From contig CACGGX010000004.1 in the NCBI GenBank assembly GCA_902572735.1, positions 7,743 through 71,742 of the forward strand: 64,000 nt of DNA. The letters run 5' to 3'. Shown piece after piece: positions 1-64,000 of the stretch (the first letter of the stretch is position 1; the number at the start of each line of letters is the position of its first letter). The translations under genes were made by a program, and so were the position numbers. The notes below the pieces were generated by a model. The model worked only from the letters and a program-made list of their open reading frames with translations, had not been told where the DNA came from and did no database searches. Origin of the DNA: an uncultured Alphaproteobacteria bacterium. GTDB taxonomy: Bacteria > Pseudomonadota > Alphaproteobacteria > HIMB59 > GCA-002718135.

Positions 1-491
1 AAACCTAATCTCTTTGCTGCTTTTTTTGAATCATTGTTTAGATTATTACATTTCCATTCATATCGTCTATAACCTAAATTATTAAATACATTACTCATCA
101 TTAAATACATTGCCTCTGTACCTTCTTTAGAATTTTGAAGAATAGGAGAATAATTTATATGACCTACCTCAATAGTGCCATGATCGGGTACTATATTGAG
201 ATAACTAGCCATTCCACAATATTGTTTTATTTTTTTTGAGTATATTGCATAAAAAAAGGGGTCGTTGCTTAAGCAAAACTTTCTTAACCACTCACTAAAA
301 TTTTGGTAAGAATTAAATGGACCATATGGTAAGTATTTCCAAATGATATTTTTTTGATCTTTTTGAAAATTTTCAAATAAAAATTTTCCATGTTTTTTAA
401 TTATAATCGGTTCTAACTTTACATATTTACCATTTAAAATTATTTTTTTTGGAATCTTTGCTTTTTTAAAACTTACTTTATTACCTAACAT
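1..491 (-). CDS. GNAT family N-acetyltransferase (RimJ/RimL-like), N-terminal part only; the C-terminus runs off the left edge
   Basis: Hand translation of the minus strand from the ATG at 491-489, with an in-frame TAA just upstream at 503-501. It gives MLGNKVSFKK...HGTIEVGHINYSPILQNSKEGTEAMYLMMSNVFNNLGYRRYEWKCNNLNNDSKKAAKRLG and stays open to position 1. The IE.GH...Q....TEA....F..LGYRR.EWKC...N..S..AA.RLG pattern is the typical Acetyltransf_3-type GNAT core. It is absent from the supplied ORF track because it is truncated. Confidence 0.7.
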   Translation of the reverse strand, partial: MLGNKVSFKKAKIPKKIILNGKYVKLEPIIIKKHGKFLFENFQKDQKNIIWKYLPYGPFNSYQNFSEWLRKFCLSNDPFFYAIYSKKIKQYCGMASYLNIVPDHGTIEVGHINYSPILQNSKEGTEAMYLMMSNVFNNLGYRRYEWKCNNLNNDSKKAAKRLG

Positions 492-687
492 TGTTTTTAT
501 TTAAAAAATTATTTTTTAATATTCGTCCATCTAATATTATCAAACCAAATATAATTATTAAAGAGCCTATTAACTCTGACATCGTTATTATTTCTTGAGA
601 TGAGATATACATTTTTTCACCTGCTTTTAGATCGCTAAAATTTTTATCTAGAATTTTAATAATATTTTTAGGCATAGTTATTAACAA
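481..687 (-). CDS. Hypothetical small protein (doubtful)
   Basis: 68-aa ORF with one hydrophobic segment (LIGSLIIIFGLIIL). It overlaps the GNAT start by 11 nt. No recognisable motif, and such an ORF could arise by chance in AT-rich DNA. Confidence 0.2.
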   Translation of the reverse strand: MLITMPKNIIKILDKNFSDLKAGEKMYISSQEIITMSELIGSLIIIFGLIILDGRILKNNFLNKNNVR

Positions 688-861
688 AAATTATGATAAT
701 AATTTTCACTTTATTTTTTTATACCAACAGTTTCGTTGATATTATAAGCTTTAATTATTAAATCATTTTAATGATTAAATGCATCTACTAGAATGCAAAC
801 CCTAATAGAAAAATTTATTAGAATGCAAATACAGTATACTAGTAACTAAAAAAAATAATTA

Positions 862-1311
862 CTAATCTTTTTTAATTGCTTCTTGTAATGAATTATTTTC
901 TTCTGATGGTTTTGAATCTTTTTTAATAGGCTGTATCTTATCAGATTTTTTAATATCACCACTAATTTGGCCGCCAAGCTTAATTTGTAAGTTTTGGTAC
1001 TCGATGTCTCCAGAAGCAACTCCTTGCTCTTGGATTGTTAAAGTGCCAGAAGCTTTTATTTCACCGTCAAATTTTCCCCAGATGTCAGCATTATGTGTTT
1101 CTATATTCCCTTTGCAATCTCCAGTAGCACCAATAACTACATTATCAGTTTTCATAGTAACATCTGCTTCACCATCAATCTGAACTTCATCAGCTTTTTT
1201 AATTTCACCATTAATTGTTACGCCGTGACCAATTACAACTTTTGCGGATCCCTTTGCAGGTCTAAATACATCAGTTGTTGAATTTGAATTATTGTCTTTT
1301 TTATCAAACAT
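862..1311 (-). CDS. Bactofilin-family polymer-forming cytoskeletal protein
   Basis: 149 aa. The central ~100 aa consist of short G/V/I/D-rich beta-strand repeats (VVIGHGVTINGEI, VQIDGEADVTMKTDNVVIGATGDCKGNI, ADIWGKFDGEI, GTLTIQEQGVASGDI, LQIKLGGQISGDI). These are flanked by polar, disordered N- and C-tails, which is the bactofilin (DUF583) beta-helix pattern. Confidence 0.8.
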   Translation of the reverse strand: MFDKKDNNSNSTTDVFRPAKGSAKVVIGHGVTINGEIKKADEVQIDGEADVTMKTDNVVIGATGDCKGNIETHNADIWGKFDGEIKASGTLTIQEQGVASGDIEYQNLQIKLGGQISGDIKKSDKIQPIKKDSKPSEENNSLQEAIKKD

Positions 1312-1420
1312 TATACCTCCCTATAGTTTTGTTAATGCAGGTATTCTACAACTGCTATAATTATGTCAAATAATTACCATATAAGCATTAATATTTGAAG
1401 ATTTATGTAATTTTTTCAGG

Positions 1421-2104
1421 TTATTTTTGATGATTTACAACATCAACAAGGATAGCAATCACCAAATTCAATATTGTAATTGAGCAAATTGAAATAAAGC
1501 TGAAAAAGTAAATCCATGCCCACCAGTAAATAGCCTGCATAGGCAGCATGACATTCTCCCAACTAGATAAAGTTAAAACTTGAAAAAGGGTAATTAGGGA
1601 TATTCCTAGATCGGCCCATCGTTCTGGATCATCTTCACCAAATAAAATAGAGCCCATTGTTGCATAAATATAGAGTATTATAAAAAGCAGTAGACTGACA
1701 AAAAATACTCTTTTTATAGAAGCTAGAATAGCTTCTATAATTTTTTTTAATTCAGGTATTACAGAAATTAATCTTAATACTCTAAAAATACGAAGAAGAC
1801 GTAAAACTAAGAAACTAGAATTATTTGGAATAGGAATGAGTGAAATTGCTACAATGATTGTATCAAATACATTCCAACCATCTTTTAGAAAATTTTTCTT
1901 TTCTTTTTCACCAATAAAACGAATAAGTATTTCAATAACAAAGAAAACAGTGATTGCATAATCAAGTAAGTGAATAGTATTTAAAAATATAGGATCTAAT
2001 TGATATGTTGTGGCACCAATAAGAATTGCATTTAATATAATTATAACAACAACAGAAAATTGAAAAATACGATTATCTTTCAACTTAGAAAAAAAATCTA
2101 TCAT
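1421..2104 (-). CDS. Voltage-gated ion channel of the bacterial NaChBac/NavAb type, with an atypical selectivity filter
   Basis: 227 aa, 6-TM layout. The S4 segment has an Arg at every third position (LRLLRIFRVLRLISVIPELKKII). The pore region ITLFQVLTLSSWENVM aligns with the NavAb/NaChBac motif TLFQVMTLESWSM. The protein ends immediately after S6 (AILVDVVNHQK). Confidence 0.8.
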   Translation of the reverse strand: MIDFFSKLKDNRIFQFSVVVIIILNAILIGATTYQLDPIFLNTIHLLDYAITVFFVIEILIRFIGEKEKKNFLKDGWNVFDTIIVAISLIPIPNNSSFLVLRLLRIFRVLRLISVIPELKKIIEAILASIKRVFFVSLLLFIILYIYATMGSILFGEDDPERWADLGISLITLFQVLTLSSWENVMLPMQAIYWWAWIYFFSFISICSITILNLVIAILVDVVNHQK

Positions 2105-2110
2105 ATTAAA

Positions 2111-3130
2111 TTAAATAGTTTTTAAGTTATCTATTTTCCTATCCATCACAAAAAACCACAAAGGAGGGATTAAAGCCATAATTAACATGATGGAGTAATT
2201 AGCAGGCATCTCTATTGCTTTTTCTTCTTGAGATAAAAGAGGATAGGGCTTCGATGCACTCTGGTGATGTTCAGCATGAAGACCTAAATTAAATGTCGAC
2301 CAATTAGCAGAGATGTGACGACTATTCCAAGAATGTAAATCTGTAAATCTTTCATACCTTCCATTTTCTTTTTTTCTTTCTAAACCATAATGCTGAATAT
2401 AATTTACTAACTCCAATAAGATAATTGAAACAAAAGAATGAAAGATAACGAAAATTAAACCATTCATACCGGCAATTAAATAAGCAAATGCTAAAAATAA
2501 AAATTCTAATACAAAATAATGAATCATTCTGTTTTGAAAACTTAAGATATTTTGATTTTTTCTATCAAGAATATTCTTTTCAATATTCCATGATGAAATC
2601 ACACTATTGATTACACAGCGAATAAAATAAAAATAAAAATTTTCACCTCTTCTTGCTGTGGCAGGATCTTCTTTAGTAGCTACATTTAAATGATGACCAT
2701 AAATATGTTCTATACGAAAATGCCCATAACAACATAATACTAATAAAAATACTCCAATGCCTCGCATAAATTTATTTTTTCGATGAATAAGTTCATGTGC
2801 AGTTGTAATGCCAATAGAACCGCCAGACATACCTACAGCTGCCCCCAAAGCTGCAGCGGTTAATAAAGTAATACTAGAATCAGAAACAACGATTAAACCA
2901 AATATAATTAAAAATAAAATGCAAGGAAGTACGATTAAAATAGAAAAATTGTGAAACACACTTTCATTTAGTTCAACATCATCTTTACTTAAGTAAGGTA
3001 ATACAAGGTCAATAATTGGAACTAATATAAAAACCCAAATAAAAGGTGAAATTGACCAAGAGGGATTAATGATTAATCCTAAAGAACTAGCAAATATCAA
3101 AATTAGCGGTGTTACAAGATATAAAATCAT
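2111..3130 (-). CDS. alkB: AlkB-like integral-membrane di-iron hydroxylase (alkane 1-monooxygenase / fatty acid desaturase superfamily)
   Basis: 339 aa, multi-TM. His boxes occur in AlkB order: HELIHRK, EHIYGHH, the NYIQHYGL (HYG) motif, then LHAEHHQ. For comparison, AlkB has HELGHK, EHNRGHH, NYIEHYGL and LQRHSDHH. It lies 6 nt upstream of the channel gene on the same strand. Confidence 0.75.
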   Translation of the reverse strand: MILYLVTPLILIFASSLGLIINPSWSISPFIWVFILVPIIDLVLPYLSKDDVELNESVFHNFSILIVLPCILFLIIFGLIVVSDSSITLLTAAALGAAVGMSGGSIGITTAHELIHRKNKFMRGIGVFLLVLCCYGHFRIEHIYGHHLNVATKEDPATARRGENFYFYFIRCVINSVISSWNIEKNILDRKNQNILSFQNRMIHYFVLEFLFLAFAYLIAGMNGLIFVIFHSFVSIILLELVNYIQHYGLERKKENGRYERFTDLHSWNSRHISANWSTFNLGLHAEHHQSASKPYPLLSQEEKAIEMPANYSIMLIMALIPPLWFFVMDRKIDNLKTI

Positions 3131-3193
3131 CGAAATAATTATATATTATTTTTTTTTCTAAACTAATACCTAAATTACTCTAAGAAAATTTAT

Positions 3194-4129
3194 ATGAATA
3201 ATAACATAAAAGGTCTTATTTTAATTATTGTGGGGATGTTGTTCATCATTACCCAGGACGTCTTAATTAAATACACCATTCATGATGCCTCTTTAATGCA
3301 AATACTCGTATTTAGAGGAGGAATAGGATTTTCTTTGTTATGTCTTTATTTAATTTATACAAAACAACCAATATTCTTTGGAACAGCGCACCCTTATATT
3401 GCTATTTTTAGAGGTTCCACCTTCTTCTTTGGCTTTACCTTGTTTTTTATTTCGTTAAGCCAAATTACTTTAGCTGAAGCAACAAGTTTGTTTTTTGTGA
3501 GTCCATTTTTTATTACTATTTATTCTTACTTTATTCTGAATATAAAAATTGGCTTGAATAGAATATTTTCAATTTTTGTTGGTTTTAGTGGAACACTTTT
3601 AATCATCAAGCCAGAATTTAATGAAATAAATATTTATATGTTATTTCCAATCATTGCTGCAGCCACCTATGCATTATCGATGACATTGGCAAAAAAAACT
3701 GCAAAAAATGATAATTTATTCCAACAAACTTTTCATATTTATATAGGTGCATTCGTTGGAGGAAGCGCAATTAGTATTTTATTACATAATTCAGACGTTA
3801 ATTTATCAATTTTTTCTATTCTTAGTAATCCTTGGATAATTAATGATCTTCAATTTATTGGATTAATACTTTTTATCTCTACAACTGGAAGTCTTGGGAT
3901 ATTTTGTTTGATTGCAGCATACAGAGTAGGGTCACCTTTAGTTAACAGTATAACTGAGTACGTCCATTTGATTTTTGCGATAATAATAGGAATTATTATT
4001 TTTTCTGAAGTGCCCGATATAAACTCATTTATTGGTATTTTCCTTATTATGGGAAGTGGTATCTTTGTTGTATTCAGAGAAAATAGGCGTGAGGAATTAG
4101 TTGTATCCAAAACTACTCTTAGAACTTAA
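3194..4129 (+). CDS. DMT superfamily (EamA-like) transporter
   Basis: 311 aa, about 10 hydrophobic helices arranged as two similar halves. The length and pattern are typical of EamA/RhaT-type permeases. Confidence 0.7.
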   Translation: MNNNIKGLILIIVGMLFIITQDVLIKYTIHDASLMQILVFRGGIGFSLLCLYLIYTKQPIFFGTAHPYIAIFRGSTFFFGFTLFFISLSQITLAEATSLFFVSPFFITIYSYFILNIKIGLNRIFSIFVGFSGTLLIIKPEFNEINIYMLFPIIAAATYALSMTLAKKTAKNDNLFQQTFHIYIGAFVGGSAISILLHNSDVNLSIFSILSNPWIINDLQFIGLILFISTTGSLGIFCLIAAYRVGSPLVNSITEYVHLIFAIIIGIIIFSEVPDINSFIGIFLIMGSGIFVVFRENRREELVVSKTTLRT

Positions 4130-4176
4130 TAGTTTTATAATATTGTAACAATTATTAAATAATATTAATAAAAATT

Positions 4177-5316
4177 ATGTATAGAAAAGCATTCTTTGCC
4201 ATTTGTTTAAATGGTTTTGCACTTGCTTTTACTTGGGGAATAACTGTAACAAATATTCCATGGTTATTTGATAGAGTTGGCATTAAAGAAACTGATTTAG
4301 GAATTTGGTTTACAATTTTTGCAGTTCTACAACTTTTTTTCAGCCAGTTATCAGGAAGAGTAGTTGTACCACTTATTGGAACTACTAAAACTTTAATGTT
4401 AGGTCAATTGAGTTTTGCAATATTTCCCTATATATTTATTACAGCTAGCAACATACAAACCTTTTTTTTGTCCAGTATTCCATTATCGATAGCTGCAGGT
4501 TTAATTTTTCCTACAATTGCTAGTAGTACTAACTTTATTGAAAATAAAACTAAAAGAATTTATCAAACATACCAACAAGCTTCATTTAGTTTTGGTTTTA
4601 TTATTAGTGGTATTTTTGCAAGTTTATTTTTTTATTTAAATTTATACCCACCACATATTTTTATAGGTTTAATATTCTTTTTAACTTTAATAGTTATTCT
4701 AACATTCATATTTGGTTTATCTTCTGAAAATGATTACTATGAAAAGTTAGCTAAATTTAAAATTCCTGAAAGAAAGGTTTTATTCTTTGGATTAAATTTA
4801 GCAATATTCATGGGCACTGTTGGTATTATGTTAGAATGGACACCATTATGGTTAAAAAGAGATCTTAATGCTTCATTGTACGTTGCATCATTATCAATTC
4901 TTTGCTGGGGAGGTGGTGAGTTTATAGGAAGAATTTATGGTGAAAAAATTGTTAATGCTTACGGCGAAAAATTTGCAGCAGGGTATTTTGGTTTAGTAGG
5001 CTGTTTAATTTTCTTTATTTCTATTTTAACTGCAAATATTTATATTATTATCTTAGCTGTATTTTTATTTGCTCTGTCCACTTCAAATTTTTATCCAGTC
5101 GTTCTAATGCAGGGATTGAAATATACTAATGAAAGTATATCAATCACAGCAGCAAATATCACAACAATTGCATTCTCAGGATTTCTAATAGGGCCGGCTA
5201 TAATTGGATTTTCAGCTGAAACCTTCGGTTTAACTTTTAATGTTATAGCTCTTTGTTTTATCTGGGCATTTAATGGACTTTTATTTATTTACTTTATTAA
5301 TCAATTAAAAAAATAA
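4177..5316 (+). CDS. MFS-type transporter
   Basis: 379 aa, about 12 predicted TM helices in 6+6 organisation with a central loop (YYEKLAKFKIPERK). No specific substrate motif recognised. Confidence 0.6.
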   Translation: MYRKAFFAICLNGFALAFTWGITVTNIPWLFDRVGIKETDLGIWFTIFAVLQLFFSQLSGRVVVPLIGTTKTLMLGQLSFAIFPYIFITASNIQTFFLSSIPLSIAAGLIFPTIASSTNFIENKTKRIYQTYQQASFSFGFIISGIFASLFFYLNLYPPHIFIGLIFFLTLIVILTFIFGLSSENDYYEKLAKFKIPERKVLFFGLNLAIFMGTVGIMLEWTPLWLKRDLNASLYVASLSILCWGGGEFIGRIYGEKIVNAYGEKFAAGYFGLVGCLIFFISILTANIYIIILAVFLFALSTSNFYPVVLMQGLKYTNESISITAANITTIAFSGFLIGPAIIGFSAETFGLTFNVIALCFIWAFNGLLFIYFINQLKK

Positions 5317-5322
5317 ATTTTT

Positions 5323-6285
5323 TTATTGCAAGAACTTACTATTTATAAGGTCAGGGCAATTTTTTTGCTGATGATTGTAATAATCATCATTATTGAAATC
5401 TAAATATAATTTTCCAGATTGTTTATGCATAATATCATTTTTATTGTCATTCACATGAGAGGATTTATTATTTTTTGCACAACTAGCAGGAAAACCTAAT
5501 GAATGAATCATTTCATGCAAAATTGTTGCTTCTGCATCACCAAAAGTAAAATCATTTTTATCATTTAGATGATCTTTGTGAGTACAAGAAAATATTCTGT
5601 CATTATTTGACAAAATTAAATCACCACCAATGTATTTTTTAAATCTAGAATATGTGTAATAAATTGCTATGTTTCCATCAAATCGTGATTTTCCACATAT
5701 ATCGTAATCAATATATTTTCTTTTTTCCCAACCTTCAAAAAAAATAATAAACTTCTTTGAAGAAAAATTATTAAATAGATGACTATTATCATTAATAATC
5801 TTTTCAATTTTCTCAGATACTTCAGTAATATCGATGTCCTGATCTTTAGTATCTAAATCGCCAAACCAATCCATAGTTTTATTAACTCGCAAAAAAGTTA
5901 CATCAAAATTTCCATTAATTTTTTTATCAAATCTAATTGTTTGATTACTTGTTTTTTTTTCAAACCAATTATTAATAGCTAGAAGTGATGCTTCTATATT
6001 TTTATTTACATCATAAAGACGATCCTTCCTTTCACATGGTAGTAAAAAGATTGGATGAAATTGGTTGCCAATATATACATCTTTTTCATCTTTATATGAT
6101 CTATTCTGATTAATATCATCCTCATGTATAACAAATTCAACTTGATTATTATTGTTGCAAGAATCTGGAAGTTTGATTTTAGGTACTAAAAATTTCCAAT
6201 CCTCATTAACAAATTGAAGATAAATCATAAAGATACTAATAATTAGAAAAAAACCAATGAAAGGTATCAAAAAATATCTGTGCAT
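5323..6285 (-). CDS. Membrane-anchored or secreted putative zinc metallopeptidase (HExxH)
   Basis: 320 aa. N-terminal hydrophobic anchor (FLIPFIGFFLIISIFMIYL) and a single HExxH motif in ATILHEMIHSLGF. The family is not identified. Confidence 0.45.
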   Translation of the reverse strand: MHRYFLIPFIGFFLIISIFMIYLQFVNEDWKFLVPKIKLPDSCNNNNQVEFVIHEDDINQNRSYKDEKDVYIGNQFHPIFLLPCERKDRLYDVNKNIEASLLAINNWFEKKTSNQTIRFDKKINGNFDVTFLRVNKTMDWFGDLDTKDQDIDITEVSEKIEKIINDNSHLFNNFSSKKFIIFFEGWEKRKYIDYDICGKSRFDGNIAIYYTYSRFKKYIGGDLILSNNDRIFSCTHKDHLNDKNDFTFGDAEATILHEMIHSLGFPASCAKNNKSSHVNDNKNDIMHKQSGKLYLDFNNDDYYNHQQKNCPDLINSKFLQ

Positions 6286-6304
6286 AGGTTTTTAATTGTA
6301 TAAT

Positions 6305-6499
6305 TTATTTTTCTATAAATTTTTTTACAGTATCGTAAAATGAAGGTGTTACTGTAAAGTAGTAGCCATTTTCTTCATGGACACTATTATTTCCAATACT
6401 ATTATCTGAGTGAAAATCTACAAGGTGCTGATAAAAGCCATTGGGGTCATCTACATGGTATTCTCTTCCATCATCTGCTTTAACTATTAAAGTTTTCAT
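6305..6499 (-). CDS. Small hypothetical protein (64 aa), using an internal start
   Basis: The track ORF 6305-6670 overlaps the GMC oxidoreductase start by 119 nt. The internal Met at 6499-6497 gives MKTLIVKADDGREYHVDDPNGFYQHLVDFHSD..., which removes the overlap and drops the low-complexity N-terminus. Confidence 0.4.
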   Translation of the reverse strand: MKTLIVKADDGREYHVDDPNGFYQHLVDFHSDNSIGNNSVHEENGYYFTVTPSFYDTVKKFIEK

Positions 6500-6551
6500 C
6501 TTGATATTAAATATAGAAACGCGTAAAAAATTAAAATAGAAAAATTTATAT

Positions 6552-8156
6552 ATGGCAAAAAAATATGATTTTATAATTGCAGGCGGTGGAACATCAGGAA
6601 TTATTACAGCAACAAAATTAATTGAACATGGCGCCTCTGTTTTAATTTTAGAAGAAGGAATTAAATCCAATAATTTACTTTTATCAATGCCTGCTGGTTG
6701 GATTAAAGGTTTAGAGAATAGCCCATATTTAAAATTCTATGAATCTATTCCACAAAAACAATTAAATAATCGTCAGCACTTTATAGCTCAAGCTAAAACT
6801 CTTGGTGGGGGATCAAAAGTGAACGGTATGGTTTATATGCGAGGGAAACCTTCAGATTATAATAAATGGGAAGAGGAGACTGAAGATAGTAATTGGAATT
6901 GGAACTCGTTGCTCAAGAATTTTGTTAAACTTGAAAATAATCAACGTATTCAAAATGAATATCATGGAAATAAAGGTAACTTAAAAGTTTCAGATCCTGG
7001 TTATATTGTAGAAGGTACAAACCTATATATCAAAACAATGCAAGCTATGGGTTTACCTTATAATGATGATTTCAATGATGGTGACCAATATGGCGTAGGA
7101 ACAATGCAATACACCATTGGCAATGGCAAAAGATGCGATGTGTACAGTGCTTTTTTACAATCAAAAACTAATAATAAAAATTTAGAAATCAAAACTAGTT
7201 CAATTGTAACAAAAGTTATTCTTGATCAAAAAAAAGCAATTGGTGTTGAATGTATATCAAATGGTAAATCAACTAAATATTTTGCGAATGATATTATTTT
7301 AACATCAGGAGCATATGTTACACCTAAAATTTTAATGCATTCTGGAATAGGGGAAGCAGAGCAATTACAACAATTTAGTATTCCAGTAATTGAAAATTTA
7401 AAAGGTGTAGGTAAAAATTTACAAGATCATCATGAAGTACCTGTCATCTCCAGAGTAAAACCTGGTTATAGTTATTATAAACAAGATGAGGGATGGCGAA
7501 TGATAAAAAATGGAATTCAGTATTTATTATTTAATTCAGGCCCTGTTCGATCTCAAGGTGTTGATAGTTGCTCTTTTTTTAACCCAGAAAATTTAGAAGA
7601 TAAAAAAGATCCTAAAATTAAACTGTATTGCGTGCCCATAATGTATACCGATAGAGATACAACAGGAATAAAACCTGATCACGGATTAACACTTACATCT
7701 TGCTTAATGAATCCAAAATCAAGAGGAGAGGTTAGAATTCAATCCTCTAACCCATTAGATTTACCTCTTATTGATCCAAATTTTTTAAGTCATGAAGATG
7801 ATATGAATGCTATGTTAAATGCTGTAAAGCTTGCAAGAAAGGTAATTCAAAAAAAGCCTTTATCCGATATTGTATTAGAAGAAACAGTTCCCGGTCAATC
7901 CATTAATTCAGATGAAGATCTCATTAATTATTCAAAAAAAATGATTAAAACAAATTGGCATCCAGTTGGCACATGTAAAATGGGTAAAGATAATGATGAG
8001 ATGGCGGTATTAAATACAAAATTGGAAGTTAAGGGAATAAAAAATTTAAGAGTTTTTGATGTGTCGATGATGCCAACAATTGTCGGTGCTAATACTAATG
8101 CTCCAGCTATGGCAATAGCAGATAAGGCTACTGATATATTATTACAGTCACGATAA
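6552..8156 (+). CDS. GMC family FAD-dependent oxidoreductase (choline dehydrogenase-like)
   Basis: 534 aa. N-terminal Rossmann FAD motif DFIIAGGGTSGIITATKL, GMC signature region GGGSKVNGMVYMRG, and a C-terminal HPVGTCKMG active-site region. Confidence 0.85.
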   Translation: MAKKYDFIIAGGGTSGIITATKLIEHGASVLILEEGIKSNNLLLSMPAGWIKGLENSPYLKFYESIPQKQLNNRQHFIAQAKTLGGGSKVNGMVYMRGKPSDYNKWEEETEDSNWNWNSLLKNFVKLENNQRIQNEYHGNKGNLKVSDPGYIVEGTNLYIKTMQAMGLPYNDDFNDGDQYGVGTMQYTIGNGKRCDVYSAFLQSKTNNKNLEIKTSSIVTKVILDQKKAIGVECISNGKSTKYFANDIILTSGAYVTPKILMHSGIGEAEQLQQFSIPVIENLKGVGKNLQDHHEVPVISRVKPGYSYYKQDEGWRMIKNGIQYLLFNSGPVRSQGVDSCSFFNPENLEDKKDPKIKLYCVPIMYTDRDTTGIKPDHGLTLTSCLMNPKSRGEVRIQSSNPLDLPLIDPNFLSHEDDMNAMLNAVKLARKVIQKKPLSDIVLEETVPGQSINSDEDLINYSKKMIKTNWHPVGTCKMGKDNDEMAVLNTKLEVKGIKNLRVFDVSMMPTIVGANTNAPAMAIADKATDILLQSR

Positions 8157-8233
8157 TTTGTTTAATCTAATATATTTAAAATTTAGAAAATAAATTTTTA
8201 CATATTCTTTAGAGCATTATATAAAAGGTATTA

Positions 8234-9442
8234 ATGTATAGAATTATATTTTTTCTATTTTTAATTTCATCCAGTGTTTATGCTACAGATCTACCTAAGA
8301 AATTTCTTGATGATAAATATATTTTTAAATTTGAGGAAAATATTAAATATCCGTATGATACTGGATTTTGGGGCCCAATAGAAACACATACTAGAATACA
8401 TCAAAACGCTTGGGCTCTTAGATATGATAATAAAATTACAAAAACAAATGAATATTCTTTGCGTTTTGAAAAAAGACTAGATGATTGTGGTGCTGAAGAT
8501 TGTAATAGAAAAGAAAAAACTTTTATTGGTCGTTCTGAACTTGGTTTCTTTGATCCTATAACTGGTGAAAAAATAAGAGGTCATTTAGGTGAATATTGGT
8601 ATACTTGGTCTTTCTATATCGATCCTGCATCCGATGGACCAAAAAATATGCGAGATTTTGTTCATATAGGCCAATTTAAAATGGATCTTGAACATGAAAA
8701 ACTAACAAGGAGTTTGCTTACTACGCAAACAATAGATGAATTTAATGTTGCTTGCCCTGAAATGAGTTTCTTTTTTTCTTGGCGTTATGATGGAATTTAT
8801 GTGGGCCGATCAGGAGTTTCTGTTTGTGATGGTAGTGATTATAAAAGAATAATTCCCCTTAATAATGTGAAGGGTAAATGGCACACTGTCTTATTAAATA
8901 TTAATTGGACTGATCAAGAAGATGGAAAAATAAAACTTTGGTTAAATGATCAGCTTATTTATCGCTTTGAAGGAAAAACTATATCAAAAATTGTAAAGAA
9001 CAAAAATGAATATCAAATGGGACCAAAATTTAGATTTGGCTTGTATAGTCAGGGTGAAAATGGTGATCAAGTTATGCACTATGAAGGAATGAAAGCAGAA
9101 AAATCATGTAACAAACTTCAATTATTTGATTGTAACTATATTCAAAAACAAGAAATTGATGTTGTTAAAACAAATCCTGCTGACCCAGATGATGGAAATC
9201 AAATAGTTGGTCAGTATGAAACAAATGACGATCAAGGTAAACGAGACAGGATTATTAATACTCTAATAAATAAAATTACCAAAGACATTATTAAAAAATC
9301 TAAAAGTAATAAAGATGATATCAAAAAATGGGTTACCACCGAAGTAAACAAATTAGATTGGGATAAAGACTTAGACAAAAGTAAGGATAGAAAAAAAATA
9401 CGTGATCAGTTGACCAAAAAGGGTAAAAAAATTTTTAAATAG
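8234..9442 (+). CDS. Secreted concanavalin-like jelly-roll protein (polysaccharide lyase / heparin-lyase-I-like fold) with a K/D-rich C-terminal tail
   Basis: 402 aa with a signal peptide (FFLFLISSSVYA). Contains RSELGF and GKWHTVLLNINWTDQEDGKIKLWLNDQLIYRFEGKT...FRFGLYSQ. That matches the W..v......dG.l.lW.dG.lv...G.t...K.G.Y signature I associate with Pfam Polysacc_lyase (PF14099). Paralogous to 14629-15630. Confidence 0.5.
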   Translation: MYRIIFFLFLISSSVYATDLPKKFLDDKYIFKFEENIKYPYDTGFWGPIETHTRIHQNAWALRYDNKITKTNEYSLRFEKRLDDCGAEDCNRKEKTFIGRSELGFFDPITGEKIRGHLGEYWYTWSFYIDPASDGPKNMRDFVHIGQFKMDLEHEKLTRSLLTTQTIDEFNVACPEMSFFFSWRYDGIYVGRSGVSVCDGSDYKRIIPLNNVKGKWHTVLLNINWTDQEDGKIKLWLNDQLIYRFEGKTISKIVKNKNEYQMGPKFRFGLYSQGENGDQVMHYEGMKAEKSCNKLQLFDCNYIQKQEIDVVKTNPADPDDGNQIVGQYETNDDQGKRDRIINTLINKITKDIIKKSKSNKDDIKKWVTTEVNKLDWDKDLDKSKDRKKIRDQLTKKGKKIFK

Positions 9443-9447
9443 GAAAA

Positions 9448-9487
9448 TGGGGCAAAACTTCCGCAGTGGAGCGGACTTTATACCCCA
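9448..9487 (+). terminator. GC-rich nested hairpin downstream of 8234-9442 (possible terminator or small structured element)
   Basis: TGGGG (9448-9452) pairs with CCCCA (9483-9487). Inside it, TCCGC (9460-9464) pairs with GCGGA (9471-9475). It is a conspicuous GC island in AT-rich spacer. There is no strong U-tract after the inner stem (only CTTTA). Confidence 0.25.
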
Positions 9488-9546
9488 AATTCATTATATT
9501 GTATCTTTTTCTTTTCTAAAACTATATTCGACCTAGATTATATAAA

Positions 9547-11121
9547 ATGAAAAAGTTTATCTTATTAATTTTGGCAATAATTATCGCAGGTGGAGGTTAC
9601 TACTATTTCTTTGTAAGCAATAATACAGAAGTAGCAACTACCAGCTATGAATATATAAAAATAGAAAAAGGAAATATAAAGAAAACTGTTTCTGCTACAG
9701 GTAAAATTATACCAACATCAACTTTAACATTATCATCCGAAATATCTGGAAAAATTGTTGAGATTAATAAAGACTTTAACGAACAAATTAGCAAAGGTGA
9801 AGTTCTAGCAATCTTTGATCAAAACCCTTTTACTTTAAGCGTAAAAGAATCTCAAACTTCAGTAGACATATCAAAATCTAAGTTAAAACAAAAACAAGCA
9901 AGTCTTGAAAAAGCAAAATCAGAATTAAACAACTCAGTTGCAAATAAGTACGGTGCTGAATCACGATTAGAAGACTCTAATTTATATTTAAGTAAGCTAG
10001 AAGAAAATCTTGAAGAACGAAAAGCTTTATTTGACAAAAAATTTATTTCTAAAAAAGAATTTGATGACACGAATTTTGATTATGAAAGTGCTATTATTCA
10101 AAATGCTACTATAAAATCAGAAATATCATCTTTGGATGCAATTATCAGTTCACGAAAAGCACAAATTGAAATTATTAAAGCAGAAATTGAAGAAGTTGAA
10201 AAAATAATTCAACAATCTGAACTGACATTAGAAAGTGAAAAACTAGACTTAACAAAAACTAAAATAGTATCACCAATAGATGGTTTTATTTTAGATAGAC
10301 ATATCAGTGTTGGTGATGTTCTTGGCGCTTATCAAAAAGACTCTATAATGTTTACTATTGCCGAAACATTATCCAATATGAATATAGAAATATTTATCGA
10401 TGAATCAGATATTGGAAATATTCAATTAGATCAGCTTGTCGAATTTTCTACTGATGCTTTTCCTGATAGAAAATTAAATGCTACTATTAGCCAAATACGT
10501 TATTCACCAATAGATGATCAGAATGTTATCACCTATGAAGTAATTGCCTCTTTTGATAATCCAGAAAATCTTCTTCTACCTGGTATGACTGCTAACGTTG
10601 ATATTATTGTTCAAAATAAAGAAGAAGTTTTAAAAGTAAAAAATTCAGCACTCTCTGTAAAACTCAATCAAAAGCCTAAACAAAATTCAGGTGGAAGCAG
10701 ATGGGGTGGGGGTGGGGCATCTCAAATGCAAGAAATCATGGCTCAAATAAATATGACTGCTGATCAACAAAACAAAATGAGAAGTGTGTATCCTAAATTA
10801 GGTAAAGTAAGAGGCTCTTTAGAAGCTAAAAACTTATCGCCAGAAAAAATAAGAAAAGAAATTCAGCTATATATTGAAAATGCATTAGTTGAATTATTAA
10901 CTGATGAACAAAGAAATAAATATTTCTCCTTAAAAGAATCTTTAAACGTTAAAAAAGTATACAAATTAGTTGATGGTTCTCATGAACAGATTGATTTGGT
11001 TACAGGTCTTAATTCTGGTGGCTACACAGAAATAATAAAAGGTGAGATTCAAGAAGGCGATGAAGTAATTTCTAAGGTTATCGTCGAAACGTCAGAAAAA
11101 AAAGCACTACGTCTATTTTAA
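9547..11121 (+). CDS. macA: MacA-type (HlyD family) periplasmic efflux adaptor with a ~95-aa insertion
   Basis: 524 aa. It has an N-terminal anchor, a lipoyl-like region (GKIVEINKDFNEQISKGEVLAIFD) and long coiled-coil hairpin heptads. It also has the barrel motif IVSPIDGFILDRHISVGDVL and a membrane-proximal end (GLNSGGYTEIIKGEIQEGDEVI). The next two genes are the ABC ATPase and the FtsX-type permease. Confidence 0.8.
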   Translation: MKKFILLILAIIIAGGGYYYFFVSNNTEVATTSYEYIKIEKGNIKKTVSATGKIIPTSTLTLSSEISGKIVEINKDFNEQISKGEVLAIFDQNPFTLSVKESQTSVDISKSKLKQKQASLEKAKSELNNSVANKYGAESRLEDSNLYLSKLEENLEERKALFDKKFISKKEFDDTNFDYESAIIQNATIKSEISSLDAIISSRKAQIEIIKAEIEEVEKIIQQSELTLESEKLDLTKTKIVSPIDGFILDRHISVGDVLGAYQKDSIMFTIAETLSNMNIEIFIDESDIGNIQLDQLVEFSTDAFPDRKLNATISQIRYSPIDDQNVITYEVIASFDNPENLLLPGMTANVDIIVQNKEEVLKVKNSALSVKLNQKPKQNSGGSRWGGGGASQMQEIMAQINMTADQQNKMRSVYPKLGKVRGSLEAKNLSPEKIRKEIQLYIENALVELLTDEQRNKYFSLKESLNVKKVYKLVDGSHEQIDLVTGLNSGGYTEIIKGEIQEGDEVISKVIVETSEKKALRLF

Positions 11122-11122
11122 G

Positions 11123-11806
11123 ATGATTAATATCAATTCTCTCTCAAAAGAATACATCATGGGAGATAACAAGCTATTAGCGCTCGATAATATTGATCTT
11201 TCAATCAATGAAGGTGATTTTGTTAGTATTATGGGTTCATCTGGCTCTGGGAAATCAACCTTAATGAATATTATAGGATGTTTAGATGTGCCATCTAGTG
11301 GGGAATATCATTTTAGAGATAATAATGTATCAACTTTAAATTCAAATAAATTAGCTGAATTACGTAACAAAGACATAGGATTTGTTTTTCAAAATTTTAA
11401 TTTACTACCAAGATTAAACGCACAAGAAAATGTTGTGTTACCACTTTTATATTCTGGTAAAAATTTAAAAGAAAGAAATCAATTAGCAATAGATGCTCTA
11501 GAAAGTGTTGGATTAAAAGATAGAGTTCATCATAGACCTAATCAGTTATCTGGTGGTCAACAACAAAGAGTATCAATTGCAAGAGCAATAGCTGGATCTC
11601 CAAAATTAATCTTAGCAGATGAACCAACAGGAGCTTTAGATAGTAAAACAGGTTTAGAAATTATGAAAATTTTAAATGATCTAAATGCAAAAGGTATCAC
11701 GATTGTTCTTGTTACACATGAAGATGATATAGCTAACTATGGTTCAAGAATTATAAAAATGAAAGATGGTAAAATTTTAGAGGATAAAAAAAATGTCAAT
11801 AACTGA
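11123..11806 (+). CDS. macB: ABC transporter ATP-binding protein (MacB/LolD type)
   Basis: Walker A GSSGSGKST, Q-loop, signature LSGGQQQRVSIARA and Walker B LILADEPTGALD. The start is 1 nt after the adaptor stop. Confidence 0.9.
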   Translation: MININSLSKEYIMGDNKLLALDNIDLSINEGDFVSIMGSSGSGKSTLMNIIGCLDVPSSGEYHFRDNNVSTLNSNKLAELRNKDIGFVFQNFNLLPRLNAQENVVLPLLYSGKNLKERNQLAIDALESVGLKDRVHHRPNQLSGGQQQRVSIARAIAGSPKLILADEPTGALDSKTGLEIMKILNDLNAKGITIVLVTHEDDIANYGSRIIKMKDGKILEDKKNVNN

Positions 11807-13019
11807 TCTTATATATCTCTCACAAAAAAGTTTACGCTCAAACATCTTAAGAAGTATTTTAACTTCTCTTGGTATCATTATTGGTGTGAGTTCAGTTATT
11901 ACTATGATCTCAATTGGTTCAGGAGCAAGAATTGAAGTTGAGCAACAAATAGAACGATTTGGATCGAACAACTTAATTGTTAGATCACAGAGTTCTTCTA
12001 ATAGAGGTGTATCGATGGGTGCTAATTCAGTTAACACGTTAACTTTAAAAGATATGGAAGCTCTTAAAGAAGAATTACCAGCAATAAAAGCTATCGCACC
12101 AAGAGTAAGTTTAAGTACACAAATTGTTGCTAACGGAAATAACTGGCTTGCTACTGTTACAGGAACAACAAATGATTATTTTGATTTAGGAAACTGGAAA
12201 TTTGAAAATGGAAGAAGTTTTGAAGAAGAGGAGCTAGCTTCAGGTTCAAGAGTTGCCATTATAGGAAAAACAGTTCAAAAAAATTTATTTGATACTGATA
12301 GTCCTATTGATGAAGTAATACGAATTAATAAAGTTCCTTTTACTGTTATTGGATTGTTAGATGCAAAAGGTGGAACAGCGTGGGCAGATTTAGATGATAC
12401 AGTTATAGTACCATTAAAAACTGCTAAACAACGATTAGTAGCAAAAAAATTTCCAGGCGATCAAATTCGCAGCATGACCATTAATGTAAGATCTTCTGAT
12501 TTACTTTTTAAAACGGAAAAAGATGTTGATACAGTTATGCGAAAACTTCATAAAATTTCAGCTAATGGTAATCCTGACTTTGTAATTCGAAACTACGCAC
12601 AATTCTTAAATGCCAGACAAGAGTCTTCAAGAGTAATGTCTATACTTCTTGCAACTGTTGCAGGTATTTCTCTAATAGTAGGGGGCATAGGTATTATGAA
12701 CATTATGCTTGTTACGGTTACAGAGAGAACAAAAGAAATTGGTGTTTGTATGTCTGTTGGCGCAAAAAAACGAGATATACTCCTTCAATTCTTAATTGAA
12801 TCATTAATGATATCTCTCATAGGAGGTCTCATAGGAATTGCATTAGGTTTAGGGGTAATATACGGTGTCAGTGAATATTTTAAATGGAAAATGAGTCTTG
12901 ATTATATGTCTATCGTACTCTCTTTTGTTTTTTCATCGTCAATTGGAATTATATTTGGATTTTATCCAGCAAGAAAAGCGGCAAACCTCAATCCTATTGA
13001 TGCATTAAGATACGAATAA
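11793..13019 (+). CDS. ABC transporter permease with MacB-type periplasmic domain and FtsX fold
   Basis: 408 aa. One N-terminal TM, a ~230-aa periplasmic domain, then three C-terminal TMs including the FtsX-family TERTKEIG motif. Overlaps the ATPase gene by 14 nt. Confidence 0.9.
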   Translation: MSITDLIYLSQKSLRSNILRSILTSLGIIIGVSSVITMISIGSGARIEVEQQIERFGSNNLIVRSQSSSNRGVSMGANSVNTLTLKDMEALKEELPAIKAIAPRVSLSTQIVANGNNWLATVTGTTNDYFDLGNWKFENGRSFEEEELASGSRVAIIGKTVQKNLFDTDSPIDEVIRINKVPFTVIGLLDAKGGTAWADLDDTVIVPLKTAKQRLVAKKFPGDQIRSMTINVRSSDLLFKTEKDVDTVMRKLHKISANGNPDFVIRNYAQFLNARQESSRVMSILLATVAGISLIVGGIGIMNIMLVTVTERTKEIGVCMSVGAKKRDILLQFLIESLMISLIGGLIGIALGLGVIYGVSEYFKWKMSLDYMSIVLSFVFSSSIGIIFGFYPARKAANLNPIDALRYE

Positions 13020-13020
13020 A

Positions 13021-13050
13021 ATTGAGGGCAAAATAATTATTACCCTCAAT
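13021..13050. terminator. Hairpin between convergent genes (candidate bidirectional terminator)
   Basis: ATTGAGGG (13021-13028) and CCCTCAAT (13043-13050) form an 8-bp stem with a 14-nt AT loop. It is flanked by A/T runs and lies between the 13019 stop (+) and the 13061 stop (-). Confidence 0.5.
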
Positions 13051-13060
13051 AAAATAAAAT

Positions 13061-13330
13061 CTACTCAACTAAAAAAACTAATTCCTGGCTATCTAAATCA
13101 ACACCAGCATCAGTTCTAAGTTTTGCTAATTCTGGGTCTTGCATTGCTGCTTGCATTTTTTCCATCGATTCAATCTCTAAAACTTGATAAATTTTAGTTT
13201 CATCATCTTTAGGGTGGCCATATGCTAAAACTTTTATTCCATATTTTTCTCTATGAGTATCAACACTGAGAAAAAGATTTTTCCATTTTTCATAACCTTC
13301 TTTTAATTTAACATTCATGATTATTTTCAT
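13061..13330 (-). CDS. Small hypothetical protein (alpha/beta-barrel-like, 89 aa)
   Basis: Intact ORF with no overlap, in a run of small cytoplasmic proteins. No diagnostic motif recognised. Confidence 0.45.
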   Translation of the reverse strand: MKIIMNVKLKEGYEKWKNLFLSVDTHREKYGIKVLAYGHPKDDETKIYQVLEIESMEKMQAAMQDPELAKLRTDAGVDLDSQELVFLVE

Positions 13331-13362
13331 AGTACGTCCTTTTTCTATTACTTTTAGCTTTT

Positions 13363-13686
13363 TTAATTTGCTTCTATAATTACTAAATTTCTCACAACAA
13401 CATCTTCTTTATTGTCACCTAAACATGCTAAAGCTTCTTGATATCGAGGATCATTGTAACCATCTATTGCGTCTTGTACGCTATTAAATTCAACAACTGC
13501 TGAATATAATAAATCAAAATTCTTTTGAATATAGAACTTTGGTTCGCTGCTAGCAGTAGGAACAAAATTTCCTGATTTCTTCTCTGCCTCCTCAGCAACA
13601 ATATTCATAAATTTCTCTAAATATTGTCCCCATTTTTCTTCATTTTTAATTTCTTTTACTTGTCCAACCCAATATCCTTTTTTCAT
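13363..13686 (-). CDS. DUF1330-family protein
   Basis: 107 aa. The N-terminus MKKGYWVGQVKEIKNEEKWGQY and overall length match the DUF1330 pattern (M.KGY.i..v.v.d.e....Y). A GGAGG Shine-Dalgarno sequence lies upstream on the minus strand (13691-13695). Confidence 0.6.
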   Translation of the reverse strand: MKKGYWVGQVKEIKNEEKWGQYLEKFMNIVAEEAEKKSGNFVPTASSEPKFYIQKNFDLLYSAVVEFNSVQDAIDGYNDPRYQEALACLGDNKEDVVVRNLVIIEAN

Positions 13687-13710
13687 AAATCCTCCTTAAA
13701 TTAAGTTTAA

Positions 13711-14031
13711 TTACATTTCTGTAGCGCCAGTCTCAGTTCTCCATATTAATCCATCTTTTTTTAATGAAACCATCATTAATGCCTCTTTATCTCCAGATGC
13801 ATAGGTATTAAAACGATGTGTAACTAAAATTTCATCATTTTCATAAATACAACGAACTTTATCTTCAGTAATATTATTAAACATTTCTAAAGTTTGCTCC
13901 TCGCTTCCTTCACTTTTTTTAAAAACTTTATTTTGCTTATGGCTAATAAATTCATGATCTTCATGGAAAAGAGCTCTGTGAGCTTTTGCATCTTTTTCTT
14001 CAAATGCTTTTTGTAATTTTTCAAATAACAT
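13711..14031 (-). CDS. Small NTF2/SnoaL-like hypothetical protein
   Basis: 106 aa. The helix-then-beta-sheet pattern (LFEKLQKAFEEKDAKAHRALFHEDHEF...) is compatible with the SnoaL-like fold. This assignment is weak. Confidence 0.4.
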   Translation of the reverse strand: MLFEKLQKAFEEKDAKAHRALFHEDHEFISHKQNKVFKKSEGSEEQTLEMFNNITEDKVRCIYENDEILVTHRFNTYASGDKEALMMVSLKKDGLIWRTETGATEM

Positions 14032-14265
14032 ACATCTCCTTTTGCTTTTTAAAACCTAAGATTAAAATTTTACAATTTTATGAATATTCTATTATTGAAT
14101 AATAATTAAGTTAAGTAAAAATAATATTATTAATAAAAAATAATAAATATTGACGAATAGTTATTCAAACCTTTTAGGTTTATTAATAAAAAGATTGTTG
14201 ATCTTCATAAATTTTTAATAAAAATTCTATCATAATTTATAATTAAATTGAAAGGAGGATGTTAA

Positions 14266-14583
14266 ATGTCAATTTTTGTATCACTTGGTATTTATTCCCA
14301 AAAAGGTGCAGATGGTATCATTAATGGAGACTCAGACAGAAAAGCAGCTATGGAAAAAATGGTTAGCAGTGTTGGAGGTAAATTAATTGATTATCATATA
14401 ACAAGAGGTCAGTATGATTTTGTCATGATAGCAGAGGCAGAGTCATTTGAAAGTATGGCTGCATGTGCTTTAAAAGCAAAAGCAGCAGGCACTCTTACAG
14501 AAGCAGTAACTTTAGAGTCAGTTGATTTAAACAAAGTAAGAGAAATGGGAAATAAAGTAGATTTTTCTCCTCCTACTTCTTAA
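14266..14583 (+). CDS. GYD domain protein
   Basis: 105 aa. N-terminus MSIFVSLGIYSQKGADGI followed by GQYDFVMIAEA, the GYD-family core. A strong Shine-Dalgarno sequence (AGGAGGA) ends 7 nt upstream of the start. Confidence 0.65.
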   Translation: MSIFVSLGIYSQKGADGIINGDSDRKAAMEKMVSSVGGKLIDYHITRGQYDFVMIAEAESFESMAACALKAKAAGTLTEAVTLESVDLNKVREMGNKVDFSPPTS

Positions 14584-14588
14584 TTAAC

Positions 14589-14613
14589 AAAGCACTCTTT
14601 TCTAGAGTGCTTT
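14589..14613. terminator. Rho-independent-type terminator hairpin between convergent genes
   Basis: AAAGCACTCT (14589-14598) and AGAGTGCTTT (14604-14613) form a 10-bp perfect stem with a 5-nt loop, followed by TTTATT. It lies between the 14583 stop (+) and the 14629 stop (-). Confidence 0.65.
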
Positions 14614-14628
14614 ATTAAAATACAAACT

Positions 14629-15630
14629 TTAGAACGGTATATTTTTCTGAGGCCACCCAGAATTTCTACATTTCGTATCTTTATTAGGTGCGGTTTCACA
14701 TAAGATTATAGCATGAGCAAAATGTGCTTGAGAATTATTCAATAACTGATCTGTCAGTTCATCACATCCAGACCAAAGGTCATCACATTTATTAGATTTT
14801 CCAATATTTGCATATTTCACATTTAGATCAGGGATATCTATATTTTCTGACGTAGCATCATCCATATAGTTTCGATAAGGACCAAACTTCATACGTATTT
14901 TATCTGCGCCTGCTAAAGTTTGACCATAGTAACTTGATACCAGTTTCCCATCAATCCATAAATGCAAGAAGCCATCATCTGCCCACTTAGCATTTATTAT
15001 TAAATTTACCCACTTACCTTTTAAGGAAATTTCATTTTGATTAAGATCAAGTGAGAAGGTATTGTAATAATTCTGCCGGCCAGCTTCATTGTTTTCTGTA
15101 AAAAATTTTTCTGAATTAAATGTCCATGAAAACCTATTATTTGAATAATTAAAAGTAGGACCTACACCTACTTCTGATTTACCTTTAATAGGCTTAAAAT
15201 CAAAAATACTTAGATTATGTTTTTTGCTAAAATATGATCCATCTAAAAAATATTCTACGCGGTACCATTTAGTTTGGTTTTTTTTGGCAACTTTTTTAAG
15301 TGGTTCCATTATCTGAAAGCGTTGAGCGTGACCGGGATTACCCCATCTTTCCCAATCCAATTTATGACCTTCATCTGAATATTTAACATTAAATTCTACA
15401 CCTTTTTCTTTGACACCAAATCTATCTTCAAATTCATCAAAAAAAGAAACTAGCCCCTTTTTCTCTTTGATATTTCTTATTGTGAAAACCATATTACCTA
15501 CTAATTCACCTCTCAAAACATATTGATCATAATTTTTCTTTTCTTTATTTTTCATTTTGTCTTCGAATTTATTTCCAAAAGATAAAGAGGGTAGTGATAC
15601 GATTAATAAAAAAATTAGAATGTATTTCAT
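14629..15630 (-). CDS. Secreted concanavalin-like jelly-roll protein (polysaccharide-lyase-like fold), paralog of 8234-9442
   Basis: 333 aa with a signal peptide (LIFLLIVSLPSLSFG). Contains GKWVNLIINAKWADDGFLHLWIDGKLVSSYYGQTL...KFGPYRN, the same signature as 8234-9442. The Cys-rich C-terminus may form disulfides. Confidence 0.5.
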   Translation of the reverse strand: MKYILIFLLIVSLPSLSFGNKFEDKMKNKEKKNYDQYVLRGELVGNMVFTIRNIKEKKGLVSFFDEFEDRFGVKEKGVEFNVKYSDEGHKLDWERWGNPGHAQRFQIMEPLKKVAKKNQTKWYRVEYFLDGSYFSKKHNLSIFDFKPIKGKSEVGVGPTFNYSNNRFSWTFNSEKFFTENNEAGRQNYYNTFSLDLNQNEISLKGKWVNLIINAKWADDGFLHLWIDGKLVSSYYGQTLAGADKIRMKFGPYRNYMDDATSENIDIPDLNVKYANIGKSNKCDDLWSGCDELTDQLLNNSQAHFAHAIILCETAPNKDTKCRNSGWPQKNIPF

Positions 15631-16016
15631 GAGAATTTTTCCTTTCTAATATAGCCAACATTAGTTGTTTTAAAGTGTTTGAAAGGAACATTAAGATCCT
15701 CAATGGCTTTAATCGTTTCATCTGTAATATTACCATAAACTTCTATTTCAAATTTATCGGCTATTTCTTGATGTTTTTCTACATATGCTACAACAGGAGG
15801 ATTATTAATGTGGTGAACCATTGCTTCACTGGTACGATAAACTTCACTCCAGGTAAATTCTAGGGGATCTGTTGGATCTTGATCAAAAGTATGGATCAGC
15901 ATATCTGGTTCTGATGAATTAACGGCGTCATCAGCTTCTTTTGCTATCTTGAGATACTCTTCAACCTTACCTTCTTTTACACGTATTCTTGCTATTAAAA
16001 TAAAAGGGTTAGACAT
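15627..16016 (-). CDS. ABM-domain (antibiotic biosynthesis monooxygenase-like) protein
   Basis: 129 aa. FILIARIRVKEGKVEEYLKIAKE...W.EVYRTSEAMVHH matches the ferredoxin-like ABM pattern. Its stop overlaps the start of the downstream secreted protein (ATGA). Confidence 0.55.
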   Translation of the reverse strand: MSNPFILIARIRVKEGKVEEYLKIAKEADDAVNSSEPDMLIHTFDQDPTDPLEFTWSEVYRTSEAMVHHINNPPVVAYVEKHQEIADKFEIEVYGNITDETIKAIEDLNVPFKHFKTTNVGYIRKEKFS

Positions 16017-16056
16017 AATTTAATAATAATAGGTTTTAATTATGTTTTAAATAGAT

Positions 16057-16806
16057 TTATTGAATTCTATAAGATGCTTCTTTCAAAAAGTTTTCTTCAG
16101 GTATCTTAGTTTTTTTCTCATTCTTTCTTAATTCTATAAGACAGTGGTCAATGAGATCAATTTTAGAATTTAAAAATTTAATATTTTGCGGAATAGGGAT
16201 GTGAATTGGGTATCCCTTGATAAACTCTACATGTAAGTCGTATCCACCCATATAAAATTCTTTTAAGATTTTCCCTTTATTTAAGAGATAATTATTCGAT
16301 GATTCATGAATAATGGCACTTGCTTTGGAATTATTTCTTTCCAGAGATTCAAATAAAGTATTATTTTTTATAATTTCCATTGTGTAGGGGTAGAGTTCTA
16401 ATTTTTTCATATCACTAAAGGATAATTCTTTATCAAAAGGTGTTAATTGTAATGTTTCTAACCTTACGTAATTTATAATTGCTGGTGTATCATCAAAGAG
16501 AGCTGCGTAAAGACTTACAACAATCCTCGTTCCTGTAAAATCAACTGTTGTAAGCTCATAGCCACATAAACTTACTTCATCTTGTTCATCAAAAACAACT
16601 AAAGGATCAAAATAAAATGTTCTTTTCGGATATTCTTGTGCTTCTGTAATAATGAGTTTGTCACTCCCTTGATCAAGGGGAAGTTCTTTTTTAATAAATT
16701 CTTTCGAACTTAATAATTGATCCCCTTTAGCAGCACCAGCTAGAAGGAGAACAATAATAAGGAGGGAGAATAGAAAAATTATAATTCTTTTGATAACTGG
16801 TGCCAC
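16057..16806 (-). CDS. Hypothetical membrane-anchored or secreted protein
   Basis: 249 aa with an N-terminal hydrophobic segment (IIIFLFSLLIIVLLLAGAA). No known motif. Confidence 0.45.
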   Translation of the reverse strand: MAPVIKRIIIFLFSLLIIVLLLAGAAKGDQLLSSKEFIKKELPLDQGSDKLIITEAQEYPKRTFYFDPLVVFDEQDEVSLCGYELTTVDFTGTRIVVSLYAALFDDTPAIINYVRLETLQLTPFDKELSFSDMKKLELYPYTMEIIKNNTLFESLERNNSKASAIIHESSNNYLLNKGKILKEFYMGGYDLHVEFIKGYPIHIPIPQNIKFLNSKIDLIDHCLIELRKNEKKTKIPEENFLKEASYRIQ

Positions 16807-16916
16807 TAAAACTTCTATAAAAATAAATTTTGATAAAAATGAGAAATCAATAAGGTAATATTAAGAACAAATCTTAATCCAAACACAATTATAATAAAAA
16901 TAAGTTTTATAAATTT

Positions 16917-17228
16917 ATGTTCAAAAAATTTATGTATATTATTTTATTTTCACCTTTAATATTTGGATTAATTTGTTTGATGATACCAATATCATTTCAT
17001 CTTTCATATGAAGAACCAATCTTTAGAAATGCAGTAGAATATTGCAAAGATAAAGATAATATAATCACCAGTGATAGAGGGACACTGCAAGATCAATGCA
17101 TTGATAAATACATGTACACACCTTGGCTTGGAGAATTATTTCTCACTTTTATAGCTTTGATATGTTTTATATTTTACATTCCTATTTTTATTTTTTATTT
17201 TTTTAAAAAAATAAGATTAATTTATTAA
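16917..17228 (+). CDS. Hypothetical small membrane protein (2 TM)
   Basis: 103 aa. Two hydrophobic helices flank a Cys-containing loop (EYCKDKDN...DQCIDKY). Confidence 0.35.
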   Translation: MFKKFMYIILFSPLIFGLICLMIPISFHLSYEEPIFRNAVEYCKDKDNIITSDRGTLQDQCIDKYMYTPWLGELFLTFIALICFIFYIPIFIFYFFKKIRLIY

Positions 17229-17229
17229 A

Positions 17230-18072
17230 TTAATATTTAGGGCTTACACCGTAAATATTTGTATCTTTTTCTCCATCGATACAATGCCATATGAGTAAAA
17301 TTATTGAACCAGCAATTGGTATAAATGAAATTAAAACCCACCAACCAGTTCGACCTATATCATGAAGACGTCGCACAGAAACAGTCAAACTAGGTATAAC
17401 AATAAATAAATAAAAAATATTCGCAAAGATACTTTCATCAACATTGAATTGACCTGTAAGACCCGAATAAAGACCTTCTATAAATGCTAGCAGTACAGAA
17501 CCTACAATAATAAAAAGAAAAAAATACCAATATTCTGATCTTCTAGCTCTTCCTTTAAAGTCAAAATATTTAGATAAACAAATTTTTATTGCTTTAAAAA
17601 ATCCTACTTTTTTATGATGTCTGGCTTGATACACAGGTGGTTCTGTATTTTGCTGATTATTATCCTCATTAGAATTAACATTTATCTCAGGTTCAGATAA
17701 TTTTTCTTCAGAAAATTCAATTTTTTCTTTTTTACTAATTTCACTTTTAGTTGAGAGGACAGAAGAATTATATTGTATATTATCTTCATCATTATTATCA
17801 ATTACTTCATCAGAAATAGTTTCTGATACCTCTTCTATATTTGATACATTTTCCTGAATTATTGGTTCTTCTTTTATTTTTTCTTTTTGAGGTTCCTTTA
17901 CTTCTACAAACTCAGAAAATATTTCTATTTCCCTAGCCTTTTTCCATTCACCTCGTATACTTGTTTTAACCATTGTATCAGGTGTAATCGAACCTCTTTT
18001 AAAAAGATCTATAGCTATCTGATCATTACGAATAACATTTTCAGTACCATTACTATCAATAAAAATTATCAT
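17230..18072 (-). CDS. GYF_2 (DUF4339)-like N-terminal domain, acidic linker, then a DUF805 membrane domain
   Basis: 280 aa. The C-terminus GRARRSEYWYFFLF...SVRRLHDIGRTGWWVLISFIPIAGSIILLIWHCIDGEKDTNIYG is the classic DUF805 (YhaH-like) signature. The N-terminus (DSNGTENVIRNDQIAIDLFKRGSITPDTMVKTSIRGEWKKAREI) looks like the bacterial GYF_2 domain. Confidence 0.7.
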   Translation of the reverse strand: MIIFIDSNGTENVIRNDQIAIDLFKRGSITPDTMVKTSIRGEWKKAREIEIFSEFVEVKEPQKEKIKEEPIIQENVSNIEEVSETISDEVIDNNDEDNIQYNSSVLSTKSEISKKEKIEFSEEKLSEPEINVNSNEDNNQQNTEPPVYQARHHKKVGFFKAIKICLSKYFDFKGRARRSEYWYFFLFIIVGSVLLAFIEGLYSGLTGQFNVDESIFANIFYLFIVIPSLTVSVRRLHDIGRTGWWVLISFIPIAGSIILLIWHCIDGEKDTNIYGVSPKY

Positions 18073-18084
18073 TAATGCTTAAGA

Positions 18085-19326
18085 CTACATTAGATCTAAA
18101 AATGACTCAACTGGTATACTCCAATTTTGAGGTGAGTTTAGATTACAATATGGTTGACAATATTCAGATCCATCATCAAGTATATGACATTCTTCTGGTC
18201 CACCTAATATTTTACAACTTGAAGTAATGCCAATTAATTCTCCAGTCTTGGTATATAATCCTCCGCCTGAATTACCTTTATCAATTGGCGCATCAGTTTC
18301 TATATATTTCAAACCACTTTCTCTTAACCAAGGAGCACTTTCAACCATTCTAGGAGGAGGGTAATTATATTTCATTGTAATTTTACCTTCAGTAGGTTTT
18401 CCTACATATCCTCTAGGATTACCAACTGCATATACAGTATCATTAATATTAATATTATCGTAATAACCTAAATTTGGAAAAGAAATGTTGTTATCACTTC
18501 CAATATCTAAGATACATCTATCTGTTAATATATCTTCTTTTATTATTGGAACATTTCGCAACCATTGACTATTATTAGGGTCACCTGCATTTTCATTAAC
18601 TGGAATTAAATTAATAGATAAATCATCTTCATATCCATGCATTTCATAACATTGTTCTATATTTTCAAAACCAAATGCTGTTGACACTTCTTTTTCTGAA
18701 TAACCTTGATCAATAAAGTGCTCAATGTATTTACATTGATAATTAGTTACAACATGACAGTTTGTGAAAACAATACCATCGCCAATATGAACAGCTGAAC
18801 CACTACCTAATTGAAAATTATCTGATATTGTTGAAAGTTGTACATAAAATGTAGATGATTGTACCTCATCTAACAAATCTCTTACTAAATCTTTTGGCAT
18901 TTTTACTTCTATCGGAGGTGCATCCTCATCTTCATCTTTTCCTGTATCTTCTTGATTTTTTCTTAATACAGGAGGTTCAATAGTCTCAATCTCAATACCT
19001 AGTATTTTATTTACAGCTTTATAAATACATTCATTGTATTTTAGAGCTCCTAACTTTATTTCAAAAACACAAATATCTTCAATGTATTCCTGGTCTTCTT
19101 TATTTGATACTTGCTGCACACTCACAATACCTTGAGCTTCAAGAGCGCTTTTAATTGATTTTACACATTCATTTTTAGTTGAGTATTTCTTTTCTTTGAC
19201 TGATTTTTTACACTCAATATTTATAGCTTCTTTTAAATCAGCTGAATAATAAGCTGCTTCTATCTTCTCTGGTAAGAAAATTGAAGCAAATGATACTAGT
19301 ATAAGAATAGATATAAATTTACTCAT
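18085..19326 (-). CDS. Secreted trypsin-like (S1/PA clan) serine protease with a Cys-rich N-terminal domain
   Basis: 413 aa with a signal peptide (ILILVSFASIFL). The catalytic His context is GSAVHIGDGIVFTNCHVV and the catalytic Ser context is DKGNSGGGLYTKTGELIGITS. Transcribed divergently from the 19432 operon. Confidence 0.75.
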   Translation of the reverse strand: MSKFISILILVSFASIFLPEKIEAAYYSADLKEAINIECKKSVKEKKYSTKNECVKSIKSALEAQGIVSVQQVSNKEDQEYIEDICVFEIKLGALKYNECIYKAVNKILGIEIETIEPPVLRKNQEDTGKDEDEDAPPIEVKMPKDLVRDLLDEVQSSTFYVQLSTISDNFQLGSGSAVHIGDGIVFTNCHVVTNYQCKYIEHFIDQGYSEKEVSTAFGFENIEQCYEMHGYEDDLSINLIPVNENAGDPNNSQWLRNVPIIKEDILTDRCILDIGSDNNISFPNLGYYDNININDTVYAVGNPRGYVGKPTEGKITMKYNYPPPRMVESAPWLRESGLKYIETDAPIDKGNSGGGLYTKTGELIGITSSCKILGGPEECHILDDGSEYCQPYCNLNSPQNWSIPVESFLDLM

Positions 19327-19431
19327 TAATTAAAGATATTTTAACCACAATTTAAAGCTAATTAAAATAGAAATAATGGGCGAAATAATTTGTTCTTTTG
19401 ATTGTTTTAAGTTAGATTTTAATTTTGATTT

Positions 19432-20799
19432 ATGAGAATTTTCTTACTTTTATCTATGGTTTTTCTCTCTTTTTCACTTAAGGCTAATGAGTCTTGTGTT
19501 AAAGAAATTTTAGAAGAAAATAATTCCATTAATCTAGCTAAGAATGAGACATCAAGCTCTGAAAAAATTGGGGTAGCTAATTTATTTTATGATCATTCTC
19601 TAAACATGAAAGGTTTTATTAAGCCATCTAATTCACTATTTAAAAATTTCATTACTACCTTAAACTCAAAGATAGCTTTAGTAAGCAACGATCAAAAATT
19701 TTATAAATATACTTACGGTATTAAACCGTTAAATAATTCTGATGTAGGAAAAATTACATCATCAGAATCTTTTTACAAATGTCCTTTAGCAGCTGATCAA
19801 TGTCCTAAGCGAAGAGCTAAATTATCAAAAATATTAAAAGTGGTTGAGAAACAAGAAGACTCTCTAATAATTATTGTAACAGATTTATTTATTGGGATGG
19901 ATGAATTAATAGGCGATGGAATTAATGCAATTCGTAATCCTATAGCTGCTGCATTAGCAAGAGGAGACTCAATTGGCGTTTATGGAATAAAGAGTCAATA
20001 CGAAGGAACAATTACAGGAATATGTTCTGGCAATAATTATAATCTAGCAACTTCTAGACCATTTTATGTATTTACTATCGGTCCAAAAGAAAACGTACTC
20101 GCATTAAAAGAAATAATGGACAAAGATGTTATCTCAAAATTTGGAGAAGAAAATTTTAAATTTAATATTTATACAAATGATATTATTAAAACTCCTTTCA
20201 TTGAAAATTCTTGGCCGTCAAATACATTTGAAATTGGCGGTGGTATATCAACAGTTAATGTATTTGGAGAAGATTTAAAATTATATCAATTTAGTGTTGA
20301 TAAAAAAAGTGATCCTTTAAAAATTAAATTTGATCTTAATAATATTCAAACCCCGTACACTCTACCAGTTAAAGATTTATATGCTGAAGTTGATGTATAC
20401 GTTCAACGTAAAGACTCAGGCACTTGTTCTAATGATTGGCGATCATATGATCCTAATAAACAAAATGTAGTTTATTTTTCAGAACAAAATGGAACAAATG
20501 TATCATTTAATTTATTTGATAAATCTAAAAATGATCGAATAAGCCTTAAAAGAGATAAAAATTATATCTTTAATATTAAATATAGAGCGAAAGGTGTAGG
20601 TGTTACATCAAATGATTATTGGATGAATGAATGGAGTTTTGTTTGTGATGATATTGGAAAATATATTGAAAGTGGAACAACTTTCTTTCCAACATTAAAT
20701 TTAGCCGCTCTTGGATCAAACATGGAAGATGTGCAATCAGAAAACTTTGAGGATCAAGTTATTTCTCAAATGAACTTAGGATTTTATTTAGAGAGATAA
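19432..20799 (+). CDS. Operon gene 1: secreted protein with a degenerate vWA-like core (hypothetical)
   Basis: 455 aa with a signal peptide (MRIFLLLSMVFLSFSLKA). VANLFYDHSLNMKGF resembles a beta-strand plus a degraded MIDAS (DxSxS becomes DHSLN). SLIIIVTDLFIG resembles the vWA hhhhhTDG strand. Assignment is by eye only. Confidence 0.6.
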   Translation: MRIFLLLSMVFLSFSLKANESCVKEILEENNSINLAKNETSSSEKIGVANLFYDHSLNMKGFIKPSNSLFKNFITTLNSKIALVSNDQKFYKYTYGIKPLNNSDVGKITSSESFYKCPLAADQCPKRRAKLSKILKVVEKQEDSLIIIVTDLFIGMDELIGDGINAIRNPIAAALARGDSIGVYGIKSQYEGTITGICSGNNYNLATSRPFYVFTIGPKENVLALKEIMDKDVISKFGEENFKFNIYTNDIIKTPFIENSWPSNTFEIGGGISTVNVFGEDLKLYQFSVDKKSDPLKIKFDLNNIQTPYTLPVKDLYAEVDVYVQRKDSGTCSNDWRSYDPNKQNVVYFSEQNGTNVSFNLFDKSKNDRISLKRDKNYIFNIKYRAKGVGVTSNDYWMNEWSFVCDDIGKYIESGTTFFPTLNLAALGSNMEDVQSENFEDQVISQMNLGFYLER

Positions 20800-20800
20800 T

Positions 20801-21352
20801 ATGCGTCATATATTTTCATTAATTGTAATATCTATTTTCGTAGGACTAATAATTGTACCTGCTTATCTAGTTTCTTTTTTTGATATTGGATTTATTGGTC
20901 GTGGTGATGCAATACAAAATATTATTTTCTACATACTTGACCAAGATCCTAATATGCCAGGTGAAGAACGTGTCTGGAATGCAGAAGACTTACAATTATT
21001 AGGCATTCAACCTTTACTTATTTATTTAACAGCTTTCTGGTTTATTTTATTTATCGTGTGGATAATAATTACTGAATTTTTAAGAATTGATAGGCCTAAT
21101 AAAGCTTTTAAATTTATGTGGATTTGGTTTTTATTTTTAGCCGTTATGTTAGCTTTATCAGGATATATGACTTATTACTTTTTATATAGTCAAAAAGAAG
21201 TTTATCAATATGTAGGGGGACCACAAATAACTTCAATAATATTCTTAACAACAATTTTATCTTTAATTTTATTTTATTTGACAACATTGTTTATTACATC
21301 GAGAGTTAATAGACCAACCGTACCACTTGCTACAATTTTGATGAGGACATAA
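20801..21352 (+). CDS. Operon gene 2: 4-TM integral membrane protein (hypothetical)
   Basis: 183 aa with four hydrophobic helices (about aa 5-25, 70-92, 103-125, 142-165). Starts 1 nt after the gene 1 stop. Its stop overlaps the gene 3 start (TAATG). Confidence 0.65.
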   Translation: MRHIFSLIVISIFVGLIIVPAYLVSFFDIGFIGRGDAIQNIIFYILDQDPNMPGEERVWNAEDLQLLGIQPLLIYLTAFWFILFIVWIIITEFLRIDRPNKAFKFMWIWFLFLAVMLALSGYMTYYFLYSQKEVYQYVGGPQITSIIFLTTILSLILFYLTTLFITSRVNRPTVPLATILMRT

Positions 21353-22857
21353 TGGCTGATTGTTATTTTATAGGTATAGGTGGAACAGGAAGTAAATGTG
21401 TAAATAATTATGTTTATTCATCTGCTGCTGGTCTTGGTCCTGATCGGTTATGGATTGGAATGGTTGATCAAGATGATGCTAATGGTAATGTTGCTGAGTC
21501 CAGATCAAATATAGAAAATTATCAACGTGTAAGACGTATCCTTAGAACACCAGGACTTAGTGATATTAATGATAAAACAGATTTATTTAAAACGAATATT
21601 ACGACTCAAGTAGGTCAAACGTCTTGGTGTCCACTTCCAGGAACAGCACCAACGCTTAAAGATGTCTTCTCTTATGATTTACTTAATAAAGATTTACAAG
21701 ATACCATAGATTGTTTGTATCACCCTCAAGAAGAATTAAATTTAGAACTAGATGAAGGTTTCCGAGCAAGACCAAGTATAGGCGCTGCTGCAATTTTATC
21801 TCGTGTTCAAGAAAATGATCCTTTCTGGGTAAATATATTTAATGCCATTGACTCGGCTAAAGCTGGAACAGAAGTTCGTATCTTCCTTGTTAGTTCTATT
21901 TTTGGAGGAACTGGTGCATCTGGTTTTCCATCAATTGCTAGATTAATTCGATCTGAAATGGATAAAAGAGGTATCAGAGACGGTGTCCATTTGGGTGGCG
22001 CTCTCATGCTTCCTTATTTTAAATTTCCAAAACCAGGTGAAGATGAAATTAAAGAAGTGGCATATGCTGAAAGTTTCTTAGAGCAATCAAGAGGTGCTTT
22101 AGATTATTATCACCGCTTATTTGAAAAAGAACAACGTAAAACTTTTGATCAATTGTATTTAGTTGGTTGGGATCCATTAATTGAATTACCAGTTTTTGAG
22201 AAAGGTGGAAATCTACAACGTAATCCTGCTTTACTTCCAGAATTATTTACTTCTCTTGCGGCTTCACGTTTCTTTATGTCGAATTCAGTAGATAATGGCA
22301 TTTTCCATATAGCTAGAAACGATGCGAATGCCTTTTCATGGGATGATTTTCCTGAAATTAATGATCAACAAAAAATTGTAAAAGATAATTTATCACAAAT
22401 GACAAGAACTGCTCTTGCTTATAGAGAAATTTATTATCCTTACTTGGTAGATCAATGGCGAAAAGTAAAAAATGAAAGTTGGTTTCGAAATACATTATTA
22501 AAGCAAGGTGTAGATTTTAATAATGATGAAACATCATTAAATTTTAATAATCTTTTAGCATACTTTGAAAATTATTTAGACTGGCTTGCTAATATGATTC
22601 ACTTTAGTCAAAATGCTACAGTTCAAGGTATTGATCTTGTGGATGTAAACATGTTTTCACAATATGAAAATAGCCAAGTAACTATAAGTGATAAAGTTAG
22701 AGATCATCAACTAAAGCAATTCAATTCATTAATTAGTGGCGTTAATAGTAGCAGTCTTGCAAAAGTATTCTTAAAAATGAATTATTCTCGTGTTCCAAAA
22801 AATAGAACTGGTATTGGTGCCTTTGTCGGAGCTTTATATGAAAGTTGTAAGAGTTAG
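21352..22857 (+). CDS. Operon gene 3: tubulin/FtsZ-superfamily-like GTPase (divergent, Tubulin_2-like)
   Basis: 501 aa with no TM or signal peptide. The T1-loop-like motif is CYFIGIGGTGSKCV (nt 21373-21396). The T3-like motif is GFRARPSIGAAA, compared with FtsZ GAGANPEVGRKAA. The T4 signature is SSIFGGTGASGFPSIA (nt 21901-21924), compared with tubulin/FtsZ GGGTG[ST]G. A GAGGA Shine-Dalgarno sequence lies 5 nt upstream. Confidence 0.7.
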   Translation: MADCYFIGIGGTGSKCVNNYVYSSAAGLGPDRLWIGMVDQDDANGNVAESRSNIENYQRVRRILRTPGLSDINDKTDLFKTNITTQVGQTSWCPLPGTAPTLKDVFSYDLLNKDLQDTIDCLYHPQEELNLELDEGFRARPSIGAAAILSRVQENDPFWVNIFNAIDSAKAGTEVRIFLVSSIFGGTGASGFPSIARLIRSEMDKRGIRDGVHLGGALMLPYFKFPKPGEDEIKEVAYAESFLEQSRGALDYYHRLFEKEQRKTFDQLYLVGWDPLIELPVFEKGGNLQRNPALLPELFTSLAASRFFMSNSVDNGIFHIARNDANAFSWDDFPEINDQQKIVKDNLSQMTRTALAYREIYYPYLVDQWRKVKNESWFRNTLLKQGVDFNNDETSLNFNNLLAYFENYLDWLANMIHFSQNATVQGIDLVDVNMFSQYENSQVTISDKVRDHQLKQFNSLISGVNSSSLAKVFLKMNYSRVPKNRTGIGAFVGALYESCKS

Positions 22858-22859
22858 AT

Positions 22860-25800
22860 ATGGTTAAAAGTCTTCTCCCACCACTCAATGATGATCATGC
22901 AGTAGCTATCCCAAGTACGCATGGTAAATGGACGGTTGATGAAAATTCTATTCTCGGACGTATCGCTAATGGCTTAAAAGATATTACAATTGAACAAGAA
23001 GTAGAAGATCTTATTTCTATACCTGATGTTTGGGCAAGAGTTGCCGTAGTTAAAAATGCTCTCTTTGATGATAAACATCCATTAAATTATACTGTTAGAG
23101 GCGAGTGGAGAGGTTTACTGGCTCTTTTTGCTTTAATGCCGTATCACGGAAAAAATTTAGAAACAATTCCAGTAAACATTCAATCCTTAAAAAATAATCC
23201 CTATCAAGTTCCGCCAAACGAAGAGGGCGTACTTGGTAATTTTGCTGAAGTGTTAGCAACGATCACACCAGGGACTACTATTGCACAAGGTCAAAATTGG
23301 TCGGAGATTGGAATAATCAAACTTGGTGGTAAGCCAGTAGGTCTTTTAACGCCAAATACTATTGTTTCTCCTGCAAGATATTATTCAGAATCTATTCCAG
23401 GCGGCATTGATTGGTTTCAAACTGGTAAATTTATTGATCCATGTGAAGCAGCGAATATTCAACAGGAACAATTTTTAGTTCTTATACGTTTCCTTGATGA
23501 AATGATTACAGGACTTCAGCAAACAGCTATGGCTGATAAAATAAATTTTGATGGTATTTTAGGTGAACTTACAAGCTTTAAAGAAGATTGTCAAAAACGA
23601 ATTAGTTCTAGTCAATCTAGTGCGGTTGATATTTTAAACTATAAAAAATTTAATGTTGTTCTTCGTGTACCACAACAACCAATTTATACTTTATTACAAA
23701 ATATTTATGAAATAGATACCGGTGGTGTCGCTGCATTTGATACCTTAATTAAAGTTAGACCTGAACTTAATTCAGTTACCAATGGCATTATTTTAATTGA
23801 TGATGAAATACCAAGTGGTATCGGTAAAGCAGCATCAGATGTAAGATTATGGAATACTATTACAGTTGAAACATTAATTGGAGATAAACAAGCAAAAAAA
23901 CGTATCCAAAAAGAAGTATCAGATGCTGGTTATCTTTTCTTACATCCAGAAGAATTATTTACAGAAAAATTATGTTTACCTGCGAGCTCTGAAAAGATTA
24001 TGAATCATAATGATCTTTTAGCTAAACCGTATTTGTTACCTTTTAATCCAATTGTTTTATCTTTTATGACGGCATCGCAGTTAAGAAATAATTTTGATAT
24101 CAAAGATAATGGCACAAGTATTAATGTATCTCTTCGTTTAGAACTTCAAAATCATATGGGTCAAAAAACTGAATACGTAATTCGAAAAGAATATTTACAA
24201 GCAAATATAGAAAATAGACTTGAATTACCATTATCAGCTCATATTTGGCCTAACTTTGTGCATCCAGCATGGAATCAATATTTTATGATGTATGCATGTA
24301 ACTTGCAGGCATCAATTGCTCTTCGATCAGTATTTTCCATTCAAGGACTCTCAAAAGAATTGGATAATTTTGAAAGTTCGGATCAAAAAATTAAAGCTCT
24401 CAATCAATTAAAAGATTTTACTGTAAAAATGTCTAATAGGTTACCTTTACAAGAAACTACTAACGTTGTTGAATTACATTTGACTGAACATCCTCCAGAG
24501 GCGCTAGTTTGTGATGCAAGTATGATTATGGACCTGCATGAATTCATACCAAGTAATGAACGTTCTGCGATGGGAATTATTCTAGCTGGAAAACCAGAAG
24601 AGGTAATGGTTAACAATGATGCATTAAGTTTTGGAATAGATTTTGGTACAACAAATACCTGTGCTTATATGCGTGTTAATGAAGAAATTCCAAAAGAAAT
24701 AAATTTTGAGAATAGATTATATTCACCATTTTCACCAAGTGATGACAAAGAATATTTAAATTACCAATTACGAGAATTTGTTCCTGAAAGAAATGTAGTA
24801 TTACCTTTCCAAACAATTTCAAGAGATAGAAATCTAGGAAAGAAACAAGGAGATATTTCATTTCCTTTACCTTTATGGAGTGCCTTTATATATTACGTTG
24901 GTGACATGAGGGATGGTTTAGATGATATTTTAAACCCAGTTCAAAGACCGCTTCATTTCAATCTTAAATGGTCTAAAGCAGAAGCAGATAGAGAGCGAAT
25001 AGAAATTTATCTAGCTCAAGTTGCTCTACAATGTATCGCGGAGGGATTGGCTAGAGGAGCAGATTTAGATAAAATAAATTGGAGTTTTTCTTATCCTGAA
25101 GCTTTTACGCCAACTCAATTGCAAAATTTTAGACGTCTATTTAATAGTGGATTACGAAAAGCTTTACAGCCATTTAATAGCAATGGTAATTTAATTCAAA
25201 CAGAGCAAAAAAGTGAAAGTTTATCAAGTGCACTTTATTTTTCATCTTTTAAAAACGCTCCATTCACCGAAAGTGTTGTAACTATTGATATTGGCGGTGG
25301 AACTTCTGATATTTCTATTTGGCAAAATCTCAATTTATTATGGAGAAGTTCAGTAACAATAGCCGGTCAACATATTCTTATAAATTATTTAAATAAAAAT
25401 CCTAATTTAATAGAGTCTCTTTCATCAAATGATAGAGTAATGCAAGAAGCGTACGAACAGTTAACAAATATTAAATCTAAAGGAGACCCGACTGCCCTGA
25501 GGAATGCTATTGAAGTCATAGTAAATTCAAAAAATTTTGCTGAAGCAATTAATTCACGTTTCCATATTGTAGATGGTCAAGATAATGGAAGAAATTTAAG
25601 ACTTATAGCTGAATTAGCGCTAGCAGGGATTCTTTTTTATGCCGGTCAAATGGTTAATCATTTAACAAATCAAGGTTTATACGACCCAAGTAAAACAAAA
25701 CAATTTAGTATTTGTCTCGGTGGACGAGCAAGTCTTTTATATAAAGTATTATTTAGTGACTCAGAAGATCGAAATGGCTTATGTCGTTTATTTGCAGCAG

Positions 25801-26315
25801 CATCAAATAATACTGTTGATATTGATAAAGTTAACTTTGTATTCACTGATAAACCAAAACATGAAGTTGCTCATGGCTTGTTGGTAGATCAAAGAGGAAT
25901 AGCTAATTTAGATACTTCTAAGCGTTGTTATGATGTTTTATTAGGTGAAGATATTGATGTAGGTGGCGAAGTAACAAAATATAACCAATCAGCAAGTGAT
26001 TTAGATCTAGATAAGGAATGGCGCGCAATAAGCTTAACAAATATGAAGCAATTTGCAGAAATGTTGAACGCAAATACAGGAATAGTTTTTGAAGTATCAA
26101 GACAAGTTGAGAATATGATTGTATCTAAAATAAATACTAACCTTGTGACAGCTCAAGAAGAGTTACAAGATGCTAAAAAAGATGGTCTTGATTATTTATC
26201 AGATGATATGAAGGGAGAGACATCAATTATAGAACCTCCATTCATTGTAGCAATAAAAGAAATACTGGAAAGAGTTTCGAAAAAAGAAATCAATCTTCTA
26301 TCGAAAAAAATTTAA
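22860..26315 (+). CDS. Operon gene 4: 1151-aa protein with an unknown ~580-aa N-terminal region fused to an Hsp70/actin-fold (ASKHA) ATPase domain
   Basis: Ordered ASKHA motifs are present. Phosphate-1 is FGIDFGTTNTCAY (aa 591-603, nt 24630-24668), compared with DnaK GIDLGTTNS. Connect-1 is SESLSSALYF (aa 785-794), compared with NEPTAAALAY. Phosphate-2 is VVTIDIGGGTSDISIW (aa 806-821; DIGGGTSD core at nt 25287-25310), compared with DLGGGTFDVS. The adenosine motif is FSICLGGRASLL (aa 949-960), compared with LVGGSTRIP. Confidence 0.7.
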   Translation: MVKSLLPPLNDDHAVAIPSTHGKWTVDENSILGRIANGLKDITIEQEVEDLISIPDVWARVAVVKNALFDDKHPLNYTVRGEWRGLLALFALMPYHGKNLETIPVNIQSLKNNPYQVPPNEEGVLGNFAEVLATITPGTTIAQGQNWSEIGIIKLGGKPVGLLTPNTIVSPARYYSESIPGGIDWFQTGKFIDPCEAANIQQEQFLVLIRFLDEMITGLQQTAMADKINFDGILGELTSFKEDCQKRISSSQSSAVDILNYKKFNVVLRVPQQPIYTLLQNIYEIDTGGVAAFDTLIKVRPELNSVTNGIILIDDEIPSGIGKAASDVRLWNTITVETLIGDKQAKKRIQKEVSDAGYLFLHPEELFTEKLCLPASSEKIMNHNDLLAKPYLLPFNPIVLSFMTASQLRNNFDIKDNGTSINVSLRLELQNHMGQKTEYVIRKEYLQANIENRLELPLSAHIWPNFVHPAWNQYFMMYACNLQASIALRSVFSIQGLSKELDNFESSDQKIKALNQLKDFTVKMSNRLPLQETTNVVELHLTEHPPEALVCDASMIMDLHEFIPSNERSAMGIILAGKPEEVMVNNDALSFGIDFGTTNTCAYMRVNEEIPKEINFENRLYSPFSPSDDKEYLNYQLREFVPERNVVLPFQTISRDRNLGKKQGDISFPLPLWSAFIYYVGDMRDGLDDILNPVQRPLHFNLKWSKAEADRERIEIYLAQVALQCIAEGLARGADLDKINWSFSYPEAFTPTQLQNFRRLFNSGLRKALQPFNSNGNLIQTEQKSESLSSALYFSSFKNAPFTESVVTIDIGGGTSDISIWQNLNLLWRSSVTIAGQHILINYLNKNPNLIESLSSNDRVMQEAYEQLTNIKSKGDPTALRNAIEVIVNSKNFAEAINSRFHIVDGQDNGRNLRLIAELALAGILFYAGQMVNHLTNQGLYDPSKTKQFSICLGGRASLLYKVLFSDSEDRNGLCRLFAAASNNTVDIDKVNFVFTDKPKHEVAHGLLVDQRGIANLDTSKRCYDVLLGEDIDVGGEVTKYNQSASDLDLDKEWRAISLTNMKQFAEMLNANTGIVFEVSRQVENMIVSKINTNLVTAQEELQDAKKDGLDYLSDDMKGETSIIEPPFIVAIKEILERVSKKEINLLSKKI

Positions 26316-28610
26316 GTGATTAAAAAAATTATCTTTTTTTTAATATTAATAGTCTTTTCAAATAATTTATTTGCATCAGAACAGAAGAGTATACGTATAG
26401 ATGTACAAAAATTTAAATGCGATTATAGAGGAGAAATTCCTCCAGAAGAAATATTTCAAAGATTTAATATTATTACTGAAGCAGAAAAAGAGGCTAATAA
26501 AAACTATATTATTGCTGAATTAAAAAAAAATAATTCAGCTCATGAATTATTTTGTAATAATCAACCTATAGCAATAGAATTTAATTATTCAATATTAGAA
26601 AATCTTCCCGTACCTATCAAAAAAGATCTTCCTGTGCCAAAAAATGAAGAAAGTGAAAATAAACAACAGTCATTAATAATAAATAATGATGATCAAACAA
26701 ATGAAGATGATTTAGAAGAAAAGCCGTTAACTGAAGGAGAAAAGAAAAGGCAAGAAAAACAAAAACAGAAAGAAAAACAAATAAAAGATGAAGAGGAAAA
26801 ACTAGATAAAGGTAAAGTTGTTAAATCTTTTATTGAAAATCAAAAAGATAAAGATGAGAACAAAATATTATTTTCAACTTCTATTGAAGAACTATCTAAA
26901 AAATTTGCTCAATATAAAGAAAATTATGAGGAGAGTGACAACTTTAACAGAACTCAATTAGAAGCATTAAAGACTGATTTTCAATCTATTAAAAATATTA
27001 TTGCAAATAATTATATGGGTTTAATAAATACCTATGATCAAATTAAATTATTTTGTAATGAATTAGATGACTTCAAATTTAAAGAAAATAAATCTGGTGG
27101 AAAAGAATTAAAAAATAATTGTAAAACTATAACAGAAGATTGGACTTCGCTTAATTGGATTAAAGTTGGTAAGCAAAATTTTATTGATTATTTTAATTTA
27201 GAAATCTATCAAATTGATTCTGAAATTAAAATTTATATAGAAAATATAGTTAGCAAAATTGAGAATATTAAAAAAGCTGAAGAAAAAAGAAAAGAAGATG
27301 AAAGAAAAGCTGATGAAAAAAGAAAAGAAGATGAAAGAAAAGCTGAAGAAAAAAGGAAAGAAGAAGAAAGACAAAAAAAATTAAAAGAAGCTGAAGAAAA
27401 AAAGAAAAAAGAAGAAGCTGAAAAGAAAAAAGAAGCTGAACGTCAAAAGAAATTAGAACAAAAAAAGAAAGAAGAAGAAGAAAAGAAAAAAGAAGCTGAA
27501 CGTCAAAAGGAATTAAAACAAATAGAAAAAGATAAAAAAGATGAATATGAAAATATTATAGTATCAATTGAAAAAATTGAAATTCAAGAATTAAACGAAA
27601 ATTTTGAAAAATTAGCCGAAAGTTATGAAGAATTATCTAATAGAGATTCATTAAGTGTAAATATTGATAAAGATTTAGATAATCTTAATGAACAAAGAGC
27701 TGAATTAGTTAGCGATGGTATTTTTGAAACAATTAAAGAAGTTAAAGATAATATAAGTATAAATGAATTACTTGATGAAGATAAAAAAGAAGATCTTTTA
27801 GAAAATCTTAAAAATAATGTTGAAAGTAAAATAGAAAAAAGAAAAAAGGAAATTGATAATTATATTAAGATTATTGAAGGTAAAATTAATTCTCAAGATC
27901 AAGCATTTAGATCTAAAATTGATGAATTAGAAAATCGAAATACTCTTTATTTATTCATTATTATTGGAACTATAGTAATATTAGGTGGTGCTATAATTTA
28001 TTTAATTCTTCGAAGATCAAAAGATGATGTACCATCTCAAACATCATCCATACGTAATACGAGTATACTTCAGCAAGAAATTGATGAATTAAAACAAATT
28101 ATACGTAACAGTCAACAACAATCAAATGTTCAACAAACACCTAATGTTACACAACAACAACCTCAAGAAGAGGTAAGACAACCAACGGAACAAGAATTAT
28201 TTGCACAAAAATTAAATGATTTAGGGCATGATTATTTAGATGCAATTACAGATCCAAATAAAATAGAAGGATTTAAAGAAAAATGGCAAGCGATTGGACT
28301 AGATAGAGAAAGCCGAGTAGGGGCATCAACAGTTACTACTCTTAAAAAAGATAATAGACCGTTTGAGAGATGTAATTTCTGGGCTGTGCCAATTAGAAAT
28401 AACTATAGAATATTTGGTGGAAGAATATTAAGAACGAATTCTGTTGCTTTAACTGCAGATGATGGCCGTATGGCAAGAGATCTCTTAACGGGCATATTTG
28501 ATATTGAATACGGAACAAGCTTTCAAATACGACAGCAAGGTGTAGCTGTAATGAAAAATCAAATATTTGAGATTACTACTAAAGGTAAAATTACTATTCC
28601 GAAAACCTAA
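26316..28610 (+). CDS. Operon gene 5: bitopic envelope protein (signal peptide, extracytoplasmic domain, E/K/R-rich helical rod, TM, cytoplasmic C-terminal domain)
   Basis: 764 aa. The GTG start directly abuts the gene 4 stop and yields a proper signal peptide (MIKKIIFFLILIVFSNNLFA|SEQ). The ER/K block runs AEEKRKEDERKADEKRKEDERKAEEKRKEEERQKKLKEAEEKKKKEEAEKKKEAERQKKLEQKKKEEEEKKKEAERQKELKQ. The TM is LYLFIIIGTIVILGGAIIYLIL followed by RRSK (about nt 27945-28010). A Q-rich linker precedes a ~140-aa C-terminal domain homologous to that of gene 6. Confidence 0.7.
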   Translation: MIKKIIFFLILIVFSNNLFASEQKSIRIDVQKFKCDYRGEIPPEEIFQRFNIITEAEKEANKNYIIAELKKNNSAHELFCNNQPIAIEFNYSILENLPVPIKKDLPVPKNEESENKQQSLIINNDDQTNEDDLEEKPLTEGEKKRQEKQKQKEKQIKDEEEKLDKGKVVKSFIENQKDKDENKILFSTSIEELSKKFAQYKENYEESDNFNRTQLEALKTDFQSIKNIIANNYMGLINTYDQIKLFCNELDDFKFKENKSGGKELKNNCKTITEDWTSLNWIKVGKQNFIDYFNLEIYQIDSEIKIYIENIVSKIENIKKAEEKRKEDERKADEKRKEDERKAEEKRKEEERQKKLKEAEEKKKKEEAEKKKEAERQKKLEQKKKEEEEKKKEAERQKELKQIEKDKKDEYENIIVSIEKIEIQELNENFEKLAESYEELSNRDSLSVNIDKDLDNLNEQRAELVSDGIFETIKEVKDNISINELLDEDKKEDLLENLKNNVESKIEKRKKEIDNYIKIIEGKINSQDQAFRSKIDELENRNTLYLFIIIGTIVILGGAIIYLILRRSKDDVPSQTSSIRNTSILQQEIDELKQIIRNSQQQSNVQQTPNVTQQQPQEEVRQPTEQELFAQKLNDLGHDYLDAITDPNKIEGFKEKWQAIGLDRESRVGASTVTTLKKDNRPFERCNFWAVPIRNNYRIFGGRILRTNSVALTADDGRMARDLLTGIFDIEYGTSFQIRQQGVAVMKNQIFEITTKGKITIPKT
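27276..27374 (+). repeat. In-frame 33-nt tandem repeat x3 inside gene 5
   Basis: The units are 27276-27308, 27309-27341 and 27342-27374. Each follows gctgaagaaaaaagaaaagaagatgaaagaaaa with a few substitutions. They encode AEEKRKEDERK / ADEKRKEDERK / AEEKRKEEERQ. Confidence 0.85.
27421..27509 (+). repeat. Direct repeat: two identical 29-nt copies spaced 60 nt apart, inside gene 5
   Basis: aaaagaaaaaagaagctgaacgtcaaaag occurs at 27421-27449 and again at 27481-27509, encoding KKKEAERQK both times. Confidence 0.85.
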
Positions 28611-30790
28611 TGTTAAAAAAAAATATTTATTTTATTTTAATAGTTATTTTTTTAATTAGTAAAAATTTATTTGCCTATAACATTCCAAATAAAAAAAACT
28701 CTTCTATTATTGATCGATTTTTTAAAGATGGTGAATATGTCCTTATAGAAGATGAAAAATTTATTCCTTTCTTAGATTTACTTAATACTAAGAATCTAAA
28801 ATTATTAGAATCATTTCCATATAAAATTTATATAAAACTAGAAGAAGAAAGATATGATTATAAAGTTGCTTATTTTTTTAATAACTATGATGACTTATCA
28901 CTTAATTATATAAGAGTTCATTGGGCGCCAACTATTGGAAATAATAAATATAACTATTCTTTTGATTGTATCAAACCAAATAAAAATGATGTTTGTAATG
29001 GTTTTAATAATCCAATTAAAGGTGAGCAAGATTTAAAAATTCTTGATAAAGTATTTTTTAAAGGTAATTATTATTCTATACCATATAAAGATATAGAAGA
29101 TAATAAATACTGTCTTTTTTCAAGAAAATATAAGCTTACAGCAAATAATGAGAAGGTTAATTACACTATTGATTATTGGACATGTTCTAATAACATAAAT
29201 TCTAAAAATATATCTAATGCAGTTCATTTTGAGCTACTTAATTCAATTAAAATTGACAACAACATAACAATTAAACAAATTAATGAACTTGTTCCATATG
29301 TTATTGATAATGTAAAAAAAGGAATAAATAATAAAAATAAAGCTGAAGAGAAAAAAAAGAAAGAGGAAGAAGCTAAAAAGAAAGCTGAAGAGAGAAAAAA
29401 GAAAGAGGAAGAAGCTAAAAAGTTAGCTGAAGAGGAAAAAAAGGAAGCTGAACGTCAAAAAAAATTAGAAGAAAAAAAGAAAGAACTTGAAAAGAAAAGA
29501 AAAGAAGAGGAAGAAAAAAGAAGAATTGAAGAAGAATTAAAAAGACAAGCAGAAGAAAAGAAAAGAAAACAGGAAGAAGAAAGAAAAAAAAGAGAAGCTG
29601 AAGAAAAAAGAAAAAAAGAATTACAAAAAAATATTCAAGATTCTAAATCAGCATTATCAGCTTCTAAAGCTAATCAAAATAAATTAATTACAGAAACAAA
29701 AAATTTAGAATTACAATTAAGAGAAATCAAATCAGCAAATACAATAAATAAGATTAATATAGTTAAACAAAAAACTGATAATATATATGATAATATACAA
29801 TCTAACCTAAAATCATTTAATACGAAGTATAAAAAAGTAGAAAAACTATTCAAAAATAATCCTGAAACAGAATTAAATTTAATCTTTAATGAATTTAAAT
29901 TATTAAATACACAGTTTAAAAATCAAAGAAAAGTAATAGAAGAATTATACTCTGATATTGAAAACAATTATTTATCTAAAAAATCTAAATTTGAAAAAGA
30001 ATTAAGAGATAAAGAATTAACTGATGCCTTTATGCGTTCAGATCAAGCTTATATATATACCTATGTGCCAATCGGAGTAGCCATTGTACTATTATTAATA
30101 CTTATCTGGAGATGGAACTCATCAGGAAGACAAATTGCTTATTTGAATAATAAAATAAGAGATCTAGAAAAAAATAACGAGAAATCAAGTTCACCAACAA
30201 CTCAGGTATCGAAGTCTTTTGATAAAATTGAGAAACAAGAGGAAACTATCACTACATCTATAAAAACTCCTGAAAAAAGTAATATTAATGAAGAAGAAGA
30301 AGAAGAAGAAGAAGTAGAAAATAAAAATATAGAAGAGCCGATAAGCAATGAAATCAAAAAATTGAATAACTTGATTGATGATAAAACGTTTATGGATAAA
30401 TATCAAAATGCTGTTAGTGATTTAAATAGCTTAAGATCTTTTACGGACGAATTTAAAGTTAAAGGTTTAGAAAGGTTTTCATCACAAAGAGTAGAAGAGG
30501 GCGTTGAATTAGAAATCAGTCAGCGTATTGTTGATAAAGCGATGTTCTGGTTAATTGAACACCCGCAAACATTTGAATTACTAATATTACCTGGAAGAGA
30601 TTTATGGTCCCGATCTCGCTTATTATTACAAGATACAAGTCGCTTTGGTTATTTAAACTTTAATGGTATTTTTGATTTATCAGAAGGTGAAGAATTTAAA
30701 TTAACAAATTTTGCTATCGTATCAGTGACAGATAAGAAAAAATATAAAATTGAACAAAAAGGAGAATTAATACTTCCTAAATCTAATTAG
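28610..30790 (+). CDS. Operon gene 6: paralog of gene 5 (signal peptide, extracytoplasmic domain, E/K/R helical rod, TM, poly-Glu linker, shared cytoplasmic C-terminal domain)
   Basis: 726 aa. The ATG overlaps the gene 5 stop (TAATG). The signal peptide is MLKKNIYFILIVIFLISKNLFA|YN. The ER/K block runs KAEEKKKKEEEAKKKAEERKKKEEEAKKLAEEEKKEAERQKKLEEKKKELEKKRKEEEEKRRIEEELKRQAEEKKRKQEEERKKREAEEKRKKELQ. The TM is YVPIGVAIVLLLILIW followed by RW (about nt 30044-30109). The C-terminal domain aligns with gene 5: FW......GR.L...S..L..D..R.....GIFD...G..F......KG...PK. Confidence 0.7.
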   Translation: MLKKNIYFILIVIFLISKNLFAYNIPNKKNSSIIDRFFKDGEYVLIEDEKFIPFLDLLNTKNLKLLESFPYKIYIKLEEERYDYKVAYFFNNYDDLSLNYIRVHWAPTIGNNKYNYSFDCIKPNKNDVCNGFNNPIKGEQDLKILDKVFFKGNYYSIPYKDIEDNKYCLFSRKYKLTANNEKVNYTIDYWTCSNNINSKNISNAVHFELLNSIKIDNNITIKQINELVPYVIDNVKKGINNKNKAEEKKKKEEEAKKKAEERKKKEEEAKKLAEEEKKEAERQKKLEEKKKELEKKRKEEEEKRRIEEELKRQAEEKKRKQEEERKKREAEEKRKKELQKNIQDSKSALSASKANQNKLITETKNLELQLREIKSANTINKINIVKQKTDNIYDNIQSNLKSFNTKYKKVEKLFKNNPETELNLIFNEFKLLNTQFKNQRKVIEELYSDIENNYLSKKSKFEKELRDKELTDAFMRSDQAYIYTYVPIGVAIVLLLILIWRWNSSGRQIAYLNNKIRDLEKNNEKSSSPTTQVSKSFDKIEKQEETITTSIKTPEKSNINEEEEEEEEVENKNIEEPISNEIKKLNNLIDDKTFMDKYQNAVSDLNSLRSFTDEFKVKGLERFSSQRVEEGVELEISQRIVDKAMFWLIEHPQTFELLILPGRDLWSRSRLLLQDTSRFGYLNFNGIFDLSEGEEFKLTNFAIVSVTDKKKYKIEQKGELILPKSN
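29342..29425 (+). repeat. In-frame 42-nt tandem repeat x2 (plus a diverged third start) inside gene 6
   Basis: Unit 29342-29383 is gctgaagagaaaaaaaagaaagaggaagaagctaaaaagaaa. Unit 29384-29425 is gctgaagagagaaaaaagaaagaggaagaagctaaaaagtta. They differ at only 3 positions and encode AEEKKKKEEEAKKK / AEERKKKEEEAKKL. Confidence 0.85.
30290..30313 (+). repeat. (GAA)8 trinucleotide microsatellite inside gene 6 (poly-Glu linker)
   Basis: Eight consecutive gaa codons encode EEEEEEEE, between the TM segment and the C-terminal domain. Confidence 0.9.
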
Positions 30791-31970
30791 CATTTAATAT
30801 AAAACTAAGCTCTTTTCTTTTATCTTCACTATCAAGCGCAGAGATCGTAATATCATTTGCTCCTGGCTCAACGTCAAATAAAATTATTTCAAAATTACCA
30901 GCACTATCTAAATCAGCTACATCATCGTTAACTAGCACTTCAATAGCTTTAATTTTTTTCATGTTAATAGTACCTTGAACAGTTACAATTCCTGATCCAT
31001 CAATATTACAAGGATCATTTGATTTTAAAATTTTGCATGGCTCATAAACATTAATTGCATTTGGCCCAGACACAACTGGTTGCACCACAGCCACATCATC
31101 TAAACTATTAATACATGAATTAAGCGCATAACCAATCAAACCTTCTTCAGTAATAATTAATGCCCAGATACCATCAGTGATACTGAGTAAACGAACTTTT
31201 TGATCTTTATTTAGAGTTTTATATTTTTTTGCATTATCAGAGTTAACTGAGCGTAAATTGACAGCATCACATGAAATTTTATCTGTCATCTCTATTGGTG
31301 AAACATTAATTTTTGGTGGTTTCTTTTTAAGTGTATCAAGTGTTTTTTTAAGAAGATCTATGTCATCATTTAATTTTGCTACTTCCTCTTCTTTTTGTTT
31401 TTGTAGATTATCTATATCCGTTTCTAAATCTTTTATACTTTGATTGCGGTTTTTTACATCAGTATTAGTATCTGATAAATCTGATTGTAATTTTTTTAAT
31501 TTTTTTTCAAGATCAGCAAATTCTTCCTTTAAATTATTAAATTGAACATCTCTAACAGTAAGACTAGCAACATAATGCCAATTCTGTTCAGTATTTGCTT
31601 TGAAAATAGTGGCATCTATTTTTCCCTTACTAATATTGCCTTCAATAGTATTATTTTTATTTGATTTATTTGTTGCAGGTCCTTTAAAGAAATTTCCGTT
31701 AAGCTTCATATCTGCAAATATATAATTTAATCTTGGTGCAAAAATAGTAATTGTTTGGTCACTTTCATTGTGCTCTACAATTAAAAGTCCAATTTTATCA
31801 TTACCTTTAAAAAGTCCTATAAGAGGAAGACTTCTAGCAAATTTATCAAGTTTACTATCTTCTTTACATACTCCTCTACATTCTATTCCTTGATAAGTTC
31901 CAGAGAAATCAAAAGCATATAAATTACCTGAAAAGAAAATAGTGCATAAAATTATTAACAATTTTTTCAT
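30783..31970 (-). CDS. Secreted coiled-coil protein with a bacterial SH3-like domain and a C-terminal Ig/beta-sandwich-like region
   Basis: 395 aa with a signal peptide (LLIILCTIFFSGNLYA). The coiled coil is FADLEKKLKKLQSDLSDTNTDVKNRNQSIKDLETDIDNLQKQKEEEVAKLNDDIDLLKKTLDTLKK. The SH3b-like segment is AVNLRSVNSDNAKKYKTLNKDQKVRLLSITDGIWALIITEEGLIGYA. Its 3' end overlaps operon gene 6 by 8 nt, in convergent orientation. Confidence 0.6.
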   Translation of the reverse strand: MKKLLIILCTIFFSGNLYAFDFSGTYQGIECRGVCKEDSKLDKFARSLPLIGLFKGNDKIGLLIVEHNESDQTITIFAPRLNYIFADMKLNGNFFKGPATNKSNKNNTIEGNISKGKIDATIFKANTEQNWHYVASLTVRDVQFNNLKEEFADLEKKLKKLQSDLSDTNTDVKNRNQSIKDLETDIDNLQKQKEEEVAKLNDDIDLLKKTLDTLKKKPPKINVSPIEMTDKISCDAVNLRSVNSDNAKKYKTLNKDQKVRLLSITDGIWALIITEEGLIGYALNSCINSLDDVAVVQPVVSGPNAINVYEPCKILKSNDPCNIDGSGIVTVQGTINMKKIKAIEVLVNDDVADLDSAGNFEIILFDVEPGANDITISALDSEDKRKELSFILNAN

Positions 31971-32035
31971 AAATCAGAAATTATATAATTAGAAAATGAT
32001 AGTAAAATCAAGGGAAAAGAAATAGATTTTAGCTA

Positions 32036-33499
32036 ATGAAAAGTAATTTTTCTATTATTTCTGTTTTTTTCATTTTTATATTCAATTTCACACCATTATA
32101 CGCAAAAGAATTAACTGAAAAAATCATAAAAGATTATTTTGAAAATCCAATATTTGAGGATTTATGGTTTGGTATTTATGACGAAAATAACATACGCTAT
32201 GCTTGGTATAACGTTAACGAATTCAAAGAAGGTGATTACTGGGTTATGGTTTTTGAATCTAAAACGAAATATTTAGAAGTAGTGGAAGATGGTCAAACTT
32301 TATTAGAAAATGAAATAATATTTTATTATAAGATTAAAGAATATTTTGACTACAATTATCCTCATTCACTTAAAAAAATAGAAACTACTCTTAAAAATAA
32401 TGATGATAATGAAACATTTGAGGCAATCATTGATAATGGTATTGCTAAAGTAAAAACCAATAATAATGGTAAAATAAATAATTTAGAATTTAAAGATATA
32501 GATATTCAATTTGGTGATTTATTAAAATTAGAATTATTACTACATAATTATGATGATTGGGAAATAGGTGAAGTTGTTAACTATAAATCTTACGATATGG
32601 ATAGTTTTGAAATTTCTGATGAAAAAGATATTCTAGAATCTATAGAAACAAAATTTTATGGTGGAGTAAAAGTTCCAGTTTATAAATTTATAACAGAGAC
32701 AAGTGACACTAGGTCTGGTTTTAGTGCTTATTATTCTTTAAATTCAAAGAGGCCTATGGAGTTCATTGATGTTTACGATATTTATTTATTAGAAAATAAA
32801 GAAACTGCTCAAAATATTTCCTTTGGTGGTGCTTCAAATGCAAGTGAGACGGTAACTGTGGATCAAATATTAGAAAATAACGAATATATAAAAAGACTGG
32901 TACTTGAAATAGATGGTGAATATGAAAAAGGATTTTATGTAGGTGATAGGCAAAATATATACTCTAAGGACGGTAAGAAATATTTAGAACTAGATTTTGA
33001 TTTAAATGATGATCCTCCTGCTAATAAAAAAGATATAGAAAAAAATTTAAGAGCTACATCTCTTTATCCATCAAATGATGAATATTTCATTAACTTAGCT
33101 GAAGGAATTATTGGGGATGTAGAAGATCCTTGGGATCAAGTACAATTATTACTAAACTATGTAGATATGTTTATTAAAGATGACTACACCGCCAATTCGT
33201 ACTCCGTTTATGATATAATAGAAACTAAAATAGGTGATTGTACAGAACATGCACTTCTATTTAATACATTAGCACGAGCAGTAGGTATTCCATCAAGAGA
33301 GATAGAAGGCATTATTAATTATGAAGATAACAAATTTGCTCTGCATGCATGGAATGAAGTAGTCGTTGATGGTTATTGGTATACGGTAGATCCAACATGG
33401 AATTATATAGTTCCACCTTTAACACATATAAAATTTGATTTATTGGAATCTGTTCCTGCAACTTATAATTTTAAAGTTATAGAAATAGAATATTATTAA
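32036..33499 (+). CDS. Secreted transglutaminase-like (papain-fold Cys-His-Asp) domain protein
   Basis: 487 aa with a signal peptide. The C-terminal core is KIGDCTEHALLFNTLARAVGIPSREIEGI...FALHAWNEVVVDGYWYTVDPTW. It contains the catalytic Cys (GDCTEHA), His (HAWNEV) and Asp (DPT) in the canonical transglutaminase-core order. Confidence 0.75.
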   Translation: MKSNFSIISVFFIFIFNFTPLYAKELTEKIIKDYFENPIFEDLWFGIYDENNIRYAWYNVNEFKEGDYWVMVFESKTKYLEVVEDGQTLLENEIIFYYKIKEYFDYNYPHSLKKIETTLKNNDDNETFEAIIDNGIAKVKTNNNGKINNLEFKDIDIQFGDLLKLELLLHNYDDWEIGEVVNYKSYDMDSFEISDEKDILESIETKFYGGVKVPVYKFITETSDTRSGFSAYYSLNSKRPMEFIDVYDIYLLENKETAQNISFGGASNASETVTVDQILENNEYIKRLVLEIDGEYEKGFYVGDRQNIYSKDGKKYLELDFDLNDDPPANKKDIEKNLRATSLYPSNDEYFINLAEGIIGDVEDPWDQVQLLLNYVDMFIKDDYTANSYSVYDIIETKIGDCTEHALLFNTLARAVGIPSREIEGIINYEDNKFALHAWNEVVVDGYWYTVDPTWNYIVPPLTHIKFDLLESVPATYNFKVIEIEYY

Positions 33500-33503
33500 A
33501 TAA

Positions 33504-33773
33504 GTGTCTAAAATACTTAAATTTCCTGATCGTAATAGTCCTGCTTCAAAAAAAGAGTTTGAAAAATTATTGGAGTACAAAAATGCCATGGAAAAAAATG
33601 AGGCAGATGCTCTTAAATACACAAAGAAATTTTTAAAAAAATTAATGAGTATCTCTAATCATTTAACACCTTTAACAAAAAAAGAAAAAAACGAATTGTT
33701 AAGAGAAATTAAGGAAGATTATAAATATAAAATAGAAGAATTAAAAAATTTATTGCATAAAAATTCTAAGTAA
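33504..33773 (+). CDS. Hypothetical small basic helical protein (GTG start)
   Basis: 89-aa ORF that is K/E-rich with no motif. It starts 4 nt after the upstream stop. Confidence 0.3.
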   Translation: MSKILKFPDRNSPASKKEFEKLLEYKNAMEKNEADALKYTKKFLKKLMSISNHLTPLTKKEKNELLREIKEDYKYKIEELKNLLHKNSK

Positions 33774-33871
33774 ATCTAAAATTAATTATATTATGGTAAT
33801 ATTAAGAAATAATCATAATCCCAACATAATTTGAACAACAAATAGTTGAAATTAAAAATTAAAAATATTCT

Positions 33872-34141
33872 ATGGAGTCCTTATCAAGAGTTATATTATT
33901 CTTAACATCCTATTTTATCGTTTTAGCGTTATCTTTTAGCATCAATATTGAATTTGAATATTTACAAAGTGGATTATTCCTATTAATTTCTATTATTATA
34001 GCAGTTTGGCTCTATTATTTACATTATAAGAAAAAACAATCTCAAGAGTTTCAAAAAGAAGTCTTATATGTCATGTTTTTTCTATGCCTTGTGACATCTA
34101 CATGGTCATTTAAATTAAATTATTTTCATTTGTATGACTAA
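33872..34141 (+). CDS. Hypothetical small membrane protein (3 TM)
   Basis: 89 aa with three hydrophobic helices. It overlaps the next ORF by 8 nt. Confidence 0.4.
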   Translation: MESLSRVILFLTSYFIVLALSFSINIEFEYLQSGLFLLISIIIAVWLYYLHYKKKQSQEFQKEVLYVMFFLCLVTSTWSFKLNYFHLYD

Positions 34142-34469
34142 TGAATTAAAAGACTTAATTAAAGAAACTAAAATGGTAAAGATTTCAATTATTTTATTTC
34201 CTATATTCATTTTTGCAAGTAGTCTTTTTGCTCACTCAGGCGGATTAAATGGACAGGGCTGTCATAATAACAAAAAAACTGGTGGATATCACTGTCACCA
34301 ATCTCCTGGATGGAATAATGGTGATTATCCAAATAGAAATATTTCTAGTTACACTTGTAGGATAACAATTGGTAATCAATACTACGAATTTGACCCGGCA
34401 AATACAAATACTCAATTAAACTTTGAATCTAAAACAGGAAAAGTAGATTTGATTTGTTTTAGAAAATAA
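34134..34469 (+). CDS. YHYH-domain secreted protein
   Basis: 111 aa. A signal/anchor segment (ISIILFPIFIFASSLFA) is followed by HSGGLNGQGCHNNKKTGGYHCH. This matches the HSGG.D..GCH.N.KTG.YHCH signature annotated as YHYH domain. Confidence 0.65.
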   Translation: MTNELKDLIKETKMVKISIILFPIFIFASSLFAHSGGLNGQGCHNNKKTGGYHCHQSPGWNNGDYPNRNISSYTCRITIGNQYYEFDPANTNTQLNFESKTGKVDLICFRK

Positions 34470-34499
34470 TTTATCAAAAAATTCTTATTACTTATTTTT

Positions 34500-34955
34500 T
34501 TATAAGAAAGATAAATCATCAAGAGGGGACATATGTCCATTTTCGATCTCATCAAGTGTTTGTTGACCTCTTTCAACAAGTTTCATTGCATTATTTAAAG
34601 CCCAAATTTGCTTAGTAGCAATGTGAACATCAAAACTTTTATGTCCTAATTCAATTTGCTTTTGCTCTTCTTGAATTTTAGTAATGATATATTCTGCAGC
34701 ACTAATTGCATTAAAAGAAACATTGGTAAGTTTAGATGCTTTTCCCATAAATTCTTTTCTCATTTTAATTGTTTCTTTAAGATCAATTCTTTCTTTTCTT
34801 TTTGAAAGCCAGCCTTCATTTGCTGCTTGTTTTCTTAATGTAGATAAAGAATAATTGAATTCTGTAGCGATATCTTGAAGAGTAGGGTACTCATTTCTCT
34901 CTCCTTTTATGTAATAATTACGCGCTTCAGTGTAATCAGGACGTTTTCTTGTCAT
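34500..34955 (-). CDS. Phage-like HTH DNA-binding protein (terminase small-subunit-like?)
   Basis: 151 aa. The N-terminal HTH-like segment is YPTLQDIATEFNYSLSTLRKQAANEGWLSKRKE, followed by helical regions. It resembles small phage DNA-recognition proteins. The assignment is tentative. Confidence 0.4.
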   Translation of the reverse strand: MTRKRPDYTEARNYYIKGERNEYPTLQDIATEFNYSLSTLRKQAANEGWLSKRKERIDLKETIKMRKEFMGKASKLTNVSFNAISAAEYIITKIQEEQKQIELGHKSFDVHIATKQIWALNNAMKLVERGQQTLDEIENGHMSPLDDLSFL

Positions 34956-35038
34956 AAAAACATTAATGCGAATGATTCTTTATAAAGAAAGTTATAGAAA
35001 AATTTTTTTGTTAAAAAAAATTTAATAACGTGAATAAA

Positions 35039-35773
35039 TTAGTTTTTTAAATTGTTTAAAAGTAAGTTTTTAAATTCTTCAACAGCAACTGTAGCAGGTT
35101 TATGAATGGCAAAATCAAATTGATCTTGATTACTTGATGGCTCAAGATTTAATTCAATTGTTGGTTTGCGCATATCTTTAAACATCGAAACGAAACCGGC
35201 AGCAGGGTAGACTTGTCCTGAAGTGCCTATAGAAACAAATAGGCTTGATTGTTCAGCTAAATCATGAATTTCATCCATTTGCATTGGCATTTCACCAAAC
35301 CATACAATGTGAGGTCTCATTTGAGAGCCGCATTTAGGGCATTTATGGGTTTCATTTAGGTCCTCTAGCCACTCAAATACATGATTATCATTCATTATAC
35401 ATCTCACTTTATTTAGCTCACCGTGCATATGAATTATTGATGATGAACCTCCAATCTCATGCAAATTATCGATATTCTGTGTAACTATATGAATTTTATA
35501 TGTTTTTTCTAATTCATGAAGTAAAATATGAGCCCTATTTGGCTTAATTCCTGAATTTAGTTCTTTTCGACGTTTATTATAAAAATCATAGACAAGAGTA
35601 GGGTTTCTATAGAAACCTTCGGGACTGGCAACATCCTCAATCCTATGATTATTCCAAAGTCCATCAGAGTCTCTAAATGTTTCAATACCAGACTCTTTAC
35701 TTATACCGGCACCAGTTAACACAAAGATACTTGAATTGGCGGGAATCTGGGGTAAATGTTCCATATTAATCAC
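35039..35773 (-). CDS. cobB: NAD-dependent protein deacylase (Sir2 family, CobB type)
   Basis: GAGISKESGIETFRDSDGLWN, VTQNIDNLHE, the catalytic His in HMHGEL, a zinc ribbon (C...CPKCGS) and RPHIVWFGE. This is the full sirtuin motif set. Confidence 0.9.
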   Translation of the reverse strand: MINMEHLPQIPANSSIFVLTGAGISKESGIETFRDSDGLWNNHRIEDVASPEGFYRNPTLVYDFYNKRRKELNSGIKPNRAHILLHELEKTYKIHIVTQNIDNLHEIGGSSSIIHMHGELNKVRCIMNDNHVFEWLEDLNETHKCPKCGSQMRPHIVWFGEMPMQMDEIHDLAEQSSLFVSIGTSGQVYPAAGFVSMFKDMRKPTIELNLEPSSNQDQFDFAIHKPATVAVEEFKNLLLNNLKN

Positions 35774-35880
35774 AATATATAGTATTTTTTTACACGTGAA
35801 AATCCTATATTTTGTATGTGAATATATTTAACGTTAGATTTATAAAATATATTACTGATTTATATATATTATATTTATGC

Positions 35881-35914
35881 TTGACTATTATTTACGATAA
35901 CTGTAATTATCGTA
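35881..35914 (+). promoter_or_regulatory. Promoter-like region with a 9-bp inverted repeat immediately upstream of the integrase gene
   Basis: TTGACT at 35881-35886 is -35-like. The inverted repeat is TTACGATAA (35892-35900), a 5-nt spacer, then TTATCGTAA (35906-35914). It ends 9 nt before the ATG at 35924 and overlaps the expected -10 / transcription start region. Confidence 0.35.
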
Positions 35915-35923
35915 ATATATAAT

Positions 35924-36982
35924 ATGGTTAAAATATCACTAAATGAAAACGTAAGTAAACTAAAGGAAAAATCCAAAGCTAAAAACACTCAGGATAAGTA
36001 TCAAGGAGATTGGTTAAAGTTTATAGATTATTGCAAAAATAAATACAATTGCAGTCCTTTAGATGTTGATGATCTAAATAGTGCTTACGCATTAACAGCA
36101 AATTATATGGATTGGCTTCATGAAGATCCAGAAGCAAAAATACTCAAAGGATCGAGCAACATACCGGGTAGAGAAAATGTAAACAACAACCCCTACTCCT
36201 CTACTGCCTATAAAGCTTCCACTATACAAAGAATCTTAGCATCTATTACATATAAATATAGAGTTAATGGATTTCAATTTGATAGAAAAAATCCAAATAT
36301 TTCTGAAACAATTAGTGCAATTGTAAGAGATGAAAAAAATAATAAATCTGGTCAAGCAAGAGAGTTATTAAAAGCAGATATTGAAAAAATTATTGATAAA
36401 ATTCCAAATGATAACGAAGATTTTAGAAACATAAGAGATAGAGCTCTTATTTTAATTGGTTTTTATAGTTTTTGTAGAAGATCTGAGCTTTTAGGCATGA
36501 AATACGAACATTTAAATTTTGAAGAAGATGGTGTTCAAGTATTAATACCTTTTTCTAAGACTGATCAAAAAGGTGAAGGAAGGATGATATACCTTCCCAA
36601 AACTAATAATGATTATTGTCCAGTAAAAGCTCTGAAGGATTGGTTAGAAGTGGCTTTAATAGATCAAGGCCCCCTGTTCTATAAAATAAATAAAGCTAAT
36701 AATATTGAGAAATATATTCTAAATAATAAAAATCAAAAAATAAGTCTTACAGATACAAGCTTTGTCCTAATACTCAAAAAAAGGGCAAGAGAAGCTGATT
36801 TAGATAATTGTGATAAAATTTCAGGCCACAGTTTAAGAATTGGTTCTATTACTCAAGCTAGAATGAACGGTGTCCCAACTCATGAAATAATGGCTCAAAG
36901 TGGGCATAAAACTACTCAAATGATTGATCGATACACTAAGCTTAGTAATATTAAAGAGACATCTGCTGCTAAAAAAATATAA
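35924..36982 (+). CDS. Tyrosine-type site-specific recombinase (phage integrase family)
   Basis: 352 aa. Catalytic residues occur in order: R in FCRRSELLGMKYEHL, K region (SKTDQKGEG), HSLRIGSIT (H-x-x-R) and GHKTTQMIDRYTK (H...Y). The N-terminal region looks like a SAM-like core-binding domain. Confidence 0.85.
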   Translation: MVKISLNENVSKLKEKSKAKNTQDKYQGDWLKFIDYCKNKYNCSPLDVDDLNSAYALTANYMDWLHEDPEAKILKGSSNIPGRENVNNNPYSSTAYKASTIQRILASITYKYRVNGFQFDRKNPNISETISAIVRDEKNNKSGQARELLKADIEKIIDKIPNDNEDFRNIRDRALILIGFYSFCRRSELLGMKYEHLNFEEDGVQVLIPFSKTDQKGEGRMIYLPKTNNDYCPVKALKDWLEVALIDQGPLFYKINKANNIEKYILNNKNQKISLTDTSFVLILKKRAREADLDNCDKISGHSLRIGSITQARMNGVPTHEIMAQSGHKTTQMIDRYTKLSNIKETSAAKKI

Positions 36983-37003
36983 TATTTTTAATTTATATTT
37001 ATC

Positions 37004-38479
37004 ATGAAAAAAATACCTAAAGTTTATTGTGCTTCCTTAGCAACAGAAACAAATACATTCTCACCTCTAAAAACTAATATGAAAAGTTTTAAAGAAACAT
37101 TTTTTGCAAAACCATATCATCATCCCAAAACACCAACTTTATGTTCTGCCCTCTTTCCACTATTACGAAAAAGAAAAACTAATGGTGAAATTAAATTAAT
37201 AGAAGGTACTGCTACTTGGGCTGAGCCAGGTGGATTAATTGATTCAAAAACATGGAATGATTTAAAAAAATTAATTCTAAAAGAAATAAAAAATGCAGGT
37301 AAATTGGATATAGTTCTTTTAGGTTTACATGGAGCAATGATAGCTAAAAACTGCGTAGACTGTGAGGGAGATCTAGTAAAAAATATTAGAAAAATAGTTG
37401 GTCCAGATGTTGTCATAGGTGTAACTTTTGATCCTCATAGTCATTTAAGTAAAAAATTTATTACGAATACTAACATTTTAACAGTGTTTAAAGAATTTCC
37501 TCATACAGATTTTGTAGAGGCAGCTAAAAATTGTATAAATTTATCTATCAAAACATTCAATAAAAATATCAAACCTAAAATCTCTGTATTTGATGTTAGA
37601 ATGATGACTATTTTACCTACAAGCAAAGAGCCAATGAGATCTTTTATAGATAAAATTAAATTATTAGAAAATAAAAGTCCTATATTGTCAATTTCAATTA
37701 TTCATGGTTTTATGGCTGGAGACTCTCCTGATCTAGGAGCCAAAATAGTAGTCATAACAAATAATAAAAAAAAATATGGTGACAAAATATCTTATGAATT
37801 AGGGATGAGTCTTTTTAGTAAAAGAAAAAATTTAGCTCCAAAAACATTCTCAGCAACAAAATCTTTGAAAGAAGCTAAAAAATTATCAATAAAAAATAAA
37901 AAACCTATTTTAATTGCTGATATTTGGGATAACCCTGGTGGAGGAGTACCTGGAGATTCAACTATCTTAATTAAAAAAGTAATATCAATGAAGTTAAAAA
38001 ATATTGCCTTAGGCTCTATCTGGGATCCTTTAGCAGTTAAATTATGTCATAGAGCGGGAGAAAATAAAGAAATAAATTTAAATTTTGGATCAAAAATTAT
38101 TAAAGGATCTGGAGGGCCAATACAAAAGAAAGTTTTAGTTAAAAAAATAAAAAAAAATGTTTATCAAAAATTTGGGACTTCTCTTGTGCCCATGGGAGAT
38201 AGTGCTTGCATAATTTTTGATGGGATTGAAGTAGTATTAAATTCAAATAGATGTCAAACATTTTCAGTAGATCTATTTAGTAAGTTAGGCATAAATATAT
38301 CAAAGAAGAATATTATAATTGTTAAATCTACAAATCATTTCTATAAATCATTTAAACCGCATGTATCAGAAATAATTTATGCTTCTATAGATGGTATCTA
38401 TCCAAATAATCCAAAAAAAAATAAATACTTTAAATTAAAAAGAAGAATTTGGCCTATTGTATCAAATCCTCATCAATAA
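37004..38479 (+). CDS. M81 family metallopeptidase (MlrC/microcystinase C-like)
   Basis: 491 aa. The N-terminus has the ATETNTFSP motif. The LGLHGAM and FPHTDF motifs follow, and the length is typical of the MlrC N+C domain architecture. Confidence 0.75.
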   Translation: MKKIPKVYCASLATETNTFSPLKTNMKSFKETFFAKPYHHPKTPTLCSALFPLLRKRKTNGEIKLIEGTATWAEPGGLIDSKTWNDLKKLILKEIKNAGKLDIVLLGLHGAMIAKNCVDCEGDLVKNIRKIVGPDVVIGVTFDPHSHLSKKFITNTNILTVFKEFPHTDFVEAAKNCINLSIKTFNKNIKPKISVFDVRMMTILPTSKEPMRSFIDKIKLLENKSPILSISIIHGFMAGDSPDLGAKIVVITNNKKKYGDKISYELGMSLFSKRKNLAPKTFSATKSLKEAKKLSIKNKKPILIADIWDNPGGGVPGDSTILIKKVISMKLKNIALGSIWDPLAVKLCHRAGENKEINLNFGSKIIKGSGGPIQKKVLVKKIKKNVYQKFGTSLVPMGDSACIIFDGIEVVLNSNRCQTFSVDLFSKLGINISKKNIIIVKSTNHFYKSFKPHVSEIIYASIDGIYPNNPKKNKYFKLKRRIWPIVSNPHQ

Positions 38480-38555
38480 AAAAATTTTTTAAATTATTTT
38501 TTTAAAATTTATAAAATCTTATTTACATATAAATAAATGTAAAACATGTTTTAAT

Positions 38556-38981
38556 CTAATAGAATGCAATTGCTGCTGCAATTAAAACTATTACTAACAG
38601 TCCTCTTCCACTCATTGTTGCTATTTTCATAATAGTTTTATTTGGTGGTAAATTATTTTTAGAGGAATTAAAAACATGAAAATTTACAAAGGCAGATAGT
38701 CCTAAAAGAAAACCTGCTGCAATTATTTTGATTGTAAATGCACTATTAATAATAAAGCCGCCATAGAGATTAATTGATAGTATAATTCCAGATATCCACA
38801 AAACAATTAGGGATACAAAACCAATATAGCCAAGTAACTTCAAAATCTTAGCTGTGGTTAAATCAGGAATTTGATTTGCTTGAGAATAAACAGATTGAAT
38901 CACTCCACCACCAACTAAAACACCACCTGAAAAAACAATTGCAAGGTAGTGTATAAACTTAAGTGTTATTATTAATGTCAT
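38556..38981 (-). CDS. Hypothetical 4-TM membrane protein
   Basis: 141 aa, four hydrophobic helices, no motif recognised. Confidence 0.45.
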   Translation of the reverse strand: MTLIITLKFIHYLAIVFSGGVLVGGGVIQSVYSQANQIPDLTTAKILKLLGYIGFVSLIVLWISGIILSINLYGGFIINSAFTIKIIAAGFLLGLSAFVNFHVFNSSKNNLPPNKTIMKIATMSGRGLLVIVLIAAAIAFY

Positions 38982-39029
38982 TAAAATTAAATATTACTTT
39001 TTCTATAATTATAGTATTAAAGTTTAGAT

Positions 39030-39566
39030 ATGAAAATAAAAAAAGGTGATATTCCAGAGTTAAAATTAAAAAAAATGGATGGATCAGATTTTGATCTAAA
39101 TAATTTTAAAGGAAAAAAAGTGTATTTAAAATATATGAGATTTGCTTCTTGTATGTTTTGTAATCTAGAAGTGAATCATTTGAAAAATAAACATAATGAA
39201 TTTGGTAAAGACTTTGAAATAGTTTTAGTATTTCATTCATCTGTTGAAAATTTAAAAAAACAAATGAAAAAGCATGGCCCTCTCCCATTTACGATTGTAG
39301 CAGATCCAGATTTTTCTTATTATAAAAAATATGAAATAGAGAGATCAATGGGAAAATTAATGAATGCTTTTATATTCAAGTTCCCTAAAGCTATAGCTGC
39401 AATGCTAAAAGGATATATTCCGATTAAACTTGGAGGATATCTCGATATAGCTACTGCTGATTTCTTCCTTGATAAAGATGGTGTTGTTTTAGAAGCAAAA
39501 TATTCTTTGAAAGATGCATTTGATGGTTTTGAATTTTCTGAAATTAAAGAATTTTCTTTAAGGTAA
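39030..39566 (+). CDS. AhpC/TSA-like thioredoxin-fold protein (peroxiredoxin-like)
   Basis: 178 aa. The sequence LNNFKGKKVYLKYMRFASCMFCNLEVNHL carries a CxxC-containing active-site region in the position typical of peroxiredoxin-like family proteins. Confidence 0.6.
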   Translation: MKIKKGDIPELKLKKMDGSDFDLNNFKGKKVYLKYMRFASCMFCNLEVNHLKNKHNEFGKDFEIVLVFHSSVENLKKQMKKHGPLPFTIVADPDFSYYKKYEIERSMGKLMNAFIFKFPKAIAAMLKGYIPIKLGGYLDIATADFFLDKDGVVLEAKYSLKDAFDGFEFSEIKEFSLR

Positions 39567-39569
39567 AAA

Positions 39570-39589
39570 GCTGGGATTTAAATCCCAGC
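39570..39589. terminator. Perfect palindromic hairpin between convergent genes (candidate bidirectional terminator)
   Basis: GCTGGGATTT/AAATCCCAGC spans 39570-39589. It forms an effective 8-bp GC-containing stem (GCTGGGAT/ATCCCAGC) with a TTAA loop. It lies between the 39566 stop (+) and the 39600 stop (-). Confidence 0.6.
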
Positions 39590-39599
39590 CTAAATGTAA

Positions 39600-40004
39600 T
39601 TAAATATATATTGTATATGAAAGTCGATAGATTAAAACAATCGCTATAATAACAAATACGTGCCCCACTATCTCATCTCCTACATCTTGTTTTGAATAAG
39701 GATCAATAATCTTAAGCCTTGTTGCCCAACCTAAAATTACCTGATGTGTTGAAACAAGAAAATTCAATACAAAAAATAACCATGCACCTTCAGGTCCTCG
39801 AAATAGTAAATAAATTCCCAAAATTAAAATTGGCAACACAAAAGTTCCAACAATTCTTATAATAGGAACTGATTTTTCTCCTAAATCATATCTAGTGACT
39901 AATGTATTAGGACTTAAAACTGTAAGAAATGCATAGTATCCTAAACCCAACATACTAATTAAATATAAAATTAGATTTAGAGTACCTCCCCAAGCTTCGA
40001 TCAT
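39600..40004 (-). CDS. Small 4-TM membrane protein, tandem paralog A
   Basis: 134 aa. It shares LFRGPEGAWLFFVLNFLV and a C-terminal Y.LS..IYI with the neighbouring gene. Confidence 0.55.
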   Translation of the reverse strand: MIEAWGGTLNLILYLISMLGLGYYAFLTVLSPNTLVTRYDLGEKSVPIIRIVGTFVLPILILGIYLLFRGPEGAWLFFVLNFLVSTHQVILGWATRLKIIDPYSKQDVGDEIVGHVFVIIAIVLIYRLSYTIYI

Positions 40005-40040
40005 ATTTTCTCCTTCATTGAATTATCGATAAAATTATAA

Positions 40041-40457
40041 TTATAAATAAATTTTATCAGATAAACCGTAAACTATAATTAAATTTATAACTAGTACTAC
40101 AACTGACACTATTGGCTGTTCAATTGTAGAGTTAACTTTATCTCTCCCATAGAGAAAAGCGATATTAAAATGAAAACAGAATTGATAAACAGTAGCCATT
40201 GCGAATACAATAATGTTTATCACAAAAAAAGGCCAAGTTCCTTCTGGTCCTGTAAACAAAATATAAAGACCAACTAAGAAAAATGCAGTTACCCAGAAGA
40301 TCCCAAAATTAGCAGCAGGTGCTGCACTTGTATCAATGTTATATTTGGCAAATTCTTTTTCTTTATTAAACAAAAAAGTAAAAGAATAATAACCAGCCAA
40401 CCCAATACTAATAATGTATAAAATTAGATAAAAAATACCGTTAAAATTTTCGATCAT
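40041..40457 (-). CDS. Small 4-TM membrane protein, tandem paralog B
   Basis: 138 aa. LFTGPEGTWPFFVINIIV and the C-terminal YGLSDKIYL are clearly homologous to 39600-40004. Confidence 0.55.
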   Translation of the reverse strand: MIENFNGIFYLILYIISIGLAGYYSFTFLFNKEKEFAKYNIDTSAAPAANFGIFWVTAFFLVGLYILFTGPEGTWPFFVINIIVFAMATVYQFCFHFNIAFLYGRDKVNSTIEQPIVSVVVLVINLIIVYGLSDKIYL

Positions 40458-40560
40458 AAATACTCCTAAAACTCACTTTATAATATTTTGTGTAGATTCT
40501 CTGACTCAAGTTGACACATTTTAGTAGCAATAATATCTAAAATTAGTTAAAAAAATATAT

Positions 40561-42390
40561 ATGAATTCTGATAGAAAATTAGCCACTATTCTTGCAACTG
40601 ATTGTGTAAACTTCAGTAAACATATGGAAGAAAATGAAGAAAAAACTCTTCGAAATTTAAATGAATGTCGCAAAATAATAGATGCTAAAATCATAGAATT
40701 TGGTGGACGAATATTTAAAACTGAAGGCGATAGTGTTGTATGTGAGTTTGCTTCACCAGTAAATTGCTTAAAAGCAGCAATGGAATTTCAAAATGAAATT
40801 TATAAAAGAAATGATCACTCTATTACAGAATTAAAGTTAGAATGGCGAGTTGGAATACATGTAGATGATGTAATAGTTGAAGGTGATAATATCATGGGTT
40901 CAGGAGTTAATGTATCAGCTAGACTCGAGAGTGAATGTGAACCTGGTGGTATTTTAATTTCTACTATTGTTAAAGATCAAGTCAATAAAAGGTTAGATGC
41001 TAAAATTGAAAACGATGGCACGAGAAATTTAAAAAATATAAGTGAAAATTTTGAAGTTTATAAAATTTCTAATTTACTTATTCATGAAGATGATTTCTTA
41101 AAAGAAGAAGAAAAACCAATTAATGAAAGTGCCCAAGAACCAATAGCTCAAACTAAAATCAATAAAGCAAAAAAAATTAAACTAGCAATTCTTCCTTTTG
41201 AAAATTTAAGTAAAGATGAAGATTCAGAATTTTTAGTAGAGGGAGTATTCAGAGATTTAATACAAGAATTTTCTCGAATGCAAGAATTTGAAATACTTTC
41301 ACATCAAACGTCTATGGATTTTAAAAAAAGTGATGAAGACGCGCTTGGTTTTGCTAAGAAACACTCAGTTGATTATTTAATTGGTGGTAATATTAGATCT
41401 GCAGGTAAAAGAATAAGAGTTAGTGTTGACTTAACTGATGCTAGCGATGGTTCCAATTTATGGGGTGAAAAATACGATAGAGTAATAGAAGATATTTTCG
41501 ATTTACAAGATGAAATCGTAATGAAAATGTCTCGACAATTACTAGGCAATATTGAAATAAGTAGTTTACAAAGGATCAAAAGAAAACCATCAGAAAATTT
41601 AAATTCTTATGAATGGTTAATAAAAGGAACTTATCATCATGTTCGATCTGGAAAAGAAAATAATTTAAAAGCTATTGAAGCACTAGATAAAGCGATTGAA
41701 ACCGATGAAACAAATGCAAGAGCTCATGCCTTAAAAGCGTGTACTATTGGTGGTGGATACGGCAAAGGTTATTATGAAGATCCAGATAAAATGATGGATA
41801 TGGGTCTTGAACATGTCAAGAAAAGTCTTGAAGCTGATGAAAATGATTTTGAAGTATTAAGAATTTCATCTGCTATAGCGCAAGGTAATAAAGATTTTAA
41901 TAAATCAATTGAACATGCAAAAAAAGGACATTCTATTAATCCTAATGACCCAAGAATTTTAGACAGATATGGTACTTGCTTAGTTAAACTTGATAATGTT
42001 GATGAAGGTTTAAAGCACCTTCATAAAGCATTAGAACTTGATCCAATTCCCCAGGGTGCAGCAACATCATGTTCACGTTATGATGCATTAACAATTGGTT
42101 ATTTTTGTAAAGAAGATTTTGAAAAATGTATTTCTTGGGGTGAAAAAATACAATACATGGGACCTTCTACTTGGTTAACAATTTTATATTCTATTTCTAA
42201 AAACGATGACATTAGTAAAGTTAAAGAACATAGTATTTACAAAAAATATGAAAATGATTTTAAGGAAACAAATTGGGAAAAAACAATACATAATATGCAC
42301 TTTAGACCTGAAGACACAAAACATACTAATCTTTTAGAATTTTCTAATAAAATGTTTCCTAATATAAAAATTGTAGAAAAAACTGCTTAA
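40561..42390 (+). CDS. Class III adenylate/guanylate cyclase domain protein with a TolB-N-like domain and a TPR-like C-terminal region
   Basis: 609 aa. The cyclase core is LATILATDCVNFSKHME...GGRIFKTEGDSVVCEFASP...WRVGIHVDDVIVEGDNIMGSGVNVSARLES. It is followed by LAILPFENLSKDEDSEFLVEGVFRDLI...LIGGNIRSAGKRIRVSVDLTDASDGSNLWGEKYD, the module commonly fused to such cyclases. The C-terminus consists of helical repeats. Confidence 0.8.
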   Translation: MNSDRKLATILATDCVNFSKHMEENEEKTLRNLNECRKIIDAKIIEFGGRIFKTEGDSVVCEFASPVNCLKAAMEFQNEIYKRNDHSITELKLEWRVGIHVDDVIVEGDNIMGSGVNVSARLESECEPGGILISTIVKDQVNKRLDAKIENDGTRNLKNISENFEVYKISNLLIHEDDFLKEEEKPINESAQEPIAQTKINKAKKIKLAILPFENLSKDEDSEFLVEGVFRDLIQEFSRMQEFEILSHQTSMDFKKSDEDALGFAKKHSVDYLIGGNIRSAGKRIRVSVDLTDASDGSNLWGEKYDRVIEDIFDLQDEIVMKMSRQLLGNIEISSLQRIKRKPSENLNSYEWLIKGTYHHVRSGKENNLKAIEALDKAIETDETNARAHALKACTIGGGYGKGYYEDPDKMMDMGLEHVKKSLEADENDFEVLRISSAIAQGNKDFNKSIEHAKKGHSINPNDPRILDRYGTCLVKLDNVDEGLKHLHKALELDPIPQGAATSCSRYDALTIGYFCKEDFEKCISWGEKIQYMGPSTWLTILYSISKNDDISKVKEHSIYKKYENDFKETNWEKTIHNMHFRPEDTKHTNLLEFSNKMFPNIKIVEKTA

Positions 42391-42398
42391 TCCTATTT

Positions 42399-43130
42399 TC
42401 ATTTTCTCTCCGTAAAAGCACTAGCCAATATACCTGCTGGTAAAGCAACCGCCCCTATTCCAAATAATGCAGTACATACTGCAGCAAATCTTCCTAAAAA
42501 TGTAATTGGAGTATAATCACCATAACCAGTGGACAATAAAGCAGCAGCACTAACCCATAAAGCTCTTGGAATGGATCCAAAAGCTTCAGGTTGTAAATCC
42601 CCTTCTACAACATAAAGTAAAGTTGCAGACAATAACATTAAACTTAAAGTAAGAAGCAGTGAGAATATTAATTCATGACGTCTATCATATATTGCATGAA
42701 GTATAAAATCTACTGACTCACTAAAGCGCCCAAAACGAAGTATGCTAAATATTCTTATAGCTCTTAACAATCGCACTAAGAAACCTTCATTGATACCAAT
42801 TAAAAATAATGGAATAAGTGCAATTGCATCAATTAAAGCAGGTACTGTAAAAATATACTTTATCTTACCTTTAAATCCTTTAAATTTATCAATTTGATCT
42901 ACGGCAATTAACCTACAAATATACTCAATTAAAAATACTATACCAAAAAAAAGTTTTGCTGAGTCAAAGAGCTGATTATATTGCTCATAAATCAATTTTT
43001 CTGACTCAATAACAACAAAAACACAGTTCAATATAATGAGAAAGAATATAATTTTTTCAATAAGAGTAAAATCCTTCTCTTCAAGACCAAAATGCAAGTG
43101 TTCGAATAAATACTTTGAAAATGAATTCAT
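42399..43130 (-). CDS. Voltage-gated-type K+ channel (6-TM, Kv-like)
   Basis: 243 aa. The S4-like segment is VRLLRAIRIFSILRFGRF. The canonical K+ selectivity filter is LSTGYGDYTP. Confidence 0.85.
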   Translation of the reverse strand: MNSFSKYLFEHLHFGLEEKDFTLIEKIIFFLIILNCVFVVIESEKLIYEQYNQLFDSAKLFFGIVFLIEYICRLIAVDQIDKFKGFKGKIKYIFTVPALIDAIALIPLFLIGINEGFLVRLLRAIRIFSILRFGRFSESVDFILHAIYDRRHELIFSLLLTLSLMLLSATLLYVVEGDLQPEAFGSIPRALWVSAAALLSTGYGDYTPITFLGRFAAVCTALFGIGAVALPAGILASAFTERK

Positions 43131-43164
43131 TTTTATATAAATTCTTTATAGCAAAAATTACAAA

Positions 43165-44841
43165 ATGAAAATTAACATTTTTTACCTACTATCTAAGATT
43201 AGCATTATTTTAATAAGCTTATTATGTATTTTATCTATTCTATTATTTTATAATAATGCAGTTACTTTAAATTCTTTATATATACTCATTTCTGTATTCA
43301 TTATTGGTTCTGTAATACAACTAAACAAATTAAAGAAATTTACACGAGTACTATTTACTATCATTATACTTCCTATTTTATCATATCTAATGGTAAATTT
43401 TTCCTATGATATAGTTATTCAAAAGGAATTTTTTTTAATTAATGAAACAGTAAGAAACCTTACAGATAAAATCTTACTGATAACTTTATATTTTATTCCA
43501 TCAATATTCATAATGATGTTTTATAAATACGAAGTATTATCACTAAATGATAAATCAGGAACAACAATACCTGAAATAATAACATTTCTTTTTCAGTTTT
43601 TATTATTTGCGATACCTGCATTTTTAGTTTTATCCTTTGTTTTTAATTTAGAACTTACAAGTATTCTTGCTGCAGGTGGTATAGTTTTTGCTGCTATTGC
43701 ACTTTCTTTACAATCAAGCTTATCAGATTTAATTAAAGGAATTTTTGTAAATATTGAAAGACCATTTGCAATAAATGACTGGATTACTGTTGATGATAAA
43801 ACAGGTTATGTAGAAAATATTACCTGGAGAAGTACAAGGATAAGGACATTTCAGAATACTGAAGTAATCATTCCAAATGAAATCGTCGCAGATTCAATTT
43901 TAACTAATTGGAGCAAACAAGATAAAGAAAAAATGAGTGAAGGATTTCATATTTTTAATAAACTATATTTTCATCCCTCTCATGATCCAGAAAATATTTC
44001 AAAGTTACTTTATAATGCTCTTAAAAAAGCTAAACCAGTTGATGGAAGAGAGCAATTAAATTTACAGTGGGTTCGTTTTATAGGTGCTAATGAGTTTGGA
44101 TTAGAATTTGTTGTTGCTTTTGATTGCACAAAAAGGATTTTAAAAAATTCGATGCAAGATAGTGTTATGATGGAAATACATAAAACTTTAAGACATGCAG
44201 GCGTTCAAATGTCAGCGGGTAAACTTTATGGAAAACTTGAAGAAGATACTGGACTACATGCTCTTGACACGCACAGAAGTCGAGAGGATTTTGAAAAAAG
44301 ACAGGTTAGTGAATTTAATCCTTATAATGAGTCAGTAAAAAATAGAGTCCTACTCCAAAAAATTCCTATTTTTATGTCTTTAAATTCTGAAGATTTAGAT
44401 GAAATTGCTGAAAATGCAGAAAGACTCCATTTTGAAAAAGATGATTACATTATTAAACAAAATGATTCTGGAGATTCTCTCTATGTTATAAATGATGGAG
44501 TAGTATCTGTTTACTTAGATAATGAAAATAAAGATAAAGATAAAGTATTTTTAGCTAAACTTGGTGTTGGGGACTTTGTTGGTGAAGGAAGTCTTCTTAC
44601 TGGTGAACCTAGGTCTGCTAATGTTATAGCTGAAACTCCTTGCATAGTTATAAAAGTAAGCAAGGATATAATAAAAGATATATTTTCTAAAAATCCTAAT
44701 GTGTATGATTATGTTGCAAATATATTAGCTCAAAGAAAGTTAAAACTTGATAAGAAAAAAAATGAAAGTCAATTAACTAAAGATGAAAATAAAAATCTTG
44801 TTAATGATATTAAAAATGCAATAATAAATTTTTTAAAATAG
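43165..44841 (+). CDS. MscS-family mechanosensitive channel fused to a C-terminal cyclic-nucleotide-binding domain
   Basis: 558 aa. It has several N-terminal TMs and the MscS pore/beta domain (LSDLIKGIFVNIERPFAINDWITVDDKTGYVENITWRSTRIRTFQNTEVIIPNE). The C-terminal cNMP-binding signature is GDFVGEGSLLTGEPRSANVIA. Confidence 0.85.
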   Translation: MKINIFYLLSKISIILISLLCILSILLFYNNAVTLNSLYILISVFIIGSVIQLNKLKKFTRVLFTIIILPILSYLMVNFSYDIVIQKEFFLINETVRNLTDKILLITLYFIPSIFIMMFYKYEVLSLNDKSGTTIPEIITFLFQFLLFAIPAFLVLSFVFNLELTSILAAGGIVFAAIALSLQSSLSDLIKGIFVNIERPFAINDWITVDDKTGYVENITWRSTRIRTFQNTEVIIPNEIVADSILTNWSKQDKEKMSEGFHIFNKLYFHPSHDPENISKLLYNALKKAKPVDGREQLNLQWVRFIGANEFGLEFVVAFDCTKRILKNSMQDSVMMEIHKTLRHAGVQMSAGKLYGKLEEDTGLHALDTHRSREDFEKRQVSEFNPYNESVKNRVLLQKIPIFMSLNSEDLDEIAENAERLHFEKDDYIIKQNDSGDSLYVINDGVVSVYLDNENKDKDKVFLAKLGVGDFVGEGSLLTGEPRSANVIAETPCIVIKVSKDIIKDIFSKNPNVYDYVANILAQRKLKLDKKKNESQLTKDENKNLVNDIKNAIINFLK

Positions 44842-44851
44842 TATAATTCCC

Positions 44852-46138
44852 CTACTCTTCATCAATTTCTTTACTAAAATCTTCTTGTAGTTTTTTTAAT
44901 TCTTTCATTGCAGCCTTCATATCAGAACTATCAAATATTTGAATATCCACGTGATTACCTTTTTTCGAATATGATTTTTTTGTTTTGCTATTTTTTTTAT
45001 TTTTAAAATCAATTACCTTGTAAGTTTTAACAGGTCTTACAAAACCTTTAGGGGTTATTTCTTTATACTCTTCGCAGTTTATTTGATTTTTAACTAAATT
45101 ATATGTTACATCAGAAATAATAATTTCATTTTCAGGAGCAATGGATTGCAATCTAGAAGCTAAATTTACAGAAGAACCTATTGCTGTATAATCACTCATT
45201 ACACTAGATCCAAAATCACCAACATTTGCAAAACCTGAAGAGATACCATATCTTACCTTTAATCCACCTTTAACACCCTGTCTGATCCAGAAAGATTGTA
45301 ATTCTTTAACTCGTTCTGTCATTTCTAAAGCCATGCTTATACAATTAATAGCATCATTCTCATCTCCTAGTGTTTCTGGAGCGCCATGAAAGGAAAGAAT
45401 TGCATCACCTATAAATTTATCAATTGTAGCATTTGAATTTATTGCAATTAAACTCATTTCACTTAGATAATTATTTAAGATTAAAGCAAGTTTTTCTGCT
45501 TCTAATGAATCAGATAAATCTGTAAAATTTACAATATCAGAGAAAAATATTGTTAAATTTTTTCTTACATAGTTCTCTTTTGTTTTTTTACCTGACTCTT
45601 CTTCATCAAAAATAGACTTATATACTTGTGGTGATAGATATTTTGATAACCTATTAGCAATATTTTCTAATCTTTTAGTTTTTTCTTCAATCAATTCTCT
45701 ATCTTTTAATTTTTGATCAAGTAATTCTTCCTTCTCCCTTCGAAGATTATATTCGTCTGTTCGATCAACAAATTGCCCTTGAATACCATTTAAAAAAGGG
45801 AAATCTTTGTTTTCAGTATAAGCAGAAAGTAAAGAATATACTTTTATTTCATCACCAATTTTAATTTCTATTTTAGGGATAATAACGAAACCAATTTTTT
45901 CTAAATTTTGTTTAAAATTTTTAATATATTCATCCCCAACTCCAAGTTGTTCTAAAATACTAGTAAAAGGAATATTATTGACAGTTTTAAGAATTGGAAA
46001 AAATTTTTTAAAATTTTTATTTACTCGCAAAACTTCTAAGTTTCGGTTAGCAAAATAAGCTGCAGTGACAGCATTAGAGAAATTAAAAAAGCTTAAATCT
46101 ATGACAGTTTTTTCGTCAAAAAACTTATCAAGTTTCAT
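44852..46138 (-). CDS. Class III adenylate/guanylate cyclase with an N-terminal sensor-like domain
   Basis: 428 aa. The C-terminal catalytic core is LTIFFSDIVNFTDLSDSL...IDKFIGDAILSFHGAPE...VRYGISSGFANVGDFGS...DYTAIGSSVNLASRLQS. The N-terminal ~170 aa are uncharacterised and are followed by a coiled-coil linker. Confidence 0.85.
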   Translation of the reverse strand: MKLDKFFDEKTVIDLSFFNFSNAVTAAYFANRNLEVLRVNKNFKKFFPILKTVNNIPFTSILEQLGVGDEYIKNFKQNLEKIGFVIIPKIEIKIGDEIKVYSLLSAYTENKDFPFLNGIQGQFVDRTDEYNLRREKEELLDQKLKDRELIEEKTKRLENIANRLSKYLSPQVYKSIFDEEESGKKTKENYVRKNLTIFFSDIVNFTDLSDSLEAEKLALILNNYLSEMSLIAINSNATIDKFIGDAILSFHGAPETLGDENDAINCISMALEMTERVKELQSFWIRQGVKGGLKVRYGISSGFANVGDFGSSVMSDYTAIGSSVNLASRLQSIAPENEIIISDVTYNLVKNQINCEEYKEITPKGFVRPVKTYKVIDFKNKKNSKTKKSYSKKGNHVDIQIFDSSDMKAAMKELKKLQEDFSKEIDEE

Positions 46139-46149
46139 TTTTTATTTAA

Positions 46150-46668
46150 TTATGGGTGATGTTTAGTAATTCCGCTAATATAATCCATTATTGCTATAAC
46201 TAATCCTGATAAAATAAATACAGCATGAATAAATATCATTAAGTAAATTTCTTCTGATGTTTTTGAACCAACATCAATAAAAGCTTCTAGCAAACCAATA
46301 CTTGAAATAGCTACTATTGAAGCAATAAGTTTTAATTTTAAACCTGAAAAATCTAGTTTACCCATCCACTCTGGCTTATCTTCAGATTGATTTGCAATAT
46401 CAATTTTTGAAACAAAATTTTCATATCCAGCAAATATAACCATTAAAACTAAATTTCCTACAAGTGCCAAGTCAACAATATGTAATACAAAGACAAGAAG
46501 TTCATTTAAAGTTAAGTCGTTTAAGTGTGTGATTTCATAAATAAATAATGCAATAACTTTGTATGTAATAACAAGTAGAGTAAGACATAGAGCAACATAA
46601 ACAGGAGCTAACGCCCATCTGCTCGAAAACATTGCTCTTTCAAGTAATCCTTCAAAAACTCTACGCAT
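46150..46668 (-). CDS. YqhA-family (UPF0114) membrane protein
   Basis: 172 aa. The N-terminus FEGLLERAMFSSRWALAPVYVALCLTLL matches the UPF0114/YqhA family signature. Four TMs. Confidence 0.7.
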   Translation of the reverse strand: MRRVFEGLLERAMFSSRWALAPVYVALCLTLLVITYKVIALFIYEITHLNDLTLNELLVFVLHIVDLALVGNLVLMVIFAGYENFVSKIDIANQSEDKPEWMGKLDFSGLKLKLIASIVAISSIGLLEAFIDVGSKTSEEIYLMIFIHAVFILSGLVIAIMDYISGITKHHP

Positions 46669-46712
46669 AAATAATAAGTAATTTTTAAATAATATTTGTC
46701 AATTAAATTTTA

Positions 46713-47633
46713 CTATTTACCCCATTTATAAGTAAGTAAATCATATCTTTTTGCAAAATTTAATAATAAATTTTTTGTATCTTGATCTAAGGGTTTAATA
46801 GGATCTCTGCAAAAATCTGATTTTATTACCCCACCCTCTTTCATTACTGTTTTTGTGGCTCTGAAACCACATTGTCTATTTTCAAAATTTATCAAAGGAA
46901 GAATACCATTATAGACTTCTTCAGCTTTATCTTTTTCATTATTCCAAAAATGATCAATTACAGGCGCAATTTTTTCTGGAAGTAATGCTGAACTCATACT
47001 GCCAGAAATTCCAGCTTCTAAGTCTGCATACAAAGTAATACTTTCTTCTCCATCAAAAGGTGCATCTAATCTAGAACTACAGTTCTTAATAAGTGCTCTT
47101 ATTTTTGATGCTGCGTTAGCACTTTCAATTTTAAAACATGTTAAATATTCAATTTCATTAATCATTTTGGTAAGAAGAGGTACTGAAAGTTCAATTCCAG
47201 ATAAAGGTGCGTCTTGTATCATAATTGGTATTCCAACTTTAGAAATTTCATTAAACTGTTCAAATATTTGATCAGGATTACCTTTTAACAATGCACCATG
47301 ATAAGGCGGCATCATCATTATAATATCTGCTTCCAGTGATTTTGCTAATTCTGCTCGAGGGCGTACAATATCAGTGGCGAAATGAGAAACAGTAACAATT
47401 GTTTTAACTCTACCATCAATTTTTTTCATACAAAGTTTTGTTAATTTTTCTCTTTCTTCATCTGAAATTAAAAATTGCTCAGAATAATTTGCTAAGATAC
47501 AAATACCTTCAACTTTTTGATCCACCATACAATCAATTACTCTATCCATTCCTTCATAATCAACTTCACCATTATCATGAAATGGTGTTGGAGCAACTGG
47601 CCACATACCATGGTATTTATATTTGTTATTCAT
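46713..47633 (-). CDS. DHDPS/NAL (DapA) family class I aldolase/dehydratase
   Basis: 306 aa. It has a TIM-barrel DapA-like pattern, with P.TPF......D at the N-terminus (VAPTPFHDNGEVDYEGM). The Schiff-base Lys is probably in FKIES. The length is typical of the family. Confidence 0.7.
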   Translation of the reverse strand: MNNKYKYHGMWPVAPTPFHDNGEVDYEGMDRVIDCMVDQKVEGICILANYSEQFLISDEEREKLTKLCMKKIDGRVKTIVTVSHFATDIVRPRAELAKSLEADIIMMMPPYHGALLKGNPDQIFEQFNEISKVGIPIMIQDAPLSGIELSVPLLTKMINEIEYLTCFKIESANAASKIRALIKNCSSRLDAPFDGEESITLYADLEAGISGSMSSALLPEKIAPVIDHFWNNEKDKAEEVYNGILPLINFENRQCGFRATKTVMKEGGVIKSDFCRDPIKPLDQDTKNLLLNFAKRYDLLTYKWGK

Positions 47634-47684
47634 TTCTTTAAGATCTTATAGAAACTTTGAGTCAATTTTAAAAGCTTTAATTAT

Positions 47685-48455
47685 TTATTTTTTTTTATTA
47701 AGGTTGTTGATAATTTTTGCAATTTCAATACTTATCTCTTCCGTGCCAAATTTATTAAAATGACAATTATCAAACCGGTAATTAATATCTAAATTATCGG
47801 TAACTTTTGTTACATAGACTTTATCTCTTTGTGCTAATTTCTTTTGTTGATTATTAAGAACATAATCTCTTTTGTTTCCACAAAAAGATGTTTGTGTAAT
47901 TATCCATTTTGCTTCTTGTATTTTTTTATCCAAAATACCAGAGAACAAATTATTACGAAAAATGTTAAACTCCTTAATATAATCAACATCAGTATTATTG
48001 TCGCTTTCACCTTGTATCCATATTAAATATTTTAAACGATGTATTTTTAAAAGATCTTTTAAATTTTTTTTTACATATTTTACCAACATGCTATCAGGAT
48101 GTGACCAATCATATATTGATGTACCGCCCCATCCATTTGTTAGAAAAATATATGGTTTTTTTGATTTTAATTTTGCAGCTATTGCTGGCGCTACAGAATC
48201 TTTGTCACCATCAGCCCCAAGTACAGGATTAGACAAGTGATAAAATTTTTTATTAAAATAATTTAAATGTTTAGATTTAGAATATTCATTACTTAATACT
48301 GAATTAGACGAATTAGATTGTCCAAATAAAACGATAATATCTCTTTGAGAAGACACCTTGATTATAGTTTTATTTTTATTAGGTTGAATTCTCTCTCTAG
48401 AAGGGAAATTTTTACCCTTCTTAGATTGAGAGGTTTTTATTCTTTTTTGTAACAC
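47685..48455 (-). CDS. SGNH/SASA-type carbohydrate esterase (sialate O-acetylesterase-like, DUF303)
   Basis: 256 aa. The ordered motifs IIVLFGQSNSSN, GWGGTSIYDW, IWIQGESD and D.CHF are typical of the SASA-domain esterase family. Confidence 0.65.
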   Translation of the reverse strand: MLQKRIKTSQSKKGKNFPSRERIQPNKNKTIIKVSSQRDIIVLFGQSNSSNSVLSNEYSKSKHLNYFNKKFYHLSNPVLGADGDKDSVAPAIAAKLKSKKPYIFLTNGWGGTSIYDWSHPDSMLVKYVKKNLKDLLKIHRLKYLIWIQGESDNNTDVDYIKEFNIFRNNLFSGILDKKIQEAKWIITQTSFCGNKRDYVLNNQQKKLAQRDKVYVTKVTDNLDINYRFDNCHFNKFGTEEISIEIAKIINNLNKKK

Positions 48456-48473
48456 AAAGATTTATTTAATTTT

Positions 48474-50306
48474 TTACTGAATATACCCTTTTTTTAGTTT
48501 TAGAGATTTATCTTTAAATATTTTCTTAATCTTATTCATATTAAATTTTGTTTTTCTATCGTAAAGATAAACTCCATTAGTTTCTTGCTCCACATCAGTT
48601 AGTTGTGTGTAACAAAATCCTTGGATGTGTTTTGTTTTTAAAACTACTTCAGTTAAGCTATCCATACGATCATAAACTTCTTGAATTGACTTAGGTCTCA
48701 CGTGGTCTCCGTGACCCCAAGAAAAAAATTTATCTCTTAGATTTAAAGGAAGCCACCAAGCTCCTCCATATTCATCGATTATATAAGGTTGATTTTTATA
48801 GGATGTTTCAAACTTTGGAAAATTTCTATAAACTCCTTTTTTTGGATTTAAAGCTTGCATTAATTTATCAGGTTTTGGTTCATAGTGATGAACTGTCCAA
48901 ATATCTGTTTTCTGATGTTGATACCCACTTGTTTCATTAACTGGTCTTGTTGGGTCAATTTTCTTAGTTACATCATATGCTAAACGCATTAATTTTTTAT
49001 GTTGAGCATTACATTCCAAAGTATTTGTTTCATTAAAAGGAGTCCATGTAATGATTGATGGATGATTTTTTAAATGCTCCACTATTTTTGGCCATTCATG
49101 CATAAAAGCAGTCTCGGTACCTTTTGCATTTTCGTTTGCTCCCCAATTACCCCACTCAGCCCATGTTATGTAGCCTAATTTATCAGCCCAATAATGAAAA
49201 CGATCTTCAAATACCTTTTCATGTAACCTGGCTCCATTAAAACCAGCCTTCATTGATAAAATAATATCATTTTTTAGAGCTTTATCAGTTGGCGCTGTCC
49301 AAATTCCATCTGGGTAAAATCCCTGATCTAAAACCAATCTTTGATAGAGAGGTTTATTATTGAGATATACTTTATTTTTCTTCACTTCTATAGAGCGCAT
49401 TCCTCCATAACTCTTAACTCTATCTAAAGTTTTGTTATTTTTTTCACTTATTAAAGTAAAAACAAAATCATAAAGGTTTGGTTGCTCAATAGACCACAAC
49501 TTTGGTTTTGGAATTTTAATTTTTATTTTTTTTACTTTTGTATTGAAAATAGAAGAAGATATTTTTTTATTTTTAAATGTAATATCAACCTTAAAATTAT
49601 CATTTAGATTTTCTGAAAAATCAGGTGTGAATTCAAAACATGAACTTTTTAAATTTGGAACAATTGAAACACTCTTTATATGTTTTTTATCAGCAGCTTC
49701 TAACCAAACAGTTTGCCATATTCCTGTTGTTCTAGTGTAAACACATTGATATGAATCTTTGAATGTAGACTGCTTACCTCTAGGTTGCGTTCTACGCTTA
49801 TCTAAATGCCATTTTTTTGCTATCGCTATTTTTTTAGGTGTAAATCTACCTTTATACCAAGGAGAAGGGTTCATACTTCCTGGACAACGCTCGTCTATAA
49901 CATAAACAATCAAATCATTATTTTTATTAAAATTTACTGCCTTTGAAATATCGAGAGAGAAAGGTGCTTGACCCCCTATATTTGAACCAACTTTAATTTT
50001 GTTTACAAATACATCACACTTATAATCAACTCCACCAAAATGAATAAATATTTTTTTATCTTTCCAATTATTATTTAATTTAAAAATTTTATGATACCAA
50101 ACTTCTTGCATGAAATCAGTATTTCCAATACCTGATAATTTACTTTCAGGACAAAAAGGTACATTAATTTTTTTTGAAAACTTTTTTGAATTTAATTTAG
50201 ATTTTTTAAAACCTTTAATATTTTTTGAATATTCACAAGTCCAAACTCCATTTAAGTTTAACCAATCTTTTCTTACAAACTGTGGTCTTGGATGTTCTTT
50301 TCTCAT
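48474..50306 (-). CDS. Glycoside hydrolase family 2 protein
   Basis: 610 aa. It has an N-terminal sugar-binding jelly-roll (WLNLNGVW..., VWYHK, HFGGVDY), an Ig-like domain and a TIM barrel with GFNGARLHEKV. The acid/base region is ITWTPFNET. Confidence 0.75.
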   Translation of the reverse strand: MRKEHPRPQFVRKDWLNLNGVWTCEYSKNIKGFKKSKLNSKKFSKKINVPFCPESKLSGIGNTDFMQEVWYHKIFKLNNNWKDKKIFIHFGGVDYKCDVFVNKIKVGSNIGGQAPFSLDISKAVNFNKNNDLIVYVIDERCPGSMNPSPWYKGRFTPKKIAIAKKWHLDKRRTQPRGKQSTFKDSYQCVYTRTTGIWQTVWLEAADKKHIKSVSIVPNLKSSCFEFTPDFSENLNDNFKVDITFKNKKISSSIFNTKVKKIKIKIPKPKLWSIEQPNLYDFVFTLISEKNNKTLDRVKSYGGMRSIEVKKNKVYLNNKPLYQRLVLDQGFYPDGIWTAPTDKALKNDIILSMKAGFNGARLHEKVFEDRFHYWADKLGYITWAEWGNWGANENAKGTETAFMHEWPKIVEHLKNHPSIITWTPFNETNTLECNAQHKKLMRLAYDVTKKIDPTRPVNETSGYQHQKTDIWTVHHYEPKPDKLMQALNPKKGVYRNFPKFETSYKNQPYIIDEYGGAWWLPLNLRDKFFSWGHGDHVRPKSIQEVYDRMDSLTEVVLKTKHIQGFCYTQLTDVEQETNGVYLYDRKTKFNMNKIKKIFKDKSLKLKKGYIQ

Positions 50307-50325
50307 AATTCCTATCTTTCTTTAT

Positions 50326-50357
50326 CAAAAAAATGGAGGTGTAAAAAACACCTCCAT
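50326..50357 (-). terminator. Rho-independent terminator or attenuator after the solute-binding protein gene
   Basis: ATGGAGGTGT (50333-50342) and ACACCTCCAT (50348-50357) form a 10-bp perfect stem with a 5-nt loop. On the minus strand it is followed by a U-run (plus-strand A-run 50327-50332). It sits between the SBP stop (50372) and the GH2 start (50306). Confidence 0.75.
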
Positions 50358-50371
50358 TATATAAAAGGAAA

Positions 50372-51616
50372 CTAACGAAGTAATTTCTTTAATTGATTAT
50401 TTGCAGACTTAAGACCTGAGTCTATGTCTTTCTCACCAAGCATTATAGCTCCAATTTCTGTGTCCAATAACTGAACAATAGCTCCATAATTTATGGAATG
50501 CGGCGTATCAGTCATTATATCGGCTGTAGATGCATACTCAGTTCTATGTGGCAAATTCAAATATGCATCACTGTTAATAACAGATGATCTATAAGACATG
50601 TGACCAGTTCTTGACCAATCAATACTGTGATCCCACATAAACTTTGCTAACTTCATAACAGCATCGTATTTTTCAGGACTTGAAGATTTTAGTGATGCTG
50701 GAATTGACCACATATGTGAGTCAGCCCATGTTGCTCCCTTATCATAAATTGTTGGCATAGACCCAACATAGTAATTGAAGTCAACATTCTGAGAATAATA
50801 ATCTACAACCCATGTACCATTATATAAAATACATGCATTACCATCCATCCAGAATTTTTCTGCACTACCATAATCAAGTTCAGGTTGGTAAGAACCTGCT
50901 GCTTTAAGATCAAGATAAAGATTTATTACATTTCTCACTTCATCAGTATCAAGAGTTGCTTTTTTTCCATCAAAGAAATTAGAATTTTGCTGCCATGTTA
51001 GACTATAAATAGCTCTAGTCATACCACTTGTTAAATAATCAGCTCCTACAGCTTTACATGCACTTGCATGTTCTAACATTTCTTCAGGACTAGTAGGATA
51101 AATTGGTTTTCCATCTTTGACTAATCCAGCTTTTGCCATAAGATCCATATTGGTATGGAACAATCCTGCATGAATATCAAGTGGCAAACCCCACATTCCG
51201 CCTTCATATGTTAAAGCATCCATCATCATTGGAACTATATCACTAGAGTCCATTCCATATTTCTCTAATTCACCACTTAAATCTGCAATAGCTCCAATTG
51301 AAGAGAATTGAGGAATACGGTGTCTATGCATGATATGGATATCAGGGGCACTATTGTCTGCATATCTTGTTTGAAGAATATTGTATGTTTGTCCCCAATC
51401 AAGAACTTCAGTATTAACATTAATATCAGGATTTTGTTCATCAAAAGCATTAATTATTGATTGAATAATACATGCCTCCCCTGATGTTGCCTTAGTATCA
51501 CTTCCTGCATCTTCACAATCACCAAAGAATCTTGCAATCGTAATATCTACAGCCGATGCACTGAAACTTAAAAGGGATAGGAATGATGCAAAAAATAGTA
51601 ATTTAATTTTTTTCAT
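50372..51616 (-). CDS. Carbohydrate ABC transporter substrate-binding protein (family 1)
   Basis: 414 aa with a signal peptide (LLFFASFLSLLSFSASA). The two-lobe SBP pattern is present, with W/Y-rich sugar-type motifs. A strong GGAGGA Shine-Dalgarno sequence lies 4 nt upstream. Confidence 0.8.
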   Translation of the reverse strand: MKKIKLLFFASFLSLLSFSASAVDITIARFFGDCEDAGSDTKATSGEACIIQSIINAFDEQNPDINVNTEVLDWGQTYNILQTRYADNSAPDIHIMHRHRIPQFSSIGAIADLSGELEKYGMDSSDIVPMMMDALTYEGGMWGLPLDIHAGLFHTNMDLMAKAGLVKDGKPIYPTSPEEMLEHASACKAVGADYLTSGMTRAIYSLTWQQNSNFFDGKKATLDTDEVRNVINLYLDLKAAGSYQPELDYGSAEKFWMDGNACILYNGTWVVDYYSQNVDFNYYVGSMPTIYDKGATWADSHMWSIPASLKSSSPEKYDAVMKLAKFMWDHSIDWSRTGHMSYRSSVINSDAYLNLPHRTEYASTADIMTDTPHSINYGAIVQLLDTEIGAIMLGEKDIDSGLKSANNQLKKLLR

Positions 51617-51630
51617 TTTTCCTCCATATT

Positions 51631-51646
51631 TACTAAACTTTTAGTA
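51631..51646. promoter_or_regulatory. Candidate LacI-family operator in the 5' leader of the SBP gene
   Basis: The 16-bp near-palindrome TACTAAAC|TTTTAGTA has 14 of 16 symmetric positions. It lies 15 nt upstream of the SBP start codon, in the divergent region shared with the LacI-family regulator gene. Confidence 0.35.
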
Positions 51647-51724
51647 TTTGTTTAGTTAATTTGCATTGAATTAAAAAATATTTCAAGTAAATTATTCATT
51701 TTTACCAACAAATTTTGATACAAA

Positions 51725-52726
51725 ATGAAAAAGAAAATCACATTAAGAGAAATAGCAAAACTTGCTAAAGTTAGTGCTGCAACAGCTTCAATAGTGCTTA
51801 ATGATAAAAAAAACCAAGGAATTTCTGAAAAAACATGGAAAAATGTCAAAAATATTGGAAAAAAATATAACTACAGTGGAAATAATAAAATTCGTAGACT
51901 TAATAAAAGAAAATTTATTTTTTTTATGGAGGAATTTTCTTACAACGAAAATGTTGCCAGTAAATTATTAGATGGTTTTAATGATTATGATTTAAAATCA
52001 CATCAATTTGTTTTTTTGTTCAATAAATTACTCGATAACAAAAAAAATATTTTTAAGGCAATAGAAGAATTTAAACCTGACGGTATAATTATTGCGAACA
52101 GTTACACAAAAAAAATAGAAATAAATTTAAATAATCTAAATTTAAGTAAAATATTATTAAATTGTTATAGTAATAATTTTAACGGCTTAACAATATTACC
52201 AGATGATTACAACGGGGCAAAAAAGGCCGTAAATTATCTTTTTCAAAATAACTTAAAGAAAATTCCGATAATATTATCAAGTGATACTTGGATGAAAGGT
52301 TATAGAGATAGATTATCAGGTTGGAGAGATGCGCATATAGAAAACAACATCGATTATAATGACAGCTTCATTGTTCAGCCGAAAAGTAATGAACAAAATG
52401 TAGGCTATATTGAAGCAAAAAAATTATTAAAAAAAAATAAAAAAATAGATGCTATCTTTTGTACATCTGATGAAATTGCTATGGGCTCATATCAAGCAAT
52501 AAAAGAAGCAGGATTTAAAATACCAAATGATATTTCAATTATTGGCTTTGATAATTCAAGAATAAGTGAGCTTGTTAAACCTAAGCTTACAAGTGTTCAA
52601 TTACCATATTCTGAAATGACACAAAAAGCCATTAAACACATAATTGATCCACAAAAATTTAATGATCACTTTAATATTTTAGTTGAGTCTCCATTAATTA
52701 AACGTGAATCTGTAAAGGGAAAATAA
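51725..52726 (+). CDS. LacI family transcriptional regulator
   Basis: The N-terminal HTH is ITLREIAKLAKVSAATASIVLND, followed by a periplasmic-binding-protein-like sugar-binding core. The stop overlaps the start of the next gene (TAATG). Confidence 0.85.
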   Translation: MKKKITLREIAKLAKVSAATASIVLNDKKNQGISEKTWKNVKNIGKKYNYSGNNKIRRLNKRKFIFFMEEFSYNENVASKLLDGFNDYDLKSHQFVFLFNKLLDNKKNIFKAIEEFKPDGIIIANSYTKKIEINLNNLNLSKILLNCYSNNFNGLTILPDDYNGAKKAVNYLFQNNLKKIPIILSSDTWMKGYRDRLSGWRDAHIENNIDYNDSFIVQPKSNEQNVGYIEAKKLLKKNKKIDAIFCTSDEIAMGSYQAIKEAGFKIPNDISIIGFDNSRISELVKPKLTSVQLPYSEMTQKAIKHIIDPQKFNDHFNILVESPLIKRESVKGK

Positions 52727-53808
52727 TGAAAATTAAAAACGACAATTTTTATGCATATTTATTAATATTACCTTTTATAGTCTTCTTTTTATCTTTTCTA
52801 ATCTATCCATTTGGTAAATTATTTTATATGAGTTTTTTTGATTGGAATTTGATGGCTGTAGCTATCAATCCAGATAACAAAAAATTTATTGGATTTGAAA
52901 ATTATATATATTTGTTAGCTGGAGAAGGTGTTTATTATGATTTTACCGTTTTTTTAACTCCAATAAAAATTTGTCTGCTTTTATTGATAATTGCTACTAT
53001 TTATATTTTTCATAAAAACGAAATATTAAAGCATAATGTTGGTTTAAAGTTTTTCTTTATATTTGCTCTAATTGTTTATTTTATGAATGGAATTAAACCA
53101 ACAGAAGATGCGTATTGGGAAGACGATCTATTTTGGAAAACAGTAAGAAATACAATTATTTTAGCTTTTTACTCTGCCTATGGTGTTACCTTCATTGCTG
53201 TCATTTTAGCCATTGCAACAAATAAAAAAGGTGTAACGTTTACCATTATTAGAACGATGTTCTGGGCAACTGGTGGTGTTGGAGTTGTAGGATTATCATT
53301 AGTATTCTCTCAACTTTTTGCTCCATATGCAAGTTTAGTAAATAATGCATTAGAGGCTTTTGGTTATGATCCTTATCCTTTTACACAAAAAACAATTGCA
53401 GGTAGATTTGTAATTATTTTTGCAACTGTTTGGTGGACAATTGGCTTGCCAATAATTTTATTTATTGCCGCCCTTCAACAAATTCCTGATGAAAGATATG
53501 AAGCTGCACGAATAGACGGTGCATCAAATAGTCAAATGTTTTGGTATATAACTTTACCAGGGGTAAGTAGAATTTTTCTTCTAGTTTCTGTTTTACAAAT
53601 TATTTCACATTTACAAATATTCGCTCAGTCACAACTTCTTACTGGAGGCGGACCAGATAATAATTCAAGAACATTAGTTCAATTAATTTATGAATATTCT
53701 TTTAGAGATATGAGAATGGGCTCAGGTGCTGCAGTTTCAGTAGTGCTATTTTTAATCATAGGTTTTTTTACCTTTTTACAATTTAGGTTATTTAGAGAAA
53801 ATGAGTAA
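52726..53808 (+). CDS. Carbohydrate ABC transporter permease (MalF/UgpA type) with an extended N-terminal half
   Basis: 360 aa. The EAA loop is AARIDGASNSQMFWYITLPGV, in a multi-TM context. Confidence 0.8.
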   Translation: MKIKNDNFYAYLLILPFIVFFLSFLIYPFGKLFYMSFFDWNLMAVAINPDNKKFIGFENYIYLLAGEGVYYDFTVFLTPIKICLLLLIIATIYIFHKNEILKHNVGLKFFFIFALIVYFMNGIKPTEDAYWEDDLFWKTVRNTIILAFYSAYGVTFIAVILAIATNKKGVTFTIIRTMFWATGGVGVVGLSLVFSQLFAPYASLVNNALEAFGYDPYPFTQKTIAGRFVIIFATVWWTIGLPIILFIAALQQIPDERYEAARIDGASNSQMFWYITLPGVSRIFLLVSVLQIISHLQIFAQSQLLTGGGPDNNSRTLVQLIYEYSFRDMRMGSGAAVSVVLFLIIGFFTFLQFRLFRENE

Positions 53809-54622
53809 AAGATTAACTCTCAATTTTTTTGTAATTTTAATAGCCTGCTTAATATGGTTTACACCAGTTGTATGGGTAATCTCCCTCTCTTTTCAACCAA
53901 ACGAATTATTACAAAAAACAACTACAAATTTCCTATTTGGATTTTTTCCTATTCCTTTTACTGTTGAAAATTATATTAAAATGTGGAGTTCAAACTTTGA
54001 TATATGGGTTATGAACAGTTTAATAGTTGCGTTATGTGCAACATTTTTCACTACAGTATTTTGCTCAATGGCAGGATACGCATTTGCAAGAATTGATTTT
54101 TTTGGTCGTAAATTTATATATCCACTTGTTCTTGGTGGATTAATGATACCCGGTGAATTATTATTCATCCCTCTCTTTACGCAGTTTAGTTCTTTAGGAC
54201 TAAATAATACGCATACAGGTTTATTTCTACCAAAGCTTGCAATTCCATTTGGTGTTTTTATTATGACACAATATTTTAAAGGTGTTCCAAAAGAAGTAGA
54301 GGAAGCTTCTGTTATTGATGGAGCTAATCGTTTGCAAATTTTTGTTAGAATTATGCTGCCATTAGCACTACCTGCGATTTTTACAGTAGCTATAGTGAAT
54401 TTTGGTGGAGCATGGAATGATTATGTATGGCCTCTTGTATCTGCCTCAGAACAGCACATGAGAACACTTCAGGTTGGTATGTCTCTTCAGTTAGGAAATA
54501 GATTGGGTATGTATATGGGCACATCCTTAGCAGGAATTATTATTTCTACTGTTCCAACTATTTTTCTTTTAGTATACTTTCAAAAATATCTACTGAGAGG
54601 TTTTGCATTAGGAACAAAATAA
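53801..54622 (+). CDS. Carbohydrate ABC transporter permease (MalG/UgpE type)
   Basis: 273 aa. The EAA loop is EASVIDGANRLQIFVRIMLPLALPA. It overlaps the upstream permease gene by 8 nt. Confidence 0.85.
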   Translation: MSKRLTLNFFVILIACLIWFTPVVWVISLSFQPNELLQKTTTNFLFGFFPIPFTVENYIKMWSSNFDIWVMNSLIVALCATFFTTVFCSMAGYAFARIDFFGRKFIYPLVLGGLMIPGELLFIPLFTQFSSLGLNNTHTGLFLPKLAIPFGVFIMTQYFKGVPKEVEEASVIDGANRLQIFVRIMLPLALPAIFTVAIVNFGGAWNDYVWPLVSASEQHMRTLQVGMSLQLGNRLGMYMGTSLAGIIISTVPTIFLLVYFQKYLLRGFALGTK

Positions 54623-54629
54623 ATTTGTT

Positions 54630-55436
54630 TTAATTAATTTTTGTTTTAATAAAATTTATACTTCTGTTAACAATATTATAAATATCCTTAGTTTTTATTA
54701 ATTCTTCAGAAAATGGCTCGAAAGAAAATTGTCCTTTATAATTATTATTTAATAGTGTTTTAATTTGAGAAATATTTTCAATAATATCTTTGTCATCAAC
54801 TATTGATCTATGACTATCTTTTAAATCAATGTCTTTGTATAAGTTTGATACTCCAGAAAAATGAACCAAGCCTGTTAGTGAAGGAAAAAAATCACTCTCA
54901 TTTGCTAGAAAATGATGAAAAGTGTCATGAACTAATTTTAATCTATCAGTTTGTAAATCGTTAATTATATTTGAAACAATAGATTTAATTCGCAAAGAGG
55001 ATTGGTTAAATCCAAGAGGCTCCACTAATCCAATTCTATTATAATCTTTAAGAATACTATTAATATGAATTAAGGAATGATTTAATAAATTTAATTTCTC
55101 ATTTCCAGATTTAATTGATCCATCATTTAAAGGAACTAAAACGATAGAATTAATATTAGCCTTCTCGGCATATTTACATAATGAAATTAATTCATCTTCT
55201 CTTTCTTTATTCCAGATATTGAATTTTTGAAGAGCGTTTATTGATAAAATATTTATTTGATTATCATTACAAATATTTTTAATTTTTATTGGTTCATTTT
55301 GAGCAATTAAATTTGTTTTTATGTCATTTCGAATTTCTATAAAATTAATATTTAATTTTTTTGTAAACAATATGAATTCTTCAAATGAAATATCTGGACA
55401 TAATATTTGATTTAATGAAAAAATATTAGAATTCAT
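54630..55436 (-). CDS. Xylose-isomerase-like TIM-barrel protein (sugar phosphate isomerase/epimerase family)
   Basis: 268 aa. The alternating beta/alpha pattern includes the FIEIRND, VEPLGF and HDTFH motifs typical of the AP_endonuc_2 fold. Confidence 0.55.
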   Translation of the reverse strand: MNSNIFSLNQILCPDISFEEFILFTKKLNINFIEIRNDIKTNLIAQNEPIKIKNICNDNQINILSINALQKFNIWNKEREDELISLCKYAEKANINSIVLVPLNDGSIKSGNEKLNLLNHSLIHINSILKDYNRIGLVEPLGFNQSSLRIKSIVSNIINDLQTDRLKLVHDTFHHFLANESDFFPSLTGLVHFSGVSNLYKDIDLKDSHRSIVDDKDIIENISQIKTLLNNNYKGQFSFEPFSEELIKTKDIYNIVNRSINFIKTKIN

Positions 55437-55444
55437 AAAATAAT

Positions 55445-56992
55445 TTATTTTATTTTTAAGAGAATAAATAAATATGATAATTTAGGTATTTTAGCCATTA
55501 AATTTTCATTTTGAAAAGTTGCTATATTAGTTTTTTTTGGAACAATTTCGTTTGGTTCGTTAATAGTGTTTGATGCATATATATTTGTATGATTAATTAT
55601 TTGCTGATCAATTATTTTAATAATTGGTAAGTTATTTATATCAAAATCTAAATCTACACTTTCTTCTTCTGATCTATTAATAATAAAAAAAGATAATGTT
55701 TTTTCTTCTTCATTTATTACAGCAGATGCATCTACATAGTTAACATCATCAGCTATATCACTTGAATACTTAGGTGAATTAATTTTAAGTTGAAGCGACT
55801 CCCCTCTTCCATATAAAGATGCAAAATAAAGCGGGTAATATACTGATTGCCTCCAGCTAATTCCATTTTTTACTGTAGAAATTGCCGGAATAACATTAAC
55901 AAGTTGAGCCATACAGGCAATTTTAACGATATGTGAGTTATTAATAAAAGTATTGATCACAGTTCCAATAAGTAAACAGTCTAACAAATTATATTCTTCT
56001 TCTAAAATTGGGTATGCTTTGGGCCAATCTTTAATATCTGAATTTAAATGAGTATTCATTTTTTTAATACTATGATACCAAGGTTGATATTCATCAAAGC
56101 TAATTTTAATATTTTTTTTTGATCTTTTTTTTGACTTTATAAAATTTATTGTGCTTTCAACATTAGATATGTATGTTTGAAGACCTATACTATTAGTTAA
56201 ATAATTAGTTGTATTATATTTGCCAATTTCTCTTTCATCAGATCTATGTTCTGAATTACTCCAATATTTATGCATAGAAATATAATCTACGGAGTCATAA
56301 GTTAAATCTAATACTTCTCTTTCCCATTCTGGAAATGTTTTCATTGTATCTGACGAACTTCCACAAACAACTAATTCAATATTTTTATCAAATAAACGCA
56401 TAGCTTTTGCAGTTTCATTGGCAAGTCTTCCGTATTCATAAGCTGTTTTATGACCAACCTGCCATTCACCATCCATTTCATTACCCAAGCACCACATTTT
56501 AATATTATGAGGGTCTTTGAATCCATGTTTTATTCGTAAATCACTCCAATAAGAGCCACTTGGATGGTTACAATATTCTATAATATTTCTTGCTGCATCA
56601 ATACCTCTAGTCCCAAGATTAATAGCATAAATAGGCTCTGTGTTAACTTTTTTACACCATTTAATAAATTCATTTAAACCAAATTCATTAGTCTCTTTAC
56701 TTTTCCAAGCTAAGTCTAATCTTGTTGGTCTATCTTCTTTTGAGCCAATGGAATCTTCCCAATTAAAAGCTGAAACGAAATTACCACCAGGATATCTAAC
56801 TGCAGGCATATTTAATTCAGAAACTAATTTCATTACATCTTTTCTAAAGCCATTTTCATCTGCCTCTGAATGATCAGGTTCGTAAATACCTTCGTATATT
56901 GCTCTTCCAAGATGTTCTAAAAATGAACTATATATTCTTTTATCAATTTGACTAATTTTATAATCTTTATGCAGAACAATTTTAACTTTCAT
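55445..56992 (-). CDS. abfA: Alpha-L-arabinofuranosidase (GH51)
   Basis: 515 aa. It carries FLEHLGRAIYEGIYEP, RYPGGNFVS and the acid/base region WCLGNEMDGEWQVGH. The nucleophile region is ISFDEY and the beta-sandwich C-terminus is typical of GH51. Confidence 0.85.
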   Translation of the reverse strand: MKVKIVLHKDYKISQIDKRIYSSFLEHLGRAIYEGIYEPDHSEADENGFRKDVMKLVSELNMPAVRYPGGNFVSAFNWEDSIGSKEDRPTRLDLAWKSKETNEFGLNEFIKWCKKVNTEPIYAINLGTRGIDAARNIIEYCNHPSGSYWSDLRIKHGFKDPHNIKMWCLGNEMDGEWQVGHKTAYEYGRLANETAKAMRLFDKNIELVVCGSSSDTMKTFPEWEREVLDLTYDSVDYISMHKYWSNSEHRSDEREIGKYNTTNYLTNSIGLQTYISNVESTINFIKSKKRSKKNIKISFDEYQPWYHSIKKMNTHLNSDIKDWPKAYPILEEEYNLLDCLLIGTVINTFINNSHIVKIACMAQLVNVIPAISTVKNGISWRQSVYYPLYFASLYGRGESLQLKINSPKYSSDIADDVNYVDASAVINEEEKTLSFFIINRSEEESVDLDFDINNLPIIKIIDQQIINHTNIYASNTINEPNEIVPKKTNIATFQNENLMAKIPKLSYLFILLKIK

Positions 56993-57079
56993 AAAATAAT
57001 TTATATTAACAAGAATTGAAAAATCATAATTAAAAAAGATTTAATTACAATAATTATTAAAATATAAATTTGAATAGAT

Positions 57080-57880
57080 ATGAATAATTTACCTGATATT
57101 GATAGTTTTTATAGTTTAGAAAATGAAAAGATTGATTTTTTTTGGAAAAATGGCTTTGTAGTATTAAAAAATGTTTTATCAAAGAGTGAAATTTCTACAT
57201 ATAGAGATGAAATAAAAAAAGTAGCAGAAGAAAGAAATAAAAATAAAGATAAAGAATTTGGTGGTGCTTTTTATCAAGCACTTAATATCCGCTATGATTC
57301 TAAGGGTGTCGAAAAATTTTGTTTATCAAAACGTTTGGGGAAAATTGCTGCTGATTTAATGAGGGTTAATGCTGTTCGAATATTTCATGAGCAAGCAATT
57401 TTTAAACATCCAGGAGATACAAAATCATATTGGCACCAAGACCAATTTTTTTGGCCCTTAGATACTAATTTACATATTGGAATGTGGATGCCTTTGATCG
57501 ATTGTACAAAAGATATGGGTATTATGCGATTTGTAAAAAATTCTCATACAATGGGTGATTTAATGGGTATATCAATAAATAAAAAATCAGAAGATCATTA
57601 TGATAAAATAATTGAAGAAAAAAATTTGGAAGTTGTTGAATTGGAATCAATAGATGCTGGTGATTGTACTTTTCATTTTGGATGGACTATTCATGGAGCT
57701 GGATTAAATAAATCAGACAAAATACGTGAAGCAATGGTTGTAACATACTATGCAGATGGATCTCGTGTAGGCAAACTTGATACAAAAGATAGAAAAGGAG
57801 ATGCTGAATTATTTCTTGGTGGAAAAAAAGCTGGAGAAATAGCCGATCATCCGATGAACAAAATTGTTTATCAGCGCTAA
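57080..57880 (+). CDS. Phytanoyl-CoA dioxygenase (PhyH) family Fe(II)/2-oxoglutarate oxygenase
   Basis: 266 aa. It has the N-terminal F...GFVVLKNVLS, the WHQDQFFWPL motif (HxD facial triad) and a distal HGAG His. Confidence 0.7.
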   Translation: MNNLPDIDSFYSLENEKIDFFWKNGFVVLKNVLSKSEISTYRDEIKKVAEERNKNKDKEFGGAFYQALNIRYDSKGVEKFCLSKRLGKIAADLMRVNAVRIFHEQAIFKHPGDTKSYWHQDQFFWPLDTNLHIGMWMPLIDCTKDMGIMRFVKNSHTMGDLMGISINKKSEDHYDKIIEEKNLEVVELESIDAGDCTFHFGWTIHGAGLNKSDKIREAMVVTYYADGSRVGKLDTKDRKGDAELFLGGKKAGEIADHPMNKIVYQR

Positions 57881-58857
57881 ATATTTATAACTTTTTTTAA
57901 TTTAAAAGATTTAATTGATGCAAGTGCAAGTTCTAAAGCTCGTTTTCCAGCTTCAGCATGTATTGGCGGTTTTTTGCCTTTAATAAAATTATTAATTACT
58001 TCTTTATAATGCTCATCAAATGTTCGTAAAAACTCTCTTTCGTAATCATTAAAAAATCCTGCTTTCCACACTTCAGCGGTTTCACTATCTTTCTTATTAA
58101 ATGTATATTTTTGTACCTGATCCTCTATTAAAATTCTTCCCTTTGAACCATTTATTTCTACATAATGAGAATTAGGATATTGATAAGATGTATCATATGA
58201 TCCAAGCAAGCTTCCAATTGATTTGTTTTTGAAATTCATTGATACAACCATCGTACTAAAACCTTTTTTTGTTTTATCTGTCATAAACGAATGAACTGAT
58301 TTTATTGGTCCATTTAAATATTCAAGCATATCAAATCCATGGCATTGAGTTTCAATTAAGTTCCCGTTAGGATCTAAATTTTTTCCACCTCCTCCACCAC
58401 CAAATCTCCATGTAATAAAATTAATTTCTCCTAACTGATTATTTTTAATAGCTTTAATCGCTTTTTTTACTGGAGTAGAATAATGCCAATTAAAATTAAT
58501 TCCAAAAAAGAGATTTCTTTTTTTAGCTTCAGTTAAAAGTTTATTTGCTTCACTCATTTTAAAAACAAGAGGTTTCTCAACAAATAAAGGAGTATTAGAT
58601 TTAATCACTTTCATTGTCATGTCGTAATGATGCTCATTTGGAAGACTTATATTTATTAAATCAGGTTTTTGATTTTTTATTAGTTCTTTGAAATCAGTAT
58701 AATATGGAACATCATAAAGTTTGGCTCTGTTTTTAGTTCTTTCTTTATTTCTTCCTAAAATGCCACAGAACTCCACTTGAGGGCATTGTGAAAGAATACG
58801 GCAATGTTGTAAAGACCAATTACCAGTTCCAATAAGTGCAACTTTTATCTTTTTCAT
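57877..58857 (-). CDS. Gfo/Idh/MocA family NAD(P)-dependent oxidoreductase
   Basis: 326 aa. The N-terminal Rossmann segment is IKVALIGTGNWSLQH, and the EKP motif appears as FVEKPL. Confidence 0.8.
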   Translation of the reverse strand: MKKIKVALIGTGNWSLQHCRILSQCPQVEFCGILGRNKERTKNRAKLYDVPYYTDFKELIKNQKPDLINISLPNEHHYDMTMKVIKSNTPLFVEKPLVFKMSEANKLLTEAKKRNLFFGINFNWHYSTPVKKAIKAIKNNQLGEINFITWRFGGGGGGKNLDPNGNLIETQCHGFDMLEYLNGPIKSVHSFMTDKTKKGFSTMVVSMNFKNKSIGSLLGSYDTSYQYPNSHYVEINGSKGRILIEDQVQKYTFNKKDSETAEVWKAGFFNDYEREFLRTFDEHYKEVINNFIKGKKPPIHAEAGKRALELALASIKSFKLKKVINI

Positions 58858-58860
58858 AAA

Positions 58861-59895
58861 TTATTTATGAACAACAGCTATTTTACCTGCATCAGATTCA
58901 GGAGAGAAAAAATGTTCGTAAGATTTTTGAACATCTTCAATATTATATTGATGTGTAATTATTTGAGATAAATATTCTTGGTTATTTTTAAGTAATTCAT
59001 GATTTGCTTCCATCTCATTGTAAGAAAAATATTCACTACCAAGAATGCTTCTTTCAGGACCTCCCATATCTGGATATTGTTCAAATTCCAAACCTTCACC
59101 ATTACCAACCATAACTAGCACACCTCTTTTAGCTAAAGCTTGAAGAGCATTTTTTCTGGCTATTGCTTTGCCTGTGGCATCAATAGCAACATCTGGGTTT
59201 TTAATTCCGTGTTGTTCCATTCCCTCTTCTAAAGATTGTTTTGATAAGTCTATAGGTAAGCCGCCCATCTTTTCCGCTAATGGCAATCTAGATGATTTAA
59301 CATCATTAATCAGAACAGGTAAATCTTTTGCAAAAGTTAATTTACTCATCGCTAAAAGTCCAAGACCTATAGGCCCTGCTCCATTTATTAGTACAGATTG
59401 GGTATCTTTATGAATTAGTTGAGCTCTTTTTGTAGCATGACCACCAGTACCCATTACATCTAAAAGCAATGTCGCATTGATTACATCTACACTTTCATCA
59501 ACTGGAAAAAAAACATAATCATTTACAAGGTAATATTCACAAAAAGCACCATCAACGTTAAAACCATAATCACAGTTTTTATGTAAACATTGATTAGTTA
59601 AACCTAATTGGCAACTGCGACATTTATGGCAATAATCATACAAGTACACAGCACCTTTCATGCCAATATCAAATTTAGCATTTTTTCCCTTATCTACAAT
59701 TACTCCAGCTCCTTCATGTCCTGGAATACATTGAGGGCTTCCATTATAAAATTGATTTCTGTCTGAGCCACACAATAAATTTGCTTTTGCTTGAATCAAA
59801 AGTTGATTATCACCTGGAGTTGGAATTTTTCTTTCTTCAAAATGTACTTTACCTTCTCCTGTAAAGATTGGAACATTCATAAATTCATTTTTCAT
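58861..59895 (-). CDS. Zinc-dependent medium-chain alcohol/polyol dehydrogenase
   Basis: 344 aa. It has CGSD, GHEGAGVIVDKG, a structural-zinc Cys cluster (CHKCRSCQLGLTNQC) and a GAGPIGL dinucleotide fold. Confidence 0.8.
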   Translation of the reverse strand: MKNEFMNVPIFTGEGKVHFEERKIPTPGDNQLLIQAKANLLCGSDRNQFYNGSPQCIPGHEGAGVIVDKGKNAKFDIGMKGAVYLYDYCHKCRSCQLGLTNQCLHKNCDYGFNVDGAFCEYYLVNDYVFFPVDESVDVINATLLLDVMGTGGHATKRAQLIHKDTQSVLINGAGPIGLGLLAMSKLTFAKDLPVLINDVKSSRLPLAEKMGGLPIDLSKQSLEEGMEQHGIKNPDVAIDATGKAIARKNALQALAKRGVLVMVGNGEGLEFEQYPDMGGPERSILGSEYFSYNEMEANHELLKNNQEYLSQIITHQYNIEDVQKSYEHFFSPESDAGKIAVVHK

Positions 59896-59898
59896 ATT

Positions 59899-60717
59899 TC
59901 AAGTAGATGAAATTATACTCTTAAAATAAAATTTTTGAAGCAAAATGAAAATAATCATGAAAGGTAAGTAAGAAATTACATATCCGGCATATGGATAAAT
60001 TGACCTAAACCCAATTTTAGAAAGAGTGACATTTAACATTTGCATATCAGCAGAGTTCATAATGATAAATGCAAGTAAATAATCTGTCCAAGAAATATAG
60101 ATAGCAAATATAATTAAAGTAATTAAACCAGGGATAGCTAATGGAAGCATAATTGAAAAAAGAATTTGTATTTCTGAACTATCATTTAATATTGCCACTT
60201 CACGTAGAGATTTTGGGATACTATTAAAAGAATTGAACATTAAAAAAAATCCAATTGGAAGAACATAAATAGTATAAATGAAAATTAAACCTAAATAACT
60301 ATCATTTAGATTAATTTTATAGAGCAAAATATATAAAGGAATAATTATTGAATAAACTGGAATTAAAAAAGGTAAAATTAATAAAATAAATATAAATTTT
60401 TTATAGGGTATTTTTAGTAATGAAATGGCATAGCCTGCTAATACATTAATAACTAATGATAATATGACAGTTCCGCTTGTTACAACTAAACTATTAAAAA
60501 AAGATTGTTTGAAAGTATTTTTATTTGTTCTTATTTCTAAATCCCAAATAGTAAAAAAATTATTCAAAGTAAATGTACTTAAAAAATTATCAAACCTAAT
60601 TTCAGTTGTAGTTTTAAGAGAAAGAATTAATATTATTAGAACAGGAAATAATATTAAAATAGATAAAACAGTATTAATCGTATAGTACCAAAACTTGTCC
60701 TTAAAAATAAAAGACAT
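59899..60717 (-). CDS. Carbohydrate ABC transporter permease, MalG type (most diverged of three tandem copies)
   Basis: 272 aa. The EAA-like loop is EVAILNDSSEIQILFSIMLPLAIPG, in which the conserved Gly of E-A-A...G is replaced (LND). The composition is highly I/L/F-rich. Confidence 0.7.
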   Translation of the reverse strand: MSFIFKDKFWYYTINTVLSILILFPVLIILILSLKTTTEIRFDNFLSTFTLNNFFTIWDLEIRTNKNTFKQSFFNSLVVTSGTVILSLVINVLAGYAISLLKIPYKKFIFILLILPFLIPVYSIIIPLYILLYKINLNDSYLGLIFIYTIYVLPIGFFLMFNSFNSIPKSLREVAILNDSSEIQILFSIMLPLAIPGLITLIIFAIYISWTDYLLAFIIMNSADMQMLNVTLSKIGFRSIYPYAGYVISYLPFMIIFILLQKFYFKSIISST

Positions 60718-60722
60718 AGCTT

Positions 60723-61619
60723 TTATTCTTTAACGGCACTTCCTGTAATACCTCTAATAAAGTATCTTTGTAAAATTGAATAAATAATAATAATTGGTAT
60801 AAAACTTATAATTGAACCTGCTGTTAAATTACCCCATTTCATTTCAAATTTAGCACCTCCGAGTGCTATTTTGGCAAGTGTAGTATTAAGCATAATATTT
60901 TCTGGACTATTTATATATATGAAAGCCAAGATGTAATCATTCCATGAAATATATAAGGCAAAAACCATTACTGTTAATAATCCTGGCACTGCCAGAGGTA
61001 TCATTATTGTAGTCATAATTCTTAATTCTGAAGTTCCCTCTAACAAAGCTACCTCTCTCAATGATGAAGGAATACTACTAAATGCATTTCTCATCATAAA
61101 AACACCAATAGGCAGCATACCTGTTGCATGTAAAAATATTAATCCAATATGAGTATCTGTTAAGCCAAGAGATTTAAGTAATTTATAGATTGGTATAATC
61201 AATGAAACTGCAGGAATTAATATCGGTAAAATTAATGCTATAAAAATTGCTTCTTTAAATGGTATCCTAAAAAAAGTTAAAGAATAACCAGCTAGTGTTG
61301 AAACGATTAAAGATAGAACAATAGTTCCTAATGTGACTATACTACTATTAAAAAAAGCTCTTTCAATACCTGCTGTTATGGTTGTACTTCCAGATATTTT
61401 TTTTTGCAGTTTAGTTCTCATTTCATCATCGAAGTTCCATGTTGTGTCATAGTACTCCCATGTCCAATTATGAGGATAGAAAGTTGGGTTACTTGTAATT
61501 AATTCATCTGGAACTTTAACAGAAGAAATAAAAGTCCAGTAAATAGGGAATAATATTATAACTACTAAAGCATAGTTTATAACATAATACCAATACCAAT
61601 CAGATGAATACCTTTTCAT
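60723..61619 (-). CDS. Carbohydrate ABC transporter permease, MalG type (copy 2)
   Basis: 298 aa. The EAA loop is EVALLEGTSELRIMTTIMIPLAVPG. The C-terminus RGITGSAVKE is nearly identical to that of copy 1. Confidence 0.85.
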   Translation of the reverse strand: MKRYSSDWYWYYVINYALVVIILFPIYWTFISSVKVPDELITSNPTFYPHNWTWEYYDTTWNFDDEMRTKLQKKISGSTTITAGIERAFFNSSIVTLGTIVLSLIVSTLAGYSLTFFRIPFKEAIFIALILPILIPAVSLIIPIYKLLKSLGLTDTHIGLIFLHATGMLPIGVFMMRNAFSSIPSSLREVALLEGTSELRIMTTIMIPLAVPGLLTVMVFALYISWNDYILAFIYINSPENIMLNTTLAKIALGGAKFEMKWGNLTAGSIISFIPIIIIYSILQRYFIRGITGSAVKE

Positions 61620-61620
61620 G

Positions 61621-62481
61621 TTACTCTTTTACGGCACTTCCAGTCACTCCCCTAACAAAGTATTGTTGAAGAAAAATATAGAAAATTATAATTGGTACAA
61701 AACTTATTATTGCTCCGGCATTTAAAAGCCCCCAAAAAGTATCAAATTGAGATCCTGCAAATGTTAATTTCATTAGGAAAACATTTAACATTTCCATATC
61801 AATCGTATTTACAAAGAGAAAAGCTAAAATAAAATCATTCCATGAACCATAAAGAGCAAAAACCATGAGTGTTAAAAGACCTGGTATGGCTAATGGCAAC
61901 ATCACAGTAAACATAATTCGTAACTCACTAGAACCCTCTAACAAAGCTACCTCACGTAAAGATGTTGGTATACTCATAAAAGCATTTCTCATTAAAAAAA
62001 CACCTAAAGTTAGCATGCCTGTGGAGTGAATTAAGATTAAGCCTAAATATGAGTTCATCAATCCAAGCTCTTTTACTAATTTATAAAGAGGAATTAGGAG
62101 TGATATTCCAGGTATTAAAATTGGCATAATTATAAGTAAAAAAATAAAATGTCTAAATGGTGTTCTTAAAATAGTAAGAGCATATGCAGCTAAAGTAGAA
62201 ATAACTGCTGAAACCACTACAGTTCCAATTGAAACAATTGCACTATTTGTAAATGCAGATCTTACATTACCTCTAGAGCTAGTGGGCTCTAAGTTCCAAA
62301 TTCTTTCATAACTTTCAAATGTTGGATTTATAGGAAAGAGTGTTGGGGTATTTGTTATTAATTCATCAGGTGGTTTTATAGATGAAACAAAAGCCCAATA
62401 AATAGGAAATGAAACAAGAACAATAAAAGTGACATTTATAAGATAATATAAATACCAATCTGTTTTATATTTTTGCATCAA
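61621..62481 (-). CDS. Carbohydrate ABC transporter permease, MalG type (copy 1)
   Basis: 286 aa. The EAA loop is EVALLEGSSELRIMFTVMLPLAIPG and the C-terminus is RGVTGSAVKE. Confidence 0.85.
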   Translation of the reverse strand: MMQKYKTDWYLYYLINVTFIVLVSFPIYWAFVSSIKPPDELITNTPTLFPINPTFESYERIWNLEPTSSRGNVRSAFTNSAIVSIGTVVVSAVISTLAAYALTILRTPFRHFIFLLIIMPILIPGISLLIPLYKLVKELGLMNSYLGLILIHSTGMLTLGVFLMRNAFMSIPTSLREVALLEGSSELRIMFTVMLPLAIPGLLTLMVFALYGSWNDFILAFLFVNTIDMEMLNVFLMKLTFAGSQFDTFWGLLNAGAIISFVPIIIFYIFLQQYFVRGVTGSAVKE

Positions 62482-62496
62482 TTAAACTAATTAAAA

Positions 62497-64000
62497 TTAA
62501 TTTTCATTAACCCATACTAACATTTCATTTTCGCCTCTGTTAGACCAGCAATAATATGGAATAAACTTGAGTGATGTTTCCATCATATCAGGTTTATCTT
62601 GAATATATAAATTATCAGTATCTTTAAATTTAAAACCTTTAGTTGTTAAAGAAATAATATCTTCAGAATTTATTTTTTCATTTTTTTCATCAAGATTATT
62701 ATTTGTATTTAAAACTAATTTATTTAAGTAATTACCATTATCATGTTCTTCTAGACAATAAAGCACAGGGCCTCTAAATAAACATGCTCTTCCTACATTG
62801 TATCTTACATTGGGATTAGTTCGAACATACCTTGGTGAAAAATCAAAATGTAATTCAATAACATCATTTTTTTTCCAAATTTTATTTATTTTTGCATACC
62901 CATTAACAACTTCATAATCGACTTTAGATCCATTAAGATTAATTTGCATATTCTTGTCCCACGATGGAATTCTAAAATAAATTGTTGTTTCCTTATTAGC
63001 TGAGTCAATTATTTCAATTTTTGAATATCCTTTATGAGGAAAATCACTAGTTTGATTTAATTTTATACCTTGAGGTTTATTCATAAAATTAGTTTCTGAT
63101 GAAATATACTGATCAACCACTAATGAATCTTCAAATCCATTGTAAATATACATATCCATACTTGCAAAGAGGCGTGTGATATTTGGAGGACAACAAGAAC
63201 ACATATGATACTCGTCCCTTATTCCGTGTCTTCTTTGTTGGGAATGTAAGTAACCAGGATTACATTCTAAATAATTATCATAGAAAAATCCCTTACCATC
63301 AAGTGAAGTGCTAGCTAGTAATAAATTATACAAACTATTTTCAACAATATCACCATACTCACTATTTAATTCCATCTTAGACATTCTATTAGCAAAATAA
63401 ATTAATGCTATTGTTGCACATGTTTCTGCATAAGCCATGTCATTAGGCAAATCATAATCAAAAGTAAATCTCTCACCTATATGAGCACTTCCTACACCAC
63501 TGTGTACATACATTCTTTTATCAACAATATTTCTCCATAGAGTTTTACAAGCTTTTAACATTTGCTTATCATTATTTAATCTTGCTAAATCCGCCATGGC
63601 AGTAAACATGTACAGAGCTCTTACAGAATGACCTTCAGCTGTTTTTTGATCAACAGGTCTTTCATGAGCCTGCCAATATTGCAAATCTCTAAATGTTTTG
63701 CCTAAGAAATCTTGATCAAAAGATGCAAAATCTCTCATTGCCGAAGGCAATAATGATAAATCAATTTCACCTTCTTTTTCCATTAATTTCTTTTTTTCTT
63801 TTACGTAATAATGATCTTCGGGTTTATCGTGTGTTCCACGTTCATCAATAAAGTAAGTTGCAAGATCAAGAAATTTTTTCTTATTTGTATGTTCATAAGC
63901 TTTTACAAGTGCTAATTCAATTTCTTGATGACCAGGATAGCCTCTCATCTTACCTTCTTCTTTTCCAAATTTAGAAATAATATGGTCAACATATCTTTCC
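62497..64000 (-). CDS. GH127 (DUF1680, beta-L-arabinofuranosidase HypBA1-like) glycoside hydrolase; N-terminus lies beyond the right edge
   Basis: The track ORF starts at an internal Met (63948). Hand translation shows the frame stays open to 64000 (...ERYVDHIISKFGKEEGKMRGYPGHQEIELALVKAYEHT...). The GHQEIELAL segment, the (alpha/alpha)6-like middle and the Cys-rich CSCCPPN zinc/catalytic motif are characteristic of GH127. Confidence 0.8.
   Translation of the reverse strand, partial: ERYVDHIISKFGKEEGKMRGYPGHQEIELALVKAYEHTNKKKFLDLATYFIDERGTHDKPEDHYYVKEKKKLMEKEGEIDLSLLPSAMRDFASFDQDFLGKTFRDLQYWQAHERPVDQKTAEGHSVRALYMFTAMADLARLNNDKQMLKACKTLWRNIVDKRMYVHSGVGSAHIGERFTFDYDLPNDMAYAETCATIALIYFANRMSKMELNSEYGDIVENSLYNLLLASTSLDGKGFFYDNYLECNPGYLHSQQRRHGIRDEYHMCSCCPPNITRLFASMDMYIYNGFEDSLVVDQYISSETNFMNKPQGIKLNQTSDFPHKGYSKIEIIDSANKETTIYFRIPSWDKNMQINLNGSKVDYEVVNGYAKINKIWKKNDVIELHFDFSPRYVRTNPNVRYNVGRACLFRGPVLYCLEEHDNGNYLNKLVLNTNNNLDEKNEKINSEDIISLTTKGFKFKDTDNLYIQDKPDMMETSLKFIPYYCWSNRGENEMLVWVNEN

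Follow-up and report, generated by a model that had tools for sequence, protein, structure and literature searches.

What task unites a tubulin-like GTPase, a giant actin/Hsp70-fold ATPase and fast-evolving envelope-spanning proteins in one operon is the question raised by a locus of a marine SAR11 bacterium, which we analysed within a 64,000-nt stretch of DNA (the window). The six plus-strand ORFs (g1 to g6; Table 1) are tightly packed: g1 ends in TAA one nucleotide before g2, g2 and g3 overlap by 1 nt in TAATG, g3 ends in TAG two nucleotides before g4, the TAA of g4 abuts the GTG start codon of g5, and g5 and g6 again overlap in TAATG. Coordinates and junctions are exactly those of a first-pass annotation of this DNA. 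Homologues exist for all six proteins, and these, together with the pattern of between-strain dN/dS, indicate genuine genes rather than chance ORFs. Topology of g1, g2, g5, g6 and the neighbours was assigned by Kyte-Doolittle hydropathy and inspection, by which four of the six operon proteins are membrane or periplasmic. We are highly confident of the structural description that follows, in which capitals (G1 to G6) denote the encoded proteins and their families.

Table 1. Positions of the operon genes, their domains and the surrounding island features in the window
Feature	Position	Strand	Description
56-nt direct repeat, left copy	16851..16906		left border of ~17-kb cargo block; possible att-like site
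DUF805 inner-membrane protein (3 TM)	17230..18072	-	Pfam DUF805, E = 1e-30; cargo block
Trypsin/HtrA-like serine protease, secreted	18085..19326	-	Pfam Trypsin_2, E = 1e-15; divergent from g1
g1	19432..20799	+	secreted MIDAS-motif protein, candidate periplasmic vWA-like component; DxSxS-type and TDL motifs
g2	20801..21352	+	4-TM inner-membrane protein; conserved cytoplasmic C-terminal tail (RPTVPLA)
g3	21352..22857	+	short (501 aa) FtsZl1/Tubulin_2 GTPase, helical C-terminal domain, cytoplasmic
g4	22860..26315	+	
g4 N-terminal half	22860..24620	+	residues ~1-587; conserved domain(s), confidently modelled past residue ~56
g4 C-terminal half	24621..26315	+	residues ~588-1151; ASKHA (Hsp70-NBD/actin-fold) ATPase
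g5	26316..28610	+	bitopic: signal-like segment, outside region, E/K-rich helix, TM, cytoplasmic docking domain
g5 E/K-rich helix	27246..27545	+	~100 aa, in outside region
g5 docking domain	28263..28592	+	TM at residues 546-564; from hydropathy and composition
g6	28610..30790	+	bitopic g5 paralogue: signal-like segment, outside N-domain, helix, TM, linker, docking domain
g6 E/K-rich helix	29330..29644	+	
g6 docking domain	30434..30769	+	TM at residues 482-500; poly-Glu run in cytoplasmic linker
orf395	30783..31970	-	secreted coiled-coil/SH3-like, 395 aa; convergent with g6, 8-nt overlap
56-nt direct repeat, right copy	33792..33847		right border of cargo block
Tyrosine recombinase	35924..36982	+	Pfam Phage_integrase, E = 1.6e-16; conserved right border of hypervariable island

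The tubulin/FtsZ fold proposed earlier for g3 was recovered by both profile and structure searches. g3 matches Pfam Tubulin_2 with 35.8 bits (cut-off 27), a membership that had been left open, and carries the anticipated T1-like (GIGGTGSK) and T4-like (FGGTGASG) loops, which are kept across the family. The best Foldseek matches of its AF2 model (pLDDT 85, pTM 0.89) are tubulins and TubZ with a probability of 1.0, but with TM scores of 0.22-0.28. Tubulin_2 corresponds to the FtsZl1 family of Makarova and Koonin 2010 (PMC2875224), from whose neighbourhood tables the ~500-aa short form represented by g3 is missing. The SAR11 operon is a variant of the FtsZl1 systems that had been predicted computationally, with a gene set previously unnamed.

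In g4, the C-terminal half has all the nucleotide-binding motifs of an ASKHA ATPase, as claimed at first pass, and these are invariant: phosphate-1 VGIDFGTT, phosphate-2 IDIGGxTSDISIW and adenosine GGNGS. Foldseek aligned this half with the DnaK/Hsp70 NBD and MreB (probability 1.0, E ~3e-8, target TM up to 0.59), and a profile match to MreB has E = 6.5e-5. The N-terminal ~580 residues found no sequence match in Pfam, NCBIfam or the PDB and contain invariant D56 and E82-W83-R84-G85 and many invariant Trp and Pro residues. The g4 family comprises ~1,500 clusters at 50% identity and has neither a Pfam family nor a name.

Hydropathy gives g2 the four transmembrane segments previously suggested for it, and the protein is homologous to the c2 family of other phyla (hhalign probability 95.6%, E = 1.3e-8); we infer that it is the membrane tether of g3. 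g1 begins with a signal-like hydrophobic segment. Its family alignment (A3) conserves the motifs YxDGSxSMxGYV and VIVTDL and shows a lipobox Cys in most homologues, which would make most of them lipoproteins; in the window protein the MIDAS-like motif is degenerate (D54-H-S-L-N58 versus the family consensus DGSxS). Of the signal peptide and degenerate vWA-like core ascribed to g1, the signal-like N-terminus and degenerate motif stand, whereas neither HMMER nor hhalign detected a vWA fold, so that the likeness holds at motif level.

The bitopic layout described for g5 and g6 is also borne out, though the C-terminal domain that they share is ~110-130 aa long and not 140 aa (g5 623-744 versus g6 577-704: 27% identity, BLASTP E = 3e-9). 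Their charged stretches of ~100 aa consist to 70-86% of E/K/R/D/Q, that of g5 being coded by GAA/AAA-rich tandem repeats, and are TolA-like (TIGR02794 match with E = 1e-7, below the cut-off). Homology of the docking domain extends across phyla (hhalign probability 95.8%, E = 7e-9); g5 and g6 are no oddities of one lineage but members of a class of variable proteins that spans phyla and has one common cytoplasmic docking domain. In cyanobacteria, docking-domain genes form tandem arrays of up to six, and many of their products have no predicted TM and therefore appear soluble. A fusion of the docking domain with a WD40 propeller occurs in one protein.

A SAR11-specific gene set could likewise be ruled out, since g1, g2, g3, g4 and the g5/g6 cytoplasmic domain are syntenic in Alphaproteobacteria, Cyanobacteria, Poribacteria, Acidobacteria, Bacteroidota, Negativicutes and others. 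In 65 of 76 species-representative loci, G4 is the gene immediately after G3. A g2-like gene immediately precedes G3 in 72/79 (variants without G4 included), G1 was found in 52/69, 45/54 have a docking-domain gene on the downstream side, and all five families occur together in 38 of the 50 G4-positive loci. The co-occurrence outside this genome on which the first-pass annotation had staked its proposal is therefore present, and the operon represents, in SAR11, a trans-envelope module of five families that is both widespread and mobile. About a quarter of the loci (15/54) add a ZorA/ZorB-like stator pair (PADLOC ZorB E = 2e-15, ZorA E = 1e-6), with an OmpA domain and a MotA_ExbB domain followed by a long helical tail, closer to the long-tailed ZorA type than to TolQ or ExbB. 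An Ion_trans_2 protein is encoded right after the MotB-like gene in Acidobacteria, and in one locus (L024) the two genes are translationally coupled.

Five cyanobacterial plasmids carry copies, one of the plasmids being MOBP-mobilizable; most copies are chromosomal, and none was found in phages or viral contigs. The flanks are heterogeneous, with 117 Pfam families among 119 flanking proteins. Defence genes among these nearest flanks (119 proteins, 80 loci) amount to Uma2 three times, SNase twice and one methyltransferase, without clear enrichment. The earlier statement that no characterised machine has this composition agrees with our searches of PADLOC, NCBIfam, Pfam, plasmid annotations and the literature, which returned no named system with the same gene set. 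Neither the six window proteins nor the tested G1/G4 homologues from other loci matched a PADLOC model, and no recognisable effector (nuclease, toxin, pore) is encoded in the SAR11 operon.

Comparison with sister strains places the operon as cargo of a hypervariable, swappable genomic island, and the presence/absence polymorphism that had been suggested for checking is evident. Ten sister SAR11 loci, all with an identical GYD protein, lack the operon; three of them keep both island borders (76-100% identity) around a slot of 5.4-7.5 kb, versus 20.5 kb in the window. The sister slots hold a DNA methylase with PD-(D/E)XK proteins, a ResIII helicase, AAA_15/AAA_23 ATPases and surface-polysaccharide acyltransferases; in locus L095 KAP NTPases, a PvuRts1I/SRA-type enzyme and TerB are among the genes just upstream of GYD. 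The two repeat copies match at 44 of 56 positions (maximum 37/56 in shuffled border zones), and synteny with strains L093, L098 and L094 ends inside the left copy. The integrase noted earlier at about 5 kb is a Phage_integrase-family gene 5.1 kb downstream of the operon, 76-98% identical in sister strains without the operon; XerD and XerC are ruled out by scores of 45 and 36 bits, with cut-offs near 330. Its polymorphism among nearly identical strains, its carriage on plasmids and its unrelated flanks show that the module is dispensable and mobile.

In SAR11 the unit extends to the protease and orf395, both of which travel with the operon: homologues 26% and 24% identical, respectively, occupy the equivalent positions in a distant SAR11 locus (L007), and orf395 is missing from sister strains without the operon. 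Both have an N-terminal hydrophobic segment, the protease with weak HtrA/DegP-family matches and orf395 with weak SH3_3 and coiled-coil matches. The protease is just 58-72% identical between strains. A transglutaminase-like secreted protein is also among the neighbours.

Constraint between SAR11 strains differs sharply along the operon. For g1-g4 dN/dS is 0.25 or less (0.05 for g4), and g3 has dN = 0 over 501 codons with dS up to 0.28. Whole g5 and g6 give 0.41-0.68, and their cytoplasmic domains alone 0.02-0.15. The docking domain of g5 is 99% identical (dN/dS 0.02), whereas its outside residues 411-545 are 27% identical (dN/dS 1.33); in g6 the corresponding identities are 96-97% for the docking domain and 25-27% for the outside N-domain, which was not recovered by tblastn against L001, where the match begins at residue 338. 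Conserved g3, g4 and docking domains combined with divergent outside domains are what one would expect if sensors were coupled to a conserved core. An arms race need not be the cause: relaxed constraint on low-complexity helices plus recombination could also account for the divergence, and dS is heterogeneous along the operon.

The most likely task of the module is to monitor or remodel the cell envelope. The reading that we tentatively prefer, as a possibility short of even odds, is that it surveys the envelope against invaders, most likely phages. A conserved cytoplasmic core of G3 GTPase and G4 ATPase would be kept at the inner membrane by the conserved cytoplasmic tail of 4-TM G2 acting on G3, beneath an envelope-facing layer of secreted G1 and variable proteins (here G5 and G6) that share the ~110-aa C-terminal docking domain. 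The outside domains and ~15-nm charged helices of G5 and G6, with G1, would register perturbations such as phage adsorption, tail penetration or a peptidoglycan breach, and the signal would pass through the membrane to the invariant docking domains. These may engage G4 in the manner of PilN with PilM, or of the bitopic divisome proteins with FtsA, whereupon GTP- and ATP-dependent assembly of G3 and G4 at the membrane site would amplify the signal towards an entry block, local envelope sealing or cell arrest. In other phyla the core would be wired to the ZorAB-like proton-driven stator, sometimes with the ion-channel protein. This conflict role is suggested by the mobility and accessory status of the module, the sensor-like pattern of constraint, the island slot shared with conflict-type genes, the non-Xer recombinase and the 56-nt repeat. 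Links to immune logic come from the ZorAB-like pairs, Ion_trans_2, the WD40 fusion and the prediction of tubulin/vWA and HSP70 modules in NTP-dependent conflict systems (Kaur et al. 2020, PMC7159879); Zorya itself detects phage invasion at the envelope and signals via a cytoplasmic tail (PMC11946911). Against it stand the missing PADLOC match, the missing effector and flanks without clear defence enrichment. Nor is the island location specific to defence, since SAR11 hypervariable regions also hold surface-biosynthesis genes.

The composition is equally like that of housekeeping envelope machines, the divisome with Tol-Pal or PilMNOP, and the main rival, rather unlikely in our estimate, is a non-immune accessory machine for envelope remodelling or a trans-envelope cytoskeleton. 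A membrane-tethered tubulin-like polymer and an FtsA-like actin-fold ATPase would arrange bitopic rods that span the periplasm, together with a periplasmic lipoprotein, joined in other phyla by a TolQR/MotAB-like stator with an OmpA-type peptidoglycan anchor, and would bring about constriction, budding, repair or reshaping (e.g. vesicles, outer-membrane tethering, cell-cell junctions). Membrane remodelling is what Makarova and Koonin predicted for FtsZl1 operons (PMC2875224). The parts resemble those of FtsZ-FtsA, of the bitopic divisome proteins and of TolQRA-Pal: tubulin and actin folds, TolA-like helices, a lipoprotein and, in relatives, MotA/OmpA-like partners; dN = 0 in g3 is as seen in polymer-forming cytoskeletal proteins, and the window's lack of PADLOC match and effector fits as well. 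However, dispensability and mobility sit badly with such a role, which also poorly explains strong diversification limited to outside domains, the arrays of docking-domain genes and a stator resembling long-tailed ZorA. An improbable alternative is a scaffold that would assemble, anchor or export a surface fibre, adhesin or pilus-like organelle, by analogy with PilM-PilN/PilO-PilP and GspL-GspM, whose cytoplasmic protein of actin fold holds a pair of bitopic proteins with coiled coils in the periplasm and a lipoprotein. The ASKHA protein, the two paralogous bitopic proteins with periplasmic helices, the secreted or lipoprotein partner and the secreted neighbours all fit, and hypervariable outside domains are also typical of organelles under phage or grazer selection. 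Yet a secretin, pilin, usher, sortase or export ATPase is missing from the operon and its surroundings, both in the window and in the 80 loci, g5 and g6 are oriented N-out, C-in, opposite to PilN/PilO, and the apparently soluble cyanobacterial docking-domain proteins do not suit such a scaffold. No tubulin-like GTPase is known to take part in such systems. Very improbable is maintenance or segregation of the island or a plasmid by TubZ/ParM-type partition motors: plasmid-borne relatives, TubZ among the g3 structural matches and an island with a tyrosine recombinase and flanking repeats point that way, but the chromosomal majority, the lack of phage or viral copies, the four membrane or periplasmic proteins and the absence of a DNA-binding adaptor or centromere-like repeat array beside g3 or g4 point away. 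A unit of ~10 kb is also far larger than the partition systems known.

DUF805 genes recur near the module in 9 loci of several phyla, and the DUF805 gene of the window is missing from sister strains without the operon; its product is possibly a loosely associated component.

Judging by gene content and order across genomes, the operon g1-g6 is a conserved module and not a local oddity. A scan of one genome per species retrieved 548 relatives of the GTPase g3, and the best 80 of these 548 loci were analysed by tblastn and ORF clustering, with the co-occurrence tallies made from tblastn coordinates. The conserved order is a relative of g1 (family G1), a membrane protein of ~160 aa, a relative of g3 (G3) and a relative of the giant ATPase g4 (G4), followed by one to six more genes. 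Among the best 80 of the 548 loci, G4 lies directly after G3 in 65 of 76, a g2-like gene lies directly upstream of G3 in 72 of 79, G1 is present in 52 of 69, and a gene encoding the C-terminal cytoplasmic domain common to g5 and g6 (the docking domain) is found downstream in 45 of the 54 G4-positive loci; all five families occur together in 38 of 50 G4-positive loci. The gene set that the first-pass annotation had put forward from this one stretch thus co-occurs outside this genome, in lineages that include Alphaproteobacteria, Cyanobacteria, Poribacteria, Acidobacteriota, Bacteroidota, Negativicutes, Ignavibacteria and Chlorobi.

By sequence, the window matches assemblies from marine single cells and metagenomes, and Pelagibacteraceae (SAR11) are its nearest named relatives. 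Within the window, which has a G+C content of ~28%, an ORF listing reproduced exactly the six plus-strand reading frames of that annotation, and its junctions were read again in the sequence, namely TAA and 1 nt, TAATG, TAG and 2 nt, TAA directly followed by GTG, and TAATG. The six ORFs are genuine genes, because every one of them has homologues and because of the pattern of dN/dS between strains (three strains). Promoter and terminator pattern scans of the operon, whose DNA is AT-rich, performed no better than on shuffled sequence. The DNA of g5 and g6 has 24-25% G+C, as against 31-33% in g3 and g4, and its coding strand is strongly biased towards purine (A), because GAA/AAA-rich tandem repeats with periods of 15-60 nt encode E/K helices; a poly-Glu run in g6 consists of ten GAA codons.

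The tubulin/FtsZ-like nature claimed for g3 is borne out by a match to Pfam Tubulin_2 (PF13809) over residues 140-272 with 35.8 bits against a gathering cut-off of 27, and the same domain is assigned to nearly all g3 homologues listed in a precomputed table. In an alignment of 19 family sequences, the T1-like GIGGTGSK at residues 8-15 is invariant and the T4-like loop reads SSIFGGTGASGF; residues 184-191 (FGGTGASG) are conserved or invariant, the T4 GGTGASG being a variant of the signature GGGTG[ST]G. The match to PF00091 (Tubulin/FtsZ) is weak (E = 0.005) and below its cut-off. An AlphaFold2 model of g3 (pLDDT 85, pTM 0.89) has tubulins and TubZ as its best PDB matches with a probability of 1.0 and TM-scores of only 0.22-0.28 over ~280-300 columns, and since these scores are so low, g3 is read as a very divergent GTPase core with a helical C-terminal domain. 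The model has this helical domain and lacks a long coiled coil. Given that g3 has 501 aa and its subfamily 476-515 aa, without a long coiled coil, and that the 2010 neighbourhood tables of FtsZl1 contain only forms of 760-1,200 aa that possess a coiled coil as well as a helical C-domain (Makarova and Koonin 2010, PMC2875224), g3 represents a distinct short subfamily inside Pfam Tubulin_2. A canonical FtsZ of the division cluster was rejected, in agreement with the first-pass annotation, as g3 has neither an FtsZ_C domain nor a C-terminal peptide and there is no dcw (ftsA/ftsQ/mur) context; the operon neighbours are protease, DUF805 and transglutaminase-like genes.

The protein encoded by g4 (1,151 aa) has no family-level match in Pfam or NCBIfam, and its weak matches to MreB, EutA and FtsA models cover the phosphate-2 region only. 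The motifs VGIDFGTT, IDIGGxTSDISIW and GGNGS are invariant or nearly so in G4, in this order, in an alignment of 22 sequences. Foldseek searches with the g4 model (pLDDT 84.5, pTM 0.73) identified the nucleotide-binding domain of DnaK/Hsp70 and MreB with a probability of 1.0, E of ~3e-8 and target TM-scores of up to 0.59, and so the proposed actin/Hsp70 (ASKHA) fold of the C-terminal half holds. The first ~580 residues are also modelled well; no relatives were found for them, as a full-length profile against PDB sequences matched the ASKHA half only and the Foldseek search of the whole model was dominated by ASKHA matches. We rejected an Hsp70/DnaK chaperone, since g4 has no PF00012 match and its ASKHA domain is C-terminal, after ~580 aa of unrelated sequence. 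Membership in the MreB, FtsA, ParM or EutA families was also rejected, all family scores being below the curated cut-offs (in bits, with the cut-off in brackets: MreB_Mbl 19.9 (27), EutA 20.2 (27), FtsA 15.3 (31.8), TIGR00904 20.6 (365)), as was a SrfABC-type locus, SrfB not being among the Pfam matches of g4 at E <=0.1. An exhaustive profile search at E <=1e-30 assembled a G4 family of 1,487 clusters (50% identity), nearly all of 1,050-1,180 aa with end-to-end matches, and no named member was found among them. Two Nostocales loci carry an extra gene of ~730 aa, 55-56% identical to G4 residues ~340-1090, which is a partial duplicate of G4, the ASKHA half included, within the downstream array.

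The g1 protein has a signal-like N-terminus, and its family mostly has a lipoprotein Cys, a YxDGSxSMxGYV motif of MIDAS type (DxSxS) and a VIVTDL strand; the MIDAS-like site of g1 in the window reads D54-H-S-L-N58. A vWA domain was not detected in G1 by Pfam among 26 family members, by a family profile against PDB sequences, or by hhalign against YegL and YfbK, two bona fide vWA proteins of E. coli, where none was confirmed; the outcomes were negative or confined to the MIDAS strand. Hydropathy gives g2 the four hydrophobic segments of the 4-TM protein that had been predicted. The small membrane protein of other phyla matches g2 in a profile-profile comparison with 95.6% probability and E = 1.3e-8, and the two groups have a cytoplasmic tail motif in common (RP[ST]VP[LM] versus KY[TI]PxG).

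The hydropathy topology of both g5 and g6 consists of an N-terminal hydrophobic segment, a long outside region, a second TM and a C-terminal domain. The charged rod described for them is a stretch of ~100 aa, 70-86% charged, encoded by the GAA/AAA-rich repeats, and their paralogy is confirmed by the common C-terminal domain (27% identity, E = 3e-9). TolA homology was rejected, as TIGR02794 reaches no more than 31.6 and 15.1 bits (cut-off 59.45), all within the E/K-rich stretch, and there is no TolQR context; the match is compositional. An iterative HMM seeded with the g5/g6 C-termini found the docking domain (~110 aa) directly downstream of G4 in 49 loci. Because an iterative HMM can drift, an independent profile-profile check was made, in which the SAR11 and alphaproteobacterial profile matched that of cyanobacterial and other sequences with 95.8% probability and E = 7e-9. 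The small proteins downstream of G4 share this domain with one another and not with G4. Out of 92 docking-domain proteins, 48 have at least one predicted TM, many of these with the g5/g6 topology, and those without a predicted TM carry one or two copies of the domain. A word-indexed search with the docking-domain alignment yielded 8 short proteins only. In cyanobacterial loci, up to six docking-domain genes stand in tandem, some of the proteins having the domain twice, and in Calothrix two docking domains are fused to a seven-repeat WD40 propeller.

In 15 of 54 loci, the module continues with two genes, one ZorA-like, for a MotA-type channel that bears a long helical tail, and one ZorB-like, of the MotB/OmpA type. 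The MotB-like gene is directly followed in three acidobacterial loci by an Ion_trans_2 gene, which in one of them (L024) overlaps it by 4 nt, and the encoded protein is a candidate effector. A conserved protein of ~321 aa takes this place in Poribacteria. A variant without G4 occurs in rumen and gut Selenomonadales, Quinella among them (L034, L044-L048, L056, L073, L075, L076, L084); most of these loci have a gene similar to the YrbL/PhoP-regulatory-network kinase and a small membrane protein before G3, while the opposite strand carries a different small gene. From this variant, the minimal core would seem to be the g2-G3 pair.

When dN/dS was compared among the window and two sister assemblies (see the table), the operon was found to combine an extremely constrained cytoplasmic core with rapidly changing outside parts. 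The docking domains of g5 and g6 are 96-99% identical between strains (dN/dS 0.02-0.15), while outside residues 411-545 of g5 are 27% identical with a dN/dS of 1.33, and the outside N-domain of g6 is 25-27% identical; in one sister assembly (L001) this N-domain was not recovered by tblastn, the match beginning at residue 338. Recombination contributes to this mosaic, because dS varies along the operon.

The operon is polymorphic between strains: ten other SAR11 loci encode a GYD protein identical to that of the window and none of the ten has the operon. Comparison with ten SAR11 loci (L091-L100) places it in a hypervariable island slot between GYD/ABM genes on the left and SIR2, recombinase and MlrC genes on the right. 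Three of these loci (L091, L092 and L097) keep both borders, GYD and ABM as well as SIR2, recombinase and MlrC, at 76-100% protein identity with a GYD-to-SIR2 distance of 5.4-7.5 kb, versus 20.5 kb in the window. Alternative cargo of the slot in sister strains comprises a DNA methylase with PD-(D/E)XK proteins, a ResIII helicase, AAA_15/AAA_23 ATPases with DUF2130 and ARPP-1, surface acyltransferases, SASA and Acyl_transf_3/SGNH, or almost nothing; just upstream of GYD, L095 has KAP NTPases, a PvuRts1I/SRA-type enzyme and TerB. The SIR2 neighbour was rejected as a defence SIR2, the gene being CobB-like instead. The two copies of a 56-nt direct repeat form the borders of a ~17-kb cargo block, sister-strain synteny breaks inside the left copy, and the repeat may serve the non-Xer tyrosine recombinase close by as an att-like site. 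Further afield, relatives of g4 with the same architecture reside on five cyanobacterial plasmids, one of them of 47.5 kb and MOBP-mobilizable. A phage-borne module was rejected, with no match among 50,697 phage records and a single weak, ASKHA-only match among the viral contigs of IMG/VR. The nearest flanks of the 80 loci are mutually unrelated (117 Pfam families among 119 proteins) and, compared with PADLOC and Pfam, show no clear enrichment of defence genes.

Positions of the operon genes and of other features in the window and in related loci, with dN/dS among the window and two sister assemblies
Feature	Position	Strand	dN/dS	Remark
g1	19432-20799	+	0.08-0.12	
g2	20801-21352	+	0.18-0.25	
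g3	21352-22857	+	0	no amino-acid change in 501 codons; dS 0.04-0.28
g4	22860-26315	+	0.05	
g5	26316-28610	+	0.62-0.68	versus the sister assembly L002
g6	28610-30790	+	0.41-0.51	
A-rich DNA of g5-g6	26000-30000			
Poly-Glu run of g6	30290-30319			
GYD protein	14266-14583			left island border
Island slot	~14600-34900			
56-nt direct repeat	16851-16906 and 33792-33847			44/56 identical; shuffled border zones <=37/56
DUF805 protein	17230-18072			
Tyrosine recombinase, not XerC/XerD	35924-36982			right island border
Ion_trans_2 protein (~600 aa, K+-channel-type pore)	L022:18765-20612, L024:14007-15740, L031:18584-20362			Acidobacteria; directly after MotB-like gene
Docking domains with WD40 propeller	L081:18554-20665			Calothrix
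Extra ~730-aa G4-like gene	L041:17403-19595, L053:18314-20512			Nostocales

Among known systems, the FtsZl1 operons, whose function, membrane remodelling, is a prediction (Makarova and Koonin 2010, PMC2875224), are similar in several respects. g3 passes the Tubulin_2 gathering score and has T1/T4 GTP-binding motifs, the partners are membrane and secreted proteins, one with a MIDAS motif, the distribution across phyla is patchy, and the MotB/OmpA-type gene and membrane protein of our relatives correspond to their 'B7' and COG1360 pair; the 2010 tables list COG2304 vWA, 'B7' and MotB-like partners (PMC2875224). However, g3 is a 501-aa short form without coiled coil, the vWA partners of that study are sequence-detectable COG2304 proteins whereas G1 is a distinct secreted family missed by vWA profiles, and that paper describes neither the giant G4 with its ASKHA domain nor the g2 family of putative tethers nor any docking-domain protein (PMC2875224). 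The Magnetospirillum operon amb2957-amb2961, a long-form FtsZl1 operon, ends with a 1,626-aa COG0443 (DnaK-like) protein (PMC2875224, Additional file 5) and is the only one in those tables with a DnaK-like gene; hence an actin/Hsp70-fold partner may recur in other FtsZl1 branches.

The GAP1-N2 GTPase-centric systems, which show tubulin/vWA or HSP70/GrpE themes and for which an NTP-dependent role in conflict has been predicted (Kaur et al. 2020, PMC7159879), likewise bring together vWA proteins and proteins of the tubulin superfamily and HSP70 fold, with linked genes that vary and predicted multimeric assemblies, and their logic fits the tandem adaptor-domain genes found here, including the WD40 fusion. 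Their tubulin and HSP70 themes, however, do not overlap and occur mainly in Firmicutes and Actinobacteria, whereas the operon studied here has the two NTPases side by side and is found across Gram-negative phyla and Cyanobacteria; the HSP70 of those systems is canonical and goes with GrpE or DnaJ, unlike the 1,100-aa g4-type protein with its novel N-terminal half (PMC7159879). Membership was rejected, since their defining core is a TRAFAC GTPase (GAP1) together with a protein with FNIII repeats (PMC7159879) and the six window proteins have no P-loop GTPase or FNIII match.

In Zorya, an envelope-anchored sensor signals to soluble cytoplasmic proteins that are recruited at the membrane (Hu et al. 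2024, PMC11946911), a logic from envelope sensor to cytoplasmic partner that we also propose here and that is paralleled by the ZorA/ZorB-like genes after the core in related loci. The window operon itself was rejected as Zorya, having neither ZorA nor ZorB and no PADLOC match for its six proteins; genes similar to ZorA and ZorB are confined to relatives that belong to other phyla, and no homologues of ZorC, ZorD, ZorE, ZorF or ZorG were found in the window operon or in the loci of relatives. In contrast to Zorya, the long helices of g5 and g6 are predicted to lie outside the inner membrane and not in the cytoplasm, and where Zorya has a DNA-binding protein and a nuclease, the module has a tubulin-like GTPase and an actin-fold ATPase. 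By analogy of architecture, the module probably works like the divisome with Tol-Pal (FtsZ-FtsA) and like PilM-PilN/O-PilP, where a tubulin- or actin-fold protein at the membrane connects through bitopic tails to periplasmic rods and a lipoprotein; relatives add a MotAB-family stator with an OmpA-type anchor. Unlike these machines, the module lacks FtsZ_C, a C-terminal peptide and any dcw, tol or pil context, the scores of g4 fall well short of the cut-offs for the MreB and FtsA families, g5 and g6 are oriented N-out/C-in, the reverse of PilN/PilO, and the module is accessory and mobile. The G3-G4-docking-domain unit was not found described in the literature. What the module contributes is a new adaptor domain and three families that lack a name, namely G4, G1 and the family of g2, the putative tether.

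Based on translational coupling and on the g2-G3 pair that is kept in most of the G4-less Selenomonadales-type variants, we hypothesize that G2 tethers G3 to the membrane. G4 would bind the invariant docking domains, much as PilM binds PilN and FtsA the bitopic divisome proteins, the outside domains and G1 would act as sensors, and in response G3 and G4 would assemble at the membrane, driven by NTP. As to what such a response serves, we lean, with somewhat less than even confidence, towards envelope surveillance in biological conflict, in view of its setting in an island, its carriage on plasmids, a diversification limited to the putative sensors, tandem adaptor-domain arrays, ZorAB-like and ion-channel partners in relatives, and the published prediction that modules of tubulin, vWA and HSP70 function in conflict systems (PMC7159879). 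Against this stand the lack of a PADLOC match for the six window proteins and for the tested homologues, the lack of a recognisable effector in the SAR11 operon, and flanks that, over the 80 loci from different phyla, are not clearly enriched in defence genes. The main rival is a membrane-remodelling machine as proposed for FtsZl1 operons (PMC2875224); we consider it doubtful, and the parts list resembles a divisome with Tol-Pal equally well. A scaffold for a surface structure is less likely than both and improbable. Still further behind both comes a partition module, for which we see only a very slight chance: TubZ is one of many low-TM matches of g3, the operon partners are membrane or secreted proteins, neither a DNA-binding adaptor of the TubR kind nor a centromere-like array adjoins g3 or g4, and phage records contain no match, so that TubZRC and PhuZ were rejected, in agreement with the first-pass annotation. 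Carried to its full extent, the conflict reading would make the module an unrecognised class of prokaryotic immunity with a cytoskeletal effector or amplifier, in which hypervariable trans-envelope sensors direct a local assembly of G3-type and G4-type proteins that stops phage entry, sometimes powered or gated by a ZorAB-like motor, present in SAR11 and spread horizontally over at least seven phyla; taken jointly, this is rather unlikely.

SAR11 are the most abundant marine bacteria and have streamlined genomes, in which, to our knowledge, known defence systems are rare. An 11-kb accessory operon whose candidate sensors diversify between near-identical strains points, in the ecology of SAR11, to ocean phage-host dynamics, as does a slot that otherwise holds restriction-modification-like genes. 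FtsZl1/Tubulin_2, the most divergent branch of the tubulin/FtsZ superfamily, now has a compact syntenic parts list around its short form, with candidate roles as tether, GTPase, giant actin-fold ATPase, common docking domain and variable outside sensors. If the two NTPases cooperate at the membrane, tubulin and actin folds would be joined in one prokaryotic machine outside cell division, and the link to a ZorAB-like stator suggests that Zorya-type envelope sensing has more effector partners than currently recognised. Tractable carriers are Picosynechococcus, with plasmid copies in PCC 7003 and 73109, and the cultured Pelagibacter strain FZCC0015, in which a g4 homologue is encoded.

The SAR11 cargo block also encodes a divergent secreted trypsin/HtrA-like protease and a convergently oriented secreted protein of 395 aa, whose positions are the same in a distantly related SAR11 lineage, where the proteins are only 24-26% identical. 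DUF805 inner-membrane proteins adjoin the system in SAR11, Sphingomonadaceae and Selenomonadales (cluster c10, 9 loci), and this recurrence hints at a loose functional association with it.

What the first reader, a model, noticed from the sequence alone, without database searches (positions are those of the whole stretch)
21352..22857. Divergent tubulin/FtsZ-superfamily protein with widely spaced T1 and T4 loops and no FtsZ-like C-terminal tail
The protein carries three loops that resemble the FtsZ nucleotide-binding loops:
- FIGIGGTGSKCV (aa 6-17) resembles FtsZ IGVGGGGSNAV.
- GFRARPSIGAAA (aa 136-147) resembles GAGANPEVGRKAA.
- FGGTGASGFPSIA (aa 184-196) resembles the tubulin signature GGGTG[ST]G followed by a helix.

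The loop order matches tubulin/FtsZ. The T1-T4 spacing is about 175 aa, against about 85-100 aa in FtsZ, which implies large insertions.

The remaining ~300 aa have no obvious FtsZ C-terminal (T7/synergy) domain that I can recognise. There is also no conserved C-terminal membrane-tether peptide.

If it polymerises, membrane attachment would have to come from the operon partners.
Basis: partly seen in the sequence, partly recalled or inferred. Interest (0 to 1): 0.75.

Follow-up and report, generated by a model that had tools for sequence, protein, structure and literature searches.

The report
Short tubulin-like GTPase in envelope operon
The gene encodes a real but very divergent tubulin/FtsZ-type protein of an already catalogued, never-tested family (Pfam Tubulin_2); it sits in a widely conserved operon next to an actin/Hsp70-type ATPase and membrane proteins, and what that operon does is unknown.

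Summary

- The protein passes Pfam's threshold for Tubulin_2 (PF13809).
- A confident AlphaFold model matches only FtsZ, CetZ, tubulin, TubZ, BtubA and PhuZ structures.
- The T1-T5 loops are nearly invariant in 149 distant relatives.
- There is no FtsZ-type C-terminal domain and no disordered tail.

It is not a new superfamily member. The family was described in 2010 as FtsZ-like 1, and RefSeq already names a relative "tubulin-like".

What I did not find described is this short (~500 aa) subfamily and its operon, conserved across at least eight bacterial lineages. The operon encodes:
- an exported protein with a vWA-like motif;
- a 4-TM protein;
- the tubulin-like protein;
- a ~1100-aa actin/Hsp70-fold ATPase, naturally fused to the tubulin-like protein in one lineage;
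- single-pass coiled-coil membrane proteins.

Some lineages add ZorAB-like stator genes. The window looks like a SAR11 (Pelagibacterales) genome.

The most likely role is as the GTP-binding cytoplasmic subunit of an envelope-spanning complex, held at the membrane by its partners. Physiological function, polymerisation and the catalytic T7 residue remain unresolved.

The parts
21352..22857 (+). Tubulin/FtsZ-superfamily protein, 501 aa; short form of Pfam Tubulin_2 (FtsZ-like 1)
   Evidence: ORF. PF13809 35.8 bits, above the gathering score of 27. AF2 pLDDT 86.8. Foldseek hits only FtsZ/CetZ/tubulin/TubZ.
21373..21396 (+). T1 loop, GIGGTGSK (aa 8-15)
   Evidence: G8/G10/G11/G13 are 89-99% conserved in 149 representatives. 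The loop follows strand 1 and opens helix 1 in the model.
21466..21489 (+). T2-like loop, DQDDANGN (aa 39-46)
   Evidence: D39 93%, D41 100%, N44 and G45 98% conserved. It follows strand 2. The position corresponds to FtsZ N-T-D (inference).
21544..21747 (+). Family-specific insert between helix 2 and T3 (aa 65-132); it explains the wide T1-T4 spacing
   Evidence: Secondary structure of the model. W92, P94, L122 and E128 are conserved. Inserts between T1 and T4 are described for FtsZl1 in PMC2875224.
21757..21783 (+). T3 loop, GFRARPSIG (aa 136-144); counterpart of FtsZ GAGANPEVG
   Evidence: G136 and G144 100%, P141 91% conserved.
21901..21924 (+). T4 signature loop, FGGTGASG (aa 184-191)
   Evidence: G185/G186/G188 100%, T187 96%, A189 99% conserved. 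hhalign pairs it with the E. coli FtsZ GGGTGTG region. HMM alignment pairs it with CetZ 3zid.
22009..22020 (+). T5-like loop, LPYF (aa 220-223)
   Evidence: P221 and Y222 100%, F223 99% conserved. It follows strand 5. The resemblance to FtsZ PFxFEG is an inference.
22237..22854 (+). C-terminal half (aa 296-501), mostly helical and ordered to the last residues; not an FtsZ_C or Tubulin_C domain. Holds the candidate T7-type acidic residues E297, D332 and D367/E375.
   Evidence: DSSP and pLDDT of the model. No FtsZ_C or Tubulin_C hit in Pfam. E297 99%, W330 100%, D332 91%, P334 96% conserved.
20801..21352 (+). 4-TM inner-membrane protein, 183 aa; its stop codon overlaps the tubulin-like start. 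It carries a conserved cytoplasmic C-terminal tail (RPTVPLA, aa 170-176). Candidate membrane anchor.
   Evidence: Four hydrophobic segments. TAATG overlap. Directly upstream of the tubulin-like gene in 70 of 82 loci. Conserved tail motif.
19432..20799 (+). Exported 455-aa protein with a vWA/MIDAS-like motif (DxSxSMxG[FY] and VTDL in the family; DHSLN in the window) and an invariant Cys after the signal peptide
   Evidence: Alignment A2. Found within 2.5 kb upstream in 55 of 74 loci. No HMM or hhalign support for vWA.
22860..26315 (+). 1151-aa protein: N-terminal ~590 aa of unknown fold, then an actin/Hsp70-superfamily ATPase domain
   Evidence: Weak MreB/EutA/FtsA HMM hits. AF2 pLDDT 86. Foldseek: Hsp70 nucleotide-binding domains and MreB/Mbl, E about 1e-8. 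Directly downstream in 61 of 68 loci. Fused to the tubulin-like protein in P0192.
24627..25889 (+). Approximate extent of the actin/Hsp70-fold ATPase domain (aa ~590-1010, my estimate), with phosphate-1 GIDFGTTNT (aa 592-600) and phosphate-2 DIGGGTSD (aa 810-817)
   Evidence: Sequence. Invariant G592, D594, F595, G596, D810, G812, D817 and G955 in 30 homologues. Foldseek.
26316..28610 (+). Single-pass membrane protein, 764 aa: signal peptide, K/E-rich coiled-coil ectodomain, TM at aa 546-564, cytoplasmic ~135-aa C-terminal domain (aa ~631-764)
   Evidence: Hydropathy and K/E runs. C-terminal domain shared with the next gene and with the gene after the ATPase gene in 25 loci.
28610..30790 (+). 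Paralogue of the previous gene, 726 aa: signal peptide, coiled coil, TM at aa 482-500, same C-terminal domain (aa ~583-725)
   Evidence: BLASTP of the two C-terminal domains: 28% identity, E 2e-14. Hydropathy. Sub-threshold TolA-like match to the K/E-rich region.
18085..19326 (-). Divergently transcribed secreted trypsin-like peptidase; a neighbour conserved in the SAR11-type loci only
   Evidence: PF13365 58.9 bits. N-terminal hydrophobic segment. Same position in the 7 closest loci, L001-L007.
30783..31970 (-). Convergent exported coiled-coil protein with a weak (sub-threshold) SH3_3 match; a possible accessory neighbour
   Evidence: Sub-threshold SH3_3 match, 22.9 bits against a cutoff of 27. 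An SH3_3 gene occupies the same position in L001. My iterative search found no homologue in the other loci.

Best explanation
**What it is.** The 501-aa protein is a cytoplasmic nucleotide-binding protein with the tubulin/FtsZ GTPase fold. It is a short-form member of the Pfam Tubulin_2 / 'FtsZ-like 1' family. It is not a cell-division FtsZ.

**The complex it belongs to.** It is one subunit of a conserved multi-protein system that spans the inner membrane:
- an exported protein with a vWA-like motif on the outside;
- a 4-TM protein, translationally coupled to the tubulin-like gene;
- the tubulin-like protein;
- a large actin/Hsp70-fold ATPase that works in direct contact with it, since the two are one polypeptide in some bacteria;
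- one or two single-pass membrane proteins, each with a long periplasmic coiled coil and a small conserved cytoplasmic domain.

**Proposed mechanism (inferred, not shown).**
1. The tubulin-like protein binds GTP through its intact T1-T5 loops.
2. It is held at the inner face of the membrane by the conserved C-terminal tail of the 4-TM protein and/or the cytoplasmic domains of the single-pass proteins.
3. It undergoes nucleotide-dependent self-association or switching together with the ATPase.
4. This couples events in the periplasm, such as ligand binding by the vWA-like protein or mechanical input through the coiled coils (or through ZorAB-like stators in other phyla), to an assembly in the cytoplasm.

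**What stays open.** The physiological output could be envelope maintenance or remodelling, or response to an invader. Neither is established.
For: **Shown for the protein**
- Fold and family.
- Strong purifying selection on the nucleotide-binding loops.
- No transmembrane segment and no disordered tail.

**Shown for the operon in the window**
- Tight packing from 19432 to 30790, with gene junctions of -1 to +2 nt.

**Shown for conservation elsewhere**
- Synteny holds across Alphaproteobacteria, Acidobacteria, Poribacteria, Cyanobacteria, Negativicutes, Bacteroidota, Ignavibacteria and Chlorobi.
- The 4-TM gene is directly upstream in 70 of 82 loci.
- The ATPase gene is directly downstream in 61 of 68 loci.
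- The vWA-like gene is nearby in 55 of 74 loci.
- The natural 1683-aa fusion of tubulin-like and ATPase proteins lies on 3 contigs; the two places shown come from 2 samples.

**Shown for the partners**
- Actin/Hsp70 fold of the partner, with invariant phosphate-binding motifs.
- Conserved cytoplasmic tail on the 4-TM protein.
- Conserved C-terminal domain of the single-pass proteins in 25 loci.
- ZorA-like and ZorB-like genes complete the operon in L024 and L051, and the same two gene families follow the cassette in 10-12 loci.

**Literature**
- The FtsZl1 family is linked to vWA, OmpA/MotA-type and membrane proteins (PMC2875224).
- Tubulin, HSP70 and extracellular vWA components occur in predicted conflict systems (PMC7159879).
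Against: - No biochemical data exist for any Tubulin_2 protein that I could find.
- No recognisable FtsZ/tubulin C-terminal domain or T7 loop could be mapped, so polymerisation-activated GTP hydrolysis is unproven.
- By sequence alone the link to FtsZ is confined to the T4 region: hhalign probability 4.8% and PDB profile E 0.3 or worse.
- Foldseek TM-scores are low (0.2-0.38) because of the inserts and the different C-terminal half.
- The vWA assignment rests on motifs only. The window copy has DHSLN rather than DxSxS.
- All contacts between the proteins are inferred from gene order and one fusion.
- Selenomonadales loci keep the tubulin-like and 4-TM genes but lack the ATPase.
Confidence: 0.6

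Rival explanations
1. The protein forms true cytomotive filaments. It polymerises head-to-tail with GTP, as FtsZ, TubZ and PhuZ do, on the inner membrane. The filaments deform or organise the membrane, which is the 'membrane remodelling / vesicle biogenesis' role proposed for FtsZ-like 1 in 2010.
For: - Tubulin/FtsZ fold with conserved T1-T5 loops.
- Conserved acidic residues in loops of the C-terminal half could act as a T7 equivalent: E297, D332, D367/E375.
- Many membrane and envelope partners.
- The proposal in PMC2875224.
Against: - No C-terminal domain of FtsZ/tubulin type, which normally contributes the lower longitudinal interface.
- No polymer data exist.
- The partner is an Hsp70/actin-fold ATPase, which fits a chaperone or switch logic as well as it fits a second filament.
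Confidence: 0.3
2. The operon is an anti-phage or other conflict system. Like Zorya, or the vWA/tubulin/HSP70 systems predicted by Kaur et al. (2020), it senses an attack at the envelope. It then triggers an NTP-dependent cytoplasmic assembly of the tubulin-like protein and the ATPase, which blocks the invader or kills the cell.
For: - ZorA-like (MotA plus long tail) and ZorB-like genes follow the cassette in Acidobacteria, Poribacteria, Bacteroidaceae and Negativicutes loci. ZorB1 models score up to 69 bits.
- The cassette lies on a mobilizable Gloeothece plasmid and on Picosynechococcus plasmids.
- The fusion locus L087 sits beside MNT/HEPN, a DNA methylase and an integrase.
- The distribution across phyla is patchy.
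- There is a thematic match to PMC7159879.
Against: - None of the six window operon proteins hits PADLOC.
- No P-loop DO-GTPase or GAP1 partner is present: there is no Walker A motif in any operon protein.
- No nuclease or other obvious effector is present.
- The 142 flanking genes from other loci are heterogeneous, with only scattered defence hits.
- In SAR11-type genomes the flanks include housekeeping genes.
- GC content is uniform with the rest of the window.
- The window itself has no ZorAB.
Confidence: 0.25
3. The protein keeps the tubulin fold but is a nucleotide-binding scaffold or regulator that neither hydrolyses GTP nor polymerises. An example would be a GTP-sensing adaptor or co-factor for the Hsp70-like ATPase.
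For: - The canonical activating domain and T7 are absent.
- The obligate pairing and the fusion with an ATPase could supply the energy.
Against: Near-invariance of T3 and T4, the loops that contact the gamma-phosphate in FtsZ and tubulin, is more than binding alone would be expected to require.
Confidence: 0.15
4. The glycine-rich loops belong to a different Rossmann-type fold, such as a FAD/NAD-binding or another NTPase fold. On this reading the tubulin resemblance is superficial.
For: Sequence similarity to solved FtsZ or tubulin chains is insignificant by HMM search.
Against: - Pfam Tubulin_2 scores above its curated threshold.
- All 50 listed PDB fold matches, and the top viral matches, are tubulin/FtsZ-family proteins at probability about 1.0.
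- Dehydrogenase-type folds appear only at E above 0.01 and probability below 0.3.
Confidence: 0.02

Closest known systems
FtsZ-like 1 (FtsZl1) family of Makarova and Koonin 2010 = Pfam Tubulin_2 (PF13809)
   Same: - Passes the Pfam threshold.
- Has inserts between T1 and T4.
- Has no recognisable T6-H7 or FtsZ/tubulin C-terminal domain, but a helical C-terminal region instead.
- Is linked to a vWA-type gene and membrane proteins. In relatives it is also linked to MotA/OmpA-type genes.
- No experimental function is known.
   Different: [quoted passage not shown] This protein is 501 aa with no coiled coil.
- The Pfam match covers only aa 140-272.
- The operon partners differ: a 4-TM protein upstream and a ~1100-aa actin/Hsp70-fold ATPase downstream. 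Neither is among the families listed there (A1-A2, B1-B9, GTPase, kinase).
- The vWA-like protein is too divergent to hit any vWA model.
FtsZ (bacterial cell-division protein)
   Same: - GTPase-domain fold.
- T1 (GGxG), T3 (GxxxxPxxG) and T4 (GGTG) loops in the same order.
- Best Foldseek match is M. tuberculosis FtsZ.
   Different: - T1-T4 spacing is about 175 aa, against about 85.
- No FtsZ_C domain, no disordered linker and no C-terminal tether peptide.
- Not in a division and cell-wall gene cluster.
- T7 could not be identified.
TubZ / PhuZ (plasmid and phage tubulins)
   Same: - Divergent prokaryotic tubulin-fold proteins that appear among the fold matches.
- Some relatives of the window gene are plasmid-borne.
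   Different: - No TubR-like DNA-binding partner or centromere.
- The partners are membrane and periplasmic proteins.
- tblastn found no phage homologue.
DO-GTPase / GAP1-N2 conflict systems with tubulin or HSP70 components (Kaur, Burroughs, Iyer, Aravind 2020)
   Same: Combines a tubulin-family protein, an Hsp70-family ATPase fold, an extracellular vWA-type protein and membrane components.
   Different: - No TRAFAC DO-GTPase, GAP1 or FNIII component.
[quoted passage not shown]
- Here both occur in one operon, and in other phyla.
Zorya (ZorAB-based anti-phage defence)
   Same: In several phyla the same cassette ends with a MotA-like protein carrying a long tail and a MotB/OmpA-like protein. 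Both hit ZorA and ZorB models.
   Different: - The window has no ZorAB. Two single-pass coiled-coil proteins occupy that place.
- No ZorC, ZorD or ZorE-type effector is present.
- The similarity may reflect a shared stator module only.

Membership tests
Tubulin/FtsZ superfamily | Rossmann-like GTPase-domain fold with tubulin/FtsZ topology | tested here: met
   AF2 model pLDDT 86.8, pTM 0.89. The Foldseek PDB top 50 are all FtsZ/CetZ/tubulin/TubZ/BtubA, best E 2e-5. The top viral matches are phage FtsZ/tubulin/PhuZ. This is a predicted structure, not an experimental one.
Tubulin/FtsZ superfamily | T1 glycine loop and T4 signature GGGTG[ST]G in the right order | tested here: met
   GIGGTGSK (aa 8-15) and FGGTGASG (aa 184-191). 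The glycines are 86-100% conserved. The signature is a variant, [F]GGTGA[SA]G. PF00091 matches only this region and scores below threshold, 17.6 bits against 33.
Tubulin/FtsZ superfamily | T7 'synergy' loop with a catalytic acidic residue that activates GTP hydrolysis in the neighbouring subunit | tested here: inconclusive
   The conserved acidic candidates are E297 (99%) and D332 (91%, in WxDxP), plus D367/E375, which are less conserved. I could not superpose model coordinates, and hhalign aligned only T4.
Tubulin/FtsZ superfamily | C-terminal (FtsZ_C / Tubulin_C) domain | tested here: not met
   No Pfam hit. Residues 296-501 are predicted mostly helical with only short strands.
Tubulin/FtsZ superfamily | GTP binding and hydrolysis, and nucleotide-dependent polymerisation | not testable with these tools
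   This needs biochemistry and electron microscopy.
Pfam Tubulin_2 (PF13809) / FtsZ-like 1 | Score above the curated gathering threshold | tested here: met
   35.8 bits against 27, E 7.4e-9, covering aa 140-272 and profile positions 120-268 of 356. Nearly all homologues carry a precomputed PF13809 hit.
Pfam Tubulin_2 (PF13809) / FtsZ-like 1 | Usual architecture: N-terminal FtsZ-like domain, extended coiled coil, then a helical C-terminal domain (about 760-1200 aa) | tested here: not met
   The protein is 501 aa with no coiled coil. The FtsZl1 proteins in the part of the 2010 table I read are 763-1208 aa. Nearly all of the top 150 representatives of this subfamily are about 480-565 aa.
Pfam Tubulin_2 (PF13809) / FtsZ-like 1 | Operon with a vWA-domain protein | tested here: inconclusive
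   The upstream exported protein family has DxSxSMxG[FY] and VTDL motifs and a lipobox Cys. No vWA HMM, PDB-profile or hhalign support was found.
FtsZ proper | FtsZ_C domain, disordered linker and conserved C-terminal peptide; division and cell-wall gene-cluster context | tested here: not met
   The neighbours are a peptidase, membrane proteins and an ATPase.
DO-GTPase/GAP1 conflict systems (Kaur et al. 2020) | One or two TRAFAC-clade DO-GTPases plus GAP1 | tested here: not met
   None of the ten proteins from 17230 to 33499 has a Walker A motif. No relevant Pfam, NCBIfam or PADLOC hits. GAP1 has no model in the libraries at hand, so its absence is inferred from the lack of a GTPase partner.
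Zorya | ZorA/ZorB stator pair in the operon | tested here: not met
   There are no PADLOC hits for the six window operon proteins. ZorA-like and ZorB-like genes are present in the related loci L024 and L051.

The most novel reading that the evidence does not exclude
The window carries one example of an undescribed, widely distributed five-component envelope-spanning machine. Its core is an obligate pair of a tubulin-superfamily GTPase and an actin/Hsp70-superfamily ATPase, which are fused in some bacteria. The pair is tethered to the membrane by a dedicated 4-TM protein and wired to a periplasmic vWA-like sensor, and to coiled-coil proteins or ZorAB-like stators. If so, it would be a new kind of bacterial system, for envelope sensing and defence or for membrane remodelling. 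It is present even in the streamlined genomes of SAR11, among the most abundant marine bacteria.
Probability: 0.35. Interest if true: 0.8.

Novelty: new variant of a known kind. Interest (0 to 1): 0.55.

Why it matters
**The family is untested.** I found no experimental work on any Tubulin_2 / FtsZ-like 1 protein, 16 years after the family was predicted. One recent phylogenetic study excluded these sequences from its FtsZ/tubulin analyses as too divergent.

**This subfamily looks tractable.**
- The protein is short, compact and confidently modelled.
- The subfamily is large: 1283 clusters at 50% identity score E 1e-30 or better.
- It has a fixed set of partners.
- It occurs in cultured bacteria, including Picosynechococcus, Gloeothece, Arthrospira, Azospirillum oleiclasticum and Candidatus Pelagibacter sp. 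FZCC0015.

**A tubulin-fold GTPase tied to an actin/Hsp70-fold ATPase is unusual.** Working out how they act together would bear on three questions:
- how a tubulin fold works without its activating domain;
- how cytoplasmic NTPases are coupled to the periplasm;
- why SAR11, with about 1.3 Mb genomes, keeps an ~11-kb operon of unknown function.

Tried and rejected
- **Sequence searches against solved structures.** A search with the single protein and one with a 47-sequence profile gave only insignificant hits. The best relevant one was CetZ at E 0.3, in the T4 region.
- **hhalign against E. coli FtsZ.** The family profile aligned only the T4 region, at probability 4.8%. T6, H7 and T7 could therefore not be mapped by sequence.
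- **Testing the vWA idea for the 455-aa protein.** All of these gave nothing, so the vWA call stays at motif level:
  - Pfam on 28 family members at E 0.01 and at E 10;
  - a profile search against PDB;
  - hhalign against E. coli YfbK;
  - a profile search of the large protein database, which returned only 5 hits with no annotation.
- **PADLOC and NCBIfam on the six operon proteins.** There were no meaningful hits.
- **Promoter and terminator scans.** Counts equalled the shuffled expectation in this AT-rich DNA.
- **Defence-island test.** Pfam and PADLOC on 142 genes flanking the cassette in other loci showed heterogeneous neighbours and only scattered defence genes. There was no clear enrichment, and I had no formal background model.
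- **Signs of a foreign island in the window.** GC content is uniform and there is no tRNA, although an integrase-family gene lies about 5 kb downstream.
- **Literature searches.** I looked for a description of this cassette using combinations of tubulin-like/Tubulin_2, Hsp70, vWA, ZorA, SAR11 and anti-phage, and found none.
- **A first iterative search script** timed out and was rerun with faster alignment settings.


Full report
**1. The observation**

The ORF at 21352-22857 (+) exists, starts with ATG and encodes 501 aa.
- FIGIGGTGSKCV, aa 6-17
- GFRARPSIGAAA, aa 136-147
- FGGTGASGFPSIA, aa 184-196

T1 and T4 are about 175 aa apart. In E. coli FtsZ the T4 motif lies around residue 105-110. 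T1 lies near residue 20 (from my own knowledge), which gives a spacing of about 85 aa.

In the predicted structure, most of the extra length is one insert (aa 65-132) between helix 2 and the T3 loop.

The motifs are under selection. I aligned 149 representatives that share only 27-64% identity with the window protein. The glycines and neighbouring residues of T1, a DQD..NG loop after strand 2, T3, T4 and an LPYF loop after strand 5 are 86-100% conserved.

**2. What the protein is**

- Pfam Tubulin_2 (PF13809) matches above its curated threshold, at 35.8 bits against 27. The classical Tubulin/FtsZ model PF00091 touches only the T4 region, below threshold.
- NCBIfam and PADLOC have nothing for it.
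- Sequence searches against solved structures are insignificant. hhalign against E. coli FtsZ pairs only the T4 loop.
- The fold evidence is clear. An AlphaFold2 model built on 47 homologues has mean pLDDT 86.8 and pTM 0.89.
- All 50 listed Foldseek matches in the PDB are FtsZ, CetZ, alpha/beta/gamma-tubulin, TubZ or BtubA. The best is M. tuberculosis FtsZ, E 2e-5, probability 1.0.
- The best matches among predicted viral structures are phage FtsZ, tubulin and PhuZ.
- TM-scores are low (0.2-0.38). That fits a conserved core with large inserts and a different C-terminal half.

Residues 296-501 are predicted as mostly long helices with a few short strands. They are ordered up to the last helix. 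There is no FtsZ_C or Tubulin_C domain, no disordered linker and no tail peptide.

I could not identify a T7 loop. Conserved acidic candidates are E297 (99%), D332 (91%, within an invariant-W WxDxP motif) and the less conserved D367/E375. Deciding among them needs the model coordinates, which I could not inspect.

**3. Relation to the literature**

Tubulin_2 corresponds to the 'FtsZ-like 1' family that Makarova and Koonin defined in 2010. That family has:
- an FtsZ-like N-terminal domain with family-specific inserts between T1 and T4;
- no alignable T6-H7;
- no FtsZ/tubulin C-terminal domain;
- operons with vWA proteins, divergent GTPases, kinases and OmpA/MotA-type proteins.

The authors proposed a role in membrane remodelling (PMC2875224).

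A 2023 phylogenetic study excluded Tubulin_2 sequences from its FtsZ/tubulin analyses as too divergent and used them only to root a schematic overview tree (PMC9871819).

Kaur et al. (2020) placed tubulin-domain proteins, HSP70 proteins and extracellular vWA proteins in predicted 'DO-GTPase/GAP1-N2' conflict systems. [quoted passage not shown]

RefSeq already labels a cyanobacterial plasmid homologue 'tubulin-like doman-containing protein' and its neighbours 'hypothetical protein'.

**4. What differs from the described family**

The FtsZl1 proteins in the part of the 2010 neighbourhood table that I read are 763-1208 aa, and the text describes most members as carrying an extended coiled coil. 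The window protein is 501 aa with no coiled coil.

An exhaustive HMMER search of 1.84 billion representative proteins found:
- 2287 clusters at E 1e-3 or better;
- 1283 clusters at E 1e-30 or better;
- a top 150 that are nearly all about 480-565 aa.

This is therefore a large, distinct short-form subfamily. None of the homologues I looked up has a functional name; those with a name are 'hypothetical protein'.

**5. The operon in the window**

Six genes are packed from 19432 to 30790 on the + strand, with junctions of -1 to +2 nt.

| Coordinates | Product | Evidence |
|---|---|---|
| 19432-20799 | 455-aa exported protein. Its family has an invariant Cys after the signal peptide (a lipobox in most phyla), a DxSxSMxG[FY] motif and a VTDL motif, i.e. 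vWA/MIDAS-like. The window copy reads DHSLN. |; no profile method confirmed vWA |
| 20801-21352 | 183-aa protein with four hydrophobic segments. Its stop codon overlaps the tubulin-like start (TAATG). | |
| 21352-22857 | The tubulin-like protein. | see sections 1-2 |
| 22860-26315 | 1151-aa protein. Its C-terminal half has the actin/Hsp70 ATPase fold. Its first ~590 aa match nothing. | see below |
| 26316-28610 | 764-aa single-pass membrane protein: signal peptide, long K/E-rich coiled coil, one TM, then a ~135-aa C-terminal domain. | |
| 28610-30790 | 726-aa paralogue with the same layout. | |

Evidence for the ATPase fold of the 1151-aa protein:
- invariant GIDFGTTNT and DIGGGTSD motifs;
- weak MreB, EutA and FtsA HMM hits;
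- an AF2 model with pLDDT 86;
- 573 Foldseek matches at E 1e-3 or better, led by Hsp70 nucleotide-binding domains and MreB/Mbl, with TM-score about 0.5 relative to the target.

The C-terminal domains of the two single-pass proteins are predicted to be cytoplasmic by the positive-inside rule (inference).

No operon protein has a Walker A motif, so there is no DO-GTPase.

A secreted trypsin-like peptidase is transcribed divergently upstream. An exported coiled-coil protein with a sub-threshold SH3_3 match lies convergently downstream.

**6. Conservation of the cassette**

The window has 28.5% GC. The closest genomic relatives are Pelagibacteraceae single-cell genomes. The ATPase has a homologue in Candidatus Pelagibacter sp. 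FZCC0015. The window most likely comes from a SAR11-type genome.

A scan of one genome per species found at least 583 stretches that encode a relative. The best 80 come from Alphaproteobacteria, Acidobacteria, Poribacteria, many Cyanobacteria, Negativicutes, Bacteroidota, Ignavibacteria and Chlorobi.

In 83 non-duplicate loci:
- the 4-TM gene is directly upstream of the tubulin-like gene in 70 of 82 loci with enough flanking DNA;
- the ATPase gene is directly downstream in 61 of 68;
- the vWA-like gene is within 2.5 kb upstream in 55 of 74, and divergently oriented in 17 of those, mostly cyanobacterial.

In 10-12 loci, mainly from Acidobacteria and Poribacteria, with one Bacteroidaceae and one Negativicutes locus, the cassette continues with two further conserved gene families. 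I scanned these in L024 and L051. One is a MotA/ExbB-type protein with a long tail and the other a MotB/OmpA-type protein. They hit ZorA and ZorB models, with ZorB1 up to 69 bits. The 2010 paper already noted MotA/OmpA genes next to long FtsZl1 genes.

One representative, P0192 (1683 aa), is a full-length natural fusion of the tubulin-like protein (aa 2-513) and the ATPase (aa 530-1683). It lies on 3 contigs; the two places shown, from two samples, have the same gene context. This is the strongest sign that the two NTPases act in direct contact.

Selenomonadales keep only the tubulin-like and 4-TM genes. That makes this pair the tightest unit.

The 4-TM family ends in a conserved short tail after TM4:
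- K[FY]xP[PL]G[AS] in most phyla;
- RP[AST]VPLA in Alphaproteobacteria;
- RPTVPLA in the window.

I propose this tail as the tether for the tubulin-like protein. It would be the reverse of FtsZ, where the tail peptide is on the tubulin homologue itself. This is inference only.

**7. Function**

The cassette is not on phages. It is on a mobilizable Gloeothece plasmid and on Picosynechococcus plasmids.

The 142 genes flanking it in other loci are heterogeneous. They include a few envelope-related neighbours (trypsin-like peptidases, SH3_3, LytR_cpsA_psr) and a few defence genes (PbeC/DndD, Shedu-like). There is no evident enrichment, although I had no formal background model.

The fusion locus lies beside MNT/HEPN, a methylase and an integrase. 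The SAR11-type loci lie among housekeeping genes. The window region has uniform GC.

The evidence therefore supports a membrane-anchored, envelope-spanning NTPase complex. It does not decide between an envelope or membrane-remodelling role and a Zorya-like conflict role.

My best-supported mechanism is as follows.
1. The tubulin-like protein binds GTP through intact T1-T5 loops.
2. Its partners hold it at the inner membrane.
3. It undergoes nucleotide-dependent self-association or switching together with the actin/Hsp70-fold ATPase.
4. This links periplasmic input (the vWA-like protein, coiled coils or stators) to a cytoplasmic assembly.

The shown steps are the fold, the motif conservation, the gene linkage, the fusion and the partner folds. 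The inferred steps are GTP binding, polymerisation, the tether, the topology and the direction of signalling.

**8. Verdict**

The protein is a new variant (short form, new partner set) of a known but experimentally untouched family, not a new kind of tubulin relative.

Interest is moderate. A specialist would not be surprised that Tubulin_2 proteins exist. The conserved and occasionally fused tubulin-fold/actin-fold pair, its spread across phyla and its retention in SAR11 are worth experimental follow-up.

Noticed in passing
window 35039-35773 (-) and 35924-36982 (+): A 244-aa SIR2-family gene lies next to a phage-integrase-family gene, about 4-5 kb downstream of the operon. ARAGORN finds no tRNA gene anywhere in the window, and there is no GC shift. 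This could be an ordinary CobB-type deacetylase plus a lone recombinase, or the edge of an island.
   Followed up: partly
window 26316-30790: The two paralogous coiled-coil membrane genes have the lowest GC of the window (24-25%) and a strong AT skew (+0.26 to +0.29). This comes from long K/E-rich runs, at aa 340-402 of the first protein and aa 244-340 of the second. They give sub-threshold TolA-like hits.
   Followed up: partly
window 20801-21352, aa 165-183 of the 4-TM protein; loci L001-L084: The 4-TM protein family ends in a conserved short tail after TM4. It reads K[FY]xP[PL]G[AS] in most phyla and RP[AST]VPLA in Alphaproteobacteria. It is a candidate docking peptide for the tubulin-like protein.
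   Followed up: partly
L087 and L088 6001-11052 (protein P0192): Natural fusion of the tubulin-like protein and the actin/Hsp70-fold ATPase, 1683 aa. Upstream lie SrfB- and SrfC-like genes (PF07520 and a faint PF10139 hit). Downstream lie MNT/HEPN, a DNA methylase and an integrase fragment.
   Followed up: partly
L024 16013-18627; L051 15819-18251; similar genes in L021-L031, L060, L068: ZorA-like genes (MotA_ExbB domain plus a long tail) and ZorB-like genes (OmpA/MotB) directly follow the cassette in Acidobacteria, Poribacteria, Bacteroidaceae and Negativicutes. They are absent from the window.
   Followed up: yes
L034, L043-L047, L064, L069, L072, L078 (Selenomonadales): A reduced variant. 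The tubulin-like gene (~461 aa) and the 4-TM gene are present without the ATPase or the vWA-like gene. Instead they sit next to LytR_cpsA_psr and YrbL-PhoP_reg family genes.
   Followed up: partly
window 8234-9442 (+) and 14629-15630 (-): Two paralogous PF14099 polysaccharide-lyase genes flank a HlyD/MacB-type efflux gene pair at 9547-13019.
   Followed up: no
window 19432-20799, aa 54-58: The window copy of the vWA-like protein has DHSLN where the family consensus is DxSxS. The other SAR11-type copies read DHTLS, DTSQN and DQSLS. The putative metal site may therefore be eroding in this lineage.
   Followed up: partly
L040 17403-19595, L052 18314-20512, L058 16919-19903 (cyanobacteria): A second, shorter (730-994 aa) paralogue of the actin/Hsp70-fold ATPase lies about 2-3.5 kb downstream of the first in three filamentous cyanobacteria. 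It has no Pfam or PADLOC hit.
   Followed up: partly
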